Assembly: GCA_964503595.1 (NCBI GenBank) | Contig: CAZDAM010000002.1 | Span: forward strand, 9,335-73,334 | Origin: an uncultured bacterium | GTDB lineage: Bacteria > Muiribacteriota > UBA6191 | Direction of reading: 5' to 3' | DNA: 64,000 bases | Shown here: piece by piece, positions 1 through 64,000 of the stretch | How the letters are laid out: the number at the start of each line of letters is the position of its first letter | How positions within the stretch are numbered: the stretch's first letter is position 1 | Notes under the pieces: model-generated | Told to the model about the DNA's origin: nothing | Databases searched by the model: none | What the model saw: the letters and a program-made list of their open reading frames with translations, nothing else | Translations under genes and position numbers: made by a program

Positions 1-62
1 TCGTTTCCCTTTTGATGCGGGTATCATGATCGCGAATCGGTACCTGACACGGTGGTTCCTTA

Positions 63-974
63 GTGATGATGAAAACTGTTTTGAAGTGGCTGGCATTTGT
101 TGTCCTGGGCGCACTGATTTTGTGGCTCTTGGGACAAAAAGCCCTCGCCACAGAAGAGGCCTACATGCGTCAGGTTGTCCTGAAAAGCAGCCAGGATGTA
201 GCCTTTCTGACCGCCCGTCACGCTGTGGACACCCTCAAGCAGACGGAAAGCCAGATTGCCGGTCTTGCGCGGGCCCTGATCCGTGAAAACCCTTCCGCAG
301 ACCGTATTCACGAACTCCTGAGAATTCATTTCGGCGCCCACCCCTGTGTTGTTGGTGTCCGCTTCTTCCCCAATACAACAAACCCTGCCGAAATCGCCTT
401 CAGAAATGCCGCCTCCGGTTTTGGCACCGATCTTCTTCTCCCCAGAAAAAGCCCGGAAAACATCCAGTCCCTGCTGGCCCATCCGTCTCCACCAGCAACA
501 ACCCAGAACATCAAGAATGAATCCTTTGCCTACCTGATGCTTCCGGTGAAAGAGCTCAGGGAGAATCTCTATCTGGGAATGATCGAAGCTCAGGTTTCCA
601 TGAGCCGGCTCTTCAGCCCGGCCCAGGAACTTGCTTCAAGACGGGATGGAGAGCTTCTGCTTTTAGATGGCCAGGGAACCATCATTCTTCCCAAGGATCA
701 GGGTTTCAGCTTTGAAGAAGACGAGCTTAAAACCATTCGGGATGAGCGCTATGGAGGCTTTATCCGCAAAGGAGCTGCTCAGGGTGAAATGGTCTCCTTC
801 TGTACTCTGAATCTTCTGGGCACCGGTCCCCTTCCAGATATGGCTGTCCTAAGCCTGGGAGATCCGGAAATCGTCAAGAAATTCGTCGAGCGCATGCGTC
901 TGAATCTGGGCATTCTGATGAGCTTCGGCCTGCTTTTAGTCATGTATCTGGGAAGACTGGTTTTCTTTCGGTGA
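63..974 (+). CDS. Membrane-anchored protein with N- and C-terminal TM helices and a ~250-aa periplasmic sensor-like domain (Cache-like); no output domain
   Basis: 303-aa ORF; N-terminal hydrophobic segment LKWLAFVVLGALILWLL and C-terminal hydrophobic segment ILMSFGLLLVMYLGRLVFF; stop overlaps the GTG start of the next ORF (GTGA). Confidence 0.45.
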   Translation: MMMKTVLKWLAFVVLGALILWLLGQKALATEEAYMRQVVLKSSQDVAFLTARHAVDTLKQTESQIAGLARALIRENPSADRIHELLRIHFGAHPCVVGVRFFPNTTNPAEIAFRNAASGFGTDLLLPRKSPENIQSLLAHPSPPATTQNIKNESFAYLMLPVKELRENLYLGMIEAQVSMSRLFSPAQELASRRDGELLLLDGQGTIILPKDQGFSFEEDELKTIRDERYGGFIRKGAAQGEMVSFCTLNLLGTGPLPDMAVLSLGDPEIVKKFVERMRLNLGILMSFGLLLVMYLGRLVFFR

Positions 975-2677
975 GCCTGAATCTTCATCTCAAACTTCTT
1001 TACCCTCTGCTCCTGACTTTATTTACGGCTGGTTATTTCGCCGGACATCGCTTTGATCTGAATCCTCTAAGCCCGGGCAATTACCAGAACTGTGAGCTGG
1101 TGCAGAAGAAAGGACAGATTTATCTCAGCGCCCAGAAAGGGAGAATCTGTTTTTTTGACTGGAAACTCTACTACCCATCTCAGGACATCCCTAAGCAGGT
1201 AGATCTCAAAATCAGTGGCCAGGGTTCCCTTAAAATTCAGACCCGTCATGAATCCCACCTGATTCCTCTTCCTGCCGTTCTTAAACTGACCAATACCAAA
1301 AACCCCCTGACTCTCAAGTTTGAGATTCCGGACTCCACCTATCTTGAGGCTTTTCAGGAATCCCCCCACTCCCTGCCCTTTGAGAAAGTCCAGGGCCAGT
1401 TTCTGCCCCGCGAATGGAACCCCAAGACCCAGACTCTTTCCTCATCAGCCGTGATCGGGGTCAATCTGGAAGCGGAGTACCTGTTGAACGATCTGAAAGA
1501 AGAGGATTGGCGCCAGCTGTTTGACCAGATCAAAAAAGACGGCTTTCACTCCGTTCGCCTGCACAAGTTTTTCCGGGTTTTTCTAAAAAATCCAGACTCC
1601 CTCCGTCCCAAGCTTCAGGGAATCCTTAAGGAAATCTCCCACTTCGGGCTCAGCCTTTACATGGATGGAATCAGCTTCCCTGAAACCCCAAATCAAGCCC
1701 TTGGATGGGTCTGGGAAATCTTCCTTCAGGAAGACCTCAAGGCCCGACTCTGGGACTGGCTTCACTTCTTGAGTGAACTGAAGCTGGGAGATCCACCATT
1801 CTTCACTTCCAGAAACCTCAAATGGTTTGGAGTTCTGAATGAAAACAGTCTGTTTGCTCCAGCCCCAAGTACAAATGCAAATCTTGAATTCTTAAGACTC
1901 TGGCTCAAACGCCGCGAGGAAAAAAGTGCGGTTTTATCCTTAAGCGGTTTCAAAGCCCAGCTCATGCTCGAATTTGGCCTTGAAGCCTATTCCCACCTCA
2001 AGGCATATGGCTATGAAGAACGGGTTTTTCTGAACAACAGCATGCTTGGCGGGGAAGATGCCCAGGTCTCCCGTTTCTTATCCTATGGAGAAACTGACCG
2101 CCATTTTTATCTGGATTATCCCGCCTTTCATTCCGGCTTCAAGCGCATCAGGAATCTCAATCCGGTTGAACGCTACCAGATCCTCAAGTCCCTGTTTCTT
2201 TCCATGGGCTCCAGCAAGGGAATCTGGCTTTCCGAGGTCAACCTGCCCTGGCCCAATCAATACCAGCACCAGCTTCTGCCCCTGCTTTTGGCCCTTCATC
2301 AGACAACTCCCATCAAAGGACTCTGGTTTTATGACTACCGCTTAAGAAGCAGGGATTTCCACAAAGGTGGAATCTTCGGAGTCCAGAGATTTTCTTCCAT
2401 CATTAACCCTCTGCCACTCTTTTCAGAACTCCTGAACCAGGGCATGTCCATCAAGGAGCATGAAGGATATATTAAGCTTGAATCCCCCAATGCCCGTGTC
2501 CTCTTCGGAATGACCCCAAAAGCCAGAAAGCTCGGTCTTCTTTCCATCACAGAATGGCATACAAGAAATCAGTCCCTGTGCTTCAGTTTTGAGAAAGCCC
2601 AGGGTGACAGGTTTGATGTTCAGGGAAATCTACAGTTTCATTCAGGAAAGACCCCTGTTCACATTCCGTGTGACTGA
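971..2677 (+). CDS. Hypothetical 568-aa protein (possible TIM-barrel glycosyl-hydrolase-like fold); GTG start
   Basis: Long uninterrupted ORF translationally coupled to the upstream ORF; N-terminal hydrophobic segment; no confident family assignment from sequence alone. Confidence 0.45.
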   Translation: MSLNLHLKLLYPLLLTLFTAGYFAGHRFDLNPLSPGNYQNCELVQKKGQIYLSAQKGRICFFDWKLYYPSQDIPKQVDLKISGQGSLKIQTRHESHLIPLPAVLKLTNTKNPLTLKFEIPDSTYLEAFQESPHSLPFEKVQGQFLPREWNPKTQTLSSSAVIGVNLEAEYLLNDLKEEDWRQLFDQIKKDGFHSVRLHKFFRVFLKNPDSLRPKLQGILKEISHFGLSLYMDGISFPETPNQALGWVWEIFLQEDLKARLWDWLHFLSELKLGDPPFFTSRNLKWFGVLNENSLFAPAPSTNANLEFLRLWLKRREEKSAVLSLSGFKAQLMLEFGLEAYSHLKAYGYEERVFLNNSMLGGEDAQVSRFLSYGETDRHFYLDYPAFHSGFKRIRNLNPVERYQILKSLFLSMGSSKGIWLSEVNLPWPNQYQHQLLPLLLALHQTTPIKGLWFYDYRLRSRDFHKGGIFGVQRFSSIINPLPLFSELLNQGMSIKEHEGYIKLESPNARVLFGMTPKARKLGLLSITEWHTRNQSLCFSFEKAQGDRFDVQGNLQFHSGKTPVHIPCD

Positions 2678-2730
2678 TTCACCATCCTTGACTTCATCTT
2701 CCGAGTGGATCTATTCTGCGCCGCCTGATA

Positions 2731-3732
2731 TTGAAAACCATTTTCAAAATGTGCGCAGAAGTATTATTTCCAAATCTAGAAAAAGCCGATCGTCGCCTCC
2801 TGGAGCAGTTCATGGAACTCCTCACTCAAAGCGGCCACTCTCTGACTGAAACCCAGCTCACCATTGCCAAATCTCTTTTGAGACTGAAGCACCATACCGA
2901 GATTGCTCTGGCCCTTCAGGCAGTTGAGCAGAATACCCAGGCATCTCAGCAGGAAGTCGAAACCGTTCTTAAGATTCTGAAGGAATACGGAATTCTGGAA
3001 GTCAAATCTGTCGAAGGCCGCCAGACGATTGAACACAACCATCCGGATCGCAGACATTTTCATATGGTCTGCCTGAAAACCGGGCAGATCGAAGAATTCA
3101 CCTCAGAAATTCTGGAAGAAGTCCTGCATGAAACTGGTGCCCGCCACGGGTTTGTTCCGGTTTTCTCGGATATCGTCCTCTACGGGATCAAGGATGAAAT
3201 CATCCAGTCCGGACAAACCGGCTTCTCCCTGGTTCAGGCTGTCCAGAATCAGGGAGTTCAGATTCTGAGTTTTCCTGATGATGAACCTGAATTTCTTGAA
3301 AACGCAGCTAAAATCGGCCTTCAGGCCGGCTCTCATCTGGAAGTTCTGCATCAGGTGGAATCCACGGGAGAAATCCTTTGCCGCTTTCAGACTCACCGAC
3401 TGGTGATTCCGAAAAAAAAGGCCGAAAAAATCCTGATTCGGGCATTGAATGCCGAAGAAACCCGAACCCTTCGAACCTCTTTGAAGGAAGTGGAAAAAGT
3501 CTGGCCCAGCCTTGAAGATCTGAAAAACGGAGAAGAGGCCCGCATTGTCAGAATCCGTCCAGGCTCCCCCATTCAACGACGCCTGATGGAAATGGGGTTT
3601 GTTGCTGGAGCCAGCATCAAACGCTTAAGAATCGCTCCTTTGGGAGATCCGATTGAATTCAGCCTCAGGGGAGCTCATGTCAGCCTCAGACGAGTTGAAG
3701 CCCGCGATGTATTTGTGGAGCGCCAAGCATGA
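2731..3732 (+). CDS. feoA: FeoA-domain protein with ~250-aa N-terminal extension
   Basis: C-terminal ~75 aa (ARIVRIRPGSPIQRRLMEMGFVAGASIKRLRIAPLGDPIEFSLRGAHVSLRRVEARDVFV) match the FeoA SH3-like domain; stop overlaps feoB start (ATGA). Confidence 0.7.
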   Translation: MKTIFKMCAEVLFPNLEKADRRLLEQFMELLTQSGHSLTETQLTIAKSLLRLKHHTEIALALQAVEQNTQASQQEVETVLKILKEYGILEVKSVEGRQTIEHNHPDRRHFHMVCLKTGQIEEFTSEILEEVLHETGARHGFVPVFSDIVLYGIKDEIIQSGQTGFSLVQAVQNQGVQILSFPDDEPEFLENAAKIGLQAGSHLEVLHQVESTGEILCRFQTHRLVIPKKKAEKILIRALNAEETRTLRTSLKEVEKVWPSLEDLKNGEEARIVRIRPGSPIQRRLMEMGFVAGASIKRLRIAPLGDPIEFSLRGAHVSLRRVEARDVFVERQA

Positions 3733-6125
3733 ATGTCCAGCACGAAATCGTCCTCGCCGGAAACCCCAACTGTGGCAAAACCTCTGTTTTCAACCTGCTT
3801 TGCAAGACCCATCAGAAAGTCGGCAACTATCCCGGCGTCACAGTGGAAAAGAAAACCGGTCTGATCTTTTTGGATCAGGCAGTGATTCGGGTAACGGATC
3901 TTCCCGGTACCTACTCCATCCAGCCCTCCTCCCTGGAGGAAAAAGTGGCCCGGCGCTGGCTGATGGACACTTCCCCCCGCCTGATTGTCAATATTGTGGA
4001 TGGCACCAATCTTGAGCGAGGCCTTTATCTGACCCTCCAGCTCATGGAGCTTGGCAGGCCCCAGATTCTTGTCATCAACATGGCCGATGAGATGGAACGC
4101 TCGGGAATTGAGCTTGATACCGCGGCTCTTCAGGAAGAACTCAGAATCCCTGTTATCCTGACGGCTGCCGCCCGTAAGGAAAGCCGGGAACCTCTTCTGA
4201 ATTTCATCCTGCCCCATCTGAATCAGGAACCCCAGCTTCCGGATTTCCCAACCGAACTGAACCCCACCATGCGGGAATCCATCCAGGAAATCCTGGAGGA
4301 AGCTCCGAAGAGTCTCATTTTGGAATGGAAAGTACGTCCTGAGTGGGTAGCCCTGAGCCTGCTTGAAAATGACGCCTCACTAATGGAACGCTTTGAAGGC
4401 CTTGGCCACACAAATCTCCTGGAATCAGCCAGAAACAAGGCCAGTCGTATCCACGCCTTCTATGATGAAAGCCCGATGGTGCTGGCAACCGAAGCCCGCC
4501 ATCGTCTTGCCCAGTCCCTGACCAGCCGCCATCAGAAAATCACCCAGATCAAAGCCGATTTCAGAGAAACTCTCGACACCCTGCTTCTGTCGCGAATTTT
4601 CGGCCTTCCAATCTTCTTGGGCATTGTCTATCTGACCTTCCAGCTGGTCTTTACTGTGGGCTCCTATCCGATGGACTGGATTGATGCTCTCTTTGGCTTT
4701 CTTGGCGAAGAAGTTGCCCGGTTCTGGCCCAAGGCCTCGGATTCTTCCCTGAGATCCCTGATTCTGGATGGCATCATCGGCGGGGTTGGGGGAGTCATCA
4801 TCTTTCTTCCCAATATTGTCCTTCTTTTTACCGCGATTGCCTTTCTTGAGGGAACCGGCTATATGGCCCGCGCCGCTTTTCTGATGGATCGCCTGATGCG
4901 TGGTTTTGGCCTTCACGGAAAAAGCTTCATGCCTCTTGCTTCCGGCCTGGGCTGTACCGTTCCTTCCATCATGGCGACCCGGATTCTGGAAAACCGCTCC
5001 GATCGGATGATCACCCTCTTCATGCTTCCCATGGTGAGCTGCTCGGCCCGCCTTCCCATCTATGGACTCCTGATCCCCGTTTTCTTCCCCCTTCAGTACC
5101 GGGGAGCCGTCCTGATGGCCGTCTATCTGGCAGGATTCTTCATCCTGATTGCCGGAGCCTGGGTTCTAAGACTGACCCATTTCAAATCCGAGGCCTCCTC
5201 CTTCATGCTCGAACTGCCCCCTCTAAGAATGCCCACAATGGGATTTGTTGTTGCCGAAATGTGGCACCGTTCAAGCATCTATCTGAGGAAGGCCGGCACC
5301 ATCATTTTAGCCTGCTCCCTGATCCTCTGGGCCATGTCCCGCTGGCCCCGTCTGCCTGAAGAGCATCTGGGAACTCCCCCTGCCTTCACCTTCTCGGAGA
5401 ATGCCAGAATCCATAAACTCGAAGAACTCTGGCTCAACACTCATGCCATCAGCCAGGACTTCTGGGATTTTGCTCCAGAATACAAGAAGGCAGAGAAAGG
5501 CCTATTGAGTCAGGCCCAAACTCTTGGGATCACTCAGACCATAACTCTGGCCAGTCTGGAAGAGTTTCTGGCAGAGCTTCCTGAGATTCAGGAAAAAGTC
5601 GCATACCACACCGAAGCTGTGACCGATTTTGAAAACCACCGGACCACCGAAGAACTCGCCCATAGTCTGGCAGGCCGGATTGGGAAGTTTGTCGAACCCG
5701 TTTTCACCCCGGTGGGATTTGACTGGAAGATCTCCACCGCCCTGATAGGCGCCATTGCCGCCAAGGAAGTCTTTGTCACTCAGTTTGGGATTATCTACGA
5801 ACTGGGCTCAGAAATTGATCTGGATGCAGAATCCGACATGGAGAGAGAAAACGACGGTACCCGTCTGGGGCAGGCTCTTTTAAGAGACACTTACCCCGAA
5901 GACCACCAAAGAGCCGGACAGAAGGTTTTCCATCCCCTGGTCGCTGTCAGCCTGATGATTTTCTGTCTGGTTTCCTCCCCCTGTATGGCAACCATTGCCG
6001 TCACCATCCGCGAAACAGGAAGCTGGCTCTGGGGATTCTGGCAGTTCTTCGGCTTTACCTTTCTGGCCTGGATCCTCGCTCTGATCATCTACCAGGGAGG
6101 AATGGCCTTGGGGTTTGGGCCTTGA
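3729..6125 (+). CDS. feoB: Ferrous iron transporter FeoB (N-terminal G-domain plus polytopic permease)
   Basis: N-terminus IVLAGNPNCGKTSVFNLLC (G1/P-loop) and DLPGTYS (G3); 798 aa with multiple TM helices and Gate motifs. Confidence 0.95.
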   Translation: MNVQHEIVLAGNPNCGKTSVFNLLCKTHQKVGNYPGVTVEKKTGLIFLDQAVIRVTDLPGTYSIQPSSLEEKVARRWLMDTSPRLIVNIVDGTNLERGLYLTLQLMELGRPQILVINMADEMERSGIELDTAALQEELRIPVILTAAARKESREPLLNFILPHLNQEPQLPDFPTELNPTMRESIQEILEEAPKSLILEWKVRPEWVALSLLENDASLMERFEGLGHTNLLESARNKASRIHAFYDESPMVLATEARHRLAQSLTSRHQKITQIKADFRETLDTLLLSRIFGLPIFLGIVYLTFQLVFTVGSYPMDWIDALFGFLGEEVARFWPKASDSSLRSLILDGIIGGVGGVIIFLPNIVLLFTAIAFLEGTGYMARAAFLMDRLMRGFGLHGKSFMPLASGLGCTVPSIMATRILENRSDRMITLFMLPMVSCSARLPIYGLLIPVFFPLQYRGAVLMAVYLAGFFILIAGAWVLRLTHFKSEASSFMLELPPLRMPTMGFVVAEMWHRSSIYLRKAGTIILACSLILWAMSRWPRLPEEHLGTPPAFTFSENARIHKLEELWLNTHAISQDFWDFAPEYKKAEKGLLSQAQTLGITQTITLASLEEFLAELPEIQEKVAYHTEAVTDFENHRTTEELAHSLAGRIGKFVEPVFTPVGFDWKISTALIGAIAAKEVFVTQFGIIYELGSEIDLDAESDMERENDGTRLGQALLRDTYPEDHQRAGQKVFHPLVAVSLMIFCLVSSPCMATIAVTIRETGSWLWGFWQFFGFTFLAWILALIIYQGGMALGFGP

Positions 6126-6303
6126 TACAGCGTGAGCTTCCCGCACAGGTTTCACAGCCTGGGACTGTTCTGGTTCTTCGATCCGCCCTGTGACAGATAG
6201 AGCAGACTTTTCAGCTCGGCTTGTGACGGACGGAGGCAGAGAGCCCATGGGCTCTGCAATTATGTCTACTACACTTCCAAAGCACTGGATTGAAGTTACA
6301 CAA

Positions 6304-6332
6304 TTTGCGGAAGTTGCGGAATTTGTGCACAA
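6304..6332 (+). promoter_or_regulatory. Putative phd/doc operator: direct repeat TTGCGGAAG/TTGCGGAAT followed by perfect palindrome TTGTGCACAA, 20-30 bp upstream of phd; GGAG RBS at 6342-6345
   Basis: Direct reading of sequence; Phd/YefM antitoxins typically autoregulate through palindromic operators. Confidence 0.3.
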
Positions 6333-6353
6333 TAGATGGACAGGAGATGAACT

Positions 6354-6608
6354 ATGGCTATTGTCAGCGCATCCGAATTTCAGAAGAACTTTGGGCATTT
6401 TAAGGAATTGGCTCAGAGAGAACCCATTTGCATCACCAGCAATGGCCGGGAAAGTGTCGTACTGCTTTCAGCTGCTGAATACAAGGAATTTCAGGAATAT
6501 ATGAAATCCCGTTATGCCTATAATGGTAACGTCAACGATGCCTTCAAGTCCGATGTCGATGCGTTCATGAACACGCATGGCGAAGTACTTGACGAGCTCG
6601 CTAAATGA
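6354..6608 (+). CDS. phd: Phd/YefM-family antitoxin
   Basis: 84 aa; N-terminus MAIVSASEFQKNFGHFKELA...EPICITSNGRESVVLLSAAEYKEF typical of Phd/YefM; 4-bp overlap (ATGA) with the downstream Doc toxin. Confidence 0.8.
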   Translation: MAIVSASEFQKNFGHFKELAQREPICITSNGRESVVLLSAAEYKEFQEYMKSRYAYNGNVNDAFKSDVDAFMNTHGEVLDELAK

Positions 6609-7003
6609 CCTCAGCTCCCGAACCTAAGTGGATTAGCAAAGCCCAGACGCTCTATATTCATGAGCAGTCGATTGCACGGCATGGCGGCCGCTTAGGGACA
6701 CGCAATGAAGGGCTGCTTGAATCGGCTCTCGCCCGCGCCGAGAACTTCCATGCCTATGGGGAAACCGGTCTTTGCAAATTGGCAGCGGTTTATGCCGTGG
6801 GCATCGCCCGCAATCATACGTTCATTGATGGCAACAAGCGCACCGCCTATGCGGTGGCAGGTCTATTCTTGTATCTGAATGGGCTGTTGCTGACAATTCC
6901 AGAAGTGGCGGCACAAATCAAATTGTTTGAAGATGTCGCTTCCGGGAAAGTTCCGGCGGAAGAACTGTCGGAGTTCTACCGCAAGAACACCACACCGAGA
7001 TAG
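6605..7003 (+). CDS. doc: Doc (death-on-curing) Fic-fold toxin
   Basis: 132 aa; HTFIDGNKRTA matches the Fic/Doc motif HxFx(D/N)GNKR. Confidence 0.85.
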   Translation: MTSAPEPKWISKAQTLYIHEQSIARHGGRLGTRNEGLLESALARAENFHAYGETGLCKLAAVYAVGIARNHTFIDGNKRTAYAVAGLFLYLNGLLLTIPEVAAQIKLFEDVASGKVPAEELSEFYRKNTTPR

Positions 7004-7053
7004 CGGGAGCCCTAAAAAAAACGGGATTGATTCTGTAAAAGAAGAGATGAAGT

Positions 7054-9300
7054 TCACTCAACCTGTGAAGCGACCATACCATCCGGCAGAACCTTGAGGT
7101 GACAGACCACACCGTTCTCAGTTGGACTGACAAGCTTCTTTACCTGAAGCTTCTGTCCCTGAGGAACTTCAGCAAGCAGGTGAACCTGGGCCTCACCATC
7201 GGTATTCGTGCGCAGACGATGACGTTTGGGATCACGGCTCATTCCTTCCAGAATCCTTACTCCCCAGGGAACCTCGGAAAGATCCAGTTCAAACTGGACC
7301 AGAGTGTCGGAATACGGCACCCGATCCTGGTCAAGAAGGGTCAGGGTAATCGGAATCAGGGATTTATCATCCTGCAGACGATGGGCCACAAGCTCTGGAT
7401 AAGCCAGACCTCCCTGCACTCCCGCAACATAGTTCTCAAACTGCCCGGCCGGATGCATCAGTAACGGCATACCGGTTTCCCGTGGTCCGGAAGGCCGACT
7501 TTTGGGCTCAACCGGGCCGGGATATTCGCCCATATACTCAATCACCATTTCCTGGTGTTCCTGAAAATCTCTGGGCTGAAACGGAAACTGCACGGCCTCT
7601 TTGGTGACATGCACAGCGTGCATGGTTTCTCCATCTATTCCGGCATTCAGCTCTTCATGCTTACGGGGAACCGCGAGGCGACCCAGAAACTCTTTGGAAG
7701 AAACCGATTCCACAACGGGAGTTTTCTGGGTTTGATCCGGAACCCTGGAAGCTTTCAGCACAACTCCGGATTTCACGGGTTCGAGGGATTTCAGAAAGCC
7801 TTCAAATTCCTGCTTAGTCGGTTTATGGGTATCCAGGCGAATATCATTCAGCCATTTATTCATCCCAAGAATCGGTTTCAAGGCCCCTTTGGGCTCCATC
7901 ACGACCCGTTTCTTCTCCCGCGCTCTCTCCTGGTCATCGATCTGGGTCATAAGATGGGCAACGGTCTGGCGGGATTGAGCCGGATTCGGTTCATCCACCT
8001 TGGGATGCTGACGGATCGCCTGGACGTTTTCCACGTCCTTTTCACTCAGATCTTCCACATTCTGCAAAAACCTGCGGAAATCCTGATTCAAACGATCCTC
8101 ATCCCAGTCAGTTTCTCCATCCATTCCGGCATTCAGCTCTTCATGCTTGTGGGGAACCGCGAGGCGAACCAGAAACTCTTCGGAGGAAACCGATTCCACC
8201 ACGGGAGTTTTCAGGGTGCGGGCCGGAACCCTGGAAGCCTTCAGCACAATTTCGGATTTTATGGGTTCAAGCGATTTCAAAAAGCCTTCAAATTCCTGCT
8301 TAGCCGGTTTGTGGGCATCCAGGCGAATGTCATTCAGCCATTTGTTCATCCCAAAAATCGGTTTCAAAGCCCCTTTGGACTCCATCACAACCCGTGTCTT
8401 CTCCCGCACTCTCTCCTGATCATCGATCTGGGTCATAAGGTGGGCAAAAGTCTGGCGGGATTGAGCCAGATTCGGTTCATCCACCTTGGGATGCTGGCTG
8501 ATCACCCGGACGTTTTCCATGGCCTTTTCATTCAGACCCTCCACATTCTGCAAAAACCTTCGGAAATTCTGATCCGAACGATCCTCATTCCAGTCAAAGG
8601 TCGGATCCTTGGCCTGGGCTTTCACCAGCTGCTGGTGAAACTCATCCAGACTCTGACGTCCCAGAGTCGGAATCGTCTGGATTTCCGGCTTGTCCGTAGA
8701 TTTCAGGCTGGCATCCAGACTCTGCATAAAACCGGTGAACTGACCATCTTCACGAAGGGCGGCATCCCGAAGACCCAGAAGGTGTCCCCCCCGATCGATT
8801 GCCTGGGCAAGACTCTTCTGATCCTCTTCCAGGCGATAACGGGGATCTCCCGGATTGATGAATGTTGAAAAATGGGGCATGGCCCCCTCGCCCTCCATCG
8901 TCTCCAGAACCTGGGGAAGATGAATTTCCTTCACCAGAGAGGCATTCTGCTCCATGACCTTCAATCGATCATCAAGGGCAATCATGAATTCCTTGAGCTG
9001 GGGAACTTTGATGAAAGTCAGACGCAAACGCCTTAAATCCTGAAGACGGCTCTCCATGTCATCCAGACGAACCTTGAGTCTTTCCTTGACCCTGGCCTTG
9101 CGCATGGCCGTGGAAGAGGCATTCAGGACCTGATCCATTTCAAGGACTTCGGTATGAAGGCCCTCGACAATGCCTGTCATCTGGTTCAGAGTCGCCTTGA
9201 TCCGGTCATTTTCCTCAGGCGTGAAGACAGCCTTAGTCCATCCGAAAGACGAAAGTCCCCAGAAAATTCCAAAGCAAAGCAGCCGTTTGATCTGTTTCAT
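7054..9300 (-). CDS. Secreted 748-aa protein of unknown function with internal 162-aa tandem duplication
   Basis: Signal peptide MKQIKRLLCFGIFWGLSSFGWTKA; two consecutive ~162-aa repeats (NEDRSDQNFRRFLQNVEGL...AGMDGET and DEDRLNQDFRRFLQNVEDL...AGIDGET) at ~90% identity. Confidence 0.7.
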   Translation of the reverse strand: MKQIKRLLCFGIFWGLSSFGWTKAVFTPEENDRIKATLNQMTGIVEGLHTEVLEMDQVLNASSTAMRKARVKERLKVRLDDMESRLQDLRRLRLTFIKVPQLKEFMIALDDRLKVMEQNASLVKEIHLPQVLETMEGEGAMPHFSTFINPGDPRYRLEEDQKSLAQAIDRGGHLLGLRDAALREDGQFTGFMQSLDASLKSTDKPEIQTIPTLGRQSLDEFHQQLVKAQAKDPTFDWNEDRSDQNFRRFLQNVEGLNEKAMENVRVISQHPKVDEPNLAQSRQTFAHLMTQIDDQERVREKTRVVMESKGALKPIFGMNKWLNDIRLDAHKPAKQEFEGFLKSLEPIKSEIVLKASRVPARTLKTPVVESVSSEEFLVRLAVPHKHEELNAGMDGETDWDEDRLNQDFRRFLQNVEDLSEKDVENVQAIRQHPKVDEPNPAQSRQTVAHLMTQIDDQERAREKKRVVMEPKGALKPILGMNKWLNDIRLDTHKPTKQEFEGFLKSLEPVKSGVVLKASRVPDQTQKTPVVESVSSKEFLGRLAVPRKHEELNAGIDGETMHAVHVTKEAVQFPFQPRDFQEHQEMVIEYMGEYPGPVEPKSRPSGPRETGMPLLMHPAGQFENYVAGVQGGLAYPELVAHRLQDDKSLIPITLTLLDQDRVPYSDTLVQFELDLSEVPWGVRILEGMSRDPKRHRLRTNTDGEAQVHLLAEVPQGQKLQVKKLVSPTENGVVCHLKVLPDGMVASQVE
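7620..8595. repeat. Intragenic tandem direct repeat, 2 copies x 486 bp (~90% identical)
   Basis: The 7626-7634 region recurs at 8112-8120; the opposite-strand shadow ORF (7555..8868) shows the same duplication in its translation. Confidence 0.85.
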
Positions 9301-9336
9301 CCTGATTCGTTATCGTATGCTCCGCCTCTCCAATTT

Positions 9337-10635
9337 ATGACAATCACAGATATGAGCCTTTCTTCCCTTGATTCTCTGGCCTTAAAAAAGCTTCGCTCCG
9401 AAAAATCCTTCTATGAATCCGAGACCATGAAGGCCCTGGCCGGAATCAGTCCTGTTTTTCAGAATCTGCCGCCCCATATCCTGATCGGAGGAACCAATGG
9501 TAAAGGCAGCACCACCGCTCTGATGGAAGGAATTCTGATGGCATCCGGCCATCGGGTGGCCACTTTCATTACACCCCATCTTCTGCACCCAAGAGAAAGG
9601 ATCCGGATCCAGGGAGAAGATCTACCTTTCGGAATCTTTCATGAAGCTCTCAGGGATATGCAGGAGTCTGTCCCCAGACTGCTTCAGAAAGGCTTTAGAA
9701 GCCCGAGTTTCTTTGAAGGAATGCTTTACACACTAATCTGGGCAGCCCGCCATTTTGAATGCACGGCCATGGTTATTGAAGCAGGACTTGGAGGGCGAAG
9801 AGACGCAACAGCCTGTCTCTCACCCCAGGCAACCCTGATCACAAACATCAGCCTGGATCATGCTCATATTCTGGGAGAGACCCATGAGGCGATTGCCCAG
9901 GAAAAAGGGACCCTCTATACGATTGCCCAAAAAAAGTTCTATGGCGGAAAGGAAGATCCCAAAAACCTGTTTTCCGAAATCTCCGGCATTCAGATTCTGT
10001 CTGACTCCATTCCGATCACAATCGTTTCACAAGGGCTTGAGGGGCAGAGCGGACAGTTTGACTGGAATGGTCAGTCTCACCGGTTTCGTTGCCCGCTTCT
10101 TGGCTCATTTCAAAGAGAAAACCTTCAAAATGCCATTGCTCTTGCCTTTGAGATCAGAGAAAAATTTGGCATCACACCTCAAAGCGTGGTGCAGGGGATC
10201 CGCCAAATCCGCCATCCCTTCAGAATGGAGCTCTTAAGCAAAACTCCTCCTCTTCTCATCGACGGAGCCCATAATGCAGATGGCCTCAAGAAGCTTCTGG
10301 ACTCCATGAATGAGCTGCTCCCAAACCAAAAACCAGTCCTCTTCATGGGCCTAAAGAGAACAAAAAGCAATCAAAATCTTAGCTTTTTGTCCCATGGGTG
10401 GGACATTGAGGGAGTCTGTCTAAAAGGTGACAGCTTTTTGAGCCCCGCAGGACTGAAGAAACAGATTCCTCTGAGAAGAGTGCACTGCAGTCTGAAAAGC
10501 ACGCTGGAAGCCATGCACGAAACCCTCAAAATCAGGCCTGTTGTTCTTTGCGGGTCTCTTTATCTGGTTGCCCGCTTCACACGATTCTGGAAAAGAAAAA
10601 ACTCTGGCAACAAAAAAATACAGAAAAAAACATAA
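9337..10635 (+). CDS. folC: Folylpolyglutamate synthase / dihydrofolate synthase (Mur-ligase family)
   Basis: ILIGGTNGKGSTTA P-loop; Mur-ligase middle and C-terminal regions; start placed at ATG 9337 (MTITDMSL), after the convergent gene ends at 9300. The listed ORF start 9154 overlaps that gene. Confidence 0.8.
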   Translation: MTITDMSLSSLDSLALKKLRSEKSFYESETMKALAGISPVFQNLPPHILIGGTNGKGSTTALMEGILMASGHRVATFITPHLLHPRERIRIQGEDLPFGIFHEALRDMQESVPRLLQKGFRSPSFFEGMLYTLIWAARHFECTAMVIEAGLGGRRDATACLSPQATLITNISLDHAHILGETHEAIAQEKGTLYTIAQKKFYGGKEDPKNLFSEISGIQILSDSIPITIVSQGLEGQSGQFDWNGQSHRFRCPLLGSFQRENLQNAIALAFEIREKFGITPQSVVQGIRQIRHPFRMELLSKTPPLLIDGAHNADGLKKLLDSMNELLPNQKPVLFMGLKRTKSNQNLSFLSHGWDIEGVCLKGDSFLSPAGLKKQIPLRRVHCSLKSTLEAMHETLKIRPVVLCGSLYLVARFTRFWKRKNSGNKKIQKKT

Positions 10636-10660
10636 AGAATTTGAAGCAATGTACCGATAC
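10633..10660 (+). promoter_or_regulatory. Sigma-28 (FliA)-type promoter candidate upstream of fliD: TAAA-N16-CCGATAC
   Basis: TAAAgaatttgaagcaatgtaCCGATAC resembles consensus TAAA-N15-GCCGATAA; lies ~35 bp upstream of the fliD start. Confidence 0.4.
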
Positions 10661-10692
10661 CGTAAGATAGGCGAAATTGTCCACTCTGGGAG

Positions 10693-12975
10693 TTGGCTAT
10701 GGCAAACGATCTGGCATTATCCACTGGTCTTGTGTCCGGTATTGACTCTGGAGCGCTGGTTGAAGCTCTGACCATCCGGCAGCGGGAAACCATCAAGATT
10801 CAGGAAAGAAAACAGCATGAGCTGACTATTTCCAAGGAAGAATACCAAAGCATTCACTCGGCCCTGTCTTCACTCGAAGAAGCCGCTGTCAATGTATCTT
10901 TTGAATCCACCTTCTCCCGCAAAACCGCAAAAGTCGGCGATGAGGATCTTTTAGGGGCCACTGCCAACACTTCTGCTGAGGCTGCCAATTATCAGCTCAG
11001 TATCAGCCAGCTCGCGACCAGGCACCGGGTTGCCTCGGACATTCAATCCAGCATGACCTCCCCCCTTCTTTCTGAAGACGCTACCATCCAGCTCAACGGA
11101 GTCAGCCTCACGGTTTCTGCCGGGGCTAATCTGAATGATCTGAAAACCGGGATCAATAGCCTCAGAAGCCAGACGGGAGTTTCTGCCGAAATCATTGACA
11201 AACGTCTGATCCTGTCAAGCGTGGATACCGGTACAGAGAACTCCATGGAGATTATGGATGCTGATGGAGAGTTGCTTCAGAGCATCGGAATCCTGAATGA
11301 CCCCAGCAGCTCCGGTTTTGGAGAAGCCAATGCCAAAGGCCAGGCCCTCAGGTCCGTTACCATTGATGACTGGCGTTTTGCTCCCGGAACCTTCAATATC
11401 AACGGAGCCGAATTCACACTTGGAGGCGGAGAGACTTTCAATGATCTGGCCGATATGATCAACAATTCCGGCGTTGAAGGACTGACAGCAGAAGGAGTCG
11501 GAACCAGAATCCTTATTTACAGTGACGGACAGCCTCTTAACCTGCAGGATGTTGAAGGGAATACCACCCGAATCCTTCAGGATGTGCATTATGAGGAATC
11601 CGATTCTCTTGGCGCACTCAACCTGAATGGAAAATCCCTGTTCATAAATGGCCAGCAAATTGATTTCACTACCGAAACAACAGCCGAAGAAGTCATGGAC
11701 CGGATCAATGCCAAAGGCATTTCCGGAGTCAAGGCCACAGTCGCTCCTGACTCCAGCCGTCTGAGGATTTACTCGGAACCCAACATCAACCTCAATATCT
11801 CCGGGACCGCTGCCGCTGATTTTGGTGCCTTCACCTCAAGAATACCTTCCGATCCTTCCTTTCAGTGGGATTATTTCAATGATGTGGATGAAACCATCAA
11901 CATCAACGGGGAAGACGTGGTCATTCCCGCCTACAGCAGCATGACCCAGATCTACAGTGCCATCAATGCAGTTTCCGGTGACTCCGGTGTGACGGCCTCC
12001 ATTGTCGATGGCACCGAATTGAACTTCAATTCCTCCGACACCATTGTCATCGGTGATGTTTCCGGAAGTTTTGCCGAAAGAACAGGTCTTCTTTCCAGTT
12101 CCTTCAAAAATGAGTTAAAAACCCCACAGGATGCTATTTTCACCATCAATGGAGTTCAGGCTACACGCTCCTCCAACATCATCACCGATGTGGTTGAAAA
12201 CCTGACTCTGGAACTCAAATCTACCGGAAGCAGCACCCTGAATATCCAGAACGATTCCGATACTGCTCGTACTGCGATTGAAAACTTCATTGAGCGCTAC
12301 AACGCCGCAATTGAACTGATTGATGAAAAAGTCCGGGCAAAAAAAGACTACAACCTCAAATATCTGGCCGAAGAAGAAAGAGAAAATCTGGATGCCGAAG
12401 CCCTTGCCGAAAAAGAGGACGAACTCAGAAAACAGGTTCTGGCAGGAGACCCCCTGCTTCAGAGAGCCTACAACACTTTGAGGCAGTTCTCTTATATGCG
12501 GGTTGAAGGCCCAGATGGCATTAATTCTCTTTCCAAAATGGGAATCTCCACCGGCGCTATCGGCTCCAATCCAGCTGAAACACGGATCGGAAAACTTCAG
12601 ATTGCAGATGAATCCAAGTTCAAGGCTGCTCTGGAAAACAATCTGGATCAGGTGAAAACCTTCTTTACCCGAACCGATGAAAACAACCCCAAGGGACAGG
12701 GAATTGGCGAACGTCTGAAAGTTGAAATCCGCCGCTTTACATCTTTCAGCGGCCTTTTGACCCAAAAAGCCGGAAGACCCGGCCAGGCTGTTTCAAACAG
12801 TCTGATTGATAAAGAAATTGCGGGTCTTACTCTAGATATCTTGAACAAGAACCGCTCTCTGCTAAAATATCAGGAAAGCTTATTGCTCACATTTCAGAAC
12901 ATGGAGTCTTCCTTGCAGACGTTGCAGAATCAATCCAACGCCATTGCCCAGGCAGGATCCACTGGCGGTTTCTAA
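10693..12975 (+). CDS. fliD: Flagellar filament cap protein FliD (hook-associated protein 2)
   Basis: N-terminus LSTGLVSGIDSGALVEALTIRQRETIKIQERKQ and C-terminal coiled coil LLTFQNMESSLQTLQNQSNAIAQAG are characteristic of FliD; 760 aa. Confidence 0.85.
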   Translation: MAMANDLALSTGLVSGIDSGALVEALTIRQRETIKIQERKQHELTISKEEYQSIHSALSSLEEAAVNVSFESTFSRKTAKVGDEDLLGATANTSAEAANYQLSISQLATRHRVASDIQSSMTSPLLSEDATIQLNGVSLTVSAGANLNDLKTGINSLRSQTGVSAEIIDKRLILSSVDTGTENSMEIMDADGELLQSIGILNDPSSSGFGEANAKGQALRSVTIDDWRFAPGTFNINGAEFTLGGGETFNDLADMINNSGVEGLTAEGVGTRILIYSDGQPLNLQDVEGNTTRILQDVHYEESDSLGALNLNGKSLFINGQQIDFTTETTAEEVMDRINAKGISGVKATVAPDSSRLRIYSEPNINLNISGTAAADFGAFTSRIPSDPSFQWDYFNDVDETININGEDVVIPAYSSMTQIYSAINAVSGDSGVTASIVDGTELNFNSSDTIVIGDVSGSFAERTGLLSSSFKNELKTPQDAIFTINGVQATRSSNIITDVVENLTLELKSTGSSTLNIQNDSDTARTAIENFIERYNAAIELIDEKVRAKKDYNLKYLAEEERENLDAEALAEKEDELRKQVLAGDPLLQRAYNTLRQFSYMRVEGPDGINSLSKMGISTGAIGSNPAETRIGKLQIADESKFKAALENNLDQVKTFFTRTDENNPKGQGIGERLKVEIRRFTSFSGLLTQKAGRPGQAVSNSLIDKEIAGLTLDILNKNRSLLKYQESLLLTFQNMESSLQTLQNQSNAIAQAGSTGGF

Positions 12976-12978
12976 TTC

Positions 12979-13596
12979 ATGCAGATACATCTCAATGGGA
13001 AACAGGTCGAAGTTGAAACTCAGGAACTACAGGGTTTTGGCCAGTTGATTCAAAAAATTGAAAAACAGATTCTGGAGCCAGGCGGCAGTGTCATTACCGC
13101 CCTGCACTTAAATGGTCGTGAACTGGATGCTCAGGGAGAAGCCGATTATTCCACCTTTCCTCTGGATCGGGTAGAATCTCTTGAGATTCGGGCCAGCAAT
13201 AAACAGGAATTGGCTCTACAAGCCCTTGGCGATGCCGTTCACATTCTTCCCGAACTCTCTTCCGTTGTGGATGAATGTCTGAAAAAGTTTGACGAGCTGT
13301 CCGAAAACGCCGGCATGCAGATTTTTGTCACGGTTGCGGATGGCCTCAGCTGGCTTTCCACCGTTTCTCAAGGAGCCGAAGTCATCTTTCATCCGAAGAT
13401 TCAGAATTCCGGCATGGAAAACTCTGCTTTTCTGGTCGCAAGCCGAAAGCTGCAGAATATTGCCCGCGAACTTCTGAATGCCCAGCAGCAGAGCGACTAC
13501 ACCACATTTCGGGATTTGTTGGAATATGAATTAAAACCGACCCTGAATGAAATTGCCGAAGGTATCCCTGAATTTTGCCAAAGCGTTCAGGCCTGA
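12979..13596 (+). CDS. Hypothetical protein in the flagellar locus (205 aa)
   Basis: ORF tightly packed between fliD and the maf-like gene; no recognisable motif. Confidence 0.45.
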   Translation: MQIHLNGKQVEVETQELQGFGQLIQKIEKQILEPGGSVITALHLNGRELDAQGEADYSTFPLDRVESLEIRASNKQELALQALGDAVHILPELSSVVDECLKKFDELSENAGMQIFVTVADGLSWLSTVSQGAEVIFHPKIQNSGMENSAFLVASRKLQNIARELLNAQQQSDYTTFRDLLEYELKPTLNEIAEGIPEFCQSVQA

Positions 13597-13608
13597 TAAT
13601 CTGATTCC

Positions 13609-15528
13609 ATGTCCGATCCCTATCTGTTTCTGAAGGAAGTTGCCCCTCCACTTTACCAGACTCTGGTCTTTCGGGCTGATAAAGAAGAACTTCTGGATGC
13701 GGTTGAAGGCTTTATCAGCAAGGAAGGCAAAACCAATCTGCGCTTTATCCTGGGTGGACGGAATCTTACAGTTCATTCTTCCTACAATCCGGAAAAAGAA
13801 GCCGAAAAAATCCTGAGCCGCTATGAAAACAACCCCCATAAGCTCACTGTTTGTCTGGGGGTCGGAATCGGTTACCACGTCGATGCCTTTCTGAAGGCCT
13901 ACCCGGATCGTCAACTCGTGATCCTGGAGCCAAGCTATAAAACTCTCCGACAGGCCATGAAACTGCGGGACTTCGAAACCTATTTCAGAAACCCCCGAAT
14001 CACCTTTATCATCACCCCGAATCCTGATGAACTCGCTGACTTTCTGGCTTCCCAGTACAACTTCAACCAGCATTCAGGGGTCCAGTTCATCGAGCCTCCG
14101 GTTTATGCCCGCTGGTTCAATGATGTCTTCAATGCCGTCAAAAAAAGGTTTCTGGAGCATCTGGCCAAGTTCACCGCCAATATGGCCACAATCATGGAAG
14201 CGGATGATGATTTCATCATCAACTGCGTGAACAACGTAAAACACCTGGGGAAATTCCCCTGGGCTGCCCAGCTTTTTGGTCGTTTCCCCGGCATTCCCGC
14301 CATCATTATCAGTGCCGGCCCCTCCCTTCACCTTCATCTGGAAAAACTCAGGGAACTCAAAAACAAGGCCTTTCTGATTGCCGTCGATACGGCTTATCCG
14401 ATTCTTTTGAAAAACGGAATCAATCCCCATTTCGTCTGCACAGCCGATCCCAATGATGTCAATTTCATGCATCTCAAGGGTCTTGATGTCAGCAAAACCT
14501 TTCTGGTTGTTGAGCCCATGACCTGGCATGAAACCCTTGATATGGAGGGAGCGCGGGCTTTTATCTGCAACTTCAATGGATATTATTCCTCGTATTTTTC
14601 CAAATTCTCAGCCTTCCCCAAGCCTCTTCTATCCTGGGGTTCGATTGCAACAACCTGCTTTGATCTGGCCCGCCAGATGGACTGTGGCCCAATTATCTTC
14701 GTGGGTCAGGATCTGGCCTATTCCGACATGCTCACCCACTGCCCAGGTTCCCGCTACGATGAACAGTATTACGCCCAGGTCGAAGCCTGCCCGAATCTTG
14801 AGCTTTATACTTCCTATGAAACATTTCACCTGCAAAGAATCCTGGCAAGACCAGTTGTCAGCCACTTGGACATCCATGGCAATCAGGTTTTGACCCAGAA
14901 CAATCTGATTCTCTATGCCCAGTGGCTGGAAGAACAGTTTTCCAAAACCCGACAGCCAGTGATCAATGCCACAGAACGAGGGATCTTGAGGAAAAACTGC
15001 CGTCAGATGAGCTTTGACAAGGTCTGTCGGGATTATCTGACTCAGGACAGGAATCTGAGTGACGCACTGGAAGTCATCTACAATGAGCCCCGTCGCTTTC
15101 TCTTTCCTGAGCTTCTTGCCGATGTCAGCCGGAAAATCGAAAGTCTGGGCAATGCCGAGGCCCTGGCCACATCCCGCAAGGAGGACAGCAAAGCACTGCT
15201 TGATGCCGCAAAAAACAATTCCGAAAAGGAAATGCGGCAGATGTTCAATGAGCTTTCCAAAGGCATCCATTGCGGGATTGAAGACCCCGTTCTTCTGGGA
15301 TGGCTCGAGCACAAAAACCAGAAAGCCGAAGTTTATTTCCAGCGTTCTTTGGGGAAGCTTGTCGGAGCCCGGTTCAGTCAGGATCTGATCGTGAAAATGG
15401 CTGAACTCTACACCGGATACTACGGTTCTCGACTCAAGTCCTTCCAGGAATTGCAGCATTTTCTGAAAATAGCCGCCAAAGGATGTCAGGAGGGTCTGGA
15501 GATCCAGCCCCTTGATGTCTTAGAATAA
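13609..15528 (+). CDS. Motility-accessory-factor (Maf)-like protein with central DUF115/MptE-like domain (putative flagellin glycosylation factor)
   Basis: 639 aa; central region IIISAGPSLHLHLEKL...AFLIAVDTAYPILLKNGINPHFVCTADP matches the DUF115 fold of Campylobacter/Helicobacter Maf proteins; size and position between fliD and fliS fit. Confidence 0.6.
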   Translation: MSDPYLFLKEVAPPLYQTLVFRADKEELLDAVEGFISKEGKTNLRFILGGRNLTVHSSYNPEKEAEKILSRYENNPHKLTVCLGVGIGYHVDAFLKAYPDRQLVILEPSYKTLRQAMKLRDFETYFRNPRITFIITPNPDELADFLASQYNFNQHSGVQFIEPPVYARWFNDVFNAVKKRFLEHLAKFTANMATIMEADDDFIINCVNNVKHLGKFPWAAQLFGRFPGIPAIIISAGPSLHLHLEKLRELKNKAFLIAVDTAYPILLKNGINPHFVCTADPNDVNFMHLKGLDVSKTFLVVEPMTWHETLDMEGARAFICNFNGYYSSYFSKFSAFPKPLLSWGSIATTCFDLARQMDCGPIIFVGQDLAYSDMLTHCPGSRYDEQYYAQVEACPNLELYTSYETFHLQRILARPVVSHLDIHGNQVLTQNNLILYAQWLEEQFSKTRQPVINATERGILRKNCRQMSFDKVCRDYLTQDRNLSDALEVIYNEPRRFLFPELLADVSRKIESLGNAEALATSRKEDSKALLDAAKNNSEKEMRQMFNELSKGIHCGIEDPVLLGWLEHKNQKAEVYFQRSLGKLVGARFSQDLIVKMAELYTGYYGSRLKSFQELQHFLKIAAKGCQEGLEIQPLDVLE

Positions 15529-15549
15529 CAGAGTAGAAGGGAGAAGCCT

Positions 15550-16185
15550 ATGGCTCTTGCGTACCAGAATCAGCAGCTTGGACAATACAAGCGTATGAAG
15601 ATTGAAACGGCCACGCCGGAGATGCTCATTCTCATGCTCTATGACGGGGCTGTGAAGAACATCACTCTGGCCCGTGAAATCATGGGGGATCGATCTAAAA
15701 TCGATCAGTGCAGTAACCATTTTATCAAGGCTCAGAACATCATCACAGAATTGATGGTTTCCCTGAATTTTGAAATCGGGGGCGAAATTGCCCGCAACCT
15801 TTTCAACATCTACGAATTCATCAACTACACCTTGGCCCAGGCCAATATCACCAAATCCGAAGAAAATCTGGATACCGTGATCACCATGCTCAAGGATCTC
15901 AAGGGCACCTGGCAGGAAGTCATCCGTATCAATCGCGAACGCTACCCGGCCGGTCTTCCATCCGCAGAAGAGATTGCCGCCCGCGAGGGTCGTCCCAGCC
16001 CGGATCCTCAAGGTGGAGTCAATCCTCTGGCCCGTACGGAAAATATGGATGTTGCGGCCAGTGAGGCCGAAGAACCGATACCTGCTCCCGAGCCGGAGAA
16101 GTCCGTAACTTCCAGTACCCGACCCCAGCCTGGCCAGCAGAACCGTTTCAAACAGATTTACGGCAAAGTTCTGTCCCGCAAGTAA
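15550..16185 (+). CDS. fliS: Flagellar export chaperone FliS with Pro/Glu-rich C-terminal extension
   Basis: MALAYQNQQLGQYKRMKIETATPEMLILMLYDGAVKNI matches the FliS N-terminus; four-helix-bundle length plus ~70-aa low-complexity tail. Confidence 0.85.
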   Translation: MALAYQNQQLGQYKRMKIETATPEMLILMLYDGAVKNITLAREIMGDRSKIDQCSNHFIKAQNIITELMVSLNFEIGGEIARNLFNIYEFINYTLAQANITKSEENLDTVITMLKDLKGTWQEVIRINRERYPAGLPSAEEIAAREGRPSPDPQGGVNPLARTENMDVAASEAEEPIPAPEPEKSVTSSTRPQPGQQNRFKQIYGKVLSRK

Positions 16186-16189
16186 TTTC

Positions 16190-16690
16190 ATGCCTAAACA
16201 GCCCGCCAACCTCCTCATTGAGGACATGCAGCCCTGGCATGTGGAAGATGTTCTCAAACTTGAGGCCTTAATTCCTCAGCATGGTGATACTTCCCGCATG
16301 CAAAAGCAAAGAGAAGATCTGATCCGCGCCTTCCTGCGCTACCGCGATCTGGGACAGGCAGTTTGCCGGGTTCTGGAAGCCGATGAAGAAAAGGTCATTG
16401 GCTACTATATTCTTCTGACTCATCCCGCGCGGGTGGCCTCCTTCTGGAAAAAATCCCTTCAGGCAAGTCAGGGCATGGCCTATCTGGCCCAGATTGCCAT
16501 GGATGAGGAATTCCAGCAGATGGGTCTTGGGAAAATCCTTCTTAGGAATGCCGAGGAAAGTTCCCGAAACATGGGTTTGAACGAAATGATTCTGGAAGTC
16601 ATGAGTGGCTCTGATGCTCATACCTGGTACCAGCACCATGCCTACGAAGAAATTGGAGCCCAGATCTATCTGAAGAAAGCCCTGGCATGA
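16190..16690 (+). CDS. GNAT-family N-acetyltransferase (PseH-like position in the flagellar locus)
   Basis: 166 aa; motif A-like QIAMDEEFQQMGLGKILLRNAEE; immediately follows fliS. Confidence 0.7.
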   Translation: MPKQPANLLIEDMQPWHVEDVLKLEALIPQHGDTSRMQKQREDLIRAFLRYRDLGQAVCRVLEADEEKVIGYYILLTHPARVASFWKKSLQASQGMAYLAQIAMDEEFQQMGLGKILLRNAEESSRNMGLNEMILEVMSGSDAHTWYQHHAYEEIGAQIYLKKALA

Positions 16691-18237
16691 ACCCCGTTTT
16701 CATCCGGCAGGTCCTGATCTGCCTGATGCTCTGCCTCTGGACTCCTTTTGGGGAAGCTTCCCCTCTGAAGATCATTCCCTTGGGAGTGCTGGTTGCCCTT
16801 CTTCCCCTGCATCTGAAACCCCCGGAAAAACTGGTCTTTTGTGGATTTGCCCTGCTCCCCTTCGCGGTTCCTTCCCTGGAGCAGCGCTTCTATTTTGCCG
16901 AAGCCTGGCTGATTCTGGCAGCCTTTGCTGGCCGCTATATGAGAAGGGAAGAACTTTCATCCCCCCTGATTCTCTTTGTCTTCGCCAATTTTCTGTTTGT
17001 CCTGTTCAGCAGGCTGGGCTGGCTCCCTTTCCGATGGTTTCAGGCTCATGTGGAATGGAATGAGCCGTCCTTGATTCTGGCCAGCTCTCACCCTGGCCTC
17101 ACAGACTCCCCCTTAAGCCTGTGTCTGCCCCTGATTCTGGGCTGGATCGTAATTCCTCAAAACCCCAGACATCGTCTGGTCTATGGACTCCCGGGGCTCT
17201 TTCTCTGCCTTCAGTCCGGCTCCCGAATCGGTGTTCTTCTCTTTCTTCTGGCCTTTCTTCAGCATGCCTTCCCCAAAATTTCCCCCAAAACAATCCTGCT
17301 GGGACTATGCGCCCTGATTGGGTTGATGTTTCTCACTCTGGATGCCCACTACACCAAGCGCCCCTTAAAAACCCGCCTCATGATCTGGGAGGCCGCCACA
17401 AAAGAACTCAGCCTGCTCGGGCATGGACCTGCCTGGTTTCAAAAGAACAGTGGTCGTCTCATGCCTCCTGATACCGAATGCCAAAAACTCAGCCGGATCC
17501 AGTTTCATCCACACAACGATCTTCTCCACTGGCTTCTGGCTTTTGGATTGCCCGGTCTTGGACTCCGCATCTTCTTCTATTTTCTGGTTTTCAAAACCGT
17601 TCGATCCCATCCCCAAAGCTTTCCCCTGCTCCTCGCTCTGATCGGAGCCCAACTCAATCCCGATCTTCTGACCTCTCCCGGAGTTCCGCTCTTTGGCCTT
17701 TTATGGGGAAGTTTTCACTCCGGATCTGAAACCGGAAAGTCCTCCTGGCTTGCAATCGCCGGGGGGTTCATCCTCATTGTCCTGGCCCTTCTTCAGTGGC
17801 AGACTTCGATTCAGTCCCAGAGCATCCTCAAGGGCCAGTCTGTTCAGCTGAACCCCTGGTTTCAAAGTCCAAGCCTGCTTCTCAATCATGCCTCCTCGCT
17901 GGCACAAAGAGGAAAATTCGCCCAGGCTCTGGAAGAGCTGGAACAACTGGAAAGACACGCCCCGCATTATGCCAACCTGGATTATCTCAAGGCAGGCTGC
18001 CAGATGTACCTAGGACAGCAGGAACAGACTCTTCATTCCTTGCGTGAATCTCTGGAGTTCAATCCCTGTCATCTACAATCCATGCGGGCTTTGGCCGATA
18101 TTCTTCGGAGAAACCATGAAGAAGAAGAGGCTTTGCTCTGGGAAAACAAGGCAACATCTCTGTCCAAGGGAATCATTGAAAATGAGGAAATCTACCAGCC
18201 TGATTCTACTGATGGGACTATGTCTCCCAATCCATAG
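16687..18237 (+). CDS. Polytopic membrane protein, O-antigen-ligase (Wzy_C)-like, with C-terminal TPR repeats
   Basis: ~10-12 predicted TM helices with a large loop, C-terminal ~110 aa TPR-like (AQRGKFAQALEELEQLERHAPHYANLDYLKAGCQMYLGQ...); the Wzy_C assignment is a judgement from topology and composition, not a motif match. Confidence 0.4.
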   Translation: MNPVFIRQVLICLMLCLWTPFGEASPLKIIPLGVLVALLPLHLKPPEKLVFCGFALLPFAVPSLEQRFYFAEAWLILAAFAGRYMRREELSSPLILFVFANFLFVLFSRLGWLPFRWFQAHVEWNEPSLILASSHPGLTDSPLSLCLPLILGWIVIPQNPRHRLVYGLPGLFLCLQSGSRIGVLLFLLAFLQHAFPKISPKTILLGLCALIGLMFLTLDAHYTKRPLKTRLMIWEAATKELSLLGHGPAWFQKNSGRLMPPDTECQKLSRIQFHPHNDLLHWLLAFGLPGLGLRIFFYFLVFKTVRSHPQSFPLLLALIGAQLNPDLLTSPGVPLFGLLWGSFHSGSETGKSSWLAIAGGFILIVLALLQWQTSIQSQSILKGQSVQLNPWFQSPSLLLNHASSLAQRGKFAQALEELEQLERHAPHYANLDYLKAGCQMYLGQQEQTLHSLRESLEFNPCHLQSMRALADILRRNHEEEEALLWENKATSLSKGIIENEEIYQPDSTDGTMSPNP

Positions 18238-18964
18238 CTATGAACCGCCAGCCTATCCTGAGCTGGCCCTGGCCAAACGGCAGTTTCAGGAAGGTCGCTA
18301 TGAAGACACCGTCATAGAGCTTCTGAAAACCAAAAAGCGCAAGACATCCGATGAACTTCTGTTCCTGCTTGCCAAAGCTATGGAGAGGCTTGAAAGTCCC
18401 TCTCTTGAGGCCGTATACTGGCAGGAACTCCTCTCCCAGTTTCCGGAATCCCCTTATGTACCAAGTGCCCGCGTGCGCCTGAAAAACCTGGTCGAACTTT
18501 ATCTGAGCGAGGACTTTCTGGAACTTACCGTTGACGTAGAGACTTCATTGGAACAGGGAATCCAGGAAGGAAAAAACCGCGAGCATGACGCCGCAATTCT
18601 CTGGCTTTTGAAAAGCCTGAGCCTGAAGCCGGACTCTTCCTCAGCCCATTTCTGGCTGGGCTGGAACTATCACCACCTTTACCAGTTCCGACCTTCTCAG
18701 ACAGGCTACCGGGAGCTGGCCATGATTCATTACCGACGTTCCTCCTCCATTATTCCTTCCTCAAGATCTCTGAACAACCTGGCTTGCCTCTTGGCTCAGG
18801 CAGAAGATCCGATTATGGCCCGGTACTATTTTGACAAGGCCCTGGAAGTGGCAGCAACACCGGGTATCCGGGAAGCCGTGGCTGCCAACCGAAACAGTTT
18901 TGCCTCACGCACCAATGCTTTACGCTACCAGCTTCTGCAGGAAGATGAAGATCTGAATCCATGA
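18182..18964 (+). CDS. TPR-repeat lipoprotein/secreted protein
   Basis: Start chosen at ATG 18182 (MRKSTSLILLMGLCLPIHS signal peptide); TPR-like helices (AKRQFQEGRYEDTVIELL...); stop overlaps the next ORF. Confidence 0.5.
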   Translation: MRKSTSLILLMGLCLPIHSYEPPAYPELALAKRQFQEGRYEDTVIELLKTKKRKTSDELLFLLAKAMERLESPSLEAVYWQELLSQFPESPYVPSARVRLKNLVELYLSEDFLELTVDVETSLEQGIQEGKNREHDAAILWLLKSLSLKPDSSSAHFWLGWNYHHLYQFRPSQTGYRELAMIHYRRSSSIIPSSRSLNNLACLLAQAEDPIMARYYFDKALEVAATPGIREAVAANRNSFASRTNALRYQLLQEDEDLNP

Positions 18965-19941
18965 AGTTCTTGCTCTGTCTTCTGCTGTCTTTGTCCTGGC
19001 TTCAGGCTGAAGTCTCTCCCTACCGGGATCCAAATTATCAGGCCTGGCTGGACTCCCATGACGGCACAGAAAATCCCTTTCGCTACAACCTCGCTGCCTT
19101 TTCCGGCAATCGGGTTGAAAATCGCCAGAACCCACACACGCTGGCCTCACCTCACGAGCGACCCGTACCTTCTTCCTTTGCCGGTAATTTCCGCCTTGAA
19201 ATCGCCCCGGTGGATGTCAGAGGCCTGAATCAGCCTCTTCTCGTACCGGCGGCAGGCTCTTCTCGTGGATTTGAGCCCCGAGGGCAGGAGATCAAGATTT
19301 CCAAGCGCTTTTCCCGACCTGAAGATCGGCTGGATTTTCGTCTGGAAGCCACCATGATGAATGCCAGTGACAGCTTCAGCCTTCAGGGAGGAGCCACGAT
19401 CCGGGATGGGAGGGTTCTTAACAACCCTCAGGGGAATCTTGACTTTGACCAACAGAATCTGCGCTTGGAATGGGCCTGGCACCCAACCGAAAACCTCCAG
19501 TCCCGCCTTGGCACCCTGGCTGGCTTCAGTTTAAGGCGGATGAATGCCGACAGCCATATCGCCGATACCCTGCAGTTCGCAGACTGGAAGCTCAGCCAGT
19601 GGGGAATCATTCCCTATGTCGGCCTGGAAGGAGAAACCCCTCTGTCCCGCTCGGTCCATCTGTATGGCCGGGCCCGCCTGGGCTACGCCTTCACCAAATC
19701 CGAAGTTCGCCGCGATACGGGTCAGGCACCGGCAACAACCCAGACCATCCGGCGCAAAAGGGATTTTATCGAATCCGATATCTCAGCCGGATTTGCCTGG
19801 TTCTGGGATCGAACCCATCGCCTCAGTGCAGGCTGGCAGTACAGCCACGCTGACTTTCCCAACCTTGACGGCCCTACCGGAATTCCTCTCGAAGAACTCT
19901 CCTGGTCAGGCCCTCAGATAAGGCTCGACTTCCTGTTTTAG
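18961..19941 (+). CDS. Outer-membrane beta-barrel protein (hypothetical)
   Basis: Signal peptide MKFLLCLLLSLSWLQA; alternating amphipathic strands; C-terminal ...RLDFLF with terminal Phe typical of OMPs. Confidence 0.5.
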   Translation: MKFLLCLLLSLSWLQAEVSPYRDPNYQAWLDSHDGTENPFRYNLAAFSGNRVENRQNPHTLASPHERPVPSSFAGNFRLEIAPVDVRGLNQPLLVPAAGSSRGFEPRGQEIKISKRFSRPEDRLDFRLEATMMNASDSFSLQGGATIRDGRVLNNPQGNLDFDQQNLRLEWAWHPTENLQSRLGTLAGFSLRRMNADSHIADTLQFADWKLSQWGIIPYVGLEGETPLSRSVHLYGRARLGYAFTKSEVRRDTGQAPATTQTIRRKRDFIESDISAGFAWFWDRTHRLSAGWQYSHADFPNLDGPTGIPLEELSWSGPQIRLDFLF

Positions 19942-19975
19942 GCTCTGTCATCAAGTGTGCTAAAATCCGCGCCGC

Positions 19976-21292
19976 ATGAATCGCATGATTGACAATCGCA
20001 AGCACAAAGCCCGGGCTATTCTGGTTGGAGTTCTTTTGAAAGACGACTCCATGGGCGAGCTGCAAAAAGATCTGGAAGAGCTGAGGAGGCTTCTGGACAC
20101 CCTTGGTGTAGAAGCTCACGCCACCATGATTCAAAGCCGCGAGACTATTGATTCGCGCACGTTCATCGGCTCCGGCAAGGTCGAGGAAATTAGAAATCGC
20201 CTGGGTCCGGAAGAGATCAGCGTAGTTGTCTTTGATGATGAACTTTCCCCTTCCCAGATGCGAAGCCTGGAACAGGATCTGAAGATTGAGGTTCTGGATC
20301 GCACCGGTGTGATTCTGAGAATTTTCAGCCAGAATGCCCGTACCTATGAATCCAAGCTTCAGATTGAACTGGCCGGACTGGAGTATGCCCTTCCCCGCCT
20401 GAAGCGTCAGTGGACTCACCTTTCCCGTCAGAGGGGGGGACGAGGATTTTTATCCGGAGAGGGAGAAACCCAGCTTGAAGCGGACCGCCGGGCAATTCGT
20501 ACCAGTATCCAGCAGACCAAGGCCAAACTGGAAAAGATTCAGTCACAGAGGGATTCCCAGAAAAAGAACCGCCGTCACTTTTTCAAGGTTGCCATTGCCG
20601 GTTACACCAACTCCGGGAAATCAACCCTGCTCAATGCCCTCACCCAATCCGAGGTTCTGGTGGAGGACAAGCTTTTTGCCACGCTGGATCCATCAACCAG
20701 AATCATCAAACCAGATGAAAAACCGGCTATTCTGTTCTCTGATACAGTGGGCTTTATCAAGAAACTGCCCCATGCCCTTGTGGCTTCCTTTCGCTCCACA
20801 TTTGAGGAAATCCGCGATGCCGATCTGATTCTTCATGTCGTGGACTGTTCCGATCCTGATTATACTCATAGAATCCATGATACCGTGAAGGTTCTGAAAG
20901 AACTGGATCTGGATTCCATTCCTCGCCTGATGGTCTTCAATAAAATCGATCGCATGAAGCGTCAGCCGATCAAGCTCAAGATGATCAAATCTGTACATTC
21001 CCAAGCTGCCTTTGTTTCTGCAATCAAAAGCGAAGGTCTGGAAGATCTGAAAAACAAGATCTACGCCAGCTTCAAGCGCCATATGCGGGAAATGCAGATT
21101 GAAGTCAGTTTTGGATGTGAGTCCATTCTGGAAAAAATCTATGAATGGGCCCGTGTCCTGCAAACCGAATACACCGAAGATTCCATTTCCATTCATTTCA
21201 GGGGAGCCCGCCGGGATCTTGAGCCGGTCCTCGATCAGCTCCGGCGGAATGGTTATCTTCTTACGGAAAAATCTTTGCAGGTAAGTTTATGA
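19976..21292 (+). CDS. hflX: GTPase HflX
   Basis: HflX N-domain, GYTNSGKSTLLNALT G1 motif, DTVGF G3, NKID G4; 438 aa. Confidence 0.9.
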   Translation: MNRMIDNRKHKARAILVGVLLKDDSMGELQKDLEELRRLLDTLGVEAHATMIQSRETIDSRTFIGSGKVEEIRNRLGPEEISVVVFDDELSPSQMRSLEQDLKIEVLDRTGVILRIFSQNARTYESKLQIELAGLEYALPRLKRQWTHLSRQRGGRGFLSGEGETQLEADRRAIRTSIQQTKAKLEKIQSQRDSQKKNRRHFFKVAIAGYTNSGKSTLLNALTQSEVLVEDKLFATLDPSTRIIKPDEKPAILFSDTVGFIKKLPHALVASFRSTFEEIRDADLILHVVDCSDPDYTHRIHDTVKVLKELDLDSIPRLMVFNKIDRMKRQPIKLKMIKSVHSQAAFVSAIKSEGLEDLKNKIYASFKRHMREMQIEVSFGCESILEKIYEWARVLQTEYTEDSISIHFRGARRDLEPVLDQLRRNGYLLTEKSLQVSL

Positions 21293-21534
21293 GTCTTCTG
21301 GAAAAAATAATTGCGTTCTTCGCACAGACCCTGTTGACCCTGGCTCTGGCTGCGGCTGTGGCCCATCGACTCGGCTATGATGTCATCAGCCTGGGACAAG
21401 GCAAAGTCGTCCTGAGACAGGAGCCCGAAAAAGAAATTCAGGATGATGGCAAAACCCCCATCCCGATTCAGGAAAACCCGCTTCAGGTTCCAACAAGCGC
21501 CGAGTCTTCCACCAGCACTTCAGCTTCAACATAA
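21289..21534 (+). CDS. Small hypothetical protein (81 aa) with N-terminal hydrophobic helix, translationally coupled to hflX
   Basis: ATGA overlap with the hflX stop; overlaps a minus-strand Cys-rich ORF, so only one of the two is likely real. Confidence 0.3.
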   Translation: MSLLEKIIAFFAQTLLTLALAAAVAHRLGYDVISLGQGKVVLRQEPEKEIQDDGKTPIPIQENPLQVPTSAESSTSTSAST

Positions 21535-21800
21535 TGGGCCAAAGTATTTCCGCAGCTCAGGCAGGAACGATATTCAACCCGGATCCAGGAATCATCCTCA
21601 AGTTCCTGAAAACCCAAGAAAGAAGTACCTTTCAGGAAAGCTTCCCGGCTCAGAAATTTAAGCTCACAACACCGACAGGTTTTATATCCTTTTGAATGCA
21701 TTCTGGATGCATCGGCATCTGGAACACAACAGATGAGACACTGCAGTTTTTTACGAAAGCTCTATCACAAAAGGTAGACAGAGCCCACCAGAAAAGTGAC

Positions 21801-22361
21801 TTAAATGTATTCCTGAAACAGTTCCGGCCTGGGGCTTGCAATCACTGTTCGGGCAACAACCATACCACGCTCACTGGCAGCTTCACAGGCAACATCGATC
21901 GAAGCCTTCACACTGGACAGATCGCCGGTAATCAGGAGAAAGCCCTTGCCGCCGACAGCCATGGCCAGGTGAACCCGAAAAACCTGCCCATCCGAAGTTT
22001 TGGCTGCAGCATCCGCCGCTTCCACAATGGATGCCACGGAAAAGGTCTCGAGAATTCCCAAGGCCCCGACCTGTTCCGGTTCGAGATGAATCGAGCCTCC
22101 AATGGCACGGAATACATCCGGATGAAGATTGGGAATAATGAGCTCTTCAATCAGAACCCCCCGAGCTGCTGCTGCTCCGGCCTGAACCGCAGCCTCAACT
22201 TCTGAGACCTGTCCTCCAACCACTACCATATATTTCCCCGAACAGATGGAACGGGCCACCATCAGTTCAACATCGGCCGCCTTGAGCATGGAGTCCTGAG
22301 CAGCGTAGCCAATCGCAATGGATGAGAGTTCGATCATTCCAATGGCATCATGATTCTTCAT
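21801..22361 (-). CDS. pduT: Bacterial microcompartment shell protein, tandem-BMC-domain PduT-like (Fe-S pore type)
   Basis: 186 aa; near-colinear with Salmonella PduT as recalled: AIGMIELSSIAIGYAAQDSMLKAADVELMVARSICSGKYMVVVGG vs [45 protein letters not shown], including the pore Cys; second BMC repeat present. Confidence 0.85.
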   Translation of the reverse strand: MKNHDAIGMIELSSIAIGYAAQDSMLKAADVELMVARSICSGKYMVVVGGQVSEVEAAVQAGAAAARGVLIEELIIPNLHPDVFRAIGGSIHLEPEQVGALGILETFSVASIVEAADAAAKTSDGQVFRVHLAMAVGGKGFLLITGDLSSVKASIDVACEAASERGMVVARTVIASPRPELFQEYI

Positions 22362-23663
22362 CTAGCGTTCCTCAACGATTACGGCATCCCCCACCGAAGT
22401 TACCACACCGGAAATGGATGCATGGATCCAGGCACCCAGCCCTTCAGGGCGACCAATCGGATCCCCGGCCTCAACCTTCTGCCCCACCTTGACCAAAGCC
22501 ACTGCCGGAGCTCCGACATGCTGGTTCAAAGGAATTGTCACGAGTTCTCCTCCGACAATCCCGGCTTTCAGGGGTGCTTCATTTCTGTACTGATCAATAT
22601 TGAGTTTTTTCATCAGCTTGGGGATCGGAGCCTTTCGAAAAGGTGCCATCGGGTGAGCTTTCACACTGCCTGGCTCAAATTTCATGCGCTCGGCCTTATC
22701 TTTGACCTGCATCATACGCTTGAAGTTCGTAGAAATATTCTTGGGATCCAGATCTTCCGGACAGGCATAGAAACTGCACAGATTGCACTCGCAGCAGAAC
22801 TCCGCCCCCTTGACCAGATCCAGAGGCGTCGTCCAAAACCCCATGCTGCGCATGTTTTTATGTGGCTCAATCGGATGACCCAGCAGATAACGGGGGCAGA
22901 GCTCAGTGCAGAAATTGCACTGATCGCAACTGGCCTTGGCTATTTTATCGTACTCCTTGCGGGGCCTGACATGCCGGCGAATCAGATCGTGATTGCGGGG
23001 AAAGACCAGAATCCCTCCCATGGTTTTGGTCACCGGGGTCTCGAAATTCTCCGAGACGCTTCCCATCATGACTCCGCCCAGCAACAGAACCGGGTCCTCA
23101 CAGGTAACCCCACCAGCAGCATCGATACACTCCCTCACAGTTGCTCCGACCTTGACTTCCAGAGAACAGGGCTCAACAACAGCTCCACCCACCGACAGCC
23201 AGGACGTGATCACGGGACGGGAACGGGCTACATTCAGAAGAGTTTCCACATTGGTAACTATACAACCAACAGAAAGCGGAATATTCCCGGGAGCTACGGT
23301 CCGGCCCGTGGCTTCCCAAACCAGAACCAGCTCATCCCCTGCCGGATAGTAATTCCCCATTTTCAGAAATTCCATACCCTCCAGAAGATGAGGTTCAAGG
23401 GCTTCAAACACAGATTTGTATTTGGCCTTGATCCCAAAGATTCCCCGCGTGGCCCCACTCAGATCCATGATCTGCCTCAAAGCCTGGATCACCTCTTTGG
23501 GGTAAGCCTTGAGAATTTCCTTGTCCTTATGCAGAAGTGGCTCACACTCGGCGGCATTGACAATTACGGTATCGGCCTTGGCGTTGTATTTGACATGGGC
23601 CGGAAACCCGGCACCGCCGGCACCGACAACACCCCAGTTTTCAATATTTTTCACAAGCGACAT
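22362..23663 (-). CDS. pduS: PduS-like RnfC-family flavin/Fe-S oxidoreductase (cobalamin-reductase-like)
   Basis: 433 aa; N-terminal NADH-binding GVVGAGGAGFPAHVKY (Complex1_51K-like), two 4Fe-4S motifs (CDQCNFCTELCP, CCECNLCSFYACP), C-terminal RnfC_N-like barrel (LVKVGQKVEAGDPIG...IHASISGVVTSV); this domain order is that of PduS; abuts pduT with 0-bp spacing. Confidence 0.75.
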   Translation of the reverse strand: MSLVKNIENWGVVGAGGAGFPAHVKYNAKADTVIVNAAECEPLLHKDKEILKAYPKEVIQALRQIMDLSGATRGIFGIKAKYKSVFEALEPHLLEGMEFLKMGNYYPAGDELVLVWEATGRTVAPGNIPLSVGCIVTNVETLLNVARSRPVITSWLSVGGAVVEPCSLEVKVGATVRECIDAAGGVTCEDPVLLLGGVMMGSVSENFETPVTKTMGGILVFPRNHDLIRRHVRPRKEYDKIAKASCDQCNFCTELCPRYLLGHPIEPHKNMRSMGFWTTPLDLVKGAEFCCECNLCSFYACPEDLDPKNISTNFKRMMQVKDKAERMKFEPGSVKAHPMAPFRKAPIPKLMKKLNIDQYRNEAPLKAGIVGGELVTIPLNQHVGAPAVALVKVGQKVEAGDPIGRPEGLGAWIHASISGVVTSVGDAVIVEER

Positions 23664-23694
23664 GCAAGCATTCTGACCCAGAGAGCCGGCAAAA

Positions 23695-24396
23695 TCAACG
23701 CAGGAAGAAAAGGATCCTGCGTTCGATCGAAGAATCTCCCAGCCTCAAAGTGCTGGTTTCTTCGTAAAATTTCCTCAGACCGGCAATCTGAGCTTTGCGG
23801 GAAGCCTCCAGAAGCTCCTCATCACTCATTCCCGGTCCTTTGGTCAGGACAATACCCTTTGAAACAGTAGGAGCCAGAATTCCCACCAGTTCGCCAGCCT
23901 GGGCTACAGCCCTGGCAACACTGACGTCTACCCTGCCATAGGCACGGGCAAACTTCTGGGCATCCCTGGTTTTCCAGTTGGCATGAAAAGCCCGTCCGCG
24001 AACAGAAAGCTCCTGCATCACCCGATTGACAAAATCAACCTTCTTATTGCGGGCATCCACCCCAAAAAGCTTCAGTTCAGGATATCCAAGAGCAATCGGA
24101 ATTCCCGGAAAACCGCCGCCACAGCCAAAATCAAGCATACTGGAAATTTTTCTTGGGCCGAAATACGCACGCATCACCCGAAAAATCAGCCAGGAATCCA
24201 TATAGTGTTTCAGCACCGCATCCTCTAAAGAAATAATCCGAGTCAGGTTGTGGCGGGTGTTCTCATCTACCAGAAGGGCGTGAAATTTCTGCCAGAGGGG
24301 CAGGATCCGAGCCGATGGATCGCCGCCTTCCTCAAGCCATTCTCCTGCCTGGGACCAGATCTTTGTACTCTCGCATGGGTTGCCAGTTTCATTCAT
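23695..24396 (-). CDS. rsmG: 16S rRNA (guanine527-N7)-methyltransferase RsmG (GidB)
   Basis: SAM-binding motif LDFGCGGGFPGIPIAL and conserved RsmG core; true start may be an internal Met. Confidence 0.8.
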   Translation of the reverse strand: MNETGNPCESTKIWSQAGEWLEEGGDPSARILPLWQKFHALLVDENTRHNLTRIISLEDAVLKHYMDSWLIFRVMRAYFGPRKISSMLDFGCGGGFPGIPIALGYPELKLFGVDARNKKVDFVNRVMQELSVRGRAFHANWKTRDAQKFARAYGRVDVSVARAVAQAGELVGILAPTVSKGIVLTKGPGMSDEELLEASRKAQIAGLRKFYEETSTLRLGDSSIERRILFFLR

Positions 24397-24450
24397 GGAC
24401 TGTCACAATGGTAAGTAGTCGCAATTCCTGCAAGTTTCCCGGAGGTTATC

Positions 24451-24771
24451 ATGGCCTTTTACAATGACGGACAGCTAGGCAACTGGGTTGCATATCTGCA
24501 CGCTGACGGAAGTCTGGCCGTCTGTGTTCAGCTTCACCAGAATGGCCAGGAACATCGCCAGGGACGTGTCTCCACCCGCGGTTTTACCTCTCCTGAAGAA
24601 GCCTACATATACCTGAACCGCGATTTGAACATGAGTGCGGAAAAGATCCGGTTTTATGTTGCCAGTCCCGAGCAGTTCTACCTGACAGCCTGTCTGGCCG
24701 GACCTCATCTTCCTCTGCATCCCCATCAGATCTTGAGAGGACTAAGCCCAATCAGCTTCGTTCCTTTCTGA
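24451..24771 (+). CDS. Small hypothetical ORF (106 aa); C-terminus runs into a perfect hairpin
   Basis: ORF only; no motif; last ~10 codons are encoded by the stem-loop at 24741-24787, so it may be spurious. Confidence 0.2.
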   Translation: MAFYNDGQLGNWVAYLHADGSLAVCVQLHQNGQEHRQGRVSTRGFTSPEEAYIYLNRDLNMSAEKIRFYVASPEQFYLTACLAGPHLPLHPHQILRGLSPISFVPF

Positions 24772-24787
24772 TTGGGCTTAGTCCAGA
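24741..24787. terminator. Perfect 17-bp inverted repeat (GGACTAAGCCCAATCAG-13 nt loop-CTGATTGGGCTTAGTCC), bidirectional hairpin abutting the tRNA-Gly 3' end
   Basis: Read directly; no flanking U-run, so terminator function is uncertain. Confidence 0.45.
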
Positions 24788-24791
24788 TGAG

Positions 24792-24862
24792 AGCGGGTGA
24801 ACAGAATCGAACTGTCGTAGCCAGCTTGGAAGGCTGGTGCTTTACCACTAAGCTACACCCGC
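24792..24862 (-). tRNA. tRNA-Gly (anticodon UCC)
   Basis: Minus-strand cloverleaf folded by hand: acceptor GCGGGTG/CACCCGC, anticodon stem CCAGC/GCTGG with loop CUUCCAA, T-loop TTCGATT; 71 nt, no encoded CCA. Confidence 0.7.
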
Positions 24863-24877
24863 AGTCTGCCCTATGAA

Positions 24878-24952
24878 TCGGACATGCAGGATTCGAACCT
24901 GCGACCCCCTGTTCCCAAAACAGGTACGCTAGCCAGGCTGCGCTAATGTCCG
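24878..24952 (-). tRNA. tRNA-Pro (anticodon UGG)
   Basis: Minus-strand cloverleaf: acceptor CGGACAT/ATGTCCG, anticodon stem CCTGT/ACAGG with loop UUUGGGA, T-arm GCAGG-TTCGAAT-CCTGC; 75 nt. Confidence 0.75.
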
Positions 24953-25008
24953 ATGTCTTAGGACAGCCGCAGTTATATCATGAGCAGGATCAACGGTCAA
25001 GAAAGTTT

Positions 25009-25761
25009 TTACATCCCATAGGTCAGTCTCTGAATCAGAAACGACGGAACACCACGGGAACGGAAAAGGTTCTGAGTCGCTGCGATATCGTAAGCCACCC
25101 TTAGAAACATAAGTTCTCCGCTTCTGGTATCAAACAGAATGCAGGCAGCCCTGGGGTCTCCATCTCTTGGCTGGCCACAGGAACCTGCATTGGCAATCCA
25201 GGTTTCCTTTGTGTGAGACTTGAGAGTCACGGACTGGGGCTGCTGCATATGTTCACGCTCGCCACCTGCAGAAGCGTGCTGAAGCATGGGCCGGTGAGTA
25301 TGCCCGTAAAGACAGAGGACGGTCTGACCCTCATGAGAAGCTGGGTGAGAAAAGTGCAGATCCTGAGAATAATAGCACCATCCATGCGGATCACTTGGAT
25401 GGGCATGGGTCAGGGCGATCAGAAAACCATCCCGGGACAGGTTCATTTCCATGGGGAGAGAATGAAGCCAGTCAAGAGCTTCAGGAGACATTTCCTGACG
25501 GGCCTTCTGAAGTGTGCCGGCCACTTCCGGATGATAGCCCACCGGGCTCATCCGCCCGGCAACGACAGCATCATGATTCCCCAGAAGGGTGCCGTCACAA
25601 TACTCCCGCACCAGTTCAAGACAGCCCTGAGCTTCACTGCCATAGCCGACAATATCCCCCAGACACCAGATGGATTCTGCGCTCAGGCTTTTCAGGGTCC
25701 TGATACACTCGGTCAATCCTGCCGGATTCCCGTGGCTGTCACTAACAAAACCAATACGCAT
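25009..25761 (-). CDS. Metallophosphoesterase (YfcE/MJ0936-like phosphodiesterase)
   Basis: MRIGFVSDSHGN...CLGDIVGYG...GNHD motifs of the calcineurin-like phosphoesterase fold. Confidence 0.75.
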   Translation of the reverse strand: MRIGFVSDSHGNPAGLTECIRTLKSLSAESIWCLGDIVGYGSEAQGCLELVREYCDGTLLGNHDAVVAGRMSPVGYHPEVAGTLQKARQEMSPEALDWLHSLPMEMNLSRDGFLIALTHAHPSDPHGWCYYSQDLHFSHPASHEGQTVLCLYGHTHRPMLQHASAGGEREHMQQPQSVTLKSHTKETWIANAGSCGQPRDGDPRAACILFDTRSGELMFLRVAYDIAATQNLFRSRGVPSFLIQRLTYGM

Positions 25762-25853
25762 AAAACGAATGATTCTAGCATGAGGAAATCAAGTTGGCCT
25801 TGTATCCAAGTAAAAATAAGCCTAAAATGAGCCCTTCGGGAGGGGAAACTGTC

Positions 25854-26993
25854 ATGAAAAGCTTCACAGGAATGTGGAAAATACTAGTCATCGGGCTGGG
25901 CCTTTCTGTTCTTTCCGGCTGCCTTTCCAAAAACCCCGGGACTCCGTATTCCCAGAAGCCTCAGGCATCCATTGAGGACCGCATCCTGACCAAGGAACTT
26001 TTCGACGGTGGTTTTGCCCGCAATGGCCTTCAGGCTGTTTTCCCGGTCCAGGACGAGCTCTGGGTCGCCACCAGCCACGGGCTTTACGTCTTCGGGCGCA
26101 AGGATCTGGAAGAAAGACGCAGCTACCTCAAGGATCAGAAAATCCTCGACATCGCCCGCAGTTCCAACGGAACCATCTTTGTCGCTCTGGAAGGTCAGAG
26201 TATGATGGTCCTCCCTCCGGGTGAAACAATGTTCTATGCCGGTGGAACTCCCCCTGTCCGTCGTCTGGCAATCCAGGAAGGCTCCGATCAGATCTGGGGA
26301 GCCACCGCAAGCGGCCTGATCAGCTGGGAAAACGGCTCCACTTTCCGTACCCGCATTGACAGCCCTTCAGAATTTGCCTCCCAGGCCAATGATGTGACTT
26401 CACTTGCTTTTGACAGGTCAGGCAACCTCTGGATAGGAACCCAGTTCGGCATCTACCGCAAAAATGGCTCCAGCTTTTCCTTTTTCTACGGAAACTATCA
26501 GATCGTTCAGGGACTTTCCGTAGTCAACAAACGAGGAAATTCTCCGCTTGGCGGCAACTATATTTACGATGTCGCCCTGAATCCAGCCGACAACGCCATG
26601 CTTTTTGCAACCAATGGAGGCTTAAGCGTACTCCGCGATCCCCAAAAGCCTGAGCAAGACTCAATGTGGCAGGTCTACACCGGAGATCACACCACAACCA
26701 TCATGAATATGGGTAAACTCTCTGAGATGCCTGTCAAGGGAAACTCCGGTCTTCCCAGCAATTTTATTCGCTCTGTCACCGCTTTTCAGGATTTTGTTTT
26801 TGCCGGTACTGACTCCGGCCTTGCCATTCTGAATCAGGGAAAATTCACGACCCTGACTCTGGACAATGGCCTGGCTGGTGATACCATCATGAAACTGTTT
26901 CACGAATCCAGTATTGAAGAGGATCGAATTCTGGTGGCTACCAATGGTGGCCTGAGTATTCTGAACTATCCCCGTAAGGCCCTGTCCCGGTAG
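25854..26993 (+). CDS. Lipoprotein with two-component-regulator-propeller (Reg_prop)-type beta-propeller repeats
   Basis: Signal/lipobox LSVLSGC; recurring blades WVATSHGLYVF, IWGATASGLISW, LWIGTQFGIYRK, LFATNGGLSVL, VFAGTDSGLAIL, ILVATNGGLSIL; start at ATG 25854 preceded by GGAGG. Confidence 0.6.
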   Translation: MKSFTGMWKILVIGLGLSVLSGCLSKNPGTPYSQKPQASIEDRILTKELFDGGFARNGLQAVFPVQDELWVATSHGLYVFGRKDLEERRSYLKDQKILDIARSSNGTIFVALEGQSMMVLPPGETMFYAGGTPPVRRLAIQEGSDQIWGATASGLISWENGSTFRTRIDSPSEFASQANDVTSLAFDRSGNLWIGTQFGIYRKNGSSFSFFYGNYQIVQGLSVVNKRGNSPLGGNYIYDVALNPADNAMLFATNGGLSVLRDPQKPEQDSMWQVYTGDHTTTIMNMGKLSEMPVKGNSGLPSNFIRSVTAFQDFVFAGTDSGLAILNQGKFTTLTLDNGLAGDTIMKLFHESSIEEDRILVATNGGLSILNYPRKALSR

Positions 26994-27008
26994 AGGAGAA
27001 TCGCCCCA

Positions 27009-27533
27009 ATGAAAATCAACACCTCCCGCTTTGGCGAGATTGATGTGCCTGATGAGGACATCATTACCTTTCCCTATGGAATTCTGGGATTTGACAAGTC
27101 ATCCCAGTATGTCATCCTCAATGATCCTGCCACTGAACCTCTCCGATGGCTTCAGAGCATTCAGGAAGACGATCTGGCCTTCGTGATCATCGACCCCTTG
27201 CGCTTCAGGGTCGAATACGAACTCGATCTTTCCGATGAAGATGTCGAAAGTCTGGAACTGACATCCCCGGAGGAAGCCATCACCTATGCCATTGTGGTTA
27301 TTCCCAAGAATGAACCCCAACGTATGACGGCCAATCTTCAGGGCCCCATCGTCATCAACGCTGCCAAAATGGTGGCCAAGCAGGTCATCTCCACAAACCC
27401 CCAGCACAGGCTCAAGCATTTCGTCCTCGAAGAAATGCGATCCATGATGCTTGCCCGCAAGAAATCCGAGCGCCCTGATCTGAAGCTGAACCGCAAACAG
27501 CATCCATCGAAAACGGGTCAGGGAGGCGTATAA
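27009..27533 (+). CDS. fliW: Flagellar assembly factor FliW
   Basis: ITFPYGILGFDKSSQYVIL, LAFVIIDPLRF, MTANLQGPIVIN are diagnostic FliW segments. Confidence 0.85.
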   Translation: MKINTSRFGEIDVPDEDIITFPYGILGFDKSSQYVILNDPATEPLRWLQSIQEDDLAFVIIDPLRFRVEYELDLSDEDVESLELTSPEEAITYAIVVIPKNEPQRMTANLQGPIVINAAKMVAKQVISTNPQHRLKHFVLEEMRSMMLARKKSERPDLKLNRKQHPSKTGQGGV

Positions 27534-27766
27534 TGCTTGTACTGACTCGTAAAAAGAACCAGAAAATCATGATCGGAGACACCATAGAGCTCACGATCGT
27601 GGACATTAAGAATGAACAGATCAAAATCGGGGTCAACGCTCCCTCTCACGTCAAGGTCTTCCGCAAGGAAGTCTATGATGCGATTCAGGAAGAAAACCGC
27701 GCCGCTTCACAGGAAGGCATCACTGTAGAAAGCCTGAGAAGCCTCTCGGATCTTTTCAAGGGCTGA
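27533..27766 (+). CDS. csrA: Carbon storage regulator CsrA
   Basis: MLVLTRKKNQKIMIGDTIELTIVDIKNEQIKIGVNAPSHVKVFRKEVYDAIQEEN is a near-consensus CsrA; start overlaps the fliW stop. Confidence 0.9.
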   Translation: MLVLTRKKNQKIMIGDTIELTIVDIKNEQIKIGVNAPSHVKVFRKEVYDAIQEENRAASQEGITVESLRSLSDLFKG

Positions 27767-27785
27767 ACCAAATCCCCATCAGCAG

Positions 27786-27826
27786 AAAAGCTGCGCTGCA
27801 TATGGCAGGGCGGCTTTTTTATCTCC
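27786..27826 (+). terminator. Rho-independent terminator candidate after csrA (GC hairpin AAAAGCTGC...GCGGC followed by TTTTTTAT)
   Basis: Imperfect stem followed by a T6 run. Confidence 0.45.
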
Positions 27827-28161
27827 TCCTGCTTTGAAACATCAGGCATCCCGCAGATGATTGAAGAACAGGTGAGTATGGCGGAAGGAATCTGACTTCG
27901 GCTCCTCGAGCCTTGATGAACTTTATGGATTCGCGATCTTTATGAACAGCGAGATTATCCATAATCACGCTGTCTCCCTGCTTGAGAGAAGGGGCGAGAA
28001 AATGACGGACATATTGCCGAAATGAAATCGAACCGGCTGCCCCGGCATGAACTCAATCAGTCTCATGGCGGATGTCATTGCAAGCGCAATCCAGTTTCCT
28101 CCTGAGCTGAGCCCTGTTTTGTAAAGTGCTCCAGATGCTTCAAATGGAAGGAACTTTCAAT

Positions 28162-28199
28162 AAAAAAAAGGCCAGCCGGCATCCTCATGCTGGCTGGCC
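28162..28199 (-). terminator. Rho-independent terminator for the minus-strand gene ending at 28217: GGCCAGCCAGC-loop-GCTGGCTGGCC followed by U8 on the minus strand
   Basis: Perfect 11-bp GC-rich stem with A8 on the plus strand, i.e. U8 on the minus transcript. Confidence 0.7.
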
Positions 28200-28216
28200 T
28201 TGTCCAATAAAATTTT

Positions 28217-28996
28217 TCAGGACAGATCGGCATCCTTCACTCCGATAGCCCGGCGCTCCTGGCGCCACTGAACAAGATTCCAAAGTGAGTATTTGCGATT
28301 GAGTCTTTCAATCAGATATTTCTTATCTTCATTCTGGTTCTTGATGATATGAGTCAGAGTCTCAATCTTGCGACGAAGCTCCATATTTTCTTTTTTCAGG
28401 ATTTCCAGTTCACGAAGGCCCCTCAGCCTTTCAGTTTCCTCACGGGCATTCAGACGTGTTTCAATGAACTCACGCTGCTCCCTGAGAATTTCCAGAACCT
28501 GATTCAAGCTCTCTTCGGAATTCTGGGATGAAACCTTTTTATGCTTCAGAGCGCTCAGATCCTGATCTTTCTGAATGCGACCCAGGACATCGGCTGCTGA
28601 AAGGATTTTGCGACCATCAGGAAGAATCTCTTCTTTTTCTTCCTTAAGGGTTCCTTTGTGAACGGCCCACTTCAGACCGCGAGGAGCTGATTTCAGGGGA
28701 ATTGCACGAGGCGGCTCCCCGATTTCTTCTGACTGCTTTACAAAAGCGTCCGAATTCAGAAGCTCCTGGGCTCCGGCCTCACGGGCAGCCATCTGTGGGT
28801 CCAGTTCAGGCAGCTCCGGGGCTCCCCCAAGGGCTTCTTCGAAAAGCTGGCGCAGGGCCTCAAGGTGTTCGCTGGAATATTGGAAATGGCCCTCTTTGTC
28901 CTTATCCAGATGGAAAACCGTCGCAACGGAGGGTTCGATACGGAGAAATTCTTCTTCATCAATATGCAGAATGCGAGCGACTTCAGATGCGTTCAT
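28217..28996 (-). CDS. Hypothetical coiled-coil protein with possible N-terminal HTH
   Basis: 259 aa; long Glu/Arg/Lys-rich heptad region; no family motif. Confidence 0.45.
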   Translation of the reverse strand: MNASEVARILHIDEEEFLRIEPSVATVFHLDKDKEGHFQYSSEHLEALRQLFEEALGGAPELPELDPQMAAREAGAQELLNSDAFVKQSEEIGEPPRAIPLKSAPRGLKWAVHKGTLKEEKEEILPDGRKILSAADVLGRIQKDQDLSALKHKKVSSQNSEESLNQVLEILREQREFIETRLNAREETERLRGLRELEILKKENMELRRKIETLTHIIKNQNEDKKYLIERLNRKYSLWNLVQWRQERRAIGVKDADLS

Positions 28997-29070
28997 AGGT
29001 ACTCCCGGTCAACTTCTCTGGACCCATCGGAACAAAAGGTGGGATATTTGACACTTTTTGTATGAATTCG

Positions 29071-30669
29071 TCAGCGCAGGCGCTCTGCGGAATCCTGGAG
29101 AAATCTGGAATCCTGATTCAAACGGAGATCGAGCTGGCGACGGAGCTGAATCAAGCTGGCTCTTCCTTCCTGAATAAGAGCCAAAACCCGGCTCTGGGCT
29201 TCAATCAGGGCCTGCTCCTGCTGCTGAAGATTGCGTTTGTCTTCCATCAGAAAAGCCACATTCTCCGCAGAAATGCTTCCTGACTGCTCCAATAATCGAA
29301 GCTTGCGATCCAGATTGTCCTTGTCCCTCTGAATTTTTTCCCGTTCCCGTTCGATTCTTAGAAGATCCGACTCCCGCTGGGCAATGAAACGCCGGGTCTG
29401 ATCCAGCTGACCGCCTTTTGCCAGAAGATTGGTCCGGATATCCTCAGGACTCACTCCCCGACGGGCGACTTCTTCCCGCAAACGGGCCCGTTCATCCATT
29501 ACGCGACGGGAATCCGCTTCCAGAAGGTTCTGCCGCCCCTCAATCTTGTCCCCGGAAATTCCCGGAGGCAGATTCATGGCTCCCCCCATACCGGGAAACA
29601 GAGTTGCCGCCTGGCGATCCATTCCCATTGGCAGGACATCCGTCTGGGCAAGAGGAATATCAAGCCAGTGAGCATAAGTTGTGGTTCTGGGGGTATTTTC
29701 TTTGGATGGATCCTTCAAACCCTTCTCTTCCCTCTCTCTCCACTCTTCAGCCCTCGTCTGAATTTCCATCATGCGGCTCTGTTCCGGATCTACATTCACA
29801 CTCGTTGAGGGGGGCAGCTGACTCAAAGGCCCCAGAAGAGCCTGCTCCCAGGCATGAATCCTGTTTTCCAGAGCAAAGCGGGCGGGCTCTTCCGGGTTAC
29901 CCCGCACAAGCCGTGAAAGTTCTCCCGGTTTCAACAGGTACTGAATGTCTCTTGAGCCATTCAAAACTGCCAGAATCCCTTCCAGAGAATAGACCTGCAC
30001 CACATCCTCCCTCAAAAGCTCTGCATAGGCTCTTTGACCAAGCATCCGGACTCCGGCTCCGGCAATATGAAGCTCTCGACGTGAGGCTGACTCACCGATA
30101 CTGATATGCATACCTCCGGCAATCAGCTGGGGAATTCGACCCGCAATCAGAACGGAGCGTGGTAGAAGAAGAAGTTCCAGACCCTCAAGAAACACCTTGG
30201 TCAGACCCCTGGGGCCTGTTTCCAGCCGATCTCCCTGAGTCAGAAGAATACTTCCCTGGACAACCCGGAAATCAAAGACCCCGGGACGGGAGAGACGCAC
30301 CGGCCAGGCAGCTTCAGCTTTCATCGTCGTATCCGGAACCGGTCCGTTCTGTTGAGAAGTTTCCCCTCCTGTATCCAGAACCCATTGCCACTGATTCTGC
30401 CACCGACTCAGGAGCTGACCATTTCTCAAGGTATAGGTGCGTCCTGGAGCCAGAGTGAAACTCCCCTGTCCTCCGGCAATGATCCCACCCCGGAAATCAT
30501 CCGAGGTCTGCCATTCACTTCCATTTTTCAGCCATTCCCTGCTCAGGATTCGACGGGGAGCCTCTCCGGAAAATATCCAGGCACTTCCTTCCGCCACAAT
30601 CAGTTCCACAGCAAGGCTGAATCCCGACAGAAACAGAAAGAGACTACAGGCGCAGACGCGTACCCACAT
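29071..30669 (-). CDS. Secreted hypothetical protein (532 aa) with C-terminal coiled coil
   Basis: Signal peptide MWVRVCACSLFLFLSGFSLA; C-terminal heptad-rich region. Confidence 0.5.
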   Translation of the reverse strand: MWVRVCACSLFLFLSGFSLAVELIVAEGSAWIFSGEAPRRILSREWLKNGSEWQTSDDFRGGIIAGGQGSFTLAPGRTYTLRNGQLLSRWQNQWQWVLDTGGETSQQNGPVPDTTMKAEAAWPVRLSRPGVFDFRVVQGSILLTQGDRLETGPRGLTKVFLEGLELLLLPRSVLIAGRIPQLIAGGMHISIGESASRRELHIAGAGVRMLGQRAYAELLREDVVQVYSLEGILAVLNGSRDIQYLLKPGELSRLVRGNPEEPARFALENRIHAWEQALLGPLSQLPPSTSVNVDPEQSRMMEIQTRAEEWREREEKGLKDPSKENTPRTTTYAHWLDIPLAQTDVLPMGMDRQAATLFPGMGGAMNLPPGISGDKIEGRQNLLEADSRRVMDERARLREEVARRGVSPEDIRTNLLAKGGQLDQTRRFIAQRESDLLRIEREREKIQRDKDNLDRKLRLLEQSGSISAENVAFLMEDKRNLQQQEQALIEAQSRVLALIQEGRASLIQLRRQLDLRLNQDSRFLQDSAERLR

Positions 30670-32110
30670 AGGTCAGCCTTTCGTTACGGTCATTGATCGG
30701 AAAATTGGGATGACGCTCCTCTTCCTGACGATATCCGGCATTCAGGGAAATATTTTTGCCGGTACGATACTCGAACATGATGTCCTGACCATCCAGATCA
30801 AAGCTGGAATCAATCGTATTCTCAAAAGCCAGAATTGTACGGGATTCCCTTTCCAGAGTCCCGGTAACACTAAAGCGGGGGCGAAAATCCCAGGTTGCAC
30901 TCAAAACGGCAAAGCTTCGATCTGCATCCGCATAAAGCAGGCGGGAAGAGTCATAGCGCTTTTCTTCCATTTCATACCAGAGCATGGCCGACCAGTTGGT
31001 ATCAAAACCCCAGTCAATGCTGGTGCGGGCATTGAACTGCCCAAAATCCCTGGAAGAATCCAGATCATAAAAAGTCTTCTGGTATTCCACTTCCTGTCCA
31101 ATCTGCCAGCCCCCTCTTTGCAGATTCCAGGTAAAGCGCCCTTCTCCCCGCTCATAATCAAGAATATCGGAAGGCAGGGACTGCTGGGTATAATCGCGAA
31201 CGGAATAGCCCCCACCCACACCAAAGCTATGCCCTTCATTCAAGACAAAAAGAGTCTGGGCCATAAATCGGTTTTCCAGAAAACTGCGGGCCGCAGAGGT
31301 TCTCAGATCCACATCACGCATGCGGTATTCCGCATCAAAATACATCGCACTGGTTTCCCTTACCGTCTCTTTGTAGGGCTCGGGAATCTCGGGAACATCC
31401 ACTACACTTGCCGCATAGCCAAAACCGCCGTCCTTGAGAAGCTCTCTTTCGGTATCCGAAAAATGACGGCCTATGAAAACTCTCCCCCTTCCCGCGGGAA
31501 TTACCATCCGGCTTCTGTATCGGGGGGGGGCCACCCGGTAAAAGCTGATGAAAAGCTCCTGAGTGTCATAGCTGTCCGAGGGACTGAAATCAAAATCCAC
31601 TTGGTGGCGGGCATAGCCCGCAGCAATCCGGCGAAAGCCATCCAGATGCCTTTCCAGAGCCAGACTTGCTCCCAAATCATCATAGGCAAAGCTGGTGAAT
31701 CTCCTGTCATCGTGGGTTTCATATGAAATCTGCCCCCGCAAGAAGGCAGGCCCCATCCAGTGGAGAAGTCCATCAATGCGTAGATCATTGTCAAGTGATT
31801 CATAGCGCCGGGCCAGCTGAAAATCGTCATTCAGCCTGAAAGAAAGGGAATCCGTGATGGATAGATCCAGCTTATCTATGCGGCGATACCAGGAAAACCA
31901 GGCATCTCCATGCTGCCGAACCCCTTTGACATCCGTTTTGACCGGGATCGTGCGGGTCAGAAAAGCTGAACGGGTTTCTGATTCCCCGTCCTCCATGAAA
32001 ATACCCAGAGTACCGCCCAGATAGCCATATTTCCCGATTTCCAGGGCAGGGGCGTCCCTGGCTCCAATCAAGGCCAAGCAGAATGCGATAAGAAAAGGAC
32101 GAAAACCCAT
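30644..32110 (-). CDS. Outer-membrane beta-barrel protein (hypothetical)
   Basis: Signal peptide MGFRPFLIAFCLALIGA; Tyr/Arg/Asp-rich alternating strands; contains an in-frame C9 tract (plus-strand G9, 31522-31530). Confidence 0.45.
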   Translation of the reverse strand: MGFRPFLIAFCLALIGARDAPALEIGKYGYLGGTLGIFMEDGESETRSAFLTRTIPVKTDVKGVRQHGDAWFSWYRRIDKLDLSITDSLSFRLNDDFQLARRYESLDNDLRIDGLLHWMGPAFLRGQISYETHDDRRFTSFAYDDLGASLALERHLDGFRRIAAGYARHQVDFDFSPSDSYDTQELFISFYRVAPPRYRSRMVIPAGRGRVFIGRHFSDTERELLKDGGFGYAASVVDVPEIPEPYKETVRETSAMYFDAEYRMRDVDLRTSAARSFLENRFMAQTLFVLNEGHSFGVGGGYSVRDYTQQSLPSDILDYERGEGRFTWNLQRGGWQIGQEVEYQKTFYDLDSSRDFGQFNARTSIDWGFDTNWSAMLWYEMEEKRYDSSRLLYADADRSFAVLSATWDFRPRFSVTGTLERESRTILAFENTIDSSFDLDGQDIMFEYRTGKNISLNAGYRQEEERHPNFPINDRNERLTYVGTRLRL

Positions 32111-32194
32111 GAGATCCCCGAGGATTTTCGACAGTTTTACTCAAAAATTGTAGAAGACTGTATTGATTTCCTGAGCAGATGCGTCGATATTAAA

Positions 32195-32557
32195 GTGGTC
32201 ACTATGCTATCCTTCGGGCCTGCACGGAGGTATTCAGGAATGAGCAAAACCCGCCCACTCATGAAATATCCAACACGACGTGGCTCACGGCGTGAAGTTC
32301 GTGAACTGCTCAAGCGCGACATCCTTTTGGGGCCGCGGAAGTCCGGTTGCGACTGGATTCGTTATTTCAGCCTGGCTCTTGGCGGCATCTCAACGCTATC
32401 AGGGCTCATTCTTGGTGTCCGGGCCCTTCTGACTCATCAGTCTGTCGAAGCTGCCGTGAATGCTGTTCTGCTCTTTCTCTTCGGCATGATCATCACCTAC
32501 GCCGGAAATCATGATCACTTCGTGACCCGCCAGTTAAGTAACGGCAAGCATCACTAA
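32195..32557 (+). CDS. Small membrane protein (hypothetical)
   Basis: ORF in the gap between two minus-strand genes; two hydrophobic helices; weak support. Confidence 0.3.
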   Translation: MVTMLSFGPARRYSGMSKTRPLMKYPTRRGSRREVRELLKRDILLGPRKSGCDWIRYFSLALGGISTLSGLILGVRALLTHQSVEAAVNAVLLFLFGMIITYAGNHDHFVTRQLSNGKHH

Positions 32558-32558
32558 A

Positions 32559-32960
32559 TCAGGCCTGTTCTGAAATCTCAATCAGATGACCGCAGGTATC
32601 CTTGGGGTGGAAAAACATGACCCGGGTTCCGTGGGCTCCATTACGGGGAGATTCATCCAGAGCTCTTAGTCCTTTACTGGTAAGCTCGGCCGCAGCTTCC
32701 TCCAGGTTCTCCACCCGATAGCAGATATGGTGGATTCCTTCACCCCGTCTGGCAATATGCTTTCCAATGGCGCAGTCTTCCTCAAGCGGCATCAAAAGTT
32801 CAACGGATGCTTCTCCAACAGGGAAAAAAGCAATTTTCACCTTCTCGGGAGGAAATTCCAGAATCGCTTCCGGTTCAACTCCGAGGATATCCCGGTACAA
32901 CCGGATCCCGGCTTCCAGATCTTTGACGGCAATTCCCAGATGATCAATTCTCTTCAGCAT
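32559..32960 (-). CDS. VOC-family protein, methylmalonyl-CoA epimerase-like
   Basis: IDHLGIAV...HHICYRVENLEEA...GTRVMFFHP pattern of glyoxalase/MCE paired beta-alpha-beta-beta-beta modules. Confidence 0.65.
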   Translation of the reverse strand: MLKRIDHLGIAVKDLEAGIRLYRDILGVEPEAILEFPPEKVKIAFFPVGEASVELLMPLEEDCAIGKHIARRGEGIHHICYRVENLEEAAAELTSKGLRALDESPRNGAHGTRVMFFHPKDTCGHLIEISEQA

Positions 32961-33255
32961 GAGTATCCTTTTCTAAAAACCAGTCCCGGTTGGGCTCGGC
33001 AAGCGATGCATCCAAAAGCAGAACTTCACAGAAAGCTTCAATCGTAATGCGAGTCTGTTTGGGGGCATGAAACATTTCTCCCCGGCTGCGTTTTAAGCTC
33101 AAGCCTTCAAGAGTCACCTGAGCTTCTCCCTCAAGCACCACAAAGCTTCTGGAATGGCGACGATGCAGAAATGGGCCAAGCTTCTCCCCGGATTTCAGCC
33201 TTAAAAGTCCCAAATGATAGCTTTCTGATCGTTTGAGAATTTCCTGATCCATCAT
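32944..33255 (-). CDS. Cupin-domain protein
   Basis: 103 aa, small beta-barrel composition; family-level call only. Confidence 0.4.
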   Translation of the reverse strand: MMDQEILKRSESYHLGLLRLKSGEKLGPFLHRRHSRSFVVLEGEAQVTLEGLSLKRSRGEMFHAPKQTRITIEAFCEVLLLDASLAEPNRDWFLEKDTHAEEN

Positions 33256-34014
33256 CTAAAACTGCCAGCGCAATGCCGCATAGGGACCGTCAATATCAAG
33301 ATTGATCCTGCCTTCATCGGCCCTGCCATCATCAAAAACCGCGTCGAGTTCCCGGCGGCGATACCCCATAATAAAAGATCCCAGAGAGTCCGAAGAACGA
33401 GCCAGACTGACTCGAAGCGAAACATCAGCTTCCAGATATTCTACGGAATTTCCCGAAATATCCAGGTTGAAATAGCGAATGTCCCCTCCCAGATGCATTC
33501 TTTCATTGACCCTGAACTCAGTCTTTCCTCCAAGATAGGGAAGAGGCAGGGTCTCATCGACATCGGCTCTCACTCCGGTTGTCACCGAGCGTAAGTCTAC
33601 CCTGATATCTGCAATCTGAAGGCCCGCGATCAGATCCATGCGCAAGGTTTTCTCTCCCAGTTTGAAAAAGCGGAAATTCCAGTCAAAAGAGTTCCAGTCA
33701 AAATCCAGAAGAACCTGTTCTCCAACTCCAAAAGCCCGGTTATCAAACAGAAAGGCTGACTGAACATCAACCCAGGCAGAATAGGCTAAGGGCCTGTATT
33801 CGAAGGTGGCGTTATAGCCCAGGAAATGCAGGTTCAGGGAAGCCCCAAAGGAAGTGTCATCGGATTTACGGAGATGACCACGTCCACCTCCGCCACCAAG
33901 GCTTCCCGTCAGCTCCGTATCCCAGATACTCAGAACGGGACGAAGCCCACCCAGGGCAAAACTGCAGGATGAAGCTGCCAGGGCCAGAACCAGACCGCAC
34001 CAGATAGTATGCAT
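33256..34014 (-). CDS. Outer-membrane beta-barrel protein (OmpA/OmpW-like small barrel)
   Basis: Signal peptide MHTIWCGLVLALAASSCSFA; C-terminal ...ALRWQF with terminal Phe. Confidence 0.5.
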   Translation of the reverse strand: MHTIWCGLVLALAASSCSFALGGLRPVLSIWDTELTGSLGGGGGRGHLRKSDDTSFGASLNLHFLGYNATFEYRPLAYSAWVDVQSAFLFDNRAFGVGEQVLLDFDWNSFDWNFRFFKLGEKTLRMDLIAGLQIADIRVDLRSVTTGVRADVDETLPLPYLGGKTEFRVNERMHLGGDIRYFNLDISGNSVEYLEADVSLRVSLARSSDSLGSFIMGYRRRELDAVFDDGRADEGRINLDIDGPYAALRWQF

Positions 34015-34024
34015 GCAAACCCTT

Positions 34025-35044
34025 TCAGGTAATCAGTTCGTCTTCGCCACCTCGGGAGATCACCAGATCTCCGGCCTCTTCCAGGGTACGAACCACATTG
34101 ACGATTTTCTGCTGAGCCTCTTCCACGTCCCTGATTCTGACCGGACCCATAAAGGCCATGTCGTCCTGAAGCATCTGCGCCGCACGTTTGGACATGTTTT
34201 TGAGGAATTTCGATTTGACGTCGTCGGAGGAACCCTTGAGAGCAAGCCCCAGATCCTTGGTGTCGATTTCCTTGAGAACCCTCTGAATTCCGCGGTCGTC
34301 GAGCATGTTGAGATCCTCGAAAACGAACATGCGCTTTTTGATTTCCTCGGCAAGATCCGGATTCTGGATTTCCAGGTTGTCAATAATGGTTTTCTCAGTA
34401 CCACGATCGACGATATTAATGATTTCCACCAGAGAGTCCACCCCCCCCACCGTGGTGTAATCGGTAGACGATACCGTAGAGAGCTTCTTTTCCAGAATGG
34501 CTTCCACATCACGGACGATCTCAGGAGAAGTTCTGTCCATAAGAGCCAAACGCTTGGCTGCCTCCACCTGAATTTCCGAAGGGAAGCTGGAAAGAATCGC
34601 CGCCGCCTTGTCTGGTTGCAGATAGGCCAGAATGAGAGCAATCGTCTGGGGATGCTCACCGGAAATGAAGTTCTGAAGATGTTCCGGATCCGCTGCACGA
34701 ATCAAATCAAAAGGCTGGACCTCAAGAGAGGATGTCAATTTGGAAATGATGCTCTCCGCCATGTCATCACCCACTGCTGAACGCAGGAAATCACGGGCTG
34801 CGGAAACACCTCCCTGGGTGATGAACTCCTGAGCTTTGAGCATATTATAGAACTCTTCAACCACCAGATCCCGATCCTCGGGTTCCACCTTGCGAATCTT
34901 GGCAATTTCTATGGCAACGGATTCCATCTCTTCTTCGGTCAAAAGCTTCACTACATCCCGTGACAGATCCGGCCCCAGAAACATCAGAAAGATGGCCACT
35001 TTGATGCGGGCCGTAAGTTCTTTCTTTTTCGTAGGACTTGCCAT
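34025..35044 (-). CDS. fliG: Flagellar motor switch protein FliG (stand-alone copy)
   Basis: 339 aa; FliG N, middle and C-domain signatures (ILAYLQPDKAAAILSSFPSEIQVEAAKRLALMD; MFVFEDL; DDMAFMGPVRIRDVEEAQQKIVNVVRTLEEAG). Confidence 0.9.
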   Translation of the reverse strand: MASPTKKKELTARIKVAIFLMFLGPDLSRDVVKLLTEEEMESVAIEIAKIRKVEPEDRDLVVEEFYNMLKAQEFITQGGVSAARDFLRSAVGDDMAESIISKLTSSLEVQPFDLIRAADPEHLQNFISGEHPQTIALILAYLQPDKAAAILSSFPSEIQVEAAKRLALMDRTSPEIVRDVEAILEKKLSTVSSTDYTTVGGVDSLVEIINIVDRGTEKTIIDNLEIQNPDLAEEIKKRMFVFEDLNMLDDRGIQRVLKEIDTKDLGLALKGSSDDVKSKFLKNMSKRAAQMLQDDMAFMGPVRIRDVEEAQQKIVNVVRTLEEAGDLVISRGGEDELIT

Positions 35045-35055
35045 AGATTTCTTCC

Positions 35056-37020
35056 TTAGAGCGGTTCGTCAATTCCCGGCAGCTGAGGTTTAACGCTCAA
35101 AGCGGCTTCATACCCGATGCGAAAACCCAAACCCTGGCCAGTTCCCTGCTTCAGGTAGACCTGAATCGTCAGTTCTTCCTGCTTGAAGTCCCAGTCCAGT
35201 CGGCCTTCAAGACAGTCCCAATCCCGGACCAGACCAAGTTTTACACGAGTGAATTCTTCCGTCAATGCATTGTAATGGTTCTGCGTTGTCACAAAGACTT
35301 TTGGATGAACATAAAACTCGGCCATCTGGGTGAAGGACTCCCAGGTGTTGCCTCCCCAGTCATACTGCCCCCTCAGATCAAAGCTCCACTGCCCTGTTTC
35401 CCTAAGCGTGAAATTAAAAGAAGTCCGATCCAAAGAAAGATCAAAAACGTCATCCGGAACCGCTCCCAGATCATAGCCCGCCTGGACTCCAAAAGCCCAG
35501 GGCCGGCCATTCCAGACACTGCGATAACTCACAGCCGAACTAGCACCATTCCAGAAGCCTGTTTTGTAATCATAGGCCGCCTGGAAAAGAGTTGCCGAGT
35601 ACTGATCCCTTCTCAGGTGAAGACGATGGGTCAGACGCTTCTGATCCGTCAGACGATCGTAGGAAGTCCAGGGGGAGTTTCCATGCGTATCATTCAGGTT
35701 GAAGCGGCTTACATAAGTCAGGCCACTGCCCAGATCCTGGATCAGGCCGGCATTCAGACGCACAAACCTTCGCTCTCCACCAACCGAGTAATCGTTATAG
35801 CGGCCCAGCACATTGAAATCAAAGCGGGTTCGGCCCCACTGAACCGTATCCTGGATAAAATTGACCCAGAGTTCACGGTCTTCACTATCCACCCTTGAGG
35901 TAAAGCTTTTTTCCGAATAATTGGCAAATTTGGTCCCGTAGCGCATCTGAAAAGGAGAAATCCCCAGTCTTCTGGTCGGAGAGTCCAGACGGATTTCCGG
36001 GCGTTTCTCAAAGCTCTGAACCCGATTGTCCAGGATATAATCACCCTTATCCAGATCATAGCGGGCCTGATATTCACCACTCAGGGCAAAACCGGAATCA
36101 AAACGATGCTTCCAGACAACGGAATAGTTCAGTTCCTCATTTGCCGAACCAACATCAAAAGCATCCCTTAAATAATCAAGCCGCAGAGTTCCGTAGGAAT
36201 CTTCCGTCGCCTCAAAACGCTGATCCCAGGTTGTGCGCAATGTCTCGGTACGAACAAATTCATCCCTCTGCATATCAAGGGTCAGTCGCCCCGGATGCTT
36301 GGTCTGCTGGAAAGCTTCGATTTCAGCATCCCATTCAAGCCCCTGACGGGAGGTCGGCGTCACCCCAAGGGTTCCGTAAAGATTATCATTTACAAAAAAA
36401 TTCGAGCGGATTCTCGCATGCACACCCCGTGAAGAATCATAACCAGGGATGATGAACAAGGGAGCAGAAAGCTGACTGTCCTTATTGATCTTGAGCTTGT
36501 AGGCAGGCAAAGAAAACAGGCGGGTATTGCCAATATAGAATCTGGCTCCCTTCAGAAAAAGGGCCTCCTGATCCAGAAGTACCATTTCATCCGCCATGAT
36601 TTTGTAGTGGCAGTTGTTTTCTTCACAGGTGGTGGCATACCCCTTGTTCAGCTGCATGCTGGTCGGCATGAGAATCGCTGACTGCCCGACAACAAAAGTG
36701 TTTTCGAGAACGGCCTTGAATTCTTCCACACGGCCTTCACGGGTGCGAACATTGTAAAGCAGGCTATCTGCATTGAGAATGTCCTCACCCCGAATCAGGC
36801 GCACATTGCCCTGGGCCGCAATATCACCGGTATTGAGATTGTACTGAAGGTTGTTGGCATCAATCTGAAAATCGTGGCCCAGAATCGAAGCATGGTCCTT
36901 AAGCACCACGAAGCCTGCAGCCTGGTTGTATTCCTGATAGCCCGCGCTGAAGCTGATCGGTACGGGACCGTCCGACCAAAGGGGGTACAAAAGACAAAGA
37001 AAAGTCAGAAAAATACGCAT
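35056..37020 (-). CDS. lptD: LPS-assembly protein LptD/OstA-like outer-membrane protein
   Basis: OstA_N-like region ANNLQYNLNTGDIAAQGNVRLIRGEDILNADSLLYN followed by ~500-aa beta-barrel; start chosen at ATG 37020 (MRIFLTFLCLLYPLW signal peptide) instead of listed ORF start 37167. Confidence 0.6.
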   Translation of the reverse strand: MRIFLTFLCLLYPLWSDGPVPISFSAGYQEYNQAAGFVVLKDHASILGHDFQIDANNLQYNLNTGDIAAQGNVRLIRGEDILNADSLLYNVRTREGRVEEFKAVLENTFVVGQSAILMPTSMQLNKGYATTCEENNCHYKIMADEMVLLDQEALFLKGARFYIGNTRLFSLPAYKLKINKDSQLSAPLFIIPGYDSSRGVHARIRSNFFVNDNLYGTLGVTPTSRQGLEWDAEIEAFQQTKHPGRLTLDMQRDEFVRTETLRTTWDQRFEATEDSYGTLRLDYLRDAFDVGSANEELNYSVVWKHRFDSGFALSGEYQARYDLDKGDYILDNRVQSFEKRPEIRLDSPTRRLGISPFQMRYGTKFANYSEKSFTSRVDSEDRELWVNFIQDTVQWGRTRFDFNVLGRYNDYSVGGERRFVRLNAGLIQDLGSGLTYVSRFNLNDTHGNSPWTSYDRLTDQKRLTHRLHLRRDQYSATLFQAAYDYKTGFWNGASSAVSYRSVWNGRPWAFGVQAGYDLGAVPDDVFDLSLDRTSFNFTLRETGQWSFDLRGQYDWGGNTWESFTQMAEFYVHPKVFVTTQNHYNALTEEFTRVKLGLVRDWDCLEGRLDWDFKQEELTIQVYLKQGTGQGLGFRIGYEAALSVKPQLPGIDEPL

Positions 37021-37090
37021 GTGCAGAGGTCTTCTACAGGAACCGCAGAATATAACAAAAACAGCCAAAAACGGACAGTTTTGAATGAAA

Positions 37091-38095
37091 TTACTCCGTA
37101 CGATCTTTACCCGTACGCAGGATGATTTCATCCATGGCTTCTTCAGCGAGAGCCCGGAGCTCGCCATCTCCGGCTTCTCTTAACCTCAGAAGGGTTTTAA
37201 TTGCCTTGCGATCACCCGCAAATTTCAGAATCATCACGGATTCCACCTGAACCACCTGATTTAAAGTCGAGCGGATTTCCTTGAGGAGAGGCCCTTGAGC
37301 ATCGAGCCCGAATTTGACCAAGGCATCCCTGACATTACGCCGGATGACAAAAGAAGGATCCGATAAAAGAGAAATCAGAATGGAAATATGAGCTGTATTT
37401 CTCAATTCCCCCATGGAATAGATGGCCCCCACTCTTTCATGATCCTGGCGGGAATATACCATTTCTTCAAGGGTCCGGCGAGCCGACTCATCTTCTCCAT
37501 GCCTAGACAGAACCATCGCTACATTGGCCCTCATCCTCACATTGGAGTCCTCCAGATAGGGTTTGAGAATCGGCGCCACCATGGAAGTGGAATAGAACCC
37601 AAGGCCCTCAACGGCATTGGCTCTGACACGGGAATCTTGATCCTCAAGATAGGCTGCAATGATGGGAATCAGTCTTTCTTCCTGAAAGGAACCCAGATGC
37701 TTCACCAGAGTGGCCCGCACCTTGGGATGGGTTTCCGAATCCAGATACTGGACAAAGGCTTCCCCTGCCTTCTGGCAGTTTCTCTGCCCCAGACCTTCGA
37801 CCGCCCGGATCCGAACCCATTCATCCGAATCACCAAGAGCAAACAGAAGGGCATCGTCCACATTGGGAGCATCCAGCTTCCTAATGCCAACAACAGCCGC
37901 ATAGCGCACTGAAGGATGCTCATCATCAAGGGCTTCCCGCAGAAGAACCGCTTTTTCTACATCGTGACAGGAAGAGGCCGAAACCTGCTTGACCCTGACA
38001 AAACGCTGTTCCCAGGAGCTGTCAGCCAGCTCATCGTCAAAATCATCGCTGTCCAGAAAATCTTCGAAATCACCGCGCATAATACCTCTGTCCAA
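37091..38095 (-). CDS. PBS-lyase HEAT-like repeat protein
   Basis: Repeated motifs SVRYAAVVGIRKL, DEWVRIRAVEGLGQ, KVRATLVKHLG, RVRANAVEGLG, NVRMRANVAMVL typical of HEAT_2/PBS-lyase repeats. Confidence 0.7.
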   Translation of the reverse strand: MDRGIMRGDFEDFLDSDDFDDELADSSWEQRFVRVKQVSASSCHDVEKAVLLREALDDEHPSVRYAAVVGIRKLDAPNVDDALLFALGDSDEWVRIRAVEGLGQRNCQKAGEAFVQYLDSETHPKVRATLVKHLGSFQEERLIPIIAAYLEDQDSRVRANAVEGLGFYSTSMVAPILKPYLEDSNVRMRANVAMVLSRHGEDESARRTLEEMVYSRQDHERVGAIYSMGELRNTAHISILISLLSDPSFVIRRNVRDALVKFGLDAQGPLLKEIRSTLNQVVQVESVMILKFAGDRKAIKTLLRLREAGDGELRALAEEAMDEIILRTGKDRTE

Positions 38096-38260
38096 TATAC
38101 ATCAAAACCACGAATATCGCGGCAATCCAACTGTCACTGACTTCATCACCTTCGGGAAGGCGCCACTTATGAATGCGTTCAATCATAATCAATTCACAGT
38201 AACTGACAATCTCTGAAATGAAAAAAGCCGGGCTAAGAGCCCGGCCAGAACCTCTGGAAA

Positions 38261-39970
38261 TCAGTAATGCATCAGGGACTGTACCCCGTAATCTTTCAGG
38301 CGCTCACGACCTTCCAGAAAATCGAGCTCAATCAGAAACATCATTCCGGCCACCTTGCCCCCGGACTTTTCAATCAGAAAAGCCGTTGCCTCTGCTGTGC
38401 CTCCGGTTGCCAGAACATCATCAATGACCAGAACGGACTGGCTCTTGACGATTCCTTCCTGAATCTCAAGCGTAGCTTCTCCGTACTCAAGAGCATAGGA
38501 ACGGCTTAGAACCGGTCCTGGCAACTTCCCGGCCTTGCGAATGGGAACAAACCCAACCCTGAGGGCCTGGGCCAAAGCCGCCCCCAGAATAAACCCGCGG
38601 GATTCCACTCCGGCAATCAGATCAACCTGGCGGTCCTTGATCAGCCCCTGAAAAAGCCGGATGACATCAGAAAGACCATTGGGAGCCGCCAGTAAAGGAG
38701 CGATATCCTTGAAAACCACCCCGGGTTTCGGAAAATCCGGAACATCCCTCACGAGTTCCTTCAGACGCCCGAGGGCGGTGCGAACCCGTTTGGACTGCAA
38801 ATCGGTAAAGACCTTGCGGGTAAAATCCTGAACCCACTCTTCACTGATCTGCTCTTTCTGCTGCTTGATTTCCCCAATCCGGCTTAAAGCCACCATGGCG
38901 TTTTTCTTGACGTATTCCGAGGAATCCCGCAAAGCATCCACCAGATCCAGAGTGGAATCCTCAACACCGATTTCTCCAAGTGCCTGGGCTGCTGAAGCCC
39001 TGACCGACCAGAAGGAATCATGCTTGAGAATATGGGTGATCTGATCGAGCATTTCCTTGGCCTGCAAGTCCCCCAGAACCTTCACTGCCCAGTAGCGGAT
39101 ATCCGTATTTTTACTTTTTAAGGCACGCGAGAGTTTTTCAATACAGGAATCCCCAAGTTCCCACAGGGTTTCAGCCGCCTGCTTCCTGACAAACCAGTTG
39201 GCATCCCCAAGCATCTGAATCAGAGGATCAATGATTTCCGGGGTATCCATGGAGCGCATGCCCTGAATGATGGATTGCTTCTGATCTACCGGAAGCTCCT
39301 CATCCATGAGCTTCACCACCAAAGCCTTGCAGGCCTTGCTGCCACCGACTTCACTTAGAACCTGGATGGCCCAGAACTCCCGATCATGATGCCCGCAGTT
39401 CAAAACTCCAATTACTTCATCCACGCAAAGCTGCCCAAGCTGAATCAGACCGCTGGCAGCAGATTTTCGAATTGTCCACTGAGTGTCATCCAGACAGTGA
39501 ATCAATGGCTTGACAGCTTCCCGGACCCCGGTTCTTCCCAAGGCCGAAATCGCACAGAGCTTCGCCGGGAGTTCCTCCCCTTCAATCAGAGAAACCAGGG
39601 TTTCTACCGAGCGGCTCCCGAACTGGGAAATCACTTCGCTGATCCAGAACTGAATATCGTCATCATTGCTGCGGGCCATATCCAGAAGAGTATCCAGATA
39701 ATGGCTGCCCAATCCGGCAAGGACTCTGGCCGCATTGCGCCTGACACCCCAGGAGGAATGCTTCAGGGCTCCAATCAGATGGGGAAGAGCACGCTCTCCA
39801 TATCCTTCCAGCACCTTGACTGCTTCCTGGGAAACCGCTTCATTATCATCGCCTAACGCTTCGATCAGAAGCGAGATTGATTCAGCTCCCGGTTTATCCT
39901 TGAGCGATGCCACGGTTTCACGGCGCACCCGGTAATCCACATCCTGTAAAGCTTCCAGAATTGCTTTCAT
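38261..39970 (-). CDS. apt: Fusion protein: N-terminal PBS-lyase HEAT repeats (~390 aa) + C-terminal adenine phosphoribosyltransferase
   Basis: C-terminal 170 aa match APRT (FKDIAPLLAAPNGL, VDLIAGVESRGFILGAALA, PRPP motif VLVIDDVLATGGTAEA); N-terminal RRETVASLKD, WGVRRNAARVLAGLG etc. are HEAT repeats; start ATG overlaps the dnaN stop (ATGA). Confidence 0.8.
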   Translation of the reverse strand: MKAILEALQDVDYRVRRETVASLKDKPGAESISLLIEALGDDNEAVSQEAVKVLEGYGERALPHLIGALKHSSWGVRRNAARVLAGLGSHYLDTLLDMARSNDDDIQFWISEVISQFGSRSVETLVSLIEGEELPAKLCAISALGRTGVREAVKPLIHCLDDTQWTIRKSAASGLIQLGQLCVDEVIGVLNCGHHDREFWAIQVLSEVGGSKACKALVVKLMDEELPVDQKQSIIQGMRSMDTPEIIDPLIQMLGDANWFVRKQAAETLWELGDSCIEKLSRALKSKNTDIRYWAVKVLGDLQAKEMLDQITHILKHDSFWSVRASAAQALGEIGVEDSTLDLVDALRDSSEYVKKNAMVALSRIGEIKQQKEQISEEWVQDFTRKVFTDLQSKRVRTALGRLKELVRDVPDFPKPGVVFKDIAPLLAAPNGLSDVIRLFQGLIKDRQVDLIAGVESRGFILGAALAQALRVGFVPIRKAGKLPGPVLSRSYALEYGEATLEIQEGIVKSQSVLVIDDVLATGGTAEATAFLIEKSGGKVAGMMFLIELDFLEGRERLKDYGVQSLMHY

Positions 39971-41106
39971 GCTACCCTCTGAGTCAAAGACATGATCACA
40001 CAGACAAAGCGCCCCTCTCCCTCGGCCTGTTCTTCAGGCCAGAAGTAAACCGGCATTTCTTCACCTTCACAAAACAGGCTGATACGATCGGATTCCACCG
40101 AACCCAGAAAATCAAGAACATATTTGGAATTCAGGGCAACGCTCAGGCCTTCCAGTTCCTGCGATTCCACTTCAAGCTCTCTCCAGCCTGTTCCCATTTT
40201 ATCCGAGAAAGACTCCATTCCAAAAGACGAACCCTTCACCTGGAAGGAAACCCGGTTGCCAATATCGCGGGAAACCGGCATCAGGCCCCTGAGATGATTG
40301 GTAAGCGGAAGACGGGGAAGGGCGATACTGCGCTCACCAAGGTCTTCGGGAAAGAAACCCTCGTAATCCATGAACTGACCTTCTGCCAGCATGGTCTGGA
40401 AAATCAGGCTTCCATGGCGGAGCAGAACGCGGCCTCCACCCTGCTGAAACTCCACTTCATCATCCGGAAGAATTTTCAGAAGATCCTGCACCGAAGCCAG
40501 ACTGAGCAGCCATTCCAACTGAAGCTCTTCAAAACCTTCGAGGCCCAGGACAGATTCCGCAAGCCGCCAGCCATCCTGAGAAGCAATCTTCAGACTGCCA
40601 TTCTCGGCGAAAAGTCTTACCCCGTGAAAGCCCTGAACCGTATTCTCAGTCTGGGCAGATGCATGGGCTCCAAACTTCAGGGCCTTCTTGAGACGGGCAC
40701 CATGCAGAAGAAAGGAAAGATCTGCCTCAAGAAGTTCCACATTGGGGTATTCCTGCACATCACGGGTCATTGCCTCGAAGCGGGCCCCAAGATCAGGCAC
40801 AGCAATCAGAAGGCGCCGGTTTTCGAGGTTTTCCAGCAAAATGGGATGCCGATCGGATTCCGGCATACTTCTGACACACTCAGAGAAAAACTGCCCCTGA
40901 ACCAGAGCTTCGCCCTCTGAATCGACCTTTGCAGGAATTTCAGTCGAAATGAAAGTCTTCAGATCCGTGGCTGCCATTTCCAGCACGCCACCTTTGGCAC
41001 GCAGGCGGATGCAGGTTAACTCCAGAATGGAAGTACTGCCCGGCAAAGCCCTCTGGACAACTTCAAGACCTTTTAAAAGTTCCGCACGTTCGCAATGAAT
41101 TTTCAT
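39967..41106 (-). CDS. dnaN: DNA polymerase III beta sliding clamp (divergent DnaN)
   Basis: 379 aa; MKIHCERAELLKGLEVVQRALPGSTSILELTCIRL...ATDLKTFIST parallels DnaN domain I; C-terminal VALNSKYVLDFLGSV parallels the DnaN domain III motif. Confidence 0.75.
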   Translation of the reverse strand: MKIHCERAELLKGLEVVQRALPGSTSILELTCIRLRAKGGVLEMAATDLKTFISTEIPAKVDSEGEALVQGQFFSECVRSMPESDRHPILLENLENRRLLIAVPDLGARFEAMTRDVQEYPNVELLEADLSFLLHGARLKKALKFGAHASAQTENTVQGFHGVRLFAENGSLKIASQDGWRLAESVLGLEGFEELQLEWLLSLASVQDLLKILPDDEVEFQQGGGRVLLRHGSLIFQTMLAEGQFMDYEGFFPEDLGERSIALPRLPLTNHLRGLMPVSRDIGNRVSFQVKGSSFGMESFSDKMGTGWRELEVESQELEGLSVALNSKYVLDFLGSVESDRISLFCEGEEMPVYFWPEEQAEGEGRFVCVIMSLTQRVA

Positions 41107-41578
41107 GCTGGCCCCTCTCTTTTAAAGATTTTTTTTCGCGAAGGAATGAAAACACAGGGAGATTGGGATCGCAAAGACGAAAAAAGAGCCCCTCGCAGCA
41201 ACAAGCGGCCAGGGGCTCTTTCCTAAGAAACCAAATCCAGACGCTCCCACATAAGTTCACCCGTCATTTTCAGCTCTGTCCCGACTTCATGCTGAAACCA
41301 CTTTCCAGGACTGTTCCGAAAATCGTAGTCAGAAGTATTCGGACTTCAAGAATTAAAACGATCCACTCCTTGTTGCCCTCTTGACAGACAGGGTAAAATA
41401 ATTTCGAGGGCGTTGATCCGTGCGTCCTGCGACAGTGGAAGACTCCGAACCCCGCCAGGTCTGTGATGGAAGCAACGGCAGGATGCGCTTTCAGGTGTTT
41501 CAGGGTTTCCGTGCGGGGAGTCCTCTTTTCTTTTTCCAGATTCTTGACACATTTTACATGTGGCTTAAGGTCCTTGAC

Positions 41579-42067
41579 ATGACGTATAAATTTCTGATTC
41601 CCACTCTAGCTCTTTCCACGTTGCTCCACCTGGCCCATCATACCAATGCAGGCGGTTTTGGCCAGTCCACAGAGTCGGACACGATTGAGCTTCCCGAGCA
41701 GGATAGCCCTGTCTCTCCTCCCGAACTGGAAATGGTTTCAAAGGAATCTCTGGACGAAAGTACGTCAGCCTGGGAAACAACCACTCCGGAGAATTACCGG
41801 GGCTGGTGGATCTGCGCATCTCTCCGCTGCCGCATGTTCAAAGAGCCGGATCGTTCTTCTGAAGTTTTTCTGGAAATGACCAAAGGAGAAATGGTCTTCA
41901 TTCTCAACGAAGAAAGAGCCGCTGATTCGGAATTTTCCGAGCACATCCGCTATGCCAAGGCTGTACGCATTTTCGGCACCGAAGAATCCGAGGAAATCAA
42001 CGAAGTCAAAGGCTATGTGATTGAATTGGATGGCACCAGGCTCCCCCCCCAGAAAAATCGAGATTGA
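41579..42067 (+). CDS. Secreted protein, N-terminal part of a probably frameshifted gene (signal peptide + unknown domain)
   Basis: Start at ATG 41579 (MTYKFLIPTLALSTLLHLAHHTNA signal peptide); reading frame terminates 17 nt after a C8 tract (42043-42050). Confidence 0.45.
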   Translation: MTYKFLIPTLALSTLLHLAHHTNAGGFGQSTESDTIELPEQDSPVSPPELEMVSKESLDESTSAWETTTPENYRGWWICASLRCRMFKEPDRSSEVFLEMTKGEMVFILNEERAADSEFSEHIRYAKAVRIFGTEESEEINEVKGYVIELDGTRLPPQKNRD

Positions 42068-42674
42068 CCTGGCCGGTTCCATTACCGTGCAGAATATTCC
42101 TCAGTATAATCAGGGACTCCCTGATCCTCATGCTGAGGAAGAAGATTATGCCGGCTGGAAACCCGGTGGCTACTGCGGTCCAACCTCACTTCAGATGCTG
42201 GCTGAATTCCATGGCTACAAACTCACCCGCGATCAAATTGCCCGTACCAGCGCCCGTGACGGCGAAATCAGCCTGGACAAAGGCACCATGCATGGAAGCG
42301 AATACATTTATGCCTGGGATAAGGGAACTGCCCGGGCCAACATCCCTGATGTCATGAAGAAGCTGGGCTTTCGGACCGCAGATCTCAGGCAGGGAGAAGA
42401 CTATTCCCGGCTAAGATATATGGTTCGCCGGAGCACCCATCTTCTGGTCAATGTCAAAGGCAGAGTCAAATTCACGGATGAGGGCCCAAGCTACAAGACC
42501 GGTGGGCACTATATGGTGCTGGTGGGCATGGATGCCAACGACAATCCGATTGTCAACGACCCCTACCCCTGGAAAGCCGAGCAGGAAGTCCCCGTACAAA
42601 GAATTATGGATCGGGAATCCTTTGAAAACGCGTGGAGCCGGGGTGGCGCCATGTGGCTGAAGCTCATTCCCTAA
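42021..42674 (+). CDS. C39-like papain-fold peptidase domain protein (likely C-terminal part of the same gene; frameshift at the C8 tract)
   Basis: CGPTSLQMLAEFHGY (catalytic Cys region) and GGHYMVLVGMDANDNPIVNDPY (His region) resemble Peptidase_C39-like; no RBS before its ATG; a -1 change in the C8 tract fuses it to the upstream ORF. Confidence 0.5.
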   Translation: MNWMAPGSPPRKIEIDLAGSITVQNIPQYNQGLPDPHAEEEDYAGWKPGGYCGPTSLQMLAEFHGYKLTRDQIARTSARDGEISLDKGTMHGSEYIYAWDKGTARANIPDVMKKLGFRTADLRQGEDYSRLRYMVRRSTHLLVNVKGRVKFTDEGPSYKTGGHYMVLVGMDANDNPIVNDPYPWKAEQEVPVQRIMDRESFENAWSRGGAMWLKLIP

Positions 42675-43506
42675 ACCAACCCCAGACCTTTGCCCCCAGA
42701 CTCAGGCCATTCAAAACCGGACTCAGCAATGCCAGTCCGGTTTTTTTATGCCGGAAAATCAGCGAGGCAAAGCTGATGCCAAACCAGCGGAACTGGGCCG
42801 AAAACAAAGGCCAGGTTTTCTCCTTATGCCTCTTCATCATGCGGGCCTGCCAATAGCCATGCAAAAAAACCATGCGGCAGAAGCTTCTGAACGAGTCTTT
42901 TCTTTGATGACAGACCCGAAGATCCGGCTCATAACAGATGCCTACTCCCTGCTTTCTCAGGCGATAGCTCAAATCCAGATCTTCCCCATGTGAGACCAGT
43001 TCCAGAGAAAACCGTTTTTCACCAAGCAGGCTCTTTGTCCCCAGAAAGCAAAGACCCATGCAGAACGGAACTTCTTCCAGGGCCTTCTCTCCAAACGTCT
43101 GACGAAAGAAATGAAAGCGGTAAAAATCCCAGTCCGTCAGAATCGGAGCTGTCGCTTCCTGCCCTGCCGTAAGCGTTTCTCCAGAAAATTTCTGTAAGAT
43201 CTCCCGACAGGATGAATCCGGCATGGTATCCGCATCCAGAAACCAGAAGCCTTCCGTCTGGCAGTGAGACAAAAGCTCATTTCTGGTGTAGGAAAGACCC
43301 CGATTCTCCTCCCGCTTCAGATGCCGGACTGGAATCTCTCCCCCGGTAGGAAACCGGCACTCGGTTTTACAACCATCGCAACACACCAGAATCTCCTGAA
43401 TCTCGGGGGCAAAACCCTGCTGCAAAGACTCCAATAGCGAAAACAGAGTCCCGTGCATTTCATAGCAGGGAATCAGAACGGAAATTTCCATGCCGCTGTT
43501 TTTCAT
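42664..43506 (-). CDS. Family-2 glycosyltransferase
   Basis: ISVLIPCYEM...D.D motif region FLDADTMPD; 280 aa. Confidence 0.65.
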   Translation of the reverse strand: MKNSGMEISVLIPCYEMHGTLFSLLESLQQGFAPEIQEILVCCDGCKTECRFPTGGEIPVRHLKREENRGLSYTRNELLSHCQTEGFWFLDADTMPDSSCREILQKFSGETLTAGQEATAPILTDWDFYRFHFFRQTFGEKALEEVPFCMGLCFLGTKSLLGEKRFSLELVSHGEDLDLSYRLRKQGVGICYEPDLRVCHQRKDSFRSFCRMVFLHGYWQARMMKRHKEKTWPLFSAQFRWFGISFASLIFRHKKTGLALLSPVLNGLSLGAKVWGWFRE

Positions 43507-43567
43507 TACTCCATCCTCTCAAGAAATGGAGTTTCCGGCAAATGCGGAGTCGTTCAGTCTGGTTGTA

Positions 43568-43882
43568 CTAAACTAGCTTCTCATCAATAACGTTTTGTAT
43601 AAGCCTTGCTGCATGGAAAATGGTTACGATTTCTATGCTGTCCTCTCTGACTCGATAGACTATGCGGTAAGACTTGTGAATCCTCTCTCTTAAGTCTTCC
43701 CGTCCGTATTCAGGAACGATACGCCCAGAGCTTGGAAATGGTGCCGCCTTCTCAATCAAAAAGATTACCTTTTCGGCTGTGACTTTAGCGTAATAAGCAG
43801 AACGATTTGCGATGTATTCGCAAACTCTCTCTAGATCACCAGCAGCTTTTTCAGACCAGACTACCCTTAGCTTTCGAGCCAT
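43568..43882 (-). CDS. RelE/ParE-family type II toxin
   Basis: 104 aa; ...RIVYRVREDSIEIVTIFHAARL typical RelE/ParE C-terminal beta-strand motif; overlaps the upstream small antitoxin gene by 16 nt. Confidence 0.7.
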   Translation of the reverse strand: MARKLRVVWSEKAAGDLERVCEYIANRSAYYAKVTAEKVIFLIEKAAPFPSSGRIVPEYGREDLRERIHKSYRIVYRVREDSIEIVTIFHAARLIQNVIDEKLV

Positions 43883-44055
43883 TTGGAGAGCTTTAGTTTT
43901 ACTTGATCATGTTCCAGAGTTTGGCCATTGTCCAGCTGTTCCATGCCTTCATCAACTTGCATCTTGAAGCAAAGCTCTTCAATGACATCGTCAATAGTAA
44001 GGGTGTCTGGCATCTTCTCAATGAGATCAATAATTTGCTGTTTTAAGACTGACAT
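43867..44055 (-). CDS. Putative antitoxin (addiction-module component) paired with the RelE/ParE toxin
   Basis: 62-aa acidic protein immediately upstream of and overlapping the toxin; local AT-rich composition relative to flanks. Confidence 0.55.
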   Translation of the reverse strand: MSVLKQQIIDLIEKMPDTLTIDDVIEELCFKMQVDEGMEQLDNGQTLEHDQVKLKLSKWLES

Positions 44056-44351
44056 GAAGTTTCTCTCCTACCCTCAATATACCATTTTACGAGCTAGCTA
44101 TAAGTGTTTCTCCCAATTTTGCCGGATGATGAGTAGCTGAGCGGATTACCTTGAGCTTGACCCCATGACTTTCTCCAGCATCGCTTGAGAGAAGCTGAAG
44201 CAAGAATGAGCTTTAAAATGTTTCGCTCCATCAAAAATCTGACATCACTTGCTCAAACCCTGATTCACTCCGAATTTCACTCACCTTCCGAATCGAGCGG
44301 GTAAATACAGACGTCCATCCTTTCAAAAACTTATCATTCACGTAAAAAAAT

Positions 44352-45635
44352 GTGCGGCACACTCCGAAAATTCCTTTGATGCGTGCATTTCTACGCCTGA
44401 TCGGCCCAGCTTTTGTCTTCATGGCGCTTTCATCGCCGGGATTTGCCCTGCTCATGAAAGGCAAGATCGAGCTGGTCAAGGGCCAGGTGTATGTGTACCG
44501 CGAGGGCCGCACCCTTCAGGCTGTGGATGATATGAACCTCTATACCGGGGACATTCTGGAAACTTCCCGCTCTGGCTCCATTATGGTCCAGATGATGGAC
44601 ATGGGACTTCTGAAGCTCAAGCACTCCACCCAGGTACATTTTCCTGCTCAGGATGAAAACCAGATCCAGGTTTCACGCATGAATCTGGAATTTGGTGAAA
44701 TCTGGACACGGGTTCGCCCCCTTCAGGTCGGCGAGAGCTTTCAGATCAAAACCCCGCATACAACAGCCATGCTCAATGGAACCATTGCCGTTCTGGGTCA
44801 TGACACCCGTCGCAAGAAATCGAGCTTCTCCGTCATTGAAGGCCGGGCTGAAGTGCACCGCAGCCAGGATCATTTCTTTCTGGATACCTCCGACAAGCTG
44901 GTTCTGGACATTCGAGCCAATTCCAGAGAAAGAAAAAGCCGGATTGATGTCTTTGTTCTCAACCAGGAATGGAAGGATCTGATCACAATCCGGGAAAAAG
45001 TTGTTCGTCGCCTGAAGCGCGAGCAGATGATGACAGATGTCAACGGTGGAGCAGACTTTGAAAAGCCAGTGGTTCACATCGTCAGCCCCCGCGCTGAAGC
45101 ACCTCAGAAAAAAGCCCTGGTCGAACTCAGGGCCACGGTTTATGACCCCAGTCTTGAGCGGATCATCATCCGTATCAATGGCAAGGTCATCAAGGACCTT
45201 CAGACAGGGCTCTCCGAAATTGTCCAGAATATCGAACTGATTCCTGGCCTGAATGAAATCGAAGTCGAGGCCATTGATCGCTTTGGAAACACGGGCCGGG
45301 ATCTGCGCGAAATCCGGCTTTCGGAAATCCCGCCGGTCATTACCCTGTTTCAGCCCATCGATCAGGATGAACTGACTTCCAGATTTGTCGATTTGCAGGG
45401 AGTCGTGGATGATCCTGATGTAAGAGAAGTCCAGGTTTACCTGAATGGCCGTCGTATTGCCCGGGATCGGGCTACTCCGACATTTCTGATTCCCATCATT
45501 TTAGATATAGGCCACAACCGGATTCGGGTCACAGCCACCAACGGCATTGGCCTGAGCGGCGAAACCGAAATCGAAGTCTATACCGACACCAACGCCAACC
45601 TCATCATCAACTTTGATGAGATTCTGAACCAATGA
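44352..45635 (+). CDS. Secreted FecR-domain protein with C-terminal Ig-like repeats
   Basis: Signal peptide; VYVYREGRTLQAVDDMNLYTGDILETSRSGSIMVQM resembles the FecR fold; repeated beta-rich C-terminal modules; ATGA coupling to the next ORF. Confidence 0.5.
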   Translation: MRHTPKIPLMRAFLRLIGPAFVFMALSSPGFALLMKGKIELVKGQVYVYREGRTLQAVDDMNLYTGDILETSRSGSIMVQMMDMGLLKLKHSTQVHFPAQDENQIQVSRMNLEFGEIWTRVRPLQVGESFQIKTPHTTAMLNGTIAVLGHDTRRKKSSFSVIEGRAEVHRSQDHFFLDTSDKLVLDIRANSRERKSRIDVFVLNQEWKDLITIREKVVRRLKREQMMTDVNGGADFEKPVVHIVSPRAEAPQKKALVELRATVYDPSLERIIIRINGKVIKDLQTGLSEIVQNIELIPGLNEIEVEAIDRFGNTGRDLREIRLSEIPPVITLFQPIDQDELTSRFVDLQGVVDDPDVREVQVYLNGRRIARDRATPTFLIPIILDIGHNRIRVTATNGIGLSGETEIEVYTDTNANLIINFDEILNQ

Positions 45636-47380
45636 AACCGAAATTTCTCATTCTCACCCTGCTTGCCACCGGCCTCTGGGCCACGGCTGCGGCATCCTCG
45701 GATACCCTTGGGGAATATCTGAGCATGATTGAGAATTCATCGGATTTCACCGATGCCGAGAAGGACTTCGCCCGCTCCCTGATTTATGAGGCAAACGGGG
45801 ATGATTCGCTTCTGGACATGGTTCTCAAATCCCCTCATGTTCCCGAGCGCTCCAAACAGCTGGCCAAAAATTTTCTGACCACTGGCAAGGAGCCCGATAA
45901 AATCCGCTATCGTGATCCGGCAATGGATCCTGATTTTGAGCTCCGAAGCCCTCCTACCCGATTTCACGGGGATTTGAGCCTGAGGCTTCAGGATATCTAT
46001 ACCCGAAACGATATCTCAGATTACTTCCAGCTGAACAATGCCCACTATTACCGGGGTTTTGAAAGCCGTCTGGAAGGCCAGATCCGCTGGGCTCCCGAAG
46101 TGGAGAATGCCCCAACTTATGGCTATCTTGACTTAAGAGTCAGAACCCGTGATCCGGAAACCGAAATCGTCAACGCCTACATGCACAACCGGGAAAACTG
46201 GTATGCAGCAGGGACATATCTTGAGCCTTATACAACCGAATTCGGCCTGAAAAACACCGAGATCACGGGTTTTGCCGGTCATTTTGAATGGCTTAAGAAG
46301 TGGCGGGTGGATCTCATTGCCGGGGAAACCGTAGAAGATTATGTCACCGGTCTGAATGGACTGGAAACCATGGGATTCTATCTCACCAGGGACATTGGCC
46401 GGGGTGGAGCCGACAGAAGCGGCCTCTCTTACTACTACGCCAATGACGTCCACTACTATGGTCTGACCCAGGATCTCAAGCTTTATGACGGACTTACCCT
46501 GCACGGCGAATACATGCAGCGTGAATCCACAACCAGGGCCAGCAACCGGGGTGGTGCCTGGGAATTCGAACTCGACTATGAAAAAGACAAGGTTCTGTGG
46601 CAGAACGAATACCAGAGGATTACCCCAAATTTCAGTTCAACCCTGAACCCCGAATTCACCTATCTTACCGGTGTTCAGACCGATCGTGTCCAGCAGGAAT
46701 CGAGTTTCACCTATCGTTTCGATCCATGGGTGGCCTCCTCGGCGACCTTCCGCCAGTATAATCTGGATCCGGTTGGCATTCGTCCAGAAATTTCCTTTAC
46801 GGATTACACCTGGACACTTTCGACCCAAAGGCCTGGAAAGCCGATTTACATGGTAGTCCTCAAAGGGAATAACCGTGATGATGGGGCATTTACCGTAGAT
46901 GAAAACAATTTCATCGGCATGGGCAGAACCGTTTTCAAGAACCGGGATCTGATCACCAGCGTGGAGTTCCTAAGAACCGATCATAATGACAAACTTCAGC
47001 CCAGGCTTTCCTATCTTCAGCATGCCATGGGAGTGGAATTTTCCCGTCCCTTCATGAAAAGACTGAAACTGAAGGAAAGAATCCGTTTCATCGACAGTCA
47101 GGTAGAAGACCCCACTTTGAGTCATGAAGCCCTTTCCCATCATCTTCAGGCCCGCTATCAGGTGGATCAGCGCACCACCCTTACGGGAGAGCACCGCTAC
47201 CGCCGGGTTACCTCCACGGCTTTCCCGGACAAATACAAAATCCAGCTCGCCCTGGAAGCCCGCCGCAGAATTGATGAAAACTCTTCGTACTCATTTCGGG
47301 CCGAGTCTTTCAACTATGACGAATTCGGGCGCGGGTACGATGCCCGTCTGTTTCAGGCCGGAATGGACTTTTCATTCTGA
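45632..47380 (+). CDS. Outer-membrane beta-barrel protein (hypothetical, 582 aa)
   Basis: Signal peptide MKPKFLILTLLATGLWATAAA; Tyr-rich alternating strands; C-terminal ...GMDFSF. Confidence 0.5.
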   Translation: MKPKFLILTLLATGLWATAAASSDTLGEYLSMIENSSDFTDAEKDFARSLIYEANGDDSLLDMVLKSPHVPERSKQLAKNFLTTGKEPDKIRYRDPAMDPDFELRSPPTRFHGDLSLRLQDIYTRNDISDYFQLNNAHYYRGFESRLEGQIRWAPEVENAPTYGYLDLRVRTRDPETEIVNAYMHNRENWYAAGTYLEPYTTEFGLKNTEITGFAGHFEWLKKWRVDLIAGETVEDYVTGLNGLETMGFYLTRDIGRGGADRSGLSYYYANDVHYYGLTQDLKLYDGLTLHGEYMQRESTTRASNRGGAWEFELDYEKDKVLWQNEYQRITPNFSSTLNPEFTYLTGVQTDRVQQESSFTYRFDPWVASSATFRQYNLDPVGIRPEISFTDYTWTLSTQRPGKPIYMVVLKGNNRDDGAFTVDENNFIGMGRTVFKNRDLITSVEFLRTDHNDKLQPRLSYLQHAMGVEFSRPFMKRLKLKERIRFIDSQVEDPTLSHEALSHHLQARYQVDQRTTLTGEHRYRRVTSTAFPDKYKIQLALEARRRIDENSSYSFRAESFNYDEFGRGYDARLFQAGMDFSF

Positions 47381-47385
47381 GTCCC

Positions 47386-47763
47386 TCAAGAAGAAGGTGG
47401 CAGCAGTTTTTCCACCGTAAAGATGACATTCCTTAGGGCCAGCGGCTTGGGAATGAGAGCATCCACCCCGATTCTTTCCACAATGGATCCTGCATTGGTC
47501 TGACGCACGTAGATTCCGCCCCCGGAAATCGCCACAATTCTGACTTCGGGTTTTCCTCTGCGAACTTTCCGAATCAATTCAATGCCATCCATATCCGGCG
47601 TGGTGATATCCGTGATCATCAGATCCACCTGATTTTCATTCAGATGGAGCAGGGCTTCACAGCCGTTTTCTGCCTCACTAACAGTATACCCCCTGGACTC
47701 AAGAGTAATTCTCAGCACATGGCGGATCTCACTTAAATCATCCACCACAAGAATATGGGCCAA
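47386..47763 (-). CDS. Single-domain response regulator (CheY-like receiver)
   Basis: ILVVDD...DLMITDITTPDMDGIELIRKVR...KPEVRIVAISG: receiver Asp pocket and phospho-acceptor Asp. Confidence 0.8.
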   Translation of the reverse strand: MAHILVVDDLSEIRHVLRITLESRGYTVSEAENGCEALLHLNENQVDLMITDITTPDMDGIELIRKVRRGKPEVRIVAISGGGIYVRQTNAGSIVERIGVDALIPKPLALRNVIFTVEKLLPPSS

Positions 47764-47802
47764 AACAGACTCCCGATTTCATTCACAGGTTCTACCTGCG
47801 CT

Positions 47803-49155
47803 TTAAATCTCAAGATAGGTCAGATATCCATCCCGAATCAAGACCAGTAAATGATTCCCATCTTTTTGCAGGCCGTCCATACCGGCATAAAAATCTTCGG
47901 CACTCTGAATCGAACGGCGATCCAGCTGAACAACAATATCTCCATTCCTGAGTCCAAGTGTCCAGCCTTTCAGGCCAGGCCGGACCTTTTCGAGCAGAAC
48001 TCCTTCAGTTCCCTGATGCAGGGAAAACTTCTGTATGTCTTCCGGACGAAGAGTCTTTGCTTTCACACCCAAATCTCCGGAAACCGGAATCTCGGCCTTA
48101 ACCTTATGGCCCATTTCTTCAAGTCTGACCATAAGAGTCATTTCTTCGCCTTTTCTAACAATCAGGAGCCGGGCTTCTTCGCCAACCGGAACCTCCTGAA
48201 TCTTCTCAATCAGAATGCTTGGATCTTCAATCAGGGTGCCATTCATTTTCAGAATCACATCACCAGGCTGGAGCCCCGCCCTTTCTGCCGGAGTTTTAGC
48301 CACAACCCGACGAATAACAACCCCGCGGGGAGATTTCAGCCCCAGATAGCGATAGGATTCCTGATCCACCCCGGACATCTCCACCCCAAGCCAGGAGCGC
48401 CTGACTCTTCCGAACTGGGCCAAATCCGAAGTCACCCGACGGGCCAGATTGATCGGAATGGCAAACCCAAGCCCCTGTCCAGCGGCATTGATGGCCGTAT
48501 TGATTCCGATGACCTCGCCCTTCAGATTCAGAAGAGGACCCCCGCTATTTCCAGGATTGATCGAGGCATCGGTCTGAATGAGGTTGGAATAATCCGCATC
48601 TTCATCCGCTGAAAGCTTACGCCCCTTGGCAGAGACAATTCCTACCGTAACCGTTTTGTCCAGACTGAAAGGAGAGCCGATGGCAATCACCCACTGGCCA
48701 ACCCTCAAATCATTACTGTCCCCTAAACGGGCAACTTCAGAAGCATCAAAGCCGGAAAAGTTTCTGTCCTCAATCTTCAGGATGGCAATATCCCGACGGG
48801 GATCGCCACCATGCAGAACTGCCCGGTACTGCCTGCCATCATGCATGTTAATCAGGATTTCATCCGCCCCTTCAATCACATGATGATTGGTCAGAACGAA
48901 TCCATTGGCATCATAGATAAACCCTGAGCCTTCCCCCTTCTGGGGAATGATGTTATTGGGATTCACGTAGTAATAGTCATAATAGCCTGGAACCCTTCTT
49001 ACCGAAGGCATCCTGAGGTTTTTGCGGGAAACAATATTGACTACGGACGGGCCTGCTTCCTCCACAATATTGGCTATCGTATCATCAGCCATCAGGGGTT
49101 TGGCTGCAAGGAGAGAAGAAAACAGCATAAACGGGACCCACAGATTAAGCTTCAT
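47803..49155 (-). CDS. htrA: Periplasmic serine endoprotease DegP/HtrA (trypsin domain + two PDZ)
   Basis: Signal peptide; GSGFIYDANGFVLTNHHVIEGA (His), DASINPGNSGGPLLN (Ser) catalytic motifs; two PDZ-like regions. Confidence 0.9.
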   Translation of the reverse strand: MKLNLWVPFMLFSSLLAAKPLMADDTIANIVEEAGPSVVNIVSRKNLRMPSVRRVPGYYDYYYVNPNNIIPQKGEGSGFIYDANGFVLTNHHVIEGADEILINMHDGRQYRAVLHGGDPRRDIAILKIEDRNFSGFDASEVARLGDSNDLRVGQWVIAIGSPFSLDKTVTVGIVSAKGRKLSADEDADYSNLIQTDASINPGNSGGPLLNLKGEVIGINTAINAAGQGLGFAIPINLARRVTSDLAQFGRVRRSWLGVEMSGVDQESYRYLGLKSPRGVVIRRVVAKTPAERAGLQPGDVILKMNGTLIEDPSILIEKIQEVPVGEEARLLIVRKGEEMTLMVRLEEMGHKVKAEIPVSGDLGVKAKTLRPEDIQKFSLHQGTEGVLLEKVRPGLKGWTLGLRNGDIVVQLDRRSIQSAEDFYAGMDGLQKDGNHLLVLIRDGYLTYLEI

Positions 49156-49185
49156 GGCACGCCTCCGGTTCAGAAACTGTACGAT

Positions 49186-50220
49186 TTACCAGGCCACATG
49201 CTTTCGACCTCTTAGAATATCCCAGATCGCCAAGAGCCAGGCCTGTATCAGATACATACCGCGAGAAGGACCGATGAGTCTAAGAAGGACCAGAAGCGTC
49301 CCAATCAAGAACACTGCCGGGTGGCCCGTCTGAAACGCTATCAGAAATGACAGCAGCAGAAAAACCGGAGACAACCATCTCAGAATCTTACGAAAGATCA
49401 GGGAAAACACTGTATTGAAAGCTCGGGCTTCCAAAAGAATCGGAATATACCGCAGGACGCAGCGGAATCCGCGAATCAGCGTCCGGGTACGCCTTCGGGC
49501 AAGATCACGGTGAGCCAAAGACTCGAAAACCTTGACTTCAGGCAGGGCTATCGAAGGCTTTCCGCGACAAACCAGCTGGAGGCACAGCTCCATATCGGAA
49601 GGGCAGTCTGCCTGCAAGGGCTGAAAGTCAGCAACTCTCAAACACATCAGAGCCCCGGACAGGCCAGCATGAAAACCGCGGGCATTTTCTTCTCTTCTCA
49701 GACGATTTTCCCATTTCATATAACGGATTTCAAAAGCTTCAGCTTCTTCATATTCGACTTCAGCGGCAACGAGTCCAACCTCTTCTCCAAGGGCCCGGGA
49801 AAGTGTCCGCAGATCTTCCGGCTGAAAATGGGTGTCCGCATCTGCCAGAAACAAAAGACCGGCCTGGATTTCACTTTGAGAAGCCATCACGTTGAGCAAG
49901 GCACTTTTGCCCACCCGGACTTCAAAGCAAAAAACCCGGACCCGCTCTGGGCAGGTCAGCCCGGAAAGCCAGCCTTTATCAGAAAAGCCGTCCAGGCCAA
50001 TCTCAAGCCTTATTTCAGGGAATTTCTCCAGAGTCCGATTCCAGACATCAAGCCATTCCTTACGGGGAATTTGATTCAGACAAATACGTAAAACCCCTTC
50101 GGTACGGTCTTCCAGAGCACCCACAAAACCTTTTTTAGGAAAAAGAAGCAGACAGGCGGGATAAAAACACCAGGGCCACAAAGTTAGCAGGATAAGCCCC
50201 AGCCATATCCATTCAGACAT
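49186..50220 (-). CDS. Membrane-anchored family-2 glycosyltransferase-like protein
   Basis: N- and C-terminal TM helices; central LFLADADTHF (DxD-like) region; weak family assignment. Confidence 0.45.
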   Translation of the reverse strand: MSEWIWLGLILLTLWPWCFYPACLLLFPKKGFVGALEDRTEGVLRICLNQIPRKEWLDVWNRTLEKFPEIRLEIGLDGFSDKGWLSGLTCPERVRVFCFEVRVGKSALLNVMASQSEIQAGLLFLADADTHFQPEDLRTLSRALGEEVGLVAAEVEYEEAEAFEIRYMKWENRLRREENARGFHAGLSGALMCLRVADFQPLQADCPSDMELCLQLVCRGKPSIALPEVKVFESLAHRDLARRRTRTLIRGFRCVLRYIPILLEARAFNTVFSLIFRKILRWLSPVFLLLSFLIAFQTGHPAVFLIGTLLVLLRLIGPSRGMYLIQAWLLAIWDILRGRKHVAW

Positions 50221-51031
50221 TCAGGTACTCCAGGCAGGGAGATTTTTCAAGAAACCCGGCCTTCAGAAGTTCCCGGGCAAAAACGGCCAGTCCCAGCCAG
50301 TCTCTGGCTTCCGGAAAATAGTGCAGTTTGCGACCGAGAAAATCGACAAAATCCCGGTAACTCAGATGTCGCGAATCCTTTTCCCAAAGTTCCTTGAGAT
50401 GCATCTGACCCCAGGCTGCCGAGGATGTCAGTGCACTCAGAGCTTTCAGGATTTCCTGTGGGAATTTCTGGTAGGAGTCCTTACGAATCACCCATAGGGC
50501 AAAGACAAAGGGGAGTCCGGTTACAGATTTCCAAAGAGTCGCCAGGTCATGACAGATCACCTGCTCCTCCCCAAGCATGGTCTGGGCATGATCCCCGATC
50601 AAAACTGCGCCGTCATAAGAGGAAAAAATCTGGCTTACGGTCTCGGTCTGCAAATCCTCTTGCTCCTGATAGATAAACTCTGTATCCACACCAAGATGGG
50701 ACAAAAGAAGCTGGGCCAGATGAATCGATGTTTCACTGGCTCCACTGAGAAGAATCCGGCCGCCTGAAATCTCTGAAAGCCGTTTTTTCGTGACCAGAAA
50801 GACCGAACCGGCTTCTTCTCTGGCCGCGATCAGAAGATGGGGCCAGATGAGATACTGATCAGAGTTTCTTAAGGCCTCAAAGGAGGAAACTGCCGAGATA
50901 TCAAGTTCACCGCCAGCAATCGCCCGGTTCAGCCGCGAGGGGACTTCAAACACCAGCAAAGCATTTTCCGGGTGAAAACGGGCATTGGGCACAACGCCAT
51001 TGGTAAACGGAAGCATTCCGATTCTAAGCAT
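50213..51031 (-). CDS. mqnA: MqnA/MqnD-family menaquinone (futalosine pathway) biosynthesis protein
   Basis: MLRIGMLPFTNGVVPNARF...GGELDISAVSSFEAL pattern of MqnA-like periplasmic-binding-fold enzymes. Confidence 0.55.
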   Translation of the reverse strand: MLRIGMLPFTNGVVPNARFHPENALLVFEVPSRLNRAIAGGELDISAVSSFEALRNSDQYLIWPHLLIAAREEAGSVFLVTKKRLSEISGGRILLSGASETSIHLAQLLLSHLGVDTEFIYQEQEDLQTETVSQIFSSYDGAVLIGDHAQTMLGEEQVICHDLATLWKSVTGLPFVFALWVIRKDSYQKFPQEILKALSALTSSAAWGQMHLKELWEKDSRHLSYRDFVDFLGRKLHYFPEARDWLGLAVFARELLKAGFLEKSPCLEYLNV

Positions 51032-51091
51032 AAGGGAATTCTACCACGCCCCAATTCCGACCCGGTGTATTCATGGTGTATCCTTGCCCTC

Positions 51092-53776
51092 ATGAACAAT
51101 TTAGACAAACTCCTGCAAAAACCTCCCCAGGAAATCGTGAGCCAGATCCTGAACGCTCTGGTTCAGGCCGAATGGAATGAAAGACGCCAGACCGCCCTGA
51201 GTCTGGCCCAGATGGGGCCTGAAGGCCTGGATATACTGATGCAGGCTACCGAGAATGCCAAAGAAACCGAACTGGTTCAAACTGGCTGCTTCTGGGCAGA
51301 TTTTGTCTTCTTTCAGCTCAAAAGCGGCCAGGAGGTCTGTAGCCTGCGGCGTATCTACGAAGCCTCGGATGCCAGCATCCGCAAACGGACTCTTGAACGT
51401 CTGATCGATGCCCCGATTCTCTCCGAATCCCAGCCTTTCCTGTATCTAGCTCTGGGGGATGAATCCTGGGATGTGCGGGAACGGGCCTGCCAGGGATTCC
51501 TGAAACTGGGCCGGGAAGTCGTCCCCTTTCTGGAAGAGCGCTTTCAGCACGGAAACTCCCATCAGCGATACTGGACTTTCCGCATTCTCGCCCGCCTGCT
51601 GGGCCCGGAAGCCATCAAGAGCTTTTCCAACTTCTTCAAACTGGATCCAAAAAACGAGGAACTGCAGATTTTTGCCGTCTCCAATCTGGGAGAAATCGAT
51701 GAGCCCCGGATTGTCCGCACCCTGCTCAATTTTTTGCGGACAGAATCCTTTTTCATCCATGAAGAAGTTCACCGAAGCCTGAAAAAACTGGTCCGCACCC
51801 AGTTTGAGGAAATGATTCAGATTCTGGAACAGGAACCGGATGTGCGTACTGCCGAGACTCTCTTCAGGGTTCTGGAATCCGCTCTGAATGACACCATTCT
51901 GGAGCGGGCAAAGACTCTGCTTCAGAGTGAACACTATCCAACCCGCTATATGGCTATCTCCCATCTTGGAACCTACCCCTCCCAGCTCTGTGCCCGCCTC
52001 CTTCTGAAATGCTTTGAAGACCCCAAATGGGGCCTGAGACGCCAGGCCATGGAGAAGCTCTGCCAACTGGGCACCTATGCCATCCCCGCTCTTCTGGAAG
52101 GACTGGAAAGCAAAAGCGGCAATCAGATTTTCTGGTCTTTGAAAAGCCTCATCCAGCTTCGTGAGCCTTCCACCCTTCCGGCAATTGCATCCATCCTGAG
52201 GGAAAGCCCCAGTAAGGAGCACCGCATGATGGCTCTGGAAGCCGCTGCCATCCTTCAAAGTGAGGATTCGCCGGAAGTTCTGCTGGAAGCTTTTGACAAT
52301 TCCATGTGGGAAGTCCGCCAGAAAGCCAGCGAACTTCTGCCCCTCCAGAAATTCCATCCTCTGGTTTCTCTTCTGTCCGGGGCAATCAGTGACAGCAACA
52401 ATATCCGCTTCTGGTCATTGCGAACCCTCGAAAGCATCGGGGCCAAAGGGGCCGAGTCCCTGCTGCATCAAATCCAGACCCAGACCGACAACAACCCCTG
52501 GAACTGCATCCGCCAGCTAAGACTGGCCAATCAGGGAGTCCTGAAGCGAGAACTGGAAAAAAGTCACCCGATTCTTTCCCAGATTGAACTGACCATCCAT
52601 GATGATAAAGCCTCTGCCCCCGCATCTGGTGGACCTCAGCAGATCGTCATTCAGCAGGCTTTGGGAATGGAAAGTCTGTATCACGTCAAACTTCCCGAAG
52701 CTGAAGGCCTGAACGCCTATCCCATCTCCGTCGATGAGATGTTTGAACAGGCCTGCAATCTTTCCGCTTCTGACATCCACCTCAAAATCAGCCATCCTCC
52801 AATCCTCAGGGTTCAGAACAAACTGATCACCATGCGCCACCCTGCCCTGAGTACGGGAAACCTGGTTCTGATTGTGCGTCAGCTTCTCTCTCAGCAACTG
52901 GTCCGCTACCTGGAAACCAATCACCAGGTGGACAGCTCCTACGAGTCCGACAAAGGCCGCCGTCTGCGCCTCAATATCTTCAAAACCCGCCTGGGCTATG
53001 AAATTGCCGGGCGTTTCATTACTGAAAAACTGCCTACGTTTGAATCCCTGAACCTGCCTGTGAACATCATGCAGAAACTGGCCAACATGGAAACAGGACT
53101 GGTCATTCTGACCGGCCCGACCGGTTCCGGCAAGACTTCCACGCTCGCCGCCATGATTCACTACATCAACCTGCTCTATCACAAGCACATCATCTGCATT
53201 GAAGATCCGATTGAGTACATCCATAACTCCAAGCTTTCCTATATTTCACAAAGGGAGATTCTAAGAGATGTTCCTTCCTTCCCCATGGGAATCCGGGCAA
53301 CTCTTCGCGAGGATCCCGATGTGATTCTGGTCGGAGAGCTTCGCGATCAGCAAAGCGTGGAAACAGCCATGACCCTGGCCGGTACCGGTCACCTGGTTCT
53401 GACAACCCTGCATGCGCCGACTTCCACAACCGCCGTCGAACAGCTGATGGACTTTTTTGCCGAGGAACAGCAGGCCCATATCCGAAAGCAGGTTGCCTTC
53501 AACTTGAGAGCCATCATTTCCCAAAGGCTTCTGAGGCATAAAAACGGGAAGGAACGGGTCCCTGCCTGTGAAGTTCTGATTGCAACCCCTGCCGTCAAAA
53601 ACATCATCCGGGATGGAAAAACCGAGCAGCTTCAGACCATGATTGAAACAAGCAAGAAAGAGGGCATGATTGCCCTGGATCAGTCCCTGAAGAACCTTCT
53701 TGATATGGGCAGAGTCACCTTCGAAGAAGCCTGGCCCCACGTCATTGATCAGAAGACATTTCGCGGGGGGAATTAA
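51092..53776 (+). CDS. pilT: Fusion protein: N-terminal ~520-aa HEAT/PBS-lyase repeat region + C-terminal PilT-type type IV pilus retraction ATPase
   Basis: C-terminus GLVILTGPTGSGKTSTLAAMI (Walker A), DVILVGELRD (Walker B/Asp box), His-box TTLHAPTSTTAVEQL, and the PilT-characteristic AIISQRLL; N-terminal repeats (DVRERACQGFLKLG, GLRRQAMEKLCQLG, WEVRQKASELL) are HEAT-like; start placed at ATG 51092, divergent from mqnA. Confidence 0.8.
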   Translation: MNNLDKLLQKPPQEIVSQILNALVQAEWNERRQTALSLAQMGPEGLDILMQATENAKETELVQTGCFWADFVFFQLKSGQEVCSLRRIYEASDASIRKRTLERLIDAPILSESQPFLYLALGDESWDVRERACQGFLKLGREVVPFLEERFQHGNSHQRYWTFRILARLLGPEAIKSFSNFFKLDPKNEELQIFAVSNLGEIDEPRIVRTLLNFLRTESFFIHEEVHRSLKKLVRTQFEEMIQILEQEPDVRTAETLFRVLESALNDTILERAKTLLQSEHYPTRYMAISHLGTYPSQLCARLLLKCFEDPKWGLRRQAMEKLCQLGTYAIPALLEGLESKSGNQIFWSLKSLIQLREPSTLPAIASILRESPSKEHRMMALEAAAILQSEDSPEVLLEAFDNSMWEVRQKASELLPLQKFHPLVSLLSGAISDSNNIRFWSLRTLESIGAKGAESLLHQIQTQTDNNPWNCIRQLRLANQGVLKRELEKSHPILSQIELTIHDDKASAPASGGPQQIVIQQALGMESLYHVKLPEAEGLNAYPISVDEMFEQACNLSASDIHLKISHPPILRVQNKLITMRHPALSTGNLVLIVRQLLSQQLVRYLETNHQVDSSYESDKGRRLRLNIFKTRLGYEIAGRFITEKLPTFESLNLPVNIMQKLANMETGLVILTGPTGSGKTSTLAAMIHYINLLYHKHIICIEDPIEYIHNSKLSYISQREILRDVPSFPMGIRATLREDPDVILVGELRDQQSVETAMTLAGTGHLVLTTLHAPTSTTAVEQLMDFFAEEQQAHIRKQVAFNLRAIISQRLLRHKNGKERVPACEVLIATPAVKNIIRDGKTEQLQTMIETSKKEGMIALDQSLKNLLDMGRVTFEEAWPHVIDQKTFRGGN

Positions 53777-54257
53777 GCCGGGAACTGACAAGATCCCGCG
53801 AGGCCTTCAGGAGAGAATCCGCCACATCGGAGAGCAGATCGCGGCCGCTGGCCCATTCCGGATGCCCAAAAGCCTGGAGCATGACGGAATCCTCTTTCGT
53901 TTCTCCGTTCCGGCAGGCCCGAAGAGTAAAGGTCGCCTCCGCAAAGGATACCTGAAACGGGCCATCCTGACCCATGCGGCCAAAGGCTGTGTCCACTCCA
54001 TTCTGCATGGACTGAAGCCAGACTTTACCCTCTGCCCTGACCCAGGAGCCTAACTCCTTTCCACATGCCGGTGGAGTCTCCACAATCAGAAATACTCCAC
54101 TCTGCCTGGCCCTGCTGTCCAGAACCTCCCGAAACAGGGCTGGCGATTCCATCAGAATTGTCTGGAGTTGAAGTTCTTCTCCCAGCCAGACAGATGACTG
54201 GCGGGCTGAAAGCAGAGAGGTCAGACTAAAAAGCAGAAGAGTTTTTGTAAGTCGCAT
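53742..54257 (-). CDS. Secreted hypothetical protein
   Basis: Signal peptide MRLTKTLLLFSLTSLLSA; 3' end overlaps the convergent pilT-fusion stop by ~35 nt. Confidence 0.35.
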   Translation of the reverse strand: MRLTKTLLLFSLTSLLSARQSSVWLGEELQLQTILMESPALFREVLDSRARQSGVFLIVETPPACGKELGSWVRAEGKVWLQSMQNGVDTAFGRMGQDGPFQVSFAEATFTLRACRNGETKEDSVMLQAFGHPEWASGRDLLSDVADSLLKASRDLVSSRLNSPREMSSDQ

Positions 54258-54307
54258 ACCAGAAATTTCGGTCCCGGCCATGCCCCTCTGTTCCTTTTCA
54301 CCACAAA

Positions 54308-54360
54308 GAAAAAATGCCGGTTGGGCAAGTCTGACAAGACTTGCCCAACCGGCATTTTCT
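54308..54360 (-). terminator. Rho-independent terminator downstream of secG (perfect 16-bp stem GCCGGTTGGGCAAGTC/GACTTGCCCAACCGGC flanked by A/T runs on both sides)
   Basis: Read directly from sequence. Confidence 0.7.
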
Positions 54361-54370
54361 TGGATCTGTC

Positions 54371-54673
54371 TTACTGGGCAGGAGCCTGTACAGGCACCAT
54401 GGGAGCATATTCCGTCCGGTCAACCATGTCTTTGCTCGCCATCAGGGAAAGACTGAAGGATGTCACCATGAAAATCATGACGAGACCGGCCGTAAAACGG
54501 GCAACGGCACCAGCCGCACCTTTTTTACCGAACATGGCACCCCGTCCTCCACTACTGCTTGCCGAGGTTCCAAATGCACCCGAAAGGCCTTCGCCCTCTT
54601 CAGCCTGAAACAAAACGACGACAATCATCAGAATGGAAACGATGAGATGAACAGCAGTGACCAGCGTATACAT
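54371..54673 (-). CDS. secG: Preprotein translocase subunit SecG
   Basis: MYTLVTAVHLIVSILMIVVVLFQ...GLSGAFG...GRGAMFG...FTAGLVMIFMVTSFSL: two TM helices with a Gly-rich loop; start at ATG 54673. Confidence 0.75.
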   Translation of the reverse strand: MYTLVTAVHLIVSILMIVVVLFQAEEGEGLSGAFGTSASSSGGRGAMFGKKGAAGAVARFTAGLVMIFMVTSFSLSLMASKDMVDRTEYAPMVPVQAPAQ

Positions 54674-54792
54674 AAAATTTCTCCCAAATTTTAAGGCAAA
54701 AATTAAAACACAGCGTGCCCACGATTTCAAGAGTTCAAAATCAGGGCTTTTGCATTACTTTTTGTATGAACTTCGACGATAATCATGGTGAT

Positions 54793-55767
54793 ATGGGCAA
54801 AATTCTGGTCTTTTTTCTCTGCATTCCTTTCTGTATTGCTCAAGCAGACCGTCCGGATGCTGCCCAAAAAATGGAACGTATTGAGCAGCGCTGGTTCCAG
54901 CTTCACTGGCAACAGTTCCAGGACAGCCTGCAACTTTGCCGGCATTTCACAGATTTTCTGAAAGCCCGTCAGAAGAATTTGACCATCAGTGAGTCCATGG
55001 CCCGCTTTCAGCAATTCCGGAAACTGAATTCCAGTCATATGGAAAGAGCCGTTCTGAGCCAGAACGGACTCAGAAGCCTGCACACATCCATCACCAATCT
55101 TAGAAAAGAACTCGAACTCCTTTCGGCAAAGGCCTTGAAAACCCGTTATTACCCTATGCTCGCCGAACTCAGGCAAAAGCTTCTCTATCAGGAAGAAACA
55201 TGGCTTTTCCTTCTAAGAGAAATCAATCAGCGTCATCAGACCCTTCTGAGTGAACTGAACCAGAAAATCCAGGATCTGATGACCTCAATACGCACAAGTG
55301 AAGAAGAAAACTGGAAAAGCTCCCGCCAGAATCACCTCCTGATTCAGGAGGGTGAAATCGTGCGCCAGATCCGCCAGATGACTGCCAGTTCAGCGGCCAA
55401 CCTGAAAAAACTCAAGGATTTCTATACCTGGTCTGAAGCGCGCCTGCGCGAACCCAGACTCCAGACTGCAACCCCGCCATTTGGAGTTCTGAAAGCTCTG
55501 GGCCCACGGGAAAAACAGGAATGGCATATAACTCTTTCCCTGCTAAGCGAAAGGATTGAGCAAGTCACCTCAGATCAGAAAATCCGACTGAAAGTTATTG
55601 AAGGACTACTTCAGAGCGAAACCGTACTTGCTGAAGTGAGCCTGCCTCACCTCTCCCTGCACCTCTATACCAACAACAGTCTTCATAAAAAGCCGGATCC
55701 TGATATTCAGGCCAAGAAAACCGCACCCATATCCGAGTCTCAACCCCTTGAAACAGGCTGGCTCTGA
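54793..55767 (+). CDS. Secreted coiled-coil hypothetical protein
   Basis: Start chosen at ATG 54793 (MGKILVFFLCIPFCIAQA signal peptide); Gln/Leu/Glu-rich heptads. Confidence 0.4.
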   Translation: MGKILVFFLCIPFCIAQADRPDAAQKMERIEQRWFQLHWQQFQDSLQLCRHFTDFLKARQKNLTISESMARFQQFRKLNSSHMERAVLSQNGLRSLHTSITNLRKELELLSAKALKTRYYPMLAELRQKLLYQEETWLFLLREINQRHQTLLSELNQKIQDLMTSIRTSEEENWKSSRQNHLLIQEGEIVRQIRQMTASSAANLKKLKDFYTWSEARLREPRLQTATPPFGVLKALGPREKQEWHITLSLLSERIEQVTSDQKIRLKVIEGLLQSETVLAEVSLPHLSLHLYTNNSLHKKPDPDIQAKKTAPISESQPLETGWL

Positions 55768-56780
55768 TAGAGAATCCGGGCAAATATCGCCAAAGCCAGG
55801 GCCAGAAGGCAGCCCAGAAGTGCGCCAGCCAAGGGAAGCTTTTCGGGAGCGATCCCATAGAGAATACGGCTGTCCCTGGCCCAAAGGGCGACTGCCGCAT
55901 GCTTCAGACCACTGGCCGGGCGAGCCAGAACAGAAAACCGCTCACCTTCTTCGAGAACCGCTGTTCTCAAAAGCAGGGCCCGCCTGAAAGCCTCGGCCAG
56001 ATCTGCATTGTGCTCCTCCCTGAAAGGGAAAAGCTGGAGGATATTGCCATCGGGATCAGAAAACACGGCAGCTCGCCCAAGATCATCCTGAATCGCGGAA
56101 CGGGAAGCAAAATAATCTCTGGAGTAATTGAGCAGGTCGATTTCGGCCAGAAACAGCCCCCTCACACATTCTTCGGCCCCGGTCCCCCTGGTCACAGCTG
56201 CAGGGCAGCGCTTGTGGATCACATTCCAGTAGAAAAGAGAAGGAGAACCCAGAAAGGAAAGCTCATGAAACTGCCCGGGTTCGGTGAGCTCCCCCAGACC
56301 ACTTCCCTTCATCAGCATCCCCACCATACCCTGAAGCTTGGCATCTCCCTCTTCCCGGTATTCCCTGCTACGCTTGAGAGCTTCTTTCGCCAGCATATCC
56401 AGAACTTTTTCCCAGATTGCGGCAGGTTTGTGAGAATCAAAGACTTCGCGAACCCGGACTTCCCCATCCCTGAAGTCCACGCTGGCAGACATAATCCTTA
56501 AAACAGAGTTCTGGGAATCTTCCTTGCGATCCGCGGCCCAGGCCTTACGCATCCCCGGACGGGAAAATTTCTGGACTTCGTCGGAAATATAGGCTTGCCG
56601 GATCTGTTCTTTCAAACCACCTAATCCGTCATGAAACCCCCGCGCCAGACTTTCAGACTCCAGAAGATAATCTTTAACAGAGGTACGGACCGACTCCAGC
56701 TCCAGAGCGCTACCTGCAAGCCAGCCCAGACCAGCCGCCGGAAGCGTCGCCAGAATCCAGAAAATGACGGTTCTTAGCAT
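55740..56780 (-). CDS. Membrane-anchored hypothetical protein (N- and C-terminal TM helices)
   Basis: ORF with hydrophobic termini; no motif. Confidence 0.4.
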   Translation of the reverse strand: MLRTVIFWILATLPAAGLGWLAGSALELESVRTSVKDYLLESESLARGFHDGLGGLKEQIRQAYISDEVQKFSRPGMRKAWAADRKEDSQNSVLRIMSASVDFRDGEVRVREVFDSHKPAAIWEKVLDMLAKEALKRSREYREEGDAKLQGMVGMLMKGSGLGELTEPGQFHELSFLGSPSLFYWNVIHKRCPAAVTRGTGAEECVRGLFLAEIDLLNYSRDYFASRSAIQDDLGRAAVFSDPDGNILQLFPFREEHNADLAEAFRRALLLRTAVLEEGERFSVLARPASGLKHAAVALWARDSRILYGIAPEKLPLAGALLGCLLALALAIFARILYQSQPVSRG

Positions 56781-56840
56781 TGTTCCCTCATGCAGGTCAT
56801 GTTAGCATAATTCAGTTTTTTAAGATGGAGGTCTGTCCTG

Positions 56841-57191
56841 ATGTCAAATCCATTGATTATTCGCCGTGAAGAAGCCGCAGATAAAGGCGCTGTTGTTCTG
56901 GAGCTGAAGGGCCGTCTGGATATGACTGTCCTGGAAAACTTCAAGAATCTGTTTTCCGATGAATTCTCGGCTGGCAATCACAAACTGGTCCTGAATTTTG
57001 CCGGCATCAGCTTCATTGTGTCTACCCACCTGGGTGTGATCATGTCAAGCTACAAAACCGCTCAGTCCAAAGGTGGCGATATCAAGTTCACCAATCTGAC
57101 TGAAGAGGTATACGGAATTTTTGATCTGCTTCAGCTCACCAGCATTCTGAGCATTCACAAATCCGAGGAAGATGCCCTGGCTGAATTCTGA
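56841..57191 (+). CDS. STAS-domain anti-sigma-factor antagonist (SpoIIAA-like)
   Basis: 116 aa; LELKGRLDMTVLENFKN...LVLNFAGISFIVSTHLGVIMSSYK...GGDIKFTNL with the Ser/Thr phospho-site region typical of SpoIIAA/RsbV. Confidence 0.75.
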   Translation: MSNPLIIRREEAADKGAVVLELKGRLDMTVLENFKNLFSDEFSAGNHKLVLNFAGISFIVSTHLGVIMSSYKTAQSKGGDIKFTNLTEEVYGIFDLLQLTSILSIHKSEEDALAEF

Positions 57192-57208
57192 TTTCCCGGT
57201 TCTTTTTC

Positions 57209-57556
57209 ATGAATGCATCCATAGTGACGCTTTTTTTCATTCTGGTGAAAACACATGAACTCACTCTTCTGACAATTCCATTCCAGGCTTCTCTGGCAGA
57301 GCTGATTCGCGATATTGACCTGTCAATCCCAGGTGAAAATGAAGACGTTTACGAGAAACAAACCCGGGTAGTCAAATTGGATTACTCCCACGTTCAAGAC
57401 GCCGTTTTCTATCCACAGAGAGCAAAAATCCCGAAGATGCTGAAAAAGGAAATGACCTTTGAAACCAGGCATTTCACTCAACTGAATGAAAAAGCCCAGC
57501 ACATATCAGTGAGTCAAGCCGGTTCAAATCAGATTTCGAGTTCAAGGCCCTCATAG
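57209..57556 (+). CDS. Hypothetical small protein
   Basis: ORF only; 3' end overlaps the convergent MBL gene. Confidence 0.25.
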   Translation: MNASIVTLFFILVKTHELTLLTIPFQASLAELIRDIDLSIPGENEDVYEKQTRVVKLDYSHVQDAVFYPQRAKIPKMLKKEMTFETRHFTQLNEKAQHISVSQAGSNQISSSRPS

Positions 57557-58485
57557 GCTCCGGTCAGCTTCAAATCACGATTGCCCGCAACGGCCCTGTA
57601 TTTGATCGCTTCTTCAATGATCTGATCGATCTTGGAATCATCGTAGGAAGGTTCATGATGAAAGAGAAAAAGCTCCTTCACATTGGCTGAAGTCGCAATA
57701 TCAATTCCGGTAAAGACCGAAGAATGCCCCCAGTCCATCTTGCTGATACAGTCGGCAAAAGTGAACTGACAGTCGAAGATGAAGGCATCTGCATCCTTGC
57801 AGAAATCAACGGCATTCTGAATCAGCTGCATATTGGTGAGGTTGAATTCAGAGTCTGTCATATAGACAATTTTCTTGCCGTTCTTCTGAATCACAGAAAA
57901 AGCATGGGTCACCTGGGGGTGATAAAGCCTTTCATTGCCAATCGATACGTTCTTATCCAGCTCCAGAATAGAAGATTCCTGCAGCTCCTCAAAATCGAAG
58001 CTGGCTGCAAGGTGTTCAAAAAGTACCGGAAAATAAGGGTAGGACATCTGGCTTTTAAACTTCTTTTCCAGATCCGAAATGACCCCTTTCACATGAATTT
58101 TATTGCCCGGAATGTAAGCCGGAACGAAAAAAGGAAAACCCTGAATATGATCCCAGTGCAAATGAGATAAAAAGAGCCACAGCTCTGCCTGTCCCTTCCC
58201 ACAGGGACCGCCAAGCAAAGCTCCCGCCAGGTTCTTGATCCCTGTACCTGCATCGAAAATCAGACTATGCCCGTAGTCTGTTTCGACCTGAACGCAGCTT
58301 GTGGAGCCCTTGTACGTGCCAATACTGCTGTGAGGCTGGCGATTCAGAAAATTCTCGACAGCTTCTTCACTGCCCAGATCTTCCGGTTTTGCGGCCATGA
58401 GGAGGCGCTTCGCCTTGTCGCGAATCTGGGAGGACGTGCAGGGAGAGGCTATTGAGCCCGACACTCCCCAGAATTTCAGCTTCAA
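57529..58485 (-). CDS. MBL-fold metallo-hydrolase
   Basis: FLSHLHWDHIQGFPFF (HxHxDH motif) and downstream His/Asp ligands. Confidence 0.7.
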   Translation of the reverse strand: MKLKFWGVSGSIASPCTSSQIRDKAKRLLMAAKPEDLGSEEAVENFLNRQPHSSIGTYKGSTSCVQVETDYGHSLIFDAGTGIKNLAGALLGGPCGKGQAELWLFLSHLHWDHIQGFPFFVPAYIPGNKIHVKGVISDLEKKFKSQMSYPYFPVLFEHLAASFDFEELQESSILELDKNVSIGNERLYHPQVTHAFSVIQKNGKKIVYMTDSEFNLTNMQLIQNAVDFCKDADAFIFDCQFTFADCISKMDWGHSSVFTGIDIATSANVKELFLFHHEPSYDDSKIDQIIEEAIKYRAVAGNRDLKLTGAYEGLELEI

Positions 58486-58937
58486 GGATTCGTCCTTTCT
58501 TCAAGCCAGTTCGGGCATTCTACATTTAGAGTATTATAGGAATCCAGACTCAGCAGTTCAAGCAAATGCGACAGGATATCAGGGCGAAACTCCAACTCCT
58601 GGGGTTTATCCACAAAACGATATCCGGTCACTCTGGTATCTTCGCCGGTAATTCTGGGTTCATCCTCACTGAATACCTCAAAGATCAGATGCAGAATATT
58701 GCGTTTTCCTTCCGGATGTATGGACTGAGCCACAGAAATCAGGCATCCAACTTCAACATGCATGCCGAGCTCTTCCTGAAACTCCCGGGCAAGATCCTCC
58801 TTGATGGAATCCGCTCCCCCGTCAGCTCCGCCTCCGGGAAGCAGTAAGGTACTGACTCCGTTCTTGGTATGCTCTGCTGCCAGAAATTTTCCACCACGCT
58901 TCAAAAAACCGGCGACCCGGACTCTGAGATTCTTCAT
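58482..58937 (-). CDS. NUDIX hydrolase
   Basis: Nudix box GGGADGGADSIKEDLAREFQEELG (Gx5Ex7REUxEExGU); 4-bp overlap with the downstream MBL gene. Confidence 0.75.
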   Translation of the reverse strand: MKNLRVRVAGFLKRGGKFLAAEHTKNGVSTLLLPGGGADGGADSIKEDLAREFQEELGMHVEVGCLISVAQSIHPEGKRNILHLIFEVFSEDEPRITGEDTRVTGYRFVDKPQELEFRPDILSHLLELLSLDSYNTLNVECPNWLEERTNP

Positions 58938-59070
58938 ATCTTCATTCTAGCACTCTCAAAACCTCCTTCCGTTTCATTTCATGCCAGTCACCGACAATTT
59001 TCAGAACAGGCTCCATGTTCTGTTGAACTAAAGTGGAAAGGAGCCCTGGAAGTCCCAGGCTCCCTTTATA

Positions 59071-60192
59071 ATGAAATCCATTTTCAATAAACCAATCGTT
59101 CCCATCAGGAAATCTATGGCCATACCCAAACTTCTCGGACTTCTGTTTACCCCTGCCCTGGCTTTTTTCATCTGGTATTCCGGTGCTCTTGGAAACAAGC
59201 AGGAAATCGGAGGACTTGAAGCCAGAAAACCCGCATCCCAAATGCAGGTCAGAGTCGTTGTCAAACCTGTTCTTGAGATGCACGATGCGAAAACCTTCCG
59301 TTCGGTTGGGACAGGACGGGCCCATAAATCCGTTAGTCTGCATCCCCCGGTATCCGAGGAAATTTTAGAAGTCCTCTTCAAGGGGGGGGAAAGTGTCAAA
59401 CAGGGACAGGTTCTGGTTCGACTGGATGATCGGGATGAAAAACTGGCCGTAGAACTTGCTCAGGTTCGCTTGAACGAAGCCCGGGTTCTCTTGAAGCGCT
59501 ATGATTCCGCAGCCAAGGGAAATGCGATTGCCGAAAACGAGGTCGTTGCGGCCAGAGCTGCCGTCGATGTTGCCGAAGTCGTCCTCAAGCAGGCCCAGCT
59601 TGCCCTGACCCAGAGAACCGTGCTGGCCCCGTTTGACGGAACCGTTGGTATCCCAAGAGTGGATCCGGGGGATCGGATCACAGCCAGTACAGAAATTGCC
59701 CCCTTAGATGATCAAAGCCGGATTCAGGTTGATTTTGAAATTCCGGAAATCCTGATTGATTCCATCAAACCCGGAATGAAGGTCTTTGCCAGGACTCCAG
59801 CCTTCCCCGATGAACAGTTTGCCGGGACAGTCGAAGCCATCAATACCAGAGTCGATCCCCTGACCAGAACCATCCAGCTCAGAACCCTGATTCCCAATCC
59901 CAGGGACCGCCTCAAATCGGGAATGTCCTTTGAAGTCAGTCTCGATTTCACCGGAGCGACCTACCCATCCATTCCGGAAATCGCCCTCAAGTGGAGCCGG
60001 GAAGGTTCTTATGTCTGGGTCGTGCGCGAAGGAAAGTCCCACAAGGTCATGGCCCGTGTCATTGCCCGCTCCCGTGGCTATGTCATGGTAGAAGCTGAAC
60101 TCAAGGCTGATGAGCCTGTCGTCGTCGCCGGAGCAGAGCGCTTAAGAGACGGGCGGGAAGTGCTCACCGGACAACTGAAAGTTCAGGAGTAG
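59071..60192 (+). CDS. RND efflux periplasmic adaptor (membrane fusion protein)
   Basis: Lipoyl/alpha-hairpin/beta-barrel layout (QVLVRLDDRDEKLAVELAQVRLNEARVLLKRY...); precedes the RND permease with a 4-nt gap; contains an in-frame G8 tract. Confidence 0.8.
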   Translation: MKSIFNKPIVPIRKSMAIPKLLGLLFTPALAFFIWYSGALGNKQEIGGLEARKPASQMQVRVVVKPVLEMHDAKTFRSVGTGRAHKSVSLHPPVSEEILEVLFKGGESVKQGQVLVRLDDRDEKLAVELAQVRLNEARVLLKRYDSAAKGNAIAENEVVAARAAVDVAEVVLKQAQLALTQRTVLAPFDGTVGIPRVDPGDRITASTEIAPLDDQSRIQVDFEIPEILIDSIKPGMKVFARTPAFPDEQFAGTVEAINTRVDPLTRTIQLRTLIPNPRDRLKSGMSFEVSLDFTGATYPSIPEIALKWSREGSYVWVVREGKSHKVMARVIARSRGYVMVEAELKADEPVVVAGAERLRDGREVLTGQLKVQE

Positions 60193-60196
60193 GGCC

Positions 60197-63100
60197 ATGC
60201 CATATCAGGAATCCCTGGCATCTCTTGCCATCCGCCGCCCCGTCCTGATGGTCGTGATCAACCTTCTGGTCATGGTCGCTGGAGCCGCCGCCCTCATGAA
60301 TGTGGAGATTCGGGAGCTTCCCGATGTGGATCGTCCCCAGATTACGGTCAGGGCAAGCTATGACGGAGCATCCCCGGAAACTCTGGACACAGAGGTAACA
60401 AGCGTTCTGGAGAGCGCCATTGCCCGAGTGCAGGGAATTAAAACCATGCGCTCCGGCAGTGAGGAAAACAGCTGCCGGGTCCGGGTGGAACTCCAGCCTG
60501 GGGTGAATATCAATGATGCCGCCAACGACATCCGTGAAGCCGTCAGCCGCAACCAGAGACAGCTTCCGGAAAACGTCGAGAATATTTTCGTCATCAAGGC
60601 CAATGACGATGCCGAGGCCATCATTCAGCTTGCCGCCATCAGTGATTCCCTGACCAAGGAAGAACTCGCAAAAAGGGTGGAAAAGGATGTCATCCCGGCC
60701 CTGATGGCCGTACCAGACATTGCCGAAGTCCGCTTAAGCGGAAACCAGCAGCGCGTGCTCAGAGTTCTTCTGAACCCTGCCCGCATGTCAAGCCTCAAGG
60801 TATCCGTGGCTGAAGTTGCCCAGACTCTGAGAAACGCCCGCCTGGACGTTCCTGCCGGAAGTTTTGAATCCATCGAGCAGGATTTTCTGGTCCGCGCCAA
60901 TGCAACTGTAGTCGATCCGGATCTGCTGCTGAAACTCTATATCCGGGAAAATGTCCGGCTCGGTGACATTGCCACCGCCTTCTTCGGCCCTGAAGACACC
61001 GAGTCCTACGCCCGTCTCAACGGCCACCTGGTTATCGGACTTGATATTGTCAGACAGGCCGGGGGCAATACGATTGCCATTTCCGACGGAGTGAAAGTCG
61101 TCCTCAGGGATCTCAACGAACGTCTCAACGAACTGGAAATCTTCACTACTGCCGACGATGCTGAATTCATCCTGGGAGCTATCGAAGAAGTCATTTCCAG
61201 TCTGCTGATTTCCGTTCTTGTGGTTGTTCTGATCATTGCCCTCTTCATTGGCCAGTTCTTTGCAACCCTCGTTCCGGCCGTCACCATTCCCATCGCCCTG
61301 ATCGGAACCTTTGCCGCCATCTGGCTCATGGGACTCTCGATCAATCTTCTGACCCTGCTTGCCATGGTGCTGGCAACCGGCCTGATTGTGGATGATGCCA
61401 TTGTTGTCCTTGAGAACATCCAGCGCCACCGAAGACACGGAGCCGGCCCCCTGGCCGCAGCTGTTGCCGGGACCAATCAGGTTTTTTTCGCCGTCATTGC
61501 AACCACCGTTACCCTGGCCTCCGTGTTTTTGCCGATTGCCTTCCTGCCCAGTGAGACCGGTCAGCTCTTCCGGGAGTTCGGGCTGGTCCTGGCCATTGCT
61601 GTCAGCATCAGCTCATTTGTAGCCCTCACTCTATGCCCCATGCTGGCCTCCCGCCTGCCCAATGCCAGAGAAAATCACCCTCTTTTCAAACCAGTTCGCC
61701 GGCTTCTTGAAGATTCAGGAGATGAATTCTCCTCTCTTTACTCAAGGAGCCTCAAATTCTGCCTCAAATTCCGTTACCCGGTTCTGTTCGTCTGTATTCT
61801 TCTGTCCCTCTTCAGCCTCGATCTTCTCAAACACCTGCCCCAGGAGCTCCTGCCCGAGGAAGACAGAGGGGTTCTAAGGGTTATGGCCACCGGTCCTGAT
61901 GGCTCTTCCCTTCTGTTCAGCGATGGGATGAGTGAGCAGGTTGAAGCTATTCTGAAACCTTATCAGGACGCAGGAATCATTGACACCATGTACACCACCA
62001 TTGGGCAGTGGGATAAAAACCGGGCCTATACCGTTGCCACCCTCAAACCCTGGAAAGAACGTACTGTGTCCCAAATGGAGTTAAGCCAGGCCATCCAGAA
62101 TGAAACCGACAAACTGGCAGGCATTCAGGTCATGATCCGAAATGCCAACAGCCTGGGCATCCGGGGGGCTGGAGGTGGCGGGCTCGAACTTGCCATCACC
62201 GGCGACAATTTCCCCAATATCCTGACAGCCGCCGAAAAACTGGCCGAAACCGTCGAAAAGGAAATCCCCTCCATCACCCGTACCCGGGTCATGTTTGACA
62301 CCTCCCAGCCAGAACTCTCCTTTTCGATTGACCGGGACAAGGCTACCGACCTCAAAGTCTCTGTCGAAGCTATTTCCCAGACCCTCAGAGCCATGGTGGA
62401 CGGCTATGAAGTCACCGATTTCAATATTGATGATGAAGGGGTGCCCGTCATTCTGGGCTCCATGGAAGGCAGCATCAAGGATCCTCAGGATCTTCTGAGC
62501 CTTTACATTCCCAATCAGGATGGGGAGCTGATTTCTCTTCTGGCCTTCGTGAGCATTGAAGAAAGCGGCGTGGCTGCCGAGCTCAACCGCCACGAACAAA
62601 GGCGGGCCATTGAAATCAGAATCGATCTCAAAGCCGATGCCGTACTATCCGAAACCATGCAACAGGTACAGCAGATTGGAAACAGAATTCTGCCCTCCGG
62701 TACAGCCATCCTGTTTCTGGGAGATGCCGCCGATCTCGAACAGGCCAGCCACGATGTGGCCATTACCTTCGGCCTGGCACTTCTGATTGTTTTTCTGGTG
62801 CTTGCCGCCCAGTTTGAGAGCATTGGCAGTGCCCTGATCGTGATCTTCACTGTGCCCTTCGGTCTGGCTGCCGCCGTCTATGCTCTTGCCCTGACCGGCC
62901 AGTCCATCAATCTCTATTCCCAGATCGGCCTGATCATGCTTGTGGGCCTGATCACCAAAAATGCCATTTTGCTGGTAGAGTTCATGGATCAGCTCAGGGA
63001 AAAAGGTCTCAGTGTTGAAGACTCCATCATTCGTGGAGTCAAAGTCCGCTTCCGGCCCGTCATGATGACGGTCTTATCCACCGTAATCGGAAGCCTTCCC

Positions 63101-63316
63101 CTGATTTTAAGCACCGGCCCCGGCAGTGAAGCCCGTTCCGCCATTGGCTGGGTTGTCTTCGGAGGACTCGGCATGGCAACTTTCTTCACCCTCTACCTGA
63201 CTCCTGTTGGCTACGCTCTGATTGCCCCTCTCTTCAAACCCAGAAGCTATGCTGAAGATGATCTGAATCAGCAGATGCAGAATCTGGTTCTTGTTGATGA
63301 AACTGATGAGGCCTGA
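60197..63316 (+). CDS. RND family efflux permease (AcrB/HAE1-like, 1039 aa)
   Basis: 12-TM, two-large-loop architecture; conserved TM4 segment GLIVDDAIVVLENI and TM10-11 motifs. Confidence 0.9.
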   Translation: MPYQESLASLAIRRPVLMVVINLLVMVAGAAALMNVEIRELPDVDRPQITVRASYDGASPETLDTEVTSVLESAIARVQGIKTMRSGSEENSCRVRVELQPGVNINDAANDIREAVSRNQRQLPENVENIFVIKANDDAEAIIQLAAISDSLTKEELAKRVEKDVIPALMAVPDIAEVRLSGNQQRVLRVLLNPARMSSLKVSVAEVAQTLRNARLDVPAGSFESIEQDFLVRANATVVDPDLLLKLYIRENVRLGDIATAFFGPEDTESYARLNGHLVIGLDIVRQAGGNTIAISDGVKVVLRDLNERLNELEIFTTADDAEFILGAIEEVISSLLISVLVVVLIIALFIGQFFATLVPAVTIPIALIGTFAAIWLMGLSINLLTLLAMVLATGLIVDDAIVVLENIQRHRRHGAGPLAAAVAGTNQVFFAVIATTVTLASVFLPIAFLPSETGQLFREFGLVLAIAVSISSFVALTLCPMLASRLPNARENHPLFKPVRRLLEDSGDEFSSLYSRSLKFCLKFRYPVLFVCILLSLFSLDLLKHLPQELLPEEDRGVLRVMATGPDGSSLLFSDGMSEQVEAILKPYQDAGIIDTMYTTIGQWDKNRAYTVATLKPWKERTVSQMELSQAIQNETDKLAGIQVMIRNANSLGIRGAGGGGLELAITGDNFPNILTAAEKLAETVEKEIPSITRTRVMFDTSQPELSFSIDRDKATDLKVSVEAISQTLRAMVDGYEVTDFNIDDEGVPVILGSMEGSIKDPQDLLSLYIPNQDGELISLLAFVSIEESGVAAELNRHEQRRAIEIRIDLKADAVLSETMQQVQQIGNRILPSGTAILFLGDAADLEQASHDVAITFGLALLIVFLVLAAQFESIGSALIVIFTVPFGLAAAVYALALTGQSINLYSQIGLIMLVGLITKNAILLVEFMDQLREKGLSVEDSIIRGVKVRFRPVMMTVLSTVIGSLPLILSTGPGSEARSAIGWVVFGGLGMATFFTLYLTPVGYALIAPLFKPRSYAEDDLNQQMQNLVLVDETDEA

Positions 63317-64000
63317 TGGAGTTTTTCTCGTCGGCTCACAGCTGCCGGCTCATGAAATCGTCCTGGTGGAAGGATTCTGCGGCTTTCTGGAGGCTCTGAC
63401 GGATCCTTCCTATTCGGGACAGATTCTGTTCTTCACCCATCCGAATCCAGGAACCCATCCCCTCGAAGAACAGTGGCAAAGTCAACAGATTCAGGCCAGC
63501 GGAGTCATTGCCATTGCTCCCGAAGTCCATTTGCTTGAATTCTGCAAACACTGGGGCCTTCCTCTCTTCCAGCCTCATCAACCCCTGAAATGGATTTATG
63601 AGCTGCGCACCCCAAAGAGTATGGATAGCCCTCAACCCGGAAAGCTCCTCCCGCGTGCCTCCCTTGAAGAGCTAAGCCACTTTGCCGGTTTTTATGGAAA
63701 TGGACCCGGAAACCCGTTTTCCCTGCAAAATGAGATTCAGGAAATCCAGAAGCTTCTCTCCCTGAAACAGCCCTTCCTTGGAATCTGCCTGGGGTTTGAA
63801 CTTCTCGCCCTTGCTCTTGAGCTTAAAGTGGAAAAGCTGGAGTTTTCTGAACATGGTTCCCGCTTTGCCGTTTTAGAAAAGCCCTCAAACCGGATCTGGC
63901 AGGTTGCCCAGAACCATGGCTATGGAGTCCCGGTTCAGCCTCTTCCAGACGGGTGGGAAATCTGGTTTGAAGATGTCTGGCCAGGATATATTCAGGGGCT
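63306..64000 (+). CDS. carA: Carbamoyl-phosphate synthase small-subunit (CarA)-like glutamine amidotransferase, 5' partial (runs off the window)
   Basis: Own translation of the open frame from ATG 63306: EALTDPSYSGQILFFTHP (CPSase_sm N-domain), later GNGPGNP and GICLG (catalytic Cys; the His/Gln after it are replaced by F/E) and AQNHGYGV; the region between the N-domain and GATase core is much shorter than E. coli CarA as recalled. Confidence 0.5.
   Translation, partial: MRPDGVFLVGSQLPAHEIVLVEGFCGFLEALTDPSYSGQILFFTHPNPGTHPLEEQWQSQQIQASGVIAIAPEVHLLEFCKHWGLPLFQPHQPLKWIYELRTPKSMDSPQPGKLLPRASLEELSHFAGFYGNGPGNPFSLQNEIQEIQKLLSLKQPFLGICLGFELLALALELKVEKLEFSEHGSRFAVLEKPSNRIWQVAQNHGYGVPVQPLPDGWEIWFEDVWPGYIQG

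What the first reader, a model, noticed from the sequence alone, without database searches (positions are those of the whole stretch)
7054..9300. Secreted 748-aa orphan protein with a recent 486-bp intragenic tandem duplication
Two adjacent 162-aa modules are ~90% identical at protein level; the DNA period of 486 bp is visible directly (7626-7634 recurs at 8112-8120). Such young tandem duplications in secreted proteins are hotspots for copy-number variation and antigenic or length variation.

The protein has a signal peptide and no recognisable domain. The gene lies next to a Phd-Doc cassette, in what looks like an accessory patch between feoB and folC.
Basis: seen in the sequence. Interest (0 to 1): 0.55.

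Follow-up and report, generated by a model that had tools for sequence, protein, structure and literature searches.

The report
Duplicated module in flagellar-regulon exported protein
The 486-bp in-frame tandem duplication is real but not young, and it sits in an uncharacterised exported protein of a candidate-phylum bacterium that carries a conserved flagellar (sigma-28-type) promoter, so it looks like a lineage-specific motility-apparatus accessory rather than an accessory-island antigen.

Summary
Observation confirmed. ORF 7054-9300 (-) encodes 748 aa and holds exactly two head-to-tail 486-bp copies (7625-8596) with no indels. The copies differ at 50 of 486 bases (89.7% DNA, 82% protein identity), with dS about 0.2, dN/dS 0.4-0.6 and a longest identical run of 28 nt. 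It is therefore neither an assembly artefact nor a young, recombination-prone repeat.

The protein is not a strict orphan. A tiny family exists: 18 cluster representatives among 1.84 billion proteins, from UBP17 / 'Cloacimonadota'-labelled MAGs, with no Pfam, PDB or fold match. Family members share a signal peptide, an N-terminal three-helix bundle, an invariant FINPGDPRY motif, a low-confidence helical array of FxxFLxxLE motifs, and a C-terminal beta-sandwich with one invariant Cys. The duplication doubles the conserved motif array. The downstream copy is the one drifting. An older duplication of an overlapping module occurred separately in another branch.

The gene is not in an accessory patch. 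In every related locus with enough flank it lies divergent from fliD-maf-fliS. A sigma-28-type promoter (TAAA-N18-CGATA) ends 7-11 nt before its ATG in 10 of 10 loci. Distant paralogs lie inside secretin-PilB-PilC operons. Only Phd-Doc is accessory, at an inversion junction.

Best reading: an exported, FliA-regulon accessory of the motility apparatus with an extensible linker.

The parts
7054..9300 (-). Gene X: 748-aa exported protein of an uncharacterised, lineage-restricted family
   Evidence: ORF. There are 6 homologues at 41-53% identity among 5.8e9 proteins and 18 representatives among 1.84e9. No Pfam or NCBIfam family reaches threshold.
9311..9337 (-). Sigma-28 (FliA)-type promoter of X: TAAATTGGAGAGGCGGAGCATACGATA, ending 10 nt before the ATG. 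A leaderless or near-leaderless mRNA is inferred. The promoter abuts the folC-like start codon at 9337.
   Evidence: A T[AT]A[AG]-N18-CGATA element ends 7-11 nt before the ATG in 10 of 10 loci (alignment A4). It is one of only two TAAA-N17/18-CGATA sites in the 64-kb window on both strands. The consensus is given in PMC2859248.
9229..9300 (-). Sec-type signal peptide (aa 1-24, inferred cleavage after TKA)
   Evidence: n-h-c organisation; the hydropathy maximum is at aa 7-25. Homologues have equivalent N-termini ending just before the conserved VFT.EE. No signal-peptide predictor was run.
8920..9219 (-). N-terminal three-helix bundle (aa 28-127)
   Evidence: AF2 helices 28-61, 65-96 and 100-127 with pLDDT 76-90. 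Foldseek returns only generic three-helix bundles at E>0.2.
8836..8862 (-). Invariant FINPGDPRY motif (aa 147-155); function unknown
   Evidence: F147 to R154 are invariant in all 7 X-subfamily sequences. The motif is absent from the paralogue branch.
8110..8595 (-). Repeat copy 1 (aa 236-397), the conserved module with helices FRRFLQNVE, FAHLMTQID, FEGFLKSLE and EEFLVRL
   Evidence: It aligns with the single module of the homologues and keeps the family-consensus residue at 17 of the 29 sites where the copies differ.
7624..8109 (-). Repeat copy 2 (aa 398-559), the faster-diverging duplicate
   Evidence: It keeps the consensus at only 6 of 29 differing sites and has lost the invariant E350 (to G), F285 (to V) and R265 (to Q) equivalents.
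7378..7623 (-). Variable linker (aa 560-641), unalignable between family members and predicted disordered
   Evidence: Alignment A1; pLDDT 24-34.
7078..7377 (-). C-terminal beta-sandwich domain (aa 642-741), shared with the paralogue branch. Invariant lone Cys733 is encoded at 7102-7104.
   Evidence: Domain-only AF2 model with pLDDT 85.9 and 8 strands. The domain is conserved across both subfamilies. The Cys is invariant in 29 of 29 members. Only weak MG4/Big_1 hints; no significant fold match.
10633..10659 (+). Sigma-28-type promoter of fliD (TAAAGAATTTGAAGCAATGTACCGATA), an internal positive control for the motif
   Evidence: Related loci have perfect TAAA-N15-GCCGATA upstream of fliD.
10693..16690 (+). 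Late flagellar operon fliD - DUF8042-like - maf (MptE-like) - fliS - acetyltransferase, divergent from X
   Evidence: Pfam; tblastn to related loci; precomputed Pfam in related loci.
9337..10635 (+). folC-like Mur-ligase gene between X and fliD. It is present only in the closer relatives.
   Evidence: Mur_ligase_M and Mur_ligase_C. Synteny. The start at 9337 is inferred.
6354..7003 (+). Phd-Doc toxin-antitoxin cassette, the only truly accessory DNA here, at the inversion junction
   Evidence: Pfam; absent from all related loci.
63..2677 (+). Genes Y (303 aa, two hydrophobic ends) and Z (568 aa). Elsewhere they lie directly downstream of X on the same strand; in the window they are inverted away from it together with fur/feoA-feoB (2731-6125).
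   Evidence: tblastn finds Y and Z downstream of X in all loci with flank. Gene tables are. feoB follows Z in L005, L007 and L012.

Best explanation
Gene X encodes a Sec-exported, lineage-restricted envelope protein that belongs to the late flagellar (sigma-28/FliA) regulon of a UBP17-like candidate-phylum bacterium.

Its build, from N- to C-terminus:
- a signal peptide;
- a three-helix bundle;
- an invariant FINPGDPRY motif;
- a flexible array of short amphipathic helices carrying the motif F-x-x-F-L-x-x-L-E;
- a variable disordered linker;
- a C-terminal Ig-like beta-sandwich with one invariant cysteine.

An illegitimate, in-frame tandem duplication copied 162 residues of the helix-motif array. 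This raised the number of motifs from about 4 to about 6-7 and lengthened the protein from about 586 to 748 aa. The event is moderately old (dS about 0.2). Both copies stay open and under some purifying selection, but the downstream copy is drifting.

I infer that the protein is an accessory or scaffold component of the motility apparatus in the periplasm or at the outer membrane. Its paralogues would play the same role in a secretin-PilB-PilC (type IV pilus / T2SS-like) machine. On this reading the middle region acts as an extensible tether or multivalent binding array whose length changes by module duplication.

Shown: the duplication, its age and its asymmetry; the family and its architecture; the synteny; the promoter motif.
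Inferred: export, FliA dependence, leaderless transcription, and the accessory/tether role.
For: Duplication:
- 486 bp x 2.0 copies, 89.7% identity, no indels, in frame, dN/dS 0.37 (NG86) or 0.57 (YN00), dS 0.17-0.22.
- Asymmetric divergence: 17 sites favour copy 1 and 6 favour copy 2.

Family and architecture:
-.
- AF2 full length and C-terminal domain at pLDDT 85.9.
- The motif occurs 58 times against 1.5 expected in 16 proteins.
- Family lengths range from 516 to 751 aa. An older, separate duplication of an overlapping module is seen in P0006, P0007 and P0009 (local score 84-98 against shuffles of 41-44 +/- 5-9).

Flagellar link:
- X lies divergent from fliD-DUF8042-maf-fliS in every related locus with upstream flank, while the outer flanks differ.
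- The sigma-28-type element, with invariant CGATA and a fixed 18-nt spacing to T[AT]A[AG], ends 7-11 nt before an ATG in 10 of 10 loci.
- In the window the strict motif occurs only upstream of fliD and of X (shuffle mean 0.875).
- The consensus TAAAGTTT-n11-GCCGATAA is quoted in PMC2859248.

Machine association of the family:
- Paralogues P0016, P0027 and P0033 each lie directly after T2SSF in secretin - 242 aa - T2SSE(MshEN) - T2SSF - paralogue - TPR operons.
- Those operons also have a sigma-28-like motif upstream of the secretin gene in 3 of 3 loci.
- X and a paralogue coexist in one MAG (JACFNL01).
Against: - There is no expression or localisation data, and FliA dependence rests on a motif alone.
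- The -35 element is poor (TTGT) in L009 and L002.
- The conserved synteny could be phylogenetic inertia within one small clade.
- No structural or sequence similarity to any known flagellar or pilus component was found.
- The middle region is modelled at low confidence (pLDDT 24-65) from only 7 sequences, so 'flexible tether' is a weak structural statement.
- The F-x-x-F-L motif was defined after looking at these sequences, so its enrichment statistic is partly circular.
- X is also always linked to Y-Z, a membrane protein plus a glycosidase-like protein. That could point to a glycan or matrix function instead.
Confidence: 0.5

Rival explanations
1. One reading: a young tandem duplication in a secreted or surface protein inside an accessory patch, acting as a hotspot for copy-number, length or antigenic variation.
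For: In-frame period of 486 (= 3 x 162) with two adjacent copies. A signal peptide is present. A Phd-Doc cassette lies next door. Family members vary in length from 516 to 751 aa.
Against: The copies differ at 50 of 486 nt and the longest identical run is 28 nt, close to the minimum needed for RecA-mediated recombination (own knowledge of MEPS). dN/dS is below 1. The duplicated part is the conserved core of the family. The gene position is ancestral and syntenic, GC content is flat, and only Phd-Doc is accessory.
Confidence: 0.1
2. X is a flagellum-co-expressed secreted effector or adhesin, or a matrix protein. It would be analogous to proteins co-expressed with flagella but not part of the machine. 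It might be exported across the outer membrane by the secretin system, rather than being a structural accessory.
For: Sigma-28-type promoter. Sec signal peptide. A multivalent short-motif array and a terminal Ig-like domain are typical of adhesins. Paralogues are encoded in a T2SS/T4P-like operon that could export them.
Against: The paralogue gene starts 2 nt after the T2SSF stop and overlaps the next gene (L021). That spacing is more typical of stoichiometric machine subunits than of substrates. There is one copy per genome with strong conservation of both terminal domains.
Confidence: 0.22
3. [not shown]
Confidence: 0.13
4. The duplication is an assembly artefact (a mis-joined or expanded repeat).
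For: Metagenome-type assemblies can mis-handle repeats. No second genome of this species was available for comparison.
Against: Artefactual expansions yield identical copies. Here there are 50 differences with a transition bias and a codon-position pattern compatible with evolution under selection. The junctions are sharp and the reading frame is intact.
Confidence: 0.02

Closest known systems
MotX/MotY and FlgT/FlgP-type lineage-specific periplasmic flagellar accessory proteins (Vibrio, Campylobacter)
   Same: Sec-exported and encoded beside flagellar genes. These accessories are clade-restricted additions to the core flagellum. That MotX/MotY are sigma-28-dependent late genes is my own knowledge.
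   Different: No sequence or fold similarity was detected. X has a long, low-confidence helical-motif array and a different domain order. No experimental link to the flagellum exists.
TsaP / FlgT precedent: related periplasmic accessory domains serving both a type IV pilus secretin and a flagellar ring (own knowledge)
   Same: This family likewise has one branch beside flagellar genes (X) and another inside secretin-PilB-PilC operons.
PilP / GspC-HR type secretin-binding beta-sandwich proteins
   Same: An exported protein with a long disordered region and a C-terminal beta-sandwich, encoded in a secretin/ATPase/platform operon (the paralogue branch).
   Different: X is 3-4 times larger and has no lipobox. 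Foldseek against the PDB gave no PilP or GspC hit. Membership is not supported.
Bacterial Ig-like domains (Big_1) / macroglobulin MG domains
   Same: The C-terminal domain is a predicted 8-strand beta-sandwich. There are weak Pfam hints: MG4 in 4 of 16 members and Big_1 in 2 of 16.
   Different: The best E-values are 0.04-0.07, far below gathering thresholds, and there is no significant structural match.
Tandem-repeat surface proteins with copy-number variation (e.g. alpha C/Rib-type repeats of streptococci; own knowledge)
   Same: In-frame tandem repetition of a whole module in an exported protein.
   Different: Those have many near-identical repeats that recombine readily. Here there are two copies, 10% diverged and asymmetrically decaying.

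Membership tests
Sigma-28 (FliA) late flagellar regulon | Promoter matching TAAA-N15-GCCGATAA at the appropriate distance upstream of the gene | tested here: met
   Window 9337-9311: TAAA-N16-ATACGATAA. The core CGATA and the spacing are invariant in 10 of 10 orthologous loci. The same motif lies upstream of fliD. The consensus is from PMC2859248. The spacing is 1 nt longer than in E. coli, both here and at this lineage's fliD promoters.
Sigma-28 (FliA) late flagellar regulon | FliA-dependent transcription and co-expression with flagellin and fliD | not testable with these tools
   No expression data are available, and no fliA gene was found in the window.
Sigma-28 (FliA) late flagellar regulon | Conserved linkage to flagellar genes | tested here: met
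   X is divergent from fliD-DUF8042-maf-fliS in all related loci with upstream flank.
Contingency / copy-number-variable tandem-repeat surface protein | Near-identical repeat units providing long recombination substrates | tested here: not met
   89.7% identity; the longest identical run is 28 nt.
Contingency / copy-number-variable tandem-repeat surface protein | Different copy numbers among close relatives | not testable with these tools
   No relative closer than 53% identity was found. Across the family the length does vary, by older independent events.
Big_1 / Ig-like (E-set) domain | Pfam model hit above the gathering score | tested here: not met
   Best E-value 0.071 for Big_1 and 0.044 for MG4 among 16 members; none for the window protein.
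Big_1 / Ig-like (E-set) domain | Beta-sandwich fold matching solved Ig-like domains | tested here: inconclusive
   [not shown]
PilP / GspC HR-domain alignment proteins | Sequence or fold similarity of the C-terminal domain to PilP or GspC-HR | tested here: not met
   No such hit in a PDB profile search or in Foldseek against the PDB. Only the operon context of the paralogues is suggestive.
Sec-exported protein | N-terminal n-h-c signal peptide with a small-x-small cleavage site, conserved in homologues | tested here: met
   By inspection and hydropathy only. No dedicated predictor was available.
Phd-Doc type II toxin-antitoxin (the neighbouring genes, not X) | Adjacent, overlapping PhdYeFM antitoxin and Fic/Doc toxin genes | tested here: met
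   Genes 6354-6608 and 6605-7003 overlap by 4 nt, and the Pfam hits are above the cut-offs.

The most novel reading that the evidence does not exclude
The X family is a previously unrecognised structural component shared by two envelope-spanning motility machines of a candidate phylum. One paralogue would serve the flagellum and another a secretin-PilB-PilC pilus-like system, both under sigma-28-type promoters. It would anchor through an invariant C-terminal Ig-like domain and a lone cysteine, and its periplasm-spanning length would be tuned by duplication of a helical FxxFLxxLE module.
Probability: 0.2. Interest if true: 0.65.

Novelty: new variant of a known kind. Interest (0 to 1): 0.4.

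Why it matters
The duplication on its own is ordinary: a two-copy, partly decayed module duplication in a modular exported protein.

The value lies in what it flags. This is an undescribed protein family with no Pfam, PDB or fold relatives. It is confined to UBP17-like lineages, which have been reported as the richest in unknown gene families per genome (PMC10849945). Promoter and synteny evidence tie the family to the flagellar regulon, and its paralogues to a pilus- or secretion-type machine.

If that holds, the family is a candidate new accessory of bacterial motility machines in an uncultured phylum. It would also be a natural experiment, with one-module and two-module forms, on how the length of such a component is tolerated. 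The analysis also shows that the 'accessory patch' is really a conserved locus disturbed by one inversion and a toxin-antitoxin insertion.

Tried and rejected
- Pfam and NCBIfam on X: only sub-threshold noise.
- Foldseek of the full model and of the C-terminal domain against the PDB, and of the domain against BFVD: no hit at E<=0.001. There were only generic three-helix bundles, Fn3-like domains and spurious GFP-barrel matches.
- A second word-indexed protein search with the wider alignment returned the same six proteins.
- A search for close relatives to test copy-number variation found none.
- I looked for type IV pilus or T2SS genes next to X in the window. There is only a distant HEAT-PilT-like fusion at 50972-53776.
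- The generic sigma-70 and terminator scan around X was uninformative.
- blastp self-comparison gave no off-diagonal output, so I replaced it with Smith-Waterman alignment against shuffles.
- No microhomology was seen at the duplication junctions, at most 1 nt.
- The assembly-artefact reading and the idea of an antisense gene (437-aa ORF 7555-8868, a shadow of X) were rejected.
Full report
**1. The observation**

The window holds an ORF at 7054..9300 on the minus strand that encodes 748 aa. Tandem Repeats Finder reports one array at 7625-8596, with period 486, 2.0 copies, 89% matches and no indels. The repeat finder gives the same 486-nt spacing.

I counted 436 of 486 identical positions (89.7%). 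Identity at an offset of 486 falls to background (20-40%) within about 15 nt outside the array, so there are exactly two copies with sharp edges. The binomial P is about 1e-193.

In the protein the copies are aa 236-397 and aa 398-559.

The differences between the copies behave like evolved changes:
- There are 50 mismatches by the count, and tallies 40 transitions and 11 transversions.
- They are spread 14, 15 and 22 over codon positions 1, 2 and 3.
- 17 differing codons are synonymous and 29 are non-synonymous.
- dN/dS is 0.37 (NG86) or 0.57 (YN00), with dS 0.17-0.22.

The longest perfectly identical runs are 28, 26 and 23 nt. An assembly artefact would give identical copies, so that reading is rejected. 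For the same reason the repeat is not 'young' in a population sense, and it is a poor substrate for unequal crossing-over. No microhomology is visible at the junctions.

**2. The protein and its family**

Nothing reaches threshold in Pfam or NCBIfam. A search of 5.8 billion clustered proteins found six homologues at 41-53% identity, 516-751 aa long. An exhaustive profile search of 1.84 billion cluster representatives found 18 proteins in all.

Genome and metagenome scans place the homologues in MAGs labelled UBP17_UBA6191, 'Candidatus Cloacimonadota/Cloacimonetes' or just 'bacterium'. UBP17 has been singled out as the phylum with the most novel gene families per genome (PMC10849945). An unannotatable protein is therefore expected in this lineage.

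The alignment and the AF2 models give the following architecture:
- a signal-peptide-like N-terminus, conserved in type among homologues;
- a three-helix bundle at aa 28-127 (pLDDT 76-90);
- an invariant FINPGDPRY motif at aa 147-155;
- a region of short helices separated by low-confidence segments, aa about 185-560;
- an unalignable linker, aa 560-641;
- a C-terminal beta-sandwich, aa 642-741, modelled alone with 16 sequences at pLDDT 85.9 and pTM 0.77.

The helices in the middle carry a recurring motif, F-x-x-F-[LFM]-x-x-[LV]-[ED]. It occurs 3-4 times in single-module members and 6 times in the window protein. Across 16 family members it occurs 58 times against 1.5 expected from shuffles. 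The pattern was defined after looking at these sequences, so this statistic is partly circular.

Every member of at least 300 aa (29/29) has one invariant cysteine 7-18 residues from the C-terminus. It is nearly always the only cysteine outside the signal peptide.

No solved or viral predicted structure matches significantly. There are weak Pfam hints to MG4 and Big_1 (E 0.04-0.07). These agree only with a generic Ig-like sandwich.

**3. What the duplication did**

Copy 1 aligns with the single module present in P0001-P0005 and P0008. The duplicated unit is therefore the last 150 or so residues of the conserved N-terminal part, plus about 12 residues of linker. It contains the helices FRRFLQNVE, FAHLMTQID, FEGFLKSLE and EEFLVRL.

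The copies differ at 29 positions. Copy 1 carries the family-consensus residue at 17 of them and copy 2 at 6. Copy 2 has lost the equivalents of the family-invariant E350 (now G), of F285 (now V) and of R265 (now Q). The downstream copy is therefore the one under relaxed constraint, although both remain open reading frame.

Length change in this region recurs in the family. P0006, P0007 and P0009 (690-751 aa) carry a much older second copy of an overlapping module, [DF..FL.E.EP..SE.. ... FLERLR.R]. It is detectable at local scores of 84-98 against 41-44 +/- 5-9 for shuffles. P0004 and P0008 do not carry it.

**4. Genomic context**

Gene tables and tblastn for the related loci show something different. 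In every locus with enough flank, X lies divergent from [(folC-like) - fliD - DUF8042 - maf - fliS - acetyltransferase]. It is followed on the same strand by two conserved unknown genes, Y (about 300 aa) and Z (about 570 aa). In three lineages feoA-feoB come next. The genes beyond this block differ between loci.

The window has the same flagellar operon at 10693-16690. Y (63-974), Z (971-2677), a Fur-FeoA fusion (2731-3732) and feoB (3729-6125) lie on the opposite strand relative to X. The simplest reading is one inversion of the Y-Z-feoAB block. Phd-Doc (6354-7003; Pfam) sits at the X-proximal junction and is absent from all 23 related loci. GC content is uniform across the region. Only the toxin-antitoxin pair is accessory.

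**5. A conserved sigma-28-type promoter**

I aligned the 60-70 nt upstream of X, anchored on the start codon. This shows an element T[AT]A[AG]-N18-CGATA[AT] ending 7-11 nt before an ATG in 10 of 10 loci. CGATA and the spacing are invariant, while the surrounding sequence is otherwise unalignable between distant loci. L009 and L002 have a perfect GCCGATA but a poor -35 element.

The element matches the sigma-28/FliA consensus TAAAGTTT-n11-GCCGATAA (PMC2859248), with one extra spacer nucleotide. The same one-longer spacing is seen at this lineage's fliD promoters.

Across the whole 64-kb window, on both strands, TAAA-N17/18-CGATA occurs only twice. One site is 10633-10659 (+), 33 nt upstream of fliD. 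The other is 9337-9311 (-), 10 nt upstream of X. The shuffle mean is 0.875 sites. Related loci have perfect TAAA-N15-GCCGATA upstream of fliD. No such motif precedes Y.

The short distance to an invariably ATG start suggests a leaderless or nearly leaderless mRNA; this is inference. The promoter abuts the inferred folC-like start codon at 9337. The same analysis shows that the database start of P0005 is mis-called. An ATG 7 nt after the promoter restores an N-terminal extension.

**6. The paralogue branch**

The more distant family members are P0013-P0033, of 660-730 aa. They share the N-terminal helices, the F-x-x-F motifs and the C-terminal domain.

Three of them were looked up, and each lies in the same operon: secretin - 242-aa protein - T2SSE ATPase with an MshEN domain - T2SSF platform protein - paralogue - TPR protein. 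PilT-like ATPases lie nearby. In L021 the paralogue starts 2 nt after the T2SSF stop and overlaps the next gene.

One MAG (JACFNL01) has both an X orthologue (L002) and a paralogue (P0016). A sigma-28-like motif lies 34-83 nt upstream of the secretin start codon in all three loci.

**7. Interpretation**

Shown:
- a real, in-frame, moderately old tandem duplication that is decaying asymmetrically;
- a small family with conserved architecture;
- conserved synteny with late flagellar genes;
- a conserved sigma-28-type promoter motif;
- paralogues embedded in pilus- or secretion-machine operons.

Inferred:
- X is exported by Sec.
- X is expressed with the late flagellar genes.
- X acts in the envelope as an accessory or scaffold of the motility apparatus.
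- Its middle region is an extensible tether or multivalent binding array, and the duplication lengthened it by 162 residues.

I put about 0.5 on this composite reading. The main alternatives are:
- a flagellum-co-expressed secreted adhesin or effector (0.22);
- a role with Y-Z in glycan processing (0.13), since Z carries invariant NENSL and SExNLPWPN motifs reminiscent of clan GH-A hydrolases (my own reading, with no Pfam or PDB support);
- an assembly artefact (0.02).

**8. Comparison with known systems**

Functionally, X most resembles clade-specific, Sec-exported flagellar accessories such as MotX/MotY or FlgT/FlgP. The TsaP/FlgT case is a precedent for related periplasmic parts serving both pili and flagella. 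These comparisons rest on my own knowledge. No homology was detected, so this is 'works like', not membership.

X fails the defining feature of copy-number-variable repeat proteins, which is near-identical units.

**9. Verdict**

The duplication itself is ordinary. The protein family and its regulatory and syntenic ties to motility machines are undescribed and moderately interesting. Overall interest is 0.4.

Noticed in passing
window 63-7003: The block Y (63-974) - Z (971-2677) - fur/feoA (2731-3732) - feoB (3729-6125) is co-directional with X in related loci but inverted in the window. The Phd-Doc cassette (6354-7003), absent from all related loci, sits at the X-proximal junction. The other junction lies beyond the left edge of the window.
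   Followed up: partly
window 971-2677 (Z), and the homologues directly downstream of Y in L002-L016: The 568-aa exported protein Z has no Pfam or PDB hit. Its family has invariant GVNxEA, DGFxxxRxHK, NENSL, SExNLPWPN and WFYDYRL motifs. These resemble the acid/base (NE) and nucleophile (E) strands of clan GH-A TIM-barrel glycosidases. This is my own reading and is untested.
   Followed up: partly
window 2731-3732: One ORF combines a FUR-family domain (aa 35-144) with FeoA domains (two matched stretches; best at aa 260-331), immediately upstream of and overlapping feoB. It is an unusual regulator-FeoA fusion.
   Followed up: no
L021 4550-4575, L022 4496-4521, L023 2527-2553: A sigma-28-like TAAA-N17/18-CGATA motif lies 34-83 nt upstream of the secretin gene that heads the secretin-PilB(MshEN)-PilC-paralogue-TPR operon, in all three loci examined. 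This suggests that the pilus- or secretion-like system is also FliA-type regulated.
   Followed up: partly
window 7102-7104 (Cys733), and all family members: One invariant cysteine sits in the last beta-strand, 7-18 residues from the C-terminus, in 29 of 29 members. It is nearly always the only cysteine of the mature protein. This suggests an intermolecular disulfide or another covalent link.
   Followed up: partly
L014 11878-12027 (-), and equivalent positions in L003, L006, L007, L009, L012: A conserved small antisense ORF beginning MICPVCEKGQMI (zinc-ribbon-like CPxC) lies between X and Y in most related loci. Its presence in the window could not be judged, because the window begins there.
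   Followed up: no
window 9300-9360: The X promoter overlaps the inferred folC-like start (ATG at 9337). The longer listed folC ORF (9154-10635) overlaps the 5' end of X and is probably an over-extension. The two divergent genes are only about 36 nt apart (7 nt in L009).
   Followed up: partly
L012 about 9893 (P0005): The database protein P0005 (543 aa) lacks a signal peptide because its start was called too far downstream. An ATG 7 nt after the conserved promoter restores the N-terminus.
   Followed up: partly
window 50972-53776 and 38261-39970: Two unusual HEAT-repeat fusions: a 934-aa HEAT plus PilT-like T2SSE ATPase, and a 569-aa HEAT plus phosphoribosyltransferase. A separate 334-aa HEAT-repeat protein is encoded at 37091-38095.
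   Followed up: no
window 7555-8868 (+): A 437-aa ORF antisense to X spans the repeat. It is a shadow ORF of the X reading frame and is not supported as a gene.
   Followed up: partly
window 23695-24396, 34025-35044, 39967-41106: gidB (rsmG), fliG and dnaN are present. The cumulative GC skew falls steadily over 1-16000. The window may lie near the replication origin region.
   Followed up: no

Follow-up and report, generated by a model that had tools for sequence, protein, structure and literature searches.

Gene content of the locus and a flagellar operon with its own Maf

We analysed a 64-kb stretch of DNA (the window). Positions 10693-19941 contain, all on the + strand, fliD, a gene for a 205-aa TP0873_N/DUF8042 protein, maf, fliS, a GNAT acetyltransferase gene, a gene for a 516-aa WaaL-like protein with a TPR tail, a gene for a TPR protein and a gene for a probable outer-membrane protein (OMP). 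The genes claimed by the initial annotation are present where it placed them, every one on the same strand and with little space between them, with intergenic distances from fliD to the last gene of +3, +12, +21, +4, -4, -26 and -4 nt. The list was incomplete, having left out the 205-aa gene between fliD and maf.

The first part of this locus, module A, comprises folC-fliD-TP0873-like-maf-fliS-GNAT and is a late flagellar operon that includes its own cytoplasmic modification system. The first + strand gene of the block, in a position equivalent to that in three related loci (L016-L018), is folC (9337..10635, +; start as called in L001), which encodes a folylpolyglutamate/dihydrofolate synthase-like protein (TIGR01499, 221 bits, cutoff 162.65). 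The filament cap gene, fliD (10693..12975, +), encodes a protein with matches to FliD_N (58 bits), Flagellin_IN (62 bits) and FliD_C (131 bits) that is 55% identical to the orthologue in L013; its start is likely the ATG at 10699. The 205-aa protein (12979..13596, +) is assigned to PF27299 and PF26154 by precomputed annotation, local Pfam, NCBIfam and PDB searches gave no match, and its gene is between fliD and maf in all relatives.

The motility accessory factor gene, maf (13609..15528, +), encodes a protein with matches to MptE-like/DUF115 (135 bits, cutoff 34.6) and Maf_flag10_N (36 bits, cutoff 23.5), which bears out the claim that a Maf-type flagellin glycosyltransferase is encoded inside a fliD-fliS operon. 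At the sequence level it matches the solved Maf structure 5MU5 (E 3.3e-6), and the closest named of its 3290 homologues are from Cloacimonadota. It shares the combination of an MptE-like/DUF115 domain and a Maf N-terminal domain with 5MU5 from Magnetospirillum magneticum, Maf1 from Aeromonas caviae and Maf-1 and Maf-2 from Shewanella. As in known Mafs, the protein is about 640 aa long with a long C-terminal extension and is encoded in a filament locus beside fliS. Unlike known Mafs, it is under the cutoff of the NCBIfam model for the flagellin modification protein PseD domain (NF050051, 99 vs 670 bits). Its partner in cis is the 205-aa protein, whereas that of Maf-2 is GlfM, an 89-residue four-helix protein. 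A check for pse, leg or neu biosynthesis genes, which sets this locus apart from known Maf systems, found none among the roughly 50 scanned ORFs of the 64-kb window.

Downstream of maf are the genes for the flagellin export chaperone FliS (15550..16185, +; PF02561, 125 bits; TIGR00208, 82 bits, cutoff 53.75) and a RimI-like GNAT (16190..16690, +; Acetyltransf_1, 40.6 bits), the last gene of module A. Maf and GNAT had both been placed between fliD and fliS, which is correct for Maf but not for GNAT, located 3' of fliS. The same arrangement occurs in L013, L014, L016, L017 and L018, making GNAT a conserved accessory of module A and partner of fliS that is not a feature of known Maf loci. The suggestion that GNAT is PseH-like did not hold; its best NCBIfam match is rimI (39 bits vs a cutoff of 86.4) and the PseH model gave no match at E<=0.01.

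The left neighbor of module A, also kept, is a gene for a 748-aa protein (7054..9300, -) that is divergent from folC. A Pfam search with this protein found no match; homologues of 579-590 aa with 37-42% identity are encoded at the equivalent position in L016, L017 and L018. The gene contains a 486-bp tandem duplication (repeat at 7625-8596).

That Mafs act in the cytoplasm is established for the family, and the window Maf would do the same. We propose that this protein would O-glycosylate flagellin in the cytoplasm with a nucleotide-activated sugar, ahead of FliS-assisted export. This order of events follows two papers that describe Maf glycosylation of flagellin as cytoplasmic and ahead of chaperone binding and export (PMC4065374; PMC12871550).

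A WaaL-like::TPR protein, a TPR protein and a probable OMP

The second part of the locus, module B, consists of the WaaL-like::TPR, secreted TPR protein and OMP genes, usually followed by hflX. Its first gene (16687..18237, +) encodes a 516-aa inner-membrane protein. HMM searches of the locus upheld DUF115 in Maf and TPR in the tail of this protein; Wzy_C matched with an E of 5e-7 yet scored 30.0 bits, less than the gathering score of 31.7. Wzy_C was matched in six of ten members of the family. An AF2 model (pLDDT 77, pTM 0.78) used in Foldseek had the ligase WaaL (7tpg_B) as its top match (E 5.7e-4, probability 1.0) and sole non-TPR match; a profile of the membrane domain searched against PDB sequences found nothing at E<=10. 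Seven residues are invariant in the family (R270, H274, P275, N277, D278, G287, and G290), and an HX10G motif (H276..G287) lies in a loop of roughly 60 residues after the ninth hydrophobic segment. The protein is a genuine member of the WaaL/Wzy_C superfamily.

We counted 13 hydrophobic segments rather than the ~12 TM helices first described, that is, 12 TM plus one extra. TPR matches at residues 399-492 define a C-terminal domain of roughly 110 residues (~395-502) that, from hydrophobic-segment counting and a weak positive-inside signal, is predicted to be periplasmic.

WaaL from P. aeruginosa has been mapped to 12 TMS, with H303 of HX10G in the loop that joins TMS9 to TMS10 (PMC2932511). Like this enzyme and WaaL from Cupriavidus metallidurans (7TPG, its best fold match), the 516-aa protein has a Wzy_C signature and places the histidine of HX10G in the large periplasmic loop that follows TM segment nine; beyond this loop come three more TM segments and a short periplasmic loop that is conserved. 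These similarities, the absence of the PglL_A motif (PF15864) from all ten family members and the Kdo2-lipid A pathway genes encoded by Cloacimonadota genomes (bioRxiv 10.1101/2021.10.08.463351) would fit a true WaaL that caps lipid A-core with an O-antigen or oligosaccharide carried on undecaprenyl-PP, with the TPR proteins and OMP as neighbors or LPS-handling aids. We consider this unlikely. Canonical WaaL has 12 TMS and no TPR (PMC2932511), whereas strict conservation in the 516-aa family extends to the 13th helix, the TPR domain and an exported TPR protein as dedicated partner. Unlike waaL, the gene is outside LPS genes, with no core or O-antigen glycosyltransferase genes adjacent in any locus. 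The family is also narrow in distribution, a search of 1.8 billion proteins giving about 9 representative clusters from a very small clade, yet LPS genes are reported in 46/46 Cloacimonadota genomes analysed (bioRxiv 10.1101/2021.10.08.463351).

The second gene of module B (18212..18964, +) encodes a 250-aa protein with weak TPR matches and an N-terminal signal peptide that is present in every orthologue. It had been described as a TPR lipoprotein; the TPR and the signal peptide stand, and lipidation is doubtful, the cysteine being in a non-canonical box (LMGLC) and missing in four of ten orthologues. The third gene (18961..19941, +) encodes a 326-aa protein with a signal peptide and a C-terminus (...GPQIRLDFLF) of which the pattern ...LxF[LH]F is kept in nine orthologues. 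Amphipathic stretches of beta-like character exceed those of shuffled sequences by about 2 SD. Legionella_OMP (PF05150) matched weakly in two of ten orthologues. The signal peptide and C-terminal motif agree with its description as an OMP, the window protein matches no family, and the assignment as an outer-membrane beta-barrel protein is probable at most.

As a conserved triad, the Wzy_C-family membrane protein, the exported TPR protein and the OMP, which is probably a beta-barrel, might also be a device for polysaccharide polymerization and export, with a Wzy-type polymerase, periplasmic TPR scaffolds, and an outer-membrane porin, analogous to the TPR and porin exporters AlgK/AlgE, PgaA, BcsC, and PelB. 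TPR motifs are regarded as characteristic of scaffolds for polysaccharide export in work cited in PMC2943079. In NCBIfam, the TPR tail weakly resembles PgaA and PrsT and the OMP weakly resembles EpsL, which points the same way, but these matches score 16-22 bits where the cutoffs are 275-1043. Every locus lacks genes for a synthase, a glycosyltransferase, a flippase, Wza and Wzc, the beta-barrel fold of the OMP is only putative, and in most relatives crcB (fluoride channel) lies between the genes for the TPR protein and the OMP. To our knowledge, TPR/porin exporters pair with synthase-dependent pathways rather than Wzy_C enzymes. An export device is therefore improbable. The position of crcB also means that adjacency in the module B operon is no strict guide to shared function.

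Separate conservation of the two modules

Module B is kept in at least nine lineages. By tblastn, the three genes occur in the order wzy-TPR-OMP in L002-L004 and L007-L015; L005 and L006 end early and hold just the first one or two genes. In each of the relatives' loci, the WaaL-like gene is followed by an orthologue of the 250-aa TPR gene. The usual right neighbor is the GTPase gene hflX (19976..21292, +; TIGR03156, 427 bits), separated from the 326-aa gene by +34 nt in the window. It adjoins the OMP gene in L003, L007, L010, L011 and L013, is inverted in L012 and L015, and marks where module B ancestrally lay. Six loci (L003, L006, L007, L011, L012 and L015) have a divergent 646-aa gene upstream of module B, and in five of them genes for a T2SSE ATPase resembling MshE and for an SLH protein come next. 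None of the six has fliS upstream of module B.

Module A also occurs without module B. In L016 (NORP72), L017 and L018 (GY13CL_bin.7) it stops at GNAT and unrelated genes follow. The modules are on separate contigs in NORP72 (A on NVVD01000001.1, B on NVVD01000023.1) and in GY13CL_bin.7 (A on JAGSHD010000010.1, B on JAGSHD010000004.1). Only the window and two close relatives, L013 and L014, have the two side by side, and this juxtaposition is lineage-specific. The cluster is very probably a composite of two independently conserved modules.

The stop codon of GNAT and the start codon of the 516-aa gene share the ATGA at 16687-16690, as read directly from the sequence. Because of this overlap, co-transcription of module B with fliS and the other flagellar genes is plausible in the window lineage, where no prominent terminator-like site was found. 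Shared transcription could mean that a functional link was gained there. The genomes known to carry module B are all within a small flagellated group; co-occurrence is therefore unable to separate modules A and B.

It had been proposed that the WaaL-like::TPR protein forms one functional cluster with Maf and GNAT, as a periplasm-facing O-oligosaccharyltransferase for flagellin or a sheath protein in a spirochete. In keeping with this, the gene is contiguous with and overlaps the end of fliD-maf-fliS-GNAT in the window and in L013 and L014, every genome in which the family is known has flagellar genes, the catalytic loop is predicted to be periplasmic, and a TPR domain suits protein binding. 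Nonetheless, we regard this role as very improbable. The spirochete premise fails; loci of relatives of the 516-aa protein come from Candidatus Cloacimonadota, UBP17_UBA6191 or uncultured bacteria, with all named relatives being Candidatus Cloacimonadota or UBP17 metagenome-assembled genomes, and HflX of the window shares 66% identity with its UBA6191 counterpart. By these sequence relationships, the host is an uncultured, Cloacimonadota/UBP17-like diderm. Where flagella are external, flagellin leaves the cytoplasm through the type III channel and is not exposed to the periplasm. Moreover, the triad is conserved independently of flagellar genes, with the link to fliS missing in at least six other lineages, and no FlaA-like sheath gene was seen in the window. 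Nonulosonic-acid-type sugars are the kind attached by the cytoplasmic Maf route. Even the core flagellins of the spirochete Treponema denticola bear an O-glycan of this type (PMC13439194). We are thus confident, to much the same degree as for the composite nature of the cluster, that module B is not a flagellin or sheath glycosylase, and a flagellar role of any kind is probably absent.

A predicted role for module B in the envelope

We somewhat favor a model of side-by-side modules, with cytoplasmic Maf glycosylation by module A and envelope glycan transfer to protein by module B. Module B would then serve the envelope rather than the filament. With its conserved HX10G loop on the periplasmic side, the 516-aa enzyme would take a glycan from an undecaprenyl-PP lipid carrier, a lipid-linked donor being probable, and pass it to an envelope protein in the manner of an O-oligosaccharyltransferase.

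That the acceptor is a protein rather than lipid A-core is a tentative view, about which we are slightly more doubtful than convinced. It is suggested by the 13th helix, which would place the TPR domain in the periplasm, by the consistent presence, beside the 516-aa gene, of a gene for a separate exported TPR protein, and by the shared architecture of known Wzy_C O-oligosaccharyltransferases (WsfB; WsaA and WsaB). The absence of PglL_A and a sole structural match to an LPS ligase argue against it. A TPR forms the C-terminal part of WsfB and of PglL, and the gene for WsaA, a TPR protein, adjoins that for WsaB (PMC2943079). Like WsfB from Paenibacillus alvei and PglL from Neisseria, the 516-aa protein joins a Wzy_C domain with a C-terminal TPR and, as for WsaA and WsaB from Geobacillus stearothermophilus, a small TPR protein is encoded next to it, so that module B combines both arrangements. 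It differs from these systems in that the family has no PF15864, the host is a diderm, no slg or pgl glycan-assembly genes, pilin gene or identified target are adjacent, and activity is predicted from sequence. No glycan-assembly gene, flippase gene or obvious target was found in any module B locus.

TfpW, the pilin arabinosyl/oligosaccharyl-transferase of P. aeruginosa, has a periplasmic TPR. It and the eukaryotic TMTC1-4 are likewise polytopic membrane glycosyltransferases with a periplasmic or luminal C-terminal TPR thought to engage the protein substrate, but they belong to the GT-C/ArnT-PMT lineage, not Wzy_C, and tfpW adjoins pilA whereas module B has no neighboring pilin gene.

The SLH-domain protein encoded three genes upstream of module B in the ancestral context and the adjacent OMP are possible targets of the 516-aa enzyme. 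The glycosylated S-layer protein of P. alvei likewise has SLH domains. Genes for O-oligosaccharyltransferases often adjoin the genes of their own targets (PMC3643930), and part of the literature on Aggregatibacter actinomycetemcomitans postulates glycosylation of the adhesin EmaA by WaaL.

Gene order and the flagellar module

The locus consists of a Maf operon, whose conserved partners are unusual, and, abutting it, a very rare triad of genes encoding a WaaL-fold::TPR protein, a TPR protein, and a probable outer membrane protein (OMP). From 9.3 to 21.3 kb of the window, the genes form an unbroken series on the + strand. The first part of the series, which we call module A, is comprised of a folC-like gene (9337-10635; TIGR01499, 221 bits), fliD (10693/10699-12975; domains FliD_N, Flagellin_IN, and FliD_C), a gene for a 205-aa protein (12979-13596), maf (13609-15528), fliS (15550-16185), and a gene for a GNAT protein of 166 aa (16190-16690). 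Module B follows with genes encoding a 516-aa membrane protein (16687-18237), a 250-aa TPR protein (18212-18964), and a 326-aa protein (18961-19941), and hflX is next (19976-21292). From fliD onward the genes are separated, in order, by 3, 12, 21, and 4 nt, then overlap by 4, 26, and 4 nt, with 34 nt before hflX. The first of these overlaps is an ATGA, visible in the sequence, in which the GNAT gene stops and the 516-aa gene starts. Scanning 9-22 kb for promoters and terminators gave results at the level of shuffled sequence and are uninformative on transcription units. With these gene identities and coordinates, the gene list in the initial annotation is right apart from one omission, the 205-aa gene; the GNAT gene, which it placed between fliD and fliS, lies after fliS.

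The product of maf contains an MptE-like (DUF115) domain (PF01973, 135.2 bits versus a gathering score of 34.6) and the Maf N-terminal domain (PF20157, Maf_flag10_N, 36.2 bits versus 23.5). The solved Maf from Magnetospirillum (5MU5, 5mu5_A) also matches it (E 3.3e-6), and the family of its homologues includes proteins annotated as motility-associated-factor glycosyltransferases. The domain matches and the similarity to 5MU5 support the earlier proposal that a Maf-type flagellin glycosyltransferase is encoded here. Flagellin is glycosylated by Maf enzymes while still in the cytoplasm, ahead of chaperone binding and export (PMC4065374), and a review describes flagellar O-glycosylation as cytoplasmic and OTase-independent (PMC12871550). 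We propose that module A acts as a late operon of the flagellum and that its Maf would modify flagellin in the cytoplasm. Among approximately 50 scanned ORFs of the 64-kb window we found no pse, leg, or neu genes, and the sole glycosyltransferase was a GT2 at 42664-43506.

Module A represents a Maf-type flagellin modification operon in the flagellated Cloacimonadota, a poorly known group. Two of its conserved partners are unexplained: a TP0873_N/DUF8042 protein, and a RimI-like GNAT whose gene comes after fliS. The former is the 205-aa protein, which has precomputed assignments to PF27299 (TP0873_N) and PF26154 (DUF8042) and had no match in our local Pfam, NCBIfam, or PDB searches. In this clade its gene is always between fliD and maf: 12979-13596 in the window, 2608-3228 in the UBA6191 locus (L013), 9354-9971 in NORP72 (L016), 9390-10004 in a JGI metagenome contig (L017), and 9354-9968 in GY13CL_bin.7 (L018). 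The Pfam name TP0873_N points to the Treponema pallidum gene TP0873, for which a literature search returned nothing. Our impression from the sequence is that the N-terminal ~70 residues may form a small β-grasp-type domain. We considered and dropped the idea that this protein is a Maf specificity factor like GlfM, the adaptor of Shewanella Maf-2. GlfM is a FliS/FliT-like four-helix bundle of 89 residues, whereas the partner of Maf in the window has 205, is assigned to other Pfam entries, and shows no similarity to GlfM that could be detected.

The GNAT had been noted as lying in a position where PseH-like acetyltransferases occur in the flagellin glycosylation islands of Campylobacter/Helicobacter. 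Its top NCBIfam match is RimI, at 39 bits versus a cutoff of 86.4, other GNAT matches are weak, and no PseH model is among the NCBIfam matches, although NCBIfam presumably includes one. We therefore rejected PseH as its identity. The nearest PDB relatives of this protein are uncharacterised acetyltransferases. In five loci the GNAT gene is directly after fliS, and this constant position suggests that the substrate may be flagellum-related.

Further flagellar genes lie dispersed in the window, namely fliW (27009-27533) and fliG (34025-35044). An ORF of 703 aa (35056-37167) occupies the place immediately upstream of fliG, the expected position of fliF, and has no Pfam match at E<=1e-5.

The WaaL-like membrane protein and its exported neighbors

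We conclude that the 516-aa protein belongs, as a divergent member, to the WaaL/Wzy_C superfamily and that its active site is predicted to face the periplasm. Wzy_C (PF04932) matches residues 171-292 with an E of 5e-7 and 30.0 bits, slightly under the gathering score of 31.7, and is matched by six of the ten family members (E<=0.01; best 4.7e-10). Alignment of the family showed an almost invariant core of S-R270-x-Q-F-H274-P-H276-N-D-L-L ... G287 .. G290, preceded by G245-x-G247. This core includes an HX10G motif formed by H276, present in 9/10 members, and the invariant G287. In WaaL from P. aeruginosa, a 12-TMS protein, the histidine of HX10G (H303) is essential and is located in the large periplasmic loop that joins TMS 9 and 10 (PMC2932511). 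Alignment-averaged hydropathy of the 516-aa family gave nine segments followed by a loop (218-278) that holds the HX10G histidine, with short K/R-rich loops on the predicted cytoplasmic side. Beyond this loop, as in WaaL, there are three segments, which a short conserved Q-x-x-P-D...P loop separates; one more hydrophobic helix (354-373) then precedes the TPR domain.

An AF2 model made from a 10-sequence alignment (pLDDT 77.4, pTM 0.78) had as its top, and sole non-TPR, Foldseek match in the PDB the WaaL ligase 7tpg_B (E 5.7e-4, probability 1.0, TM 0.37/0.46). With a sequence profile of the membrane domain only, nothing in the PDB was matched at E<=10, indicating that the relationship to WaaL is remote; with the full-length family profile, TPR matches swamp the result. 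WaaL sensu stricto has 12 TM and no extra domains, whereas the 516-aa protein has a 13th hydrophobic segment and a TPR domain. This extra helix most likely puts the TPR domain in the periplasm. The earlier description of a Wzy_C-like membrane protein with a TPR tail gave ~12 TM; we count 13 hydrophobic segments.

A word-indexed homology search with the 516-aa protein returned only the query's own sequence. Using exhaustive HMMER against 1.84 billion representatives, we found nine full-length relatives (E<1e-30 to 1e-11) that are ~24-31% identical to the query; the remaining matches covered only the TPR tail. Scanning a single genome from each species for relatives of the 516-aa protein yielded six loci, three titled Candidatus Cloacimonadota bacterium, one bacterium UBP17_UBA6191, and two 'uncultured bacterium'. 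The triad of WaaL-fold::TPR protein, TPR protein, and OMP is very small and clade-restricted.

The second protein of module B had been called a TPR lipoprotein. All 11 sequences have a predicted N-terminal signal peptide, and the protein is best described as an exported TPR protein. Its designation as a lipoprotein is doubtful: the candidate Cys is in an atypical LMGLC context in the window and is missing in four orthologues.

The 326-aa protein is probably an outer membrane β-barrel. This assignment is based on a predicted signal peptide, a C-terminal Phe motif (...GPQIRLDFLF) with the same pattern and a final F in 9/9 orthologues, weak matches of two orthologues to the Legionella major OMP family (Legionella_OMP), and stretches of alternating hydrophobicity ~2 SD above shuffled controls. 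The protein had no family match in Pfam, NCBIfam, or, using an OMP profile, the PDB. A word-indexed search returned only a 93% identical near-duplicate, and an AF2 model from a 2-sequence alignment had a pLDDT of 28.7. Strings resembling D-x-N-x-S/T occur in an OMP loop of some orthologues and are not conserved, and we rejected them as N-glycosylation sequons.

Separate conservation of the two modules

All window proteins were compared by tblastn with the contigs encoding the nine relatives and with the six genome loci. The order of the three module B genes is kept in loci L002-L004 and L007-L015, usually with hflX next; L005 and L006 end after the first one or two module B genes. Among the relative loci, fliD, the 205-aa gene, maf, fliS, and the GNAT gene precede module B only in L013 (UBA6191) and L014 (BROCD023). 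In five other loci (L003 3336-9963, L007 3-6438, L011 3-5343, L012 3346-9525, and L015 3764-9742), the upstream genes are a divergent gene for a 646-aa protein and genes for an MshEN/T2SSE ATPase and an SLH-domain protein, and on the short contig L006 only the 646-aa gene is visible upstream. These three genes are the ancestral upstream context of module B. Across lineages, identity is 57-95% for the SLH protein, 76-91% for the ATPase, and only 27-56% for the 646-aa protein, to which no family was assigned. Most relatives also have crcB, a fluoride channel gene, between the TPR and OMP genes (L003 12330-12677, L007 8972-9349, L010-L012, and L015), and it is absent from this position in the window, L013, and L014. 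In L003, crcB and the OMP gene come out merged as a 472-aa product, both from the ORF finder and in the gene call of the collection.

Contigs with close Maf homologues, which come from NORP72, the JGI metagenome, and GY13CL_bin.7 (L016-L018), have the order folC-fliD-TP0873-like-maf-fliS-GNAT with a divergent gene for a 579-590-aa protein ahead of it. There the GNAT gene is followed not by module B but by unrelated genes, which are either a DUF2807 gene or, on the opposite strand, TP_methylase and ftsY. Both modules are present on different contigs in NORP72 (A on NVVD01000001.1, B on NVVD01000023.1) and in GY13CL_bin.7 (A on JAGSHD010000010.1, B on JAGSHD010000004.1). This separate conservation shows that the GNAT belongs with fliS and that the three module B proteins form a unit of their own. 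The window contains a junction that arose in a single sub-lineage and coincides exactly with the 3' end of the GNAT gene.

We compared window 16190-19941 and its flanks with L013, where the corresponding stretch is 5884-9563. Identity was 30% for the GNAT, 31% for the WaaL-like protein, 38% for the TPR protein, and 28% for the OMP versus 55% for FliD, 57% for Maf, 63% for FliS, and 66% for HflX in the flanks. Thus, the envelope and acetyltransferase genes evolve much faster.

To the left of module A and divergent from folC is a gene for a 748-aa protein (7054-9300, - strand). Its homologues in L016-L018 are the 579-590-aa proteins encoded at the same divergent place upstream of folC; the window copy is lengthened by a 486-bp tandem duplication at 7625-8596 (2.0 copies, 89% identical). 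Window 2731-6125 encodes a 333-aa fusion of a Fur-like domain with FeoA domains, and feoB comes next. Since module A of GY13CL_bin.7 is likewise flanked by feoA, synteny on the left of module A reaches as far as this region.

Host and possible acceptors

The 516-aa protein had initially been suggested, on the condition that the host is a spirochete, as a candidate periplasmic O-oligosaccharyltransferase (O-OTase) for the flagellin or flagellar sheath. The closest named homologues of the window Maf are from Candidatus Cloacimonadota (38-40% identity), followed by Riflebacteria/Ozemobacteraceae, and NCBI places UBP17_UBA6191 under unclassified candidate phyla. The host is not a spirochete judging from its relatives, which are titled Candidatus Cloacimonadota or UBP17, and the sequence gave no indication of periplasmic flagella. 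According to a pangenome study, Cloacimonadota are Gram-negative and have type IV pili as well as Kdo2-lipid A genes, and flagellar genes occur in only 5 of 46 genomes, NORP72 included (bioRxiv 10.1101/2021.10.08.463351).

Module B is probably co-transcribed with fliS in the window sub-lineage, and this keeps a flagellar O-OTase under consideration. However, the spirochete premise fails and the link of module B to flagellar genes is not conserved among the relative loci. Moreover, where flagella are external, the periplasm is not on the path that flagellin takes, and sugars of the nonulosonic acid type are of the kind attached by the Maf route. It is an O-glycan of this type that the core flagellins of Treponema denticola bear (PMC13439194), which also argues against a flagellar O-OTase. 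The proposal is therefore not supported and we assign it a small probability. We also consider it very unlikely that, in the UBA6191/BROCD023/window sub-lineage, the rearrangement joining module B to the 3' end of fliD-maf-fliS-GNAT placed the WaaL-fold transferase under late-flagellar control, where it would glycosylate a periplasm-exposed envelope protein associated with the flagellum, such as the OMP encoded next to it or a component of the ring or sheath. If this were true, the flagellum would have two glycosylation routes, a cytoplasmic one through Maf and a periplasmic one through an O-OTase. If our analysis is right, the idea of a periplasmic flagellin O-OTase can be set aside for this locus, and operon adjacency here reflects a recent rearrangement rather than a common pathway.

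We propose that module B is an envelope unit. Its WaaL-fold enzyme would work at the periplasmic face, moving a glycan from a lipid carrier onto an acceptor. By analogy with characterized enzymes we favor a protein as this acceptor, because the conserved, probably periplasmic TPR domain and the dedicated exported TPR protein match the known architecture of Wzy_C O-OTases, because O-OTase genes often adjoin those of their targets (PMC3643930), and because there are no LPS genes nearby. An LPS ligase is a weaker reading. A C-terminal TPR is found in WsfB and PglL, and the gene for WsaB adjoins that for a TPR protein, WsaA (PMC2943079); TfpW, a pilin transferase of the GT-C type, has the same TPR arrangement as the 516-aa protein. 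There are also differences from known systems. PglL-type O-OTases have the PglL_A motif (defined in PMC3643930), whereas none of the ten members of the 516-aa family matches PF15864 (E<=0.01). PglL/PilO-type enzymes adjoin a pilin or glycoprotein target, whereas module B neighbors the TPR protein, crcB, OMP, and hflX genes, with no pilin gene in any module B locus. A polymerase or export device, as in the TPR and porin exporters AlgK/AlgE, PgaA, BcsC, and PelB, is also a weaker explanation than a protein acceptor, since no module B locus contains a synthase and the OMP lacks a Pfam or PDB family match.

Cloacimonadota belong to the FCB group of bacteria, and the triad is a candidate system for O-glycosylation of envelope proteins in this group. 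According to a 2025 review, the general O-OTase of Bacteroidota, which are FCB members, is still undiscovered (PMC12871550).

Right downstream of hflX, on the opposite strand (21801-23663, -), the window encodes a tandem-BMC-domain microcompartment shell protein beside an RnfC/PduS-like flavin and Fe-S protein. Elsewhere (50972-53776, + strand, and 37091-39970, - strand) the window encodes an unusual protein of 934 aa in which HEAT repeats are fused to a T2SSE-type secretion ATPase, together with two more HEAT-repeat proteins, one of which has a phosphoribosyltransferase domain.

Follow-up and report, generated by a model that had tools for sequence, protein, structure and literature searches.

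A pduS-pduT pair behind rsmG is probably a satellite module of a microcompartment encoded elsewhere in the genome

Introduction

The 64,000-nucleotide stretch analyzed here (the window, part of contig CAZDAM010000002.1) carries homologs of pduS and pduT directly behind rsmG, away from any other bacterial microcompartment (BMC) gene. This raises the question of whether the two genes are an outpost of a microcompartment whose remaining genes lie elsewhere in the genome, a redox pair that works without a shell, or the remnant of a lost locus.

Satellite loci were defined by Axen et al. (2014, PMC4207490), who also proposed PduS/PduT as a trans-shell electron route. In that work and in Sutter et al. 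(2021, PMC8217296), a satellite locus has an incomplete shell gene complement, lies distant from the other shell genes and implies at least one main locus with BMC-H and BMC-P genes in the same genome. PduS/PduT pairs are known as satellites in the ACI, FRAG, PVM and SPU7 microcompartments (PMC8217296), and Supplementary Data 2 of that survey lists satellite positions of the pair for ACI and for 24 of the 57 loci of FRAG1, a type without defined locus organization. The pair has since been characterized biochemically and renamed MNdh/BMC-T^SE (Sutter, Kerfeld and co-workers, PNAS 2024, PMC11626177). Reduction is driven by NADH and proceeds via FMN and three 4Fe-4S clusters, the electrons of luminal NADH cross the shell, and NAD+ is recycled. 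The same study found the two genes adjacent in 97% of 2,172 loci, counted 361 BMCs that carry PduS/T and lack an alcohol dehydrogenase, and located the module in satellites more often than in main loci for PVM (18 of 20) and ACI (5 of 7) (PMC11626177).

The 186-aa protein is a PduT homolog with a variant pore motif

The original prediction took the 186-aa open reading frame for PduT, with two BMC domains and a pore cysteine, and the profile searches confirmed this assignment. Pfam BMC matched the protein in two stretches with 139 bits (cut-off 24.5), the solved PduT structures 3PAC, 3NWG and 3N79 were matched with E ~1e-42, and residues 5-184 are colinear with 3PAC and 3N79. The best NCBIfam match was eut_PduT (TIGR02526), end to end, but its 125 bits fall short of the equivalog cut-off of 250 bits; the training set of this model is made up of Eut/Pdu enterobacterial-type proteins. 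The window protein is a member of the divergent "T_pdut darkBlue" clade of the BMC-T tree of Sutter et al., where many members are labeled "(sat)" (PVM, FRAG6, FRAG8, MIC4, GRM3C) (PMC8217296).

The pore cysteine, Cys40, lies in SICSGK and aligns with the cysteine of TICPGK in the solved proteins; this cysteine, R37 and K43 are unchanged in all 120 homologs compared. The two edge motifs D23/K27 and D117/K121 are present and equally invariant in this set. Motifs of the D-x-x-x-K type at the edges of BMC-H and BMC-T proteins serve to tile them into the shell facet. The published pore motif of PduT is CP(G/S)K (PMC11626177), whereas 168 of 169 clade members among the matches listed have CSGK, isolated and in-locus members alike. 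CSGK is thus a clade-wide variant of the pore motif. By analogy with the characterized homologs, the window PduT would bind a 4Fe-4S cluster.

The 433-aa protein has the permuted domain order of PduS

The abutting gene upstream encodes a 433-aa protein for which the PduS domain order had been predicted. Pfam returned that order: Complex1_51K (residues 7-146), SLBB, Fer4_17 (245-306) and a C-terminal RnfC_N (374-430). Alignment with RnfC (7ZC6 chain C) was obtained in two blocks, PduS 359-427 matching RnfC 18-86 and PduS 4-302 matching RnfC 124-415, and on this alignment PduS is a circular permutation of RnfC. The two proteins share an FMN/NADH domain, SLBB, two 4Fe-4S clusters and the barrel domain; the window PduS differs in being permuted, in standing without membrane Rnf partners and in its score with the NCBIfam model rnfC (TIGR01945), 203 bits, which is under the cut-off of 246.

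The nucleotide/flavin (FMN/NADH) motifs of the protein are GAGGAGFPAHVK and NAAECEP. Its two 4Fe-4S motifs, C246DQCNFCTELCP and C290CECNLCSFYACP, have the spacing CxxCxxCxxxCP plus CxxCxxCxxxxCP seen in 131 of 133 PduS relatives. The role of electron conduit across the shell, which had been proposed for the pair, is the right one as judged from the published homologs (PMC11626177), and by the same analogy electrons may flow through the window PduS and PduT.

The pair follows rsmG, probably in one transcription unit

The features of the region are collected in Table 1. In the direction of minus-strand transcription they run tRNA-Pro, tRNA-Gly, a 106-aa open reading frame, rsmG, pduS and pduT, the conserved but divergent 106-aa frame lying between the tRNA genes and rsmG. 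The pair does stand directly behind rsmG and co-oriented with it, 31 bp away, as originally described; the pduS stop codon is followed by the ATG of pduT with zero gap. The accompanying statement that the pair lies upstream of the two tRNA genes was the wrong way round, the tRNA genes being upstream of rsmG and the pair downstream of them.

Pattern matching gave no promoter candidate in the 31 bp that separate rsmG from pduS. The hairpin with T-run past pduT is the probable end of an rsmG-pduS-pduT unit, and pduS and pduT are probably co-transcribed with rsmG. Two small open reading frames past pduT (21483-21701, minus strand, and 21289-21534, plus strand) were considered as parts of the module and rejected, having no Pfam match and unconvincing conservation outside the species.

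Table 1. Features of the rsmG-pduS-pduT region (window coordinates)
Feature	Position	Strand	Basis and remarks
Terminator-like hairpin + T-run	21773..21789	-	11 nt past pduT stop; consensus scan, pattern match only
pduT homolog (BMC-T^SE)	21801..22361	-	186 aa; tandem BMC-domain shell tile, pore Cys40, two D-x-x-x-K edge motifs
pduS homolog (MNdh, metabolosome NADH dehydrogenase)	22362..23663	-	433 aa; Pfam domains, permuted RnfC alignment, motifs
rsmG (gidB)	23695..24396	-	Pfam GidB, 78.5 bits; probable first gene of unit
tRNA-Gly(TCC) + tRNA-Pro(TGG)	24791..24953	-	ARAGORN; upstream of rsmG, outside module

No other microcompartment gene lies nearby

The claim that the 64 kb hold no further BMC gene was borne out by three kinds of search. 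Phmmer, run on six-frame open reading frames of the window with seeds for BMC-H, three BMC-P, AldDh, PduL-type PTAC and class II aldolase, found only pduS-pduT. Profile HMMs of BMC-H and BMC-P, used with --max on every frame of the window, found no further shell gene, and Pfam scans of the likely-gene open reading frames (nearly all those of at least 100 aa) returned nothing else related to BMCs. Other genes recognized by Pfam encode FeoAB, Fic, FliD, Maf, HflX, a metallophosphoesterase, FliW, CsrA, FliG, DnaN, an HtrA-type protease, an MqnA-like protein, a T2SS ATPase, an RND efflux pump and CarA. The window is an ordinary chromosomal neighborhood.

The sequence was extended by 10 kb on the left and by 5 kb on the right, where the contig ends, for a total of 79 kb of the 106.8-kb contig. 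No shell gene, AldDh or PTAC was found in either extension. Over about 31.7 kb on its downstream, left-hand side and about 45 kb to the right, towards rsmG, PduT is the sole shell gene. A lone pfam02502 gene was seen about 31 kb from the pair, beside upp and metK and without shell genes; it looks like a housekeeping gene.

Isolated pairs are the rule among relatives

The nearest PduT homologs, at 77-86% identity, come from Candidatus Cloacimonadota MAGs (PCJ19062.1, MCO4782597.1 and MBW7876575.1), the closest relatives, in which the GidB-PduS-PduT block recurs, and from unclassified "bacterium" MAGs; scans of genomes and metagenomes added two loci at 77-78% identity (L007 and L089) among the matches listed. 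The rsmG-pduS-pduT block is kept in the relatives L001, L087, L088, L169 and L170, and also in L002, where a ferritin gene is inserted between GidB and PduS. L002 (GCA_023954715.1) and L087 (Tully MAG SAMN07571236) share with the window the longer order CsrA-FliW-Reg_prop-Metallophos-...-GidB-PduS-PduT, and L169 and L170 (GCA_002422125.1) retain the 106-aa frame-GidB-PduS-PduT while the neighboring block is rearranged. Elsewhere in the clade the surroundings of the pair are unrelated to these, with TerB and Pyr_redox genes or with TonB-ExbBD. No other BMC gene was found within 10 kb of the pair in these contexts or in L002, L087, L169 and L170.

The wider comparison covered at least 168 PduT-relative loci drawn from species-representative genomes, metagenomes and contig look-ups. 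PduS adjoins PduT in 153 of the 168 among the matches listed. Where at least 8 kb of flank was available on both sides, 49 of 54 loci had no other shell gene and 50 of 54 had PduS adjacent, again among the matches listed. The members that do lie within a locus belong to complete PVM-like loci (for example L006, L055, L148, L159 and L166) with class II aldolase, three BMC-P, AldDh, BMC-H and PTAC, so the clade works in real shells.

An isolated PduS-PduT pair is therefore the rule in its clade, and satellite pairs are a published configuration. The framing of the pair as a surprising orphan was not supported. The comparison of neighborhoods in related genomes that was to put it to the test shows isolation to be common and not unusual.

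Across the same genome pairs, identity is 77-85% for PduT, 60-69% for PduS and 33-39% for the adjacent RsmG. Synonymous sites are saturated when the window is compared with its syntenic relatives, and the dN/dS of PduT is 0.064. The pair is under strong purifying selection.

The pair is probably a satellite of a dispersed microcompartment

We consider it probable, at roughly 0.8, that the pair forms a satellite module of the MNdh/BMC-T^SE kind and that the rest of the microcompartment lies elsewhere in the genome, most likely as a dispersed metabolosome of the SPU7 type. Both the existence and the type of the main locus are what we infer from the pair and its relatives. The original prediction offered a shell-independent redox module, a satellite of a distant BMC locus and an uncharacterized minimal system; of these three, the evidence supports the satellite.

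SPU7 is a dispersed type known from Ca. Cloacimonetes, Riflebacteria and Wallbacteria, with a main locus of AldDh, PduL-type PTAC, pfam02502, BMC-H and BMC-P, satellites with a pfam01791 aldolase and two BMC-P, and no alcohol dehydrogenase in its loci (PMC8217296). The lack of an alcohol dehydrogenase fits a dependence on PduS/PduT. According to the text of Sutter et al. the SPU7 PduS/T pair is usually found in the main locus; their BMC-T tree, however, carries the entry "Ca. Cloacimonetes (COB02) SPU7 (sat) 185 aa T_pdut", and the BMC-P of COB02 is filed as "SPU7 (main)" in the BMC-P tree (PMC8217296). The homolog PCJ19062.1 (P0007, 185 aa), from a Tully 2018 MAG, is located in an rsmG-pduS-pduT block. 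It is very probably COB02_08405 (UniProt A0A2A5AIB7), an identity suggested by its phylum and length, by the series of its accession and by the Tully-2018 label of its sample. The window pair probably belongs to SPU7 too, an assignment that rests on taxonomy and on this catalog entry.

In the mechanism that we propose, PduT would form a pseudohexameric trimer tiled into the shell by its two D-x-x-x-K edge motifs, as the published homologs and the conserved residues suggest. One 4Fe-4S cluster would sit in the central pore, with Cys40 of each chain as ligand, and PduS would be docked on the luminal face of PduT. NADH from an encapsulated aldehyde dehydrogenase would be oxidized by PduS and the electrons exported across the shell, so that NAD+ could be regenerated without alcohol dehydrogenase.

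Several observations count against the satellite reading. The 79 kb covered hold no main BMC locus, the pair is detached here and not in a main locus as is usual for SPU7, and a search with a PduL bait gave no Cloacimonadota-labeled match among its top 120. Linkage to rsmG without a nearby regulator is also unexpected for a gene of a substrate-induced organelle.

Alternative readings

It is unlikely, in our view, that the pair is a true orphan in a shell-less lineage, where PduS and PduT would act together as an NADH-dependent Fe-S redox pair, free or in sheets, and the PduT trimer would be a ferredoxin-like partner instead of a shell tile. The absence of any other shell gene across 79 kb of contig would agree with this explanation, as would a single bait search with the PduL (PTAC) of a Sumerlaeota locus (L023), which gave no Cloacimonadota-labeled match, and so no Cloacimonadota BMC enzyme, among its top 120. 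At least five relatives have kept the linkage to rsmG, with gaps down to 14-31 bp, which suggests constitutive expression; this tight, conserved linkage is the one feature that fits a true orphan better than a satellite. Against it, both D-x-x-x-K tiling motifs are invariant and the key sites of PduT are indistinguishable from those of clade members in full PVM-like loci. The contrast in identity between PduT and RsmG is typical of a shell tile with several partners. A Cloacimonetes MAG with a 185-aa PduT, moreover, is catalogued with an SPU7 main locus and BMC-P (PMC8217296), and MNdh is reported solely in BMC types that contain AldDh (PMC11626177). A stricter form, in which the lineage has neither BMC-H nor BMC-P and PduS-PduT, expressed constitutively along with rsmG, is an NADH-oxidizing Fe-S module without a shell, is slightly less likely again. 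If true, it would mean that a shell protein has been exapted to carry electrons in soluble form or in sheets.

The pair might instead be the remains of a microcompartment locus that has been lost, and be decaying or functionless. Its isolation from all other BMC genes would suit such a history, and PduS is seemingly split into two or more open reading frames in some relatives (L003, L035, L042 and L072, for example). These split cases are mostly found in polished long-read or nanopore-derived assemblies ("pilon" record names, MFD bins), pduS is intact in L004 and L005, which are sister contigs of a split case, and the splits are likely frameshift errors of assembly. In the window both reading frames are intact with all cofactor motifs present, and the conservation of PduT despite saturated synonymous sites, with its low dN/dS, speaks against decay. 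We regard an evolutionary remnant as very improbable.

Finally, the 433-aa protein might be taken for the usual RnfC subunit of an Rnf complex, with the BMC protein unrelated to it. This explanation has a negligible chance of being right and is refuted by domain order and gene context. Although the top NCBIfam and PDB matches of the protein are RnfC, it scores under the rnfC cut-off, has its RnfC_N barrel at the C-terminus and not at the N-terminus (the PduS/MNdh permutation), has no rnfD, G, E, A or B adjacent to it and belongs to a family whose genes mostly abut pduT in the related loci listed.

Comparison with known systems

The window pair resembles the MNdh/BMC-T^SE module (PMC11626177) in the adjacency of the genes, in the four permuted domains of MNdh, in the tandem-BMC partner with a pore cysteine and in its satellite position. 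It differs in having CSGK instead of CP(G/S)K in the pore and in being joined to an rsmG transcription unit, and it is known from sequence. It shares the phylum with SPU7 of Ca. Cloacimonetes, a dispersed type with several satellites to which the 185-aa COB02 PduT is assigned as "SPU7 (sat)"; the difference is that the genes of the SPU7 main locus and of its aldolase and BMC-P satellites are absent from the 79 kb covered, save for the housekeeping-like pfam02502 gene.

The Pdu system of Salmonella and Citrobacter is alike in fold and cofactor sites, as the matches to 3N79 and 3PAC and the aligned cysteine (C38 in Salmonella) indicate. PduS of that system was first assigned to cobalamin reduction. 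The Pdu genes, however, lie inside an operon of about 20 genes, whereas the window pair stands by itself, with no B12-dependent enzyme near it.

Implications

The correct label for the locus is MNdh/BMC-T^SE satellite module, and beyond annotation this has little importance; the case would be interesting solely if the genome proved to be shell-less. Two small additions to what is published can be made. A large clade has CSGK and not CP(G/S)K in the pore, and several deeply divergent members of the Cloacimonadota have the module joined to rsmG, a hint that its expression is constitutive and not induced by a substrate. The locus also marks its source, a marine MAG of the Cloacimonadota, as likely to carry a microcompartment, and the probable catabolism of such a microcompartment would be that of a sugar-phosphate or nucleotide-derived aldehyde.

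Genomic context of pduS and pduT

Physical clustering of pduS and pduT with the housekeeping gene rsmG is kept among Cloacimonadota genomes in which RsmG identity is only 33-39%, and the rsmG-pduS-pduT block persists where the adjacent block is rearranged. Gaps within the block are 14-31 bp in the window and in the related locus L169 (~90 bp in L087), which suggests co-transcription of pduS and pduT with rsmG. An ORF of 106 aa, divergent from rsmG, gave no match in a Pfam search and was found at the equivalent position in three related loci, L001, L169 and L170 (E 5e-37).

Conserved motifs of the two proteins

In PduS, the final Cys of the second Fe-S motif is preceded by a spacer of four residues (CxxCxxCxxxxCP), whereas RnfC reads CxxCxxCxxxCP. 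As the PduS form was present in 131 of 133 PduS relatives, the longer spacer is a trait of the PduS family. At the pore of PduT, C-S-G-K was found in all but one sequence of the clade (168/169). A CP(G/S)K motif has been stated to be universally conserved beside MNdh (PNAS 2024, PMC11626177); the PduT clade retains the Cys, Gly and Lys of that motif, but the Pro is absent.

Positions of the features discussed (L-numbers, related loci; L177 and L176, left and right extensions of the window's contig)
Feature	Location	Strand	Remark
rsmG-pduS-pduT block	window 21801-24396; L087 6001-8684; L169 872-3511; L170 1029-3668; L002 7115-10558
106-aa ORF	window 24451-24771	+	divergent from rsmG
PduS second Fe-S motif	window 22779-22817		residues 290-302
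PduT pore motif C-S-G-K	window 22236-22247		residues 40-43; also L007-L168
PduL-AckA-PduS-PduT order	L023 812-4970		Sumerlaeota MAG
pfam02502 RpiB/LacAB gene	L177 745-1212		155 aa; ~9.2 kb left of window start, same contig
BrxL-type ATPase, DUF1016 and BrxB genes	L176 16189-18793		immediately beyond the window's right edge; contig end
HEAT-repeat fusion protein	window 38261-39970	-	large
HEAT-repeat fusion protein	window 50972-53776	+	large
ParE-family toxin	window 43568-43882	-	toxin-antitoxin element
Fic/DOC protein	window 6605-7003	+	toxin-antitoxin element

Other genes on the contig and a second type of satellite

The pfam02502 family serves as an SPU main-locus enzyme. The member on this contig is probably a housekeeping gene, because it adjoins upp and metK, no shell gene lies nearby and it lacks an obvious extension. 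The BrxL, DUF1016 and BrxB genes constitute an incomplete phage defence system of the BREX type. The architectures of the two HEAT-repeat fusions are unusual, one carrying a phosphoribosyltransferase domain and the other a T2SS/T4P ATPase (T2SSE) domain. In the gene caller's annotation of L177, a PhdYeFM antitoxin gene precedes the Fic/DOC gene.

In the Sumerlaeota locus, genes for a PduL-type PTAC and acetate kinase precede the PduS-PduT pair, and the 15-kb piece contains no shell gene. This locus is another kind of satellite, one that carries the ATP-yielding end of the pathway.
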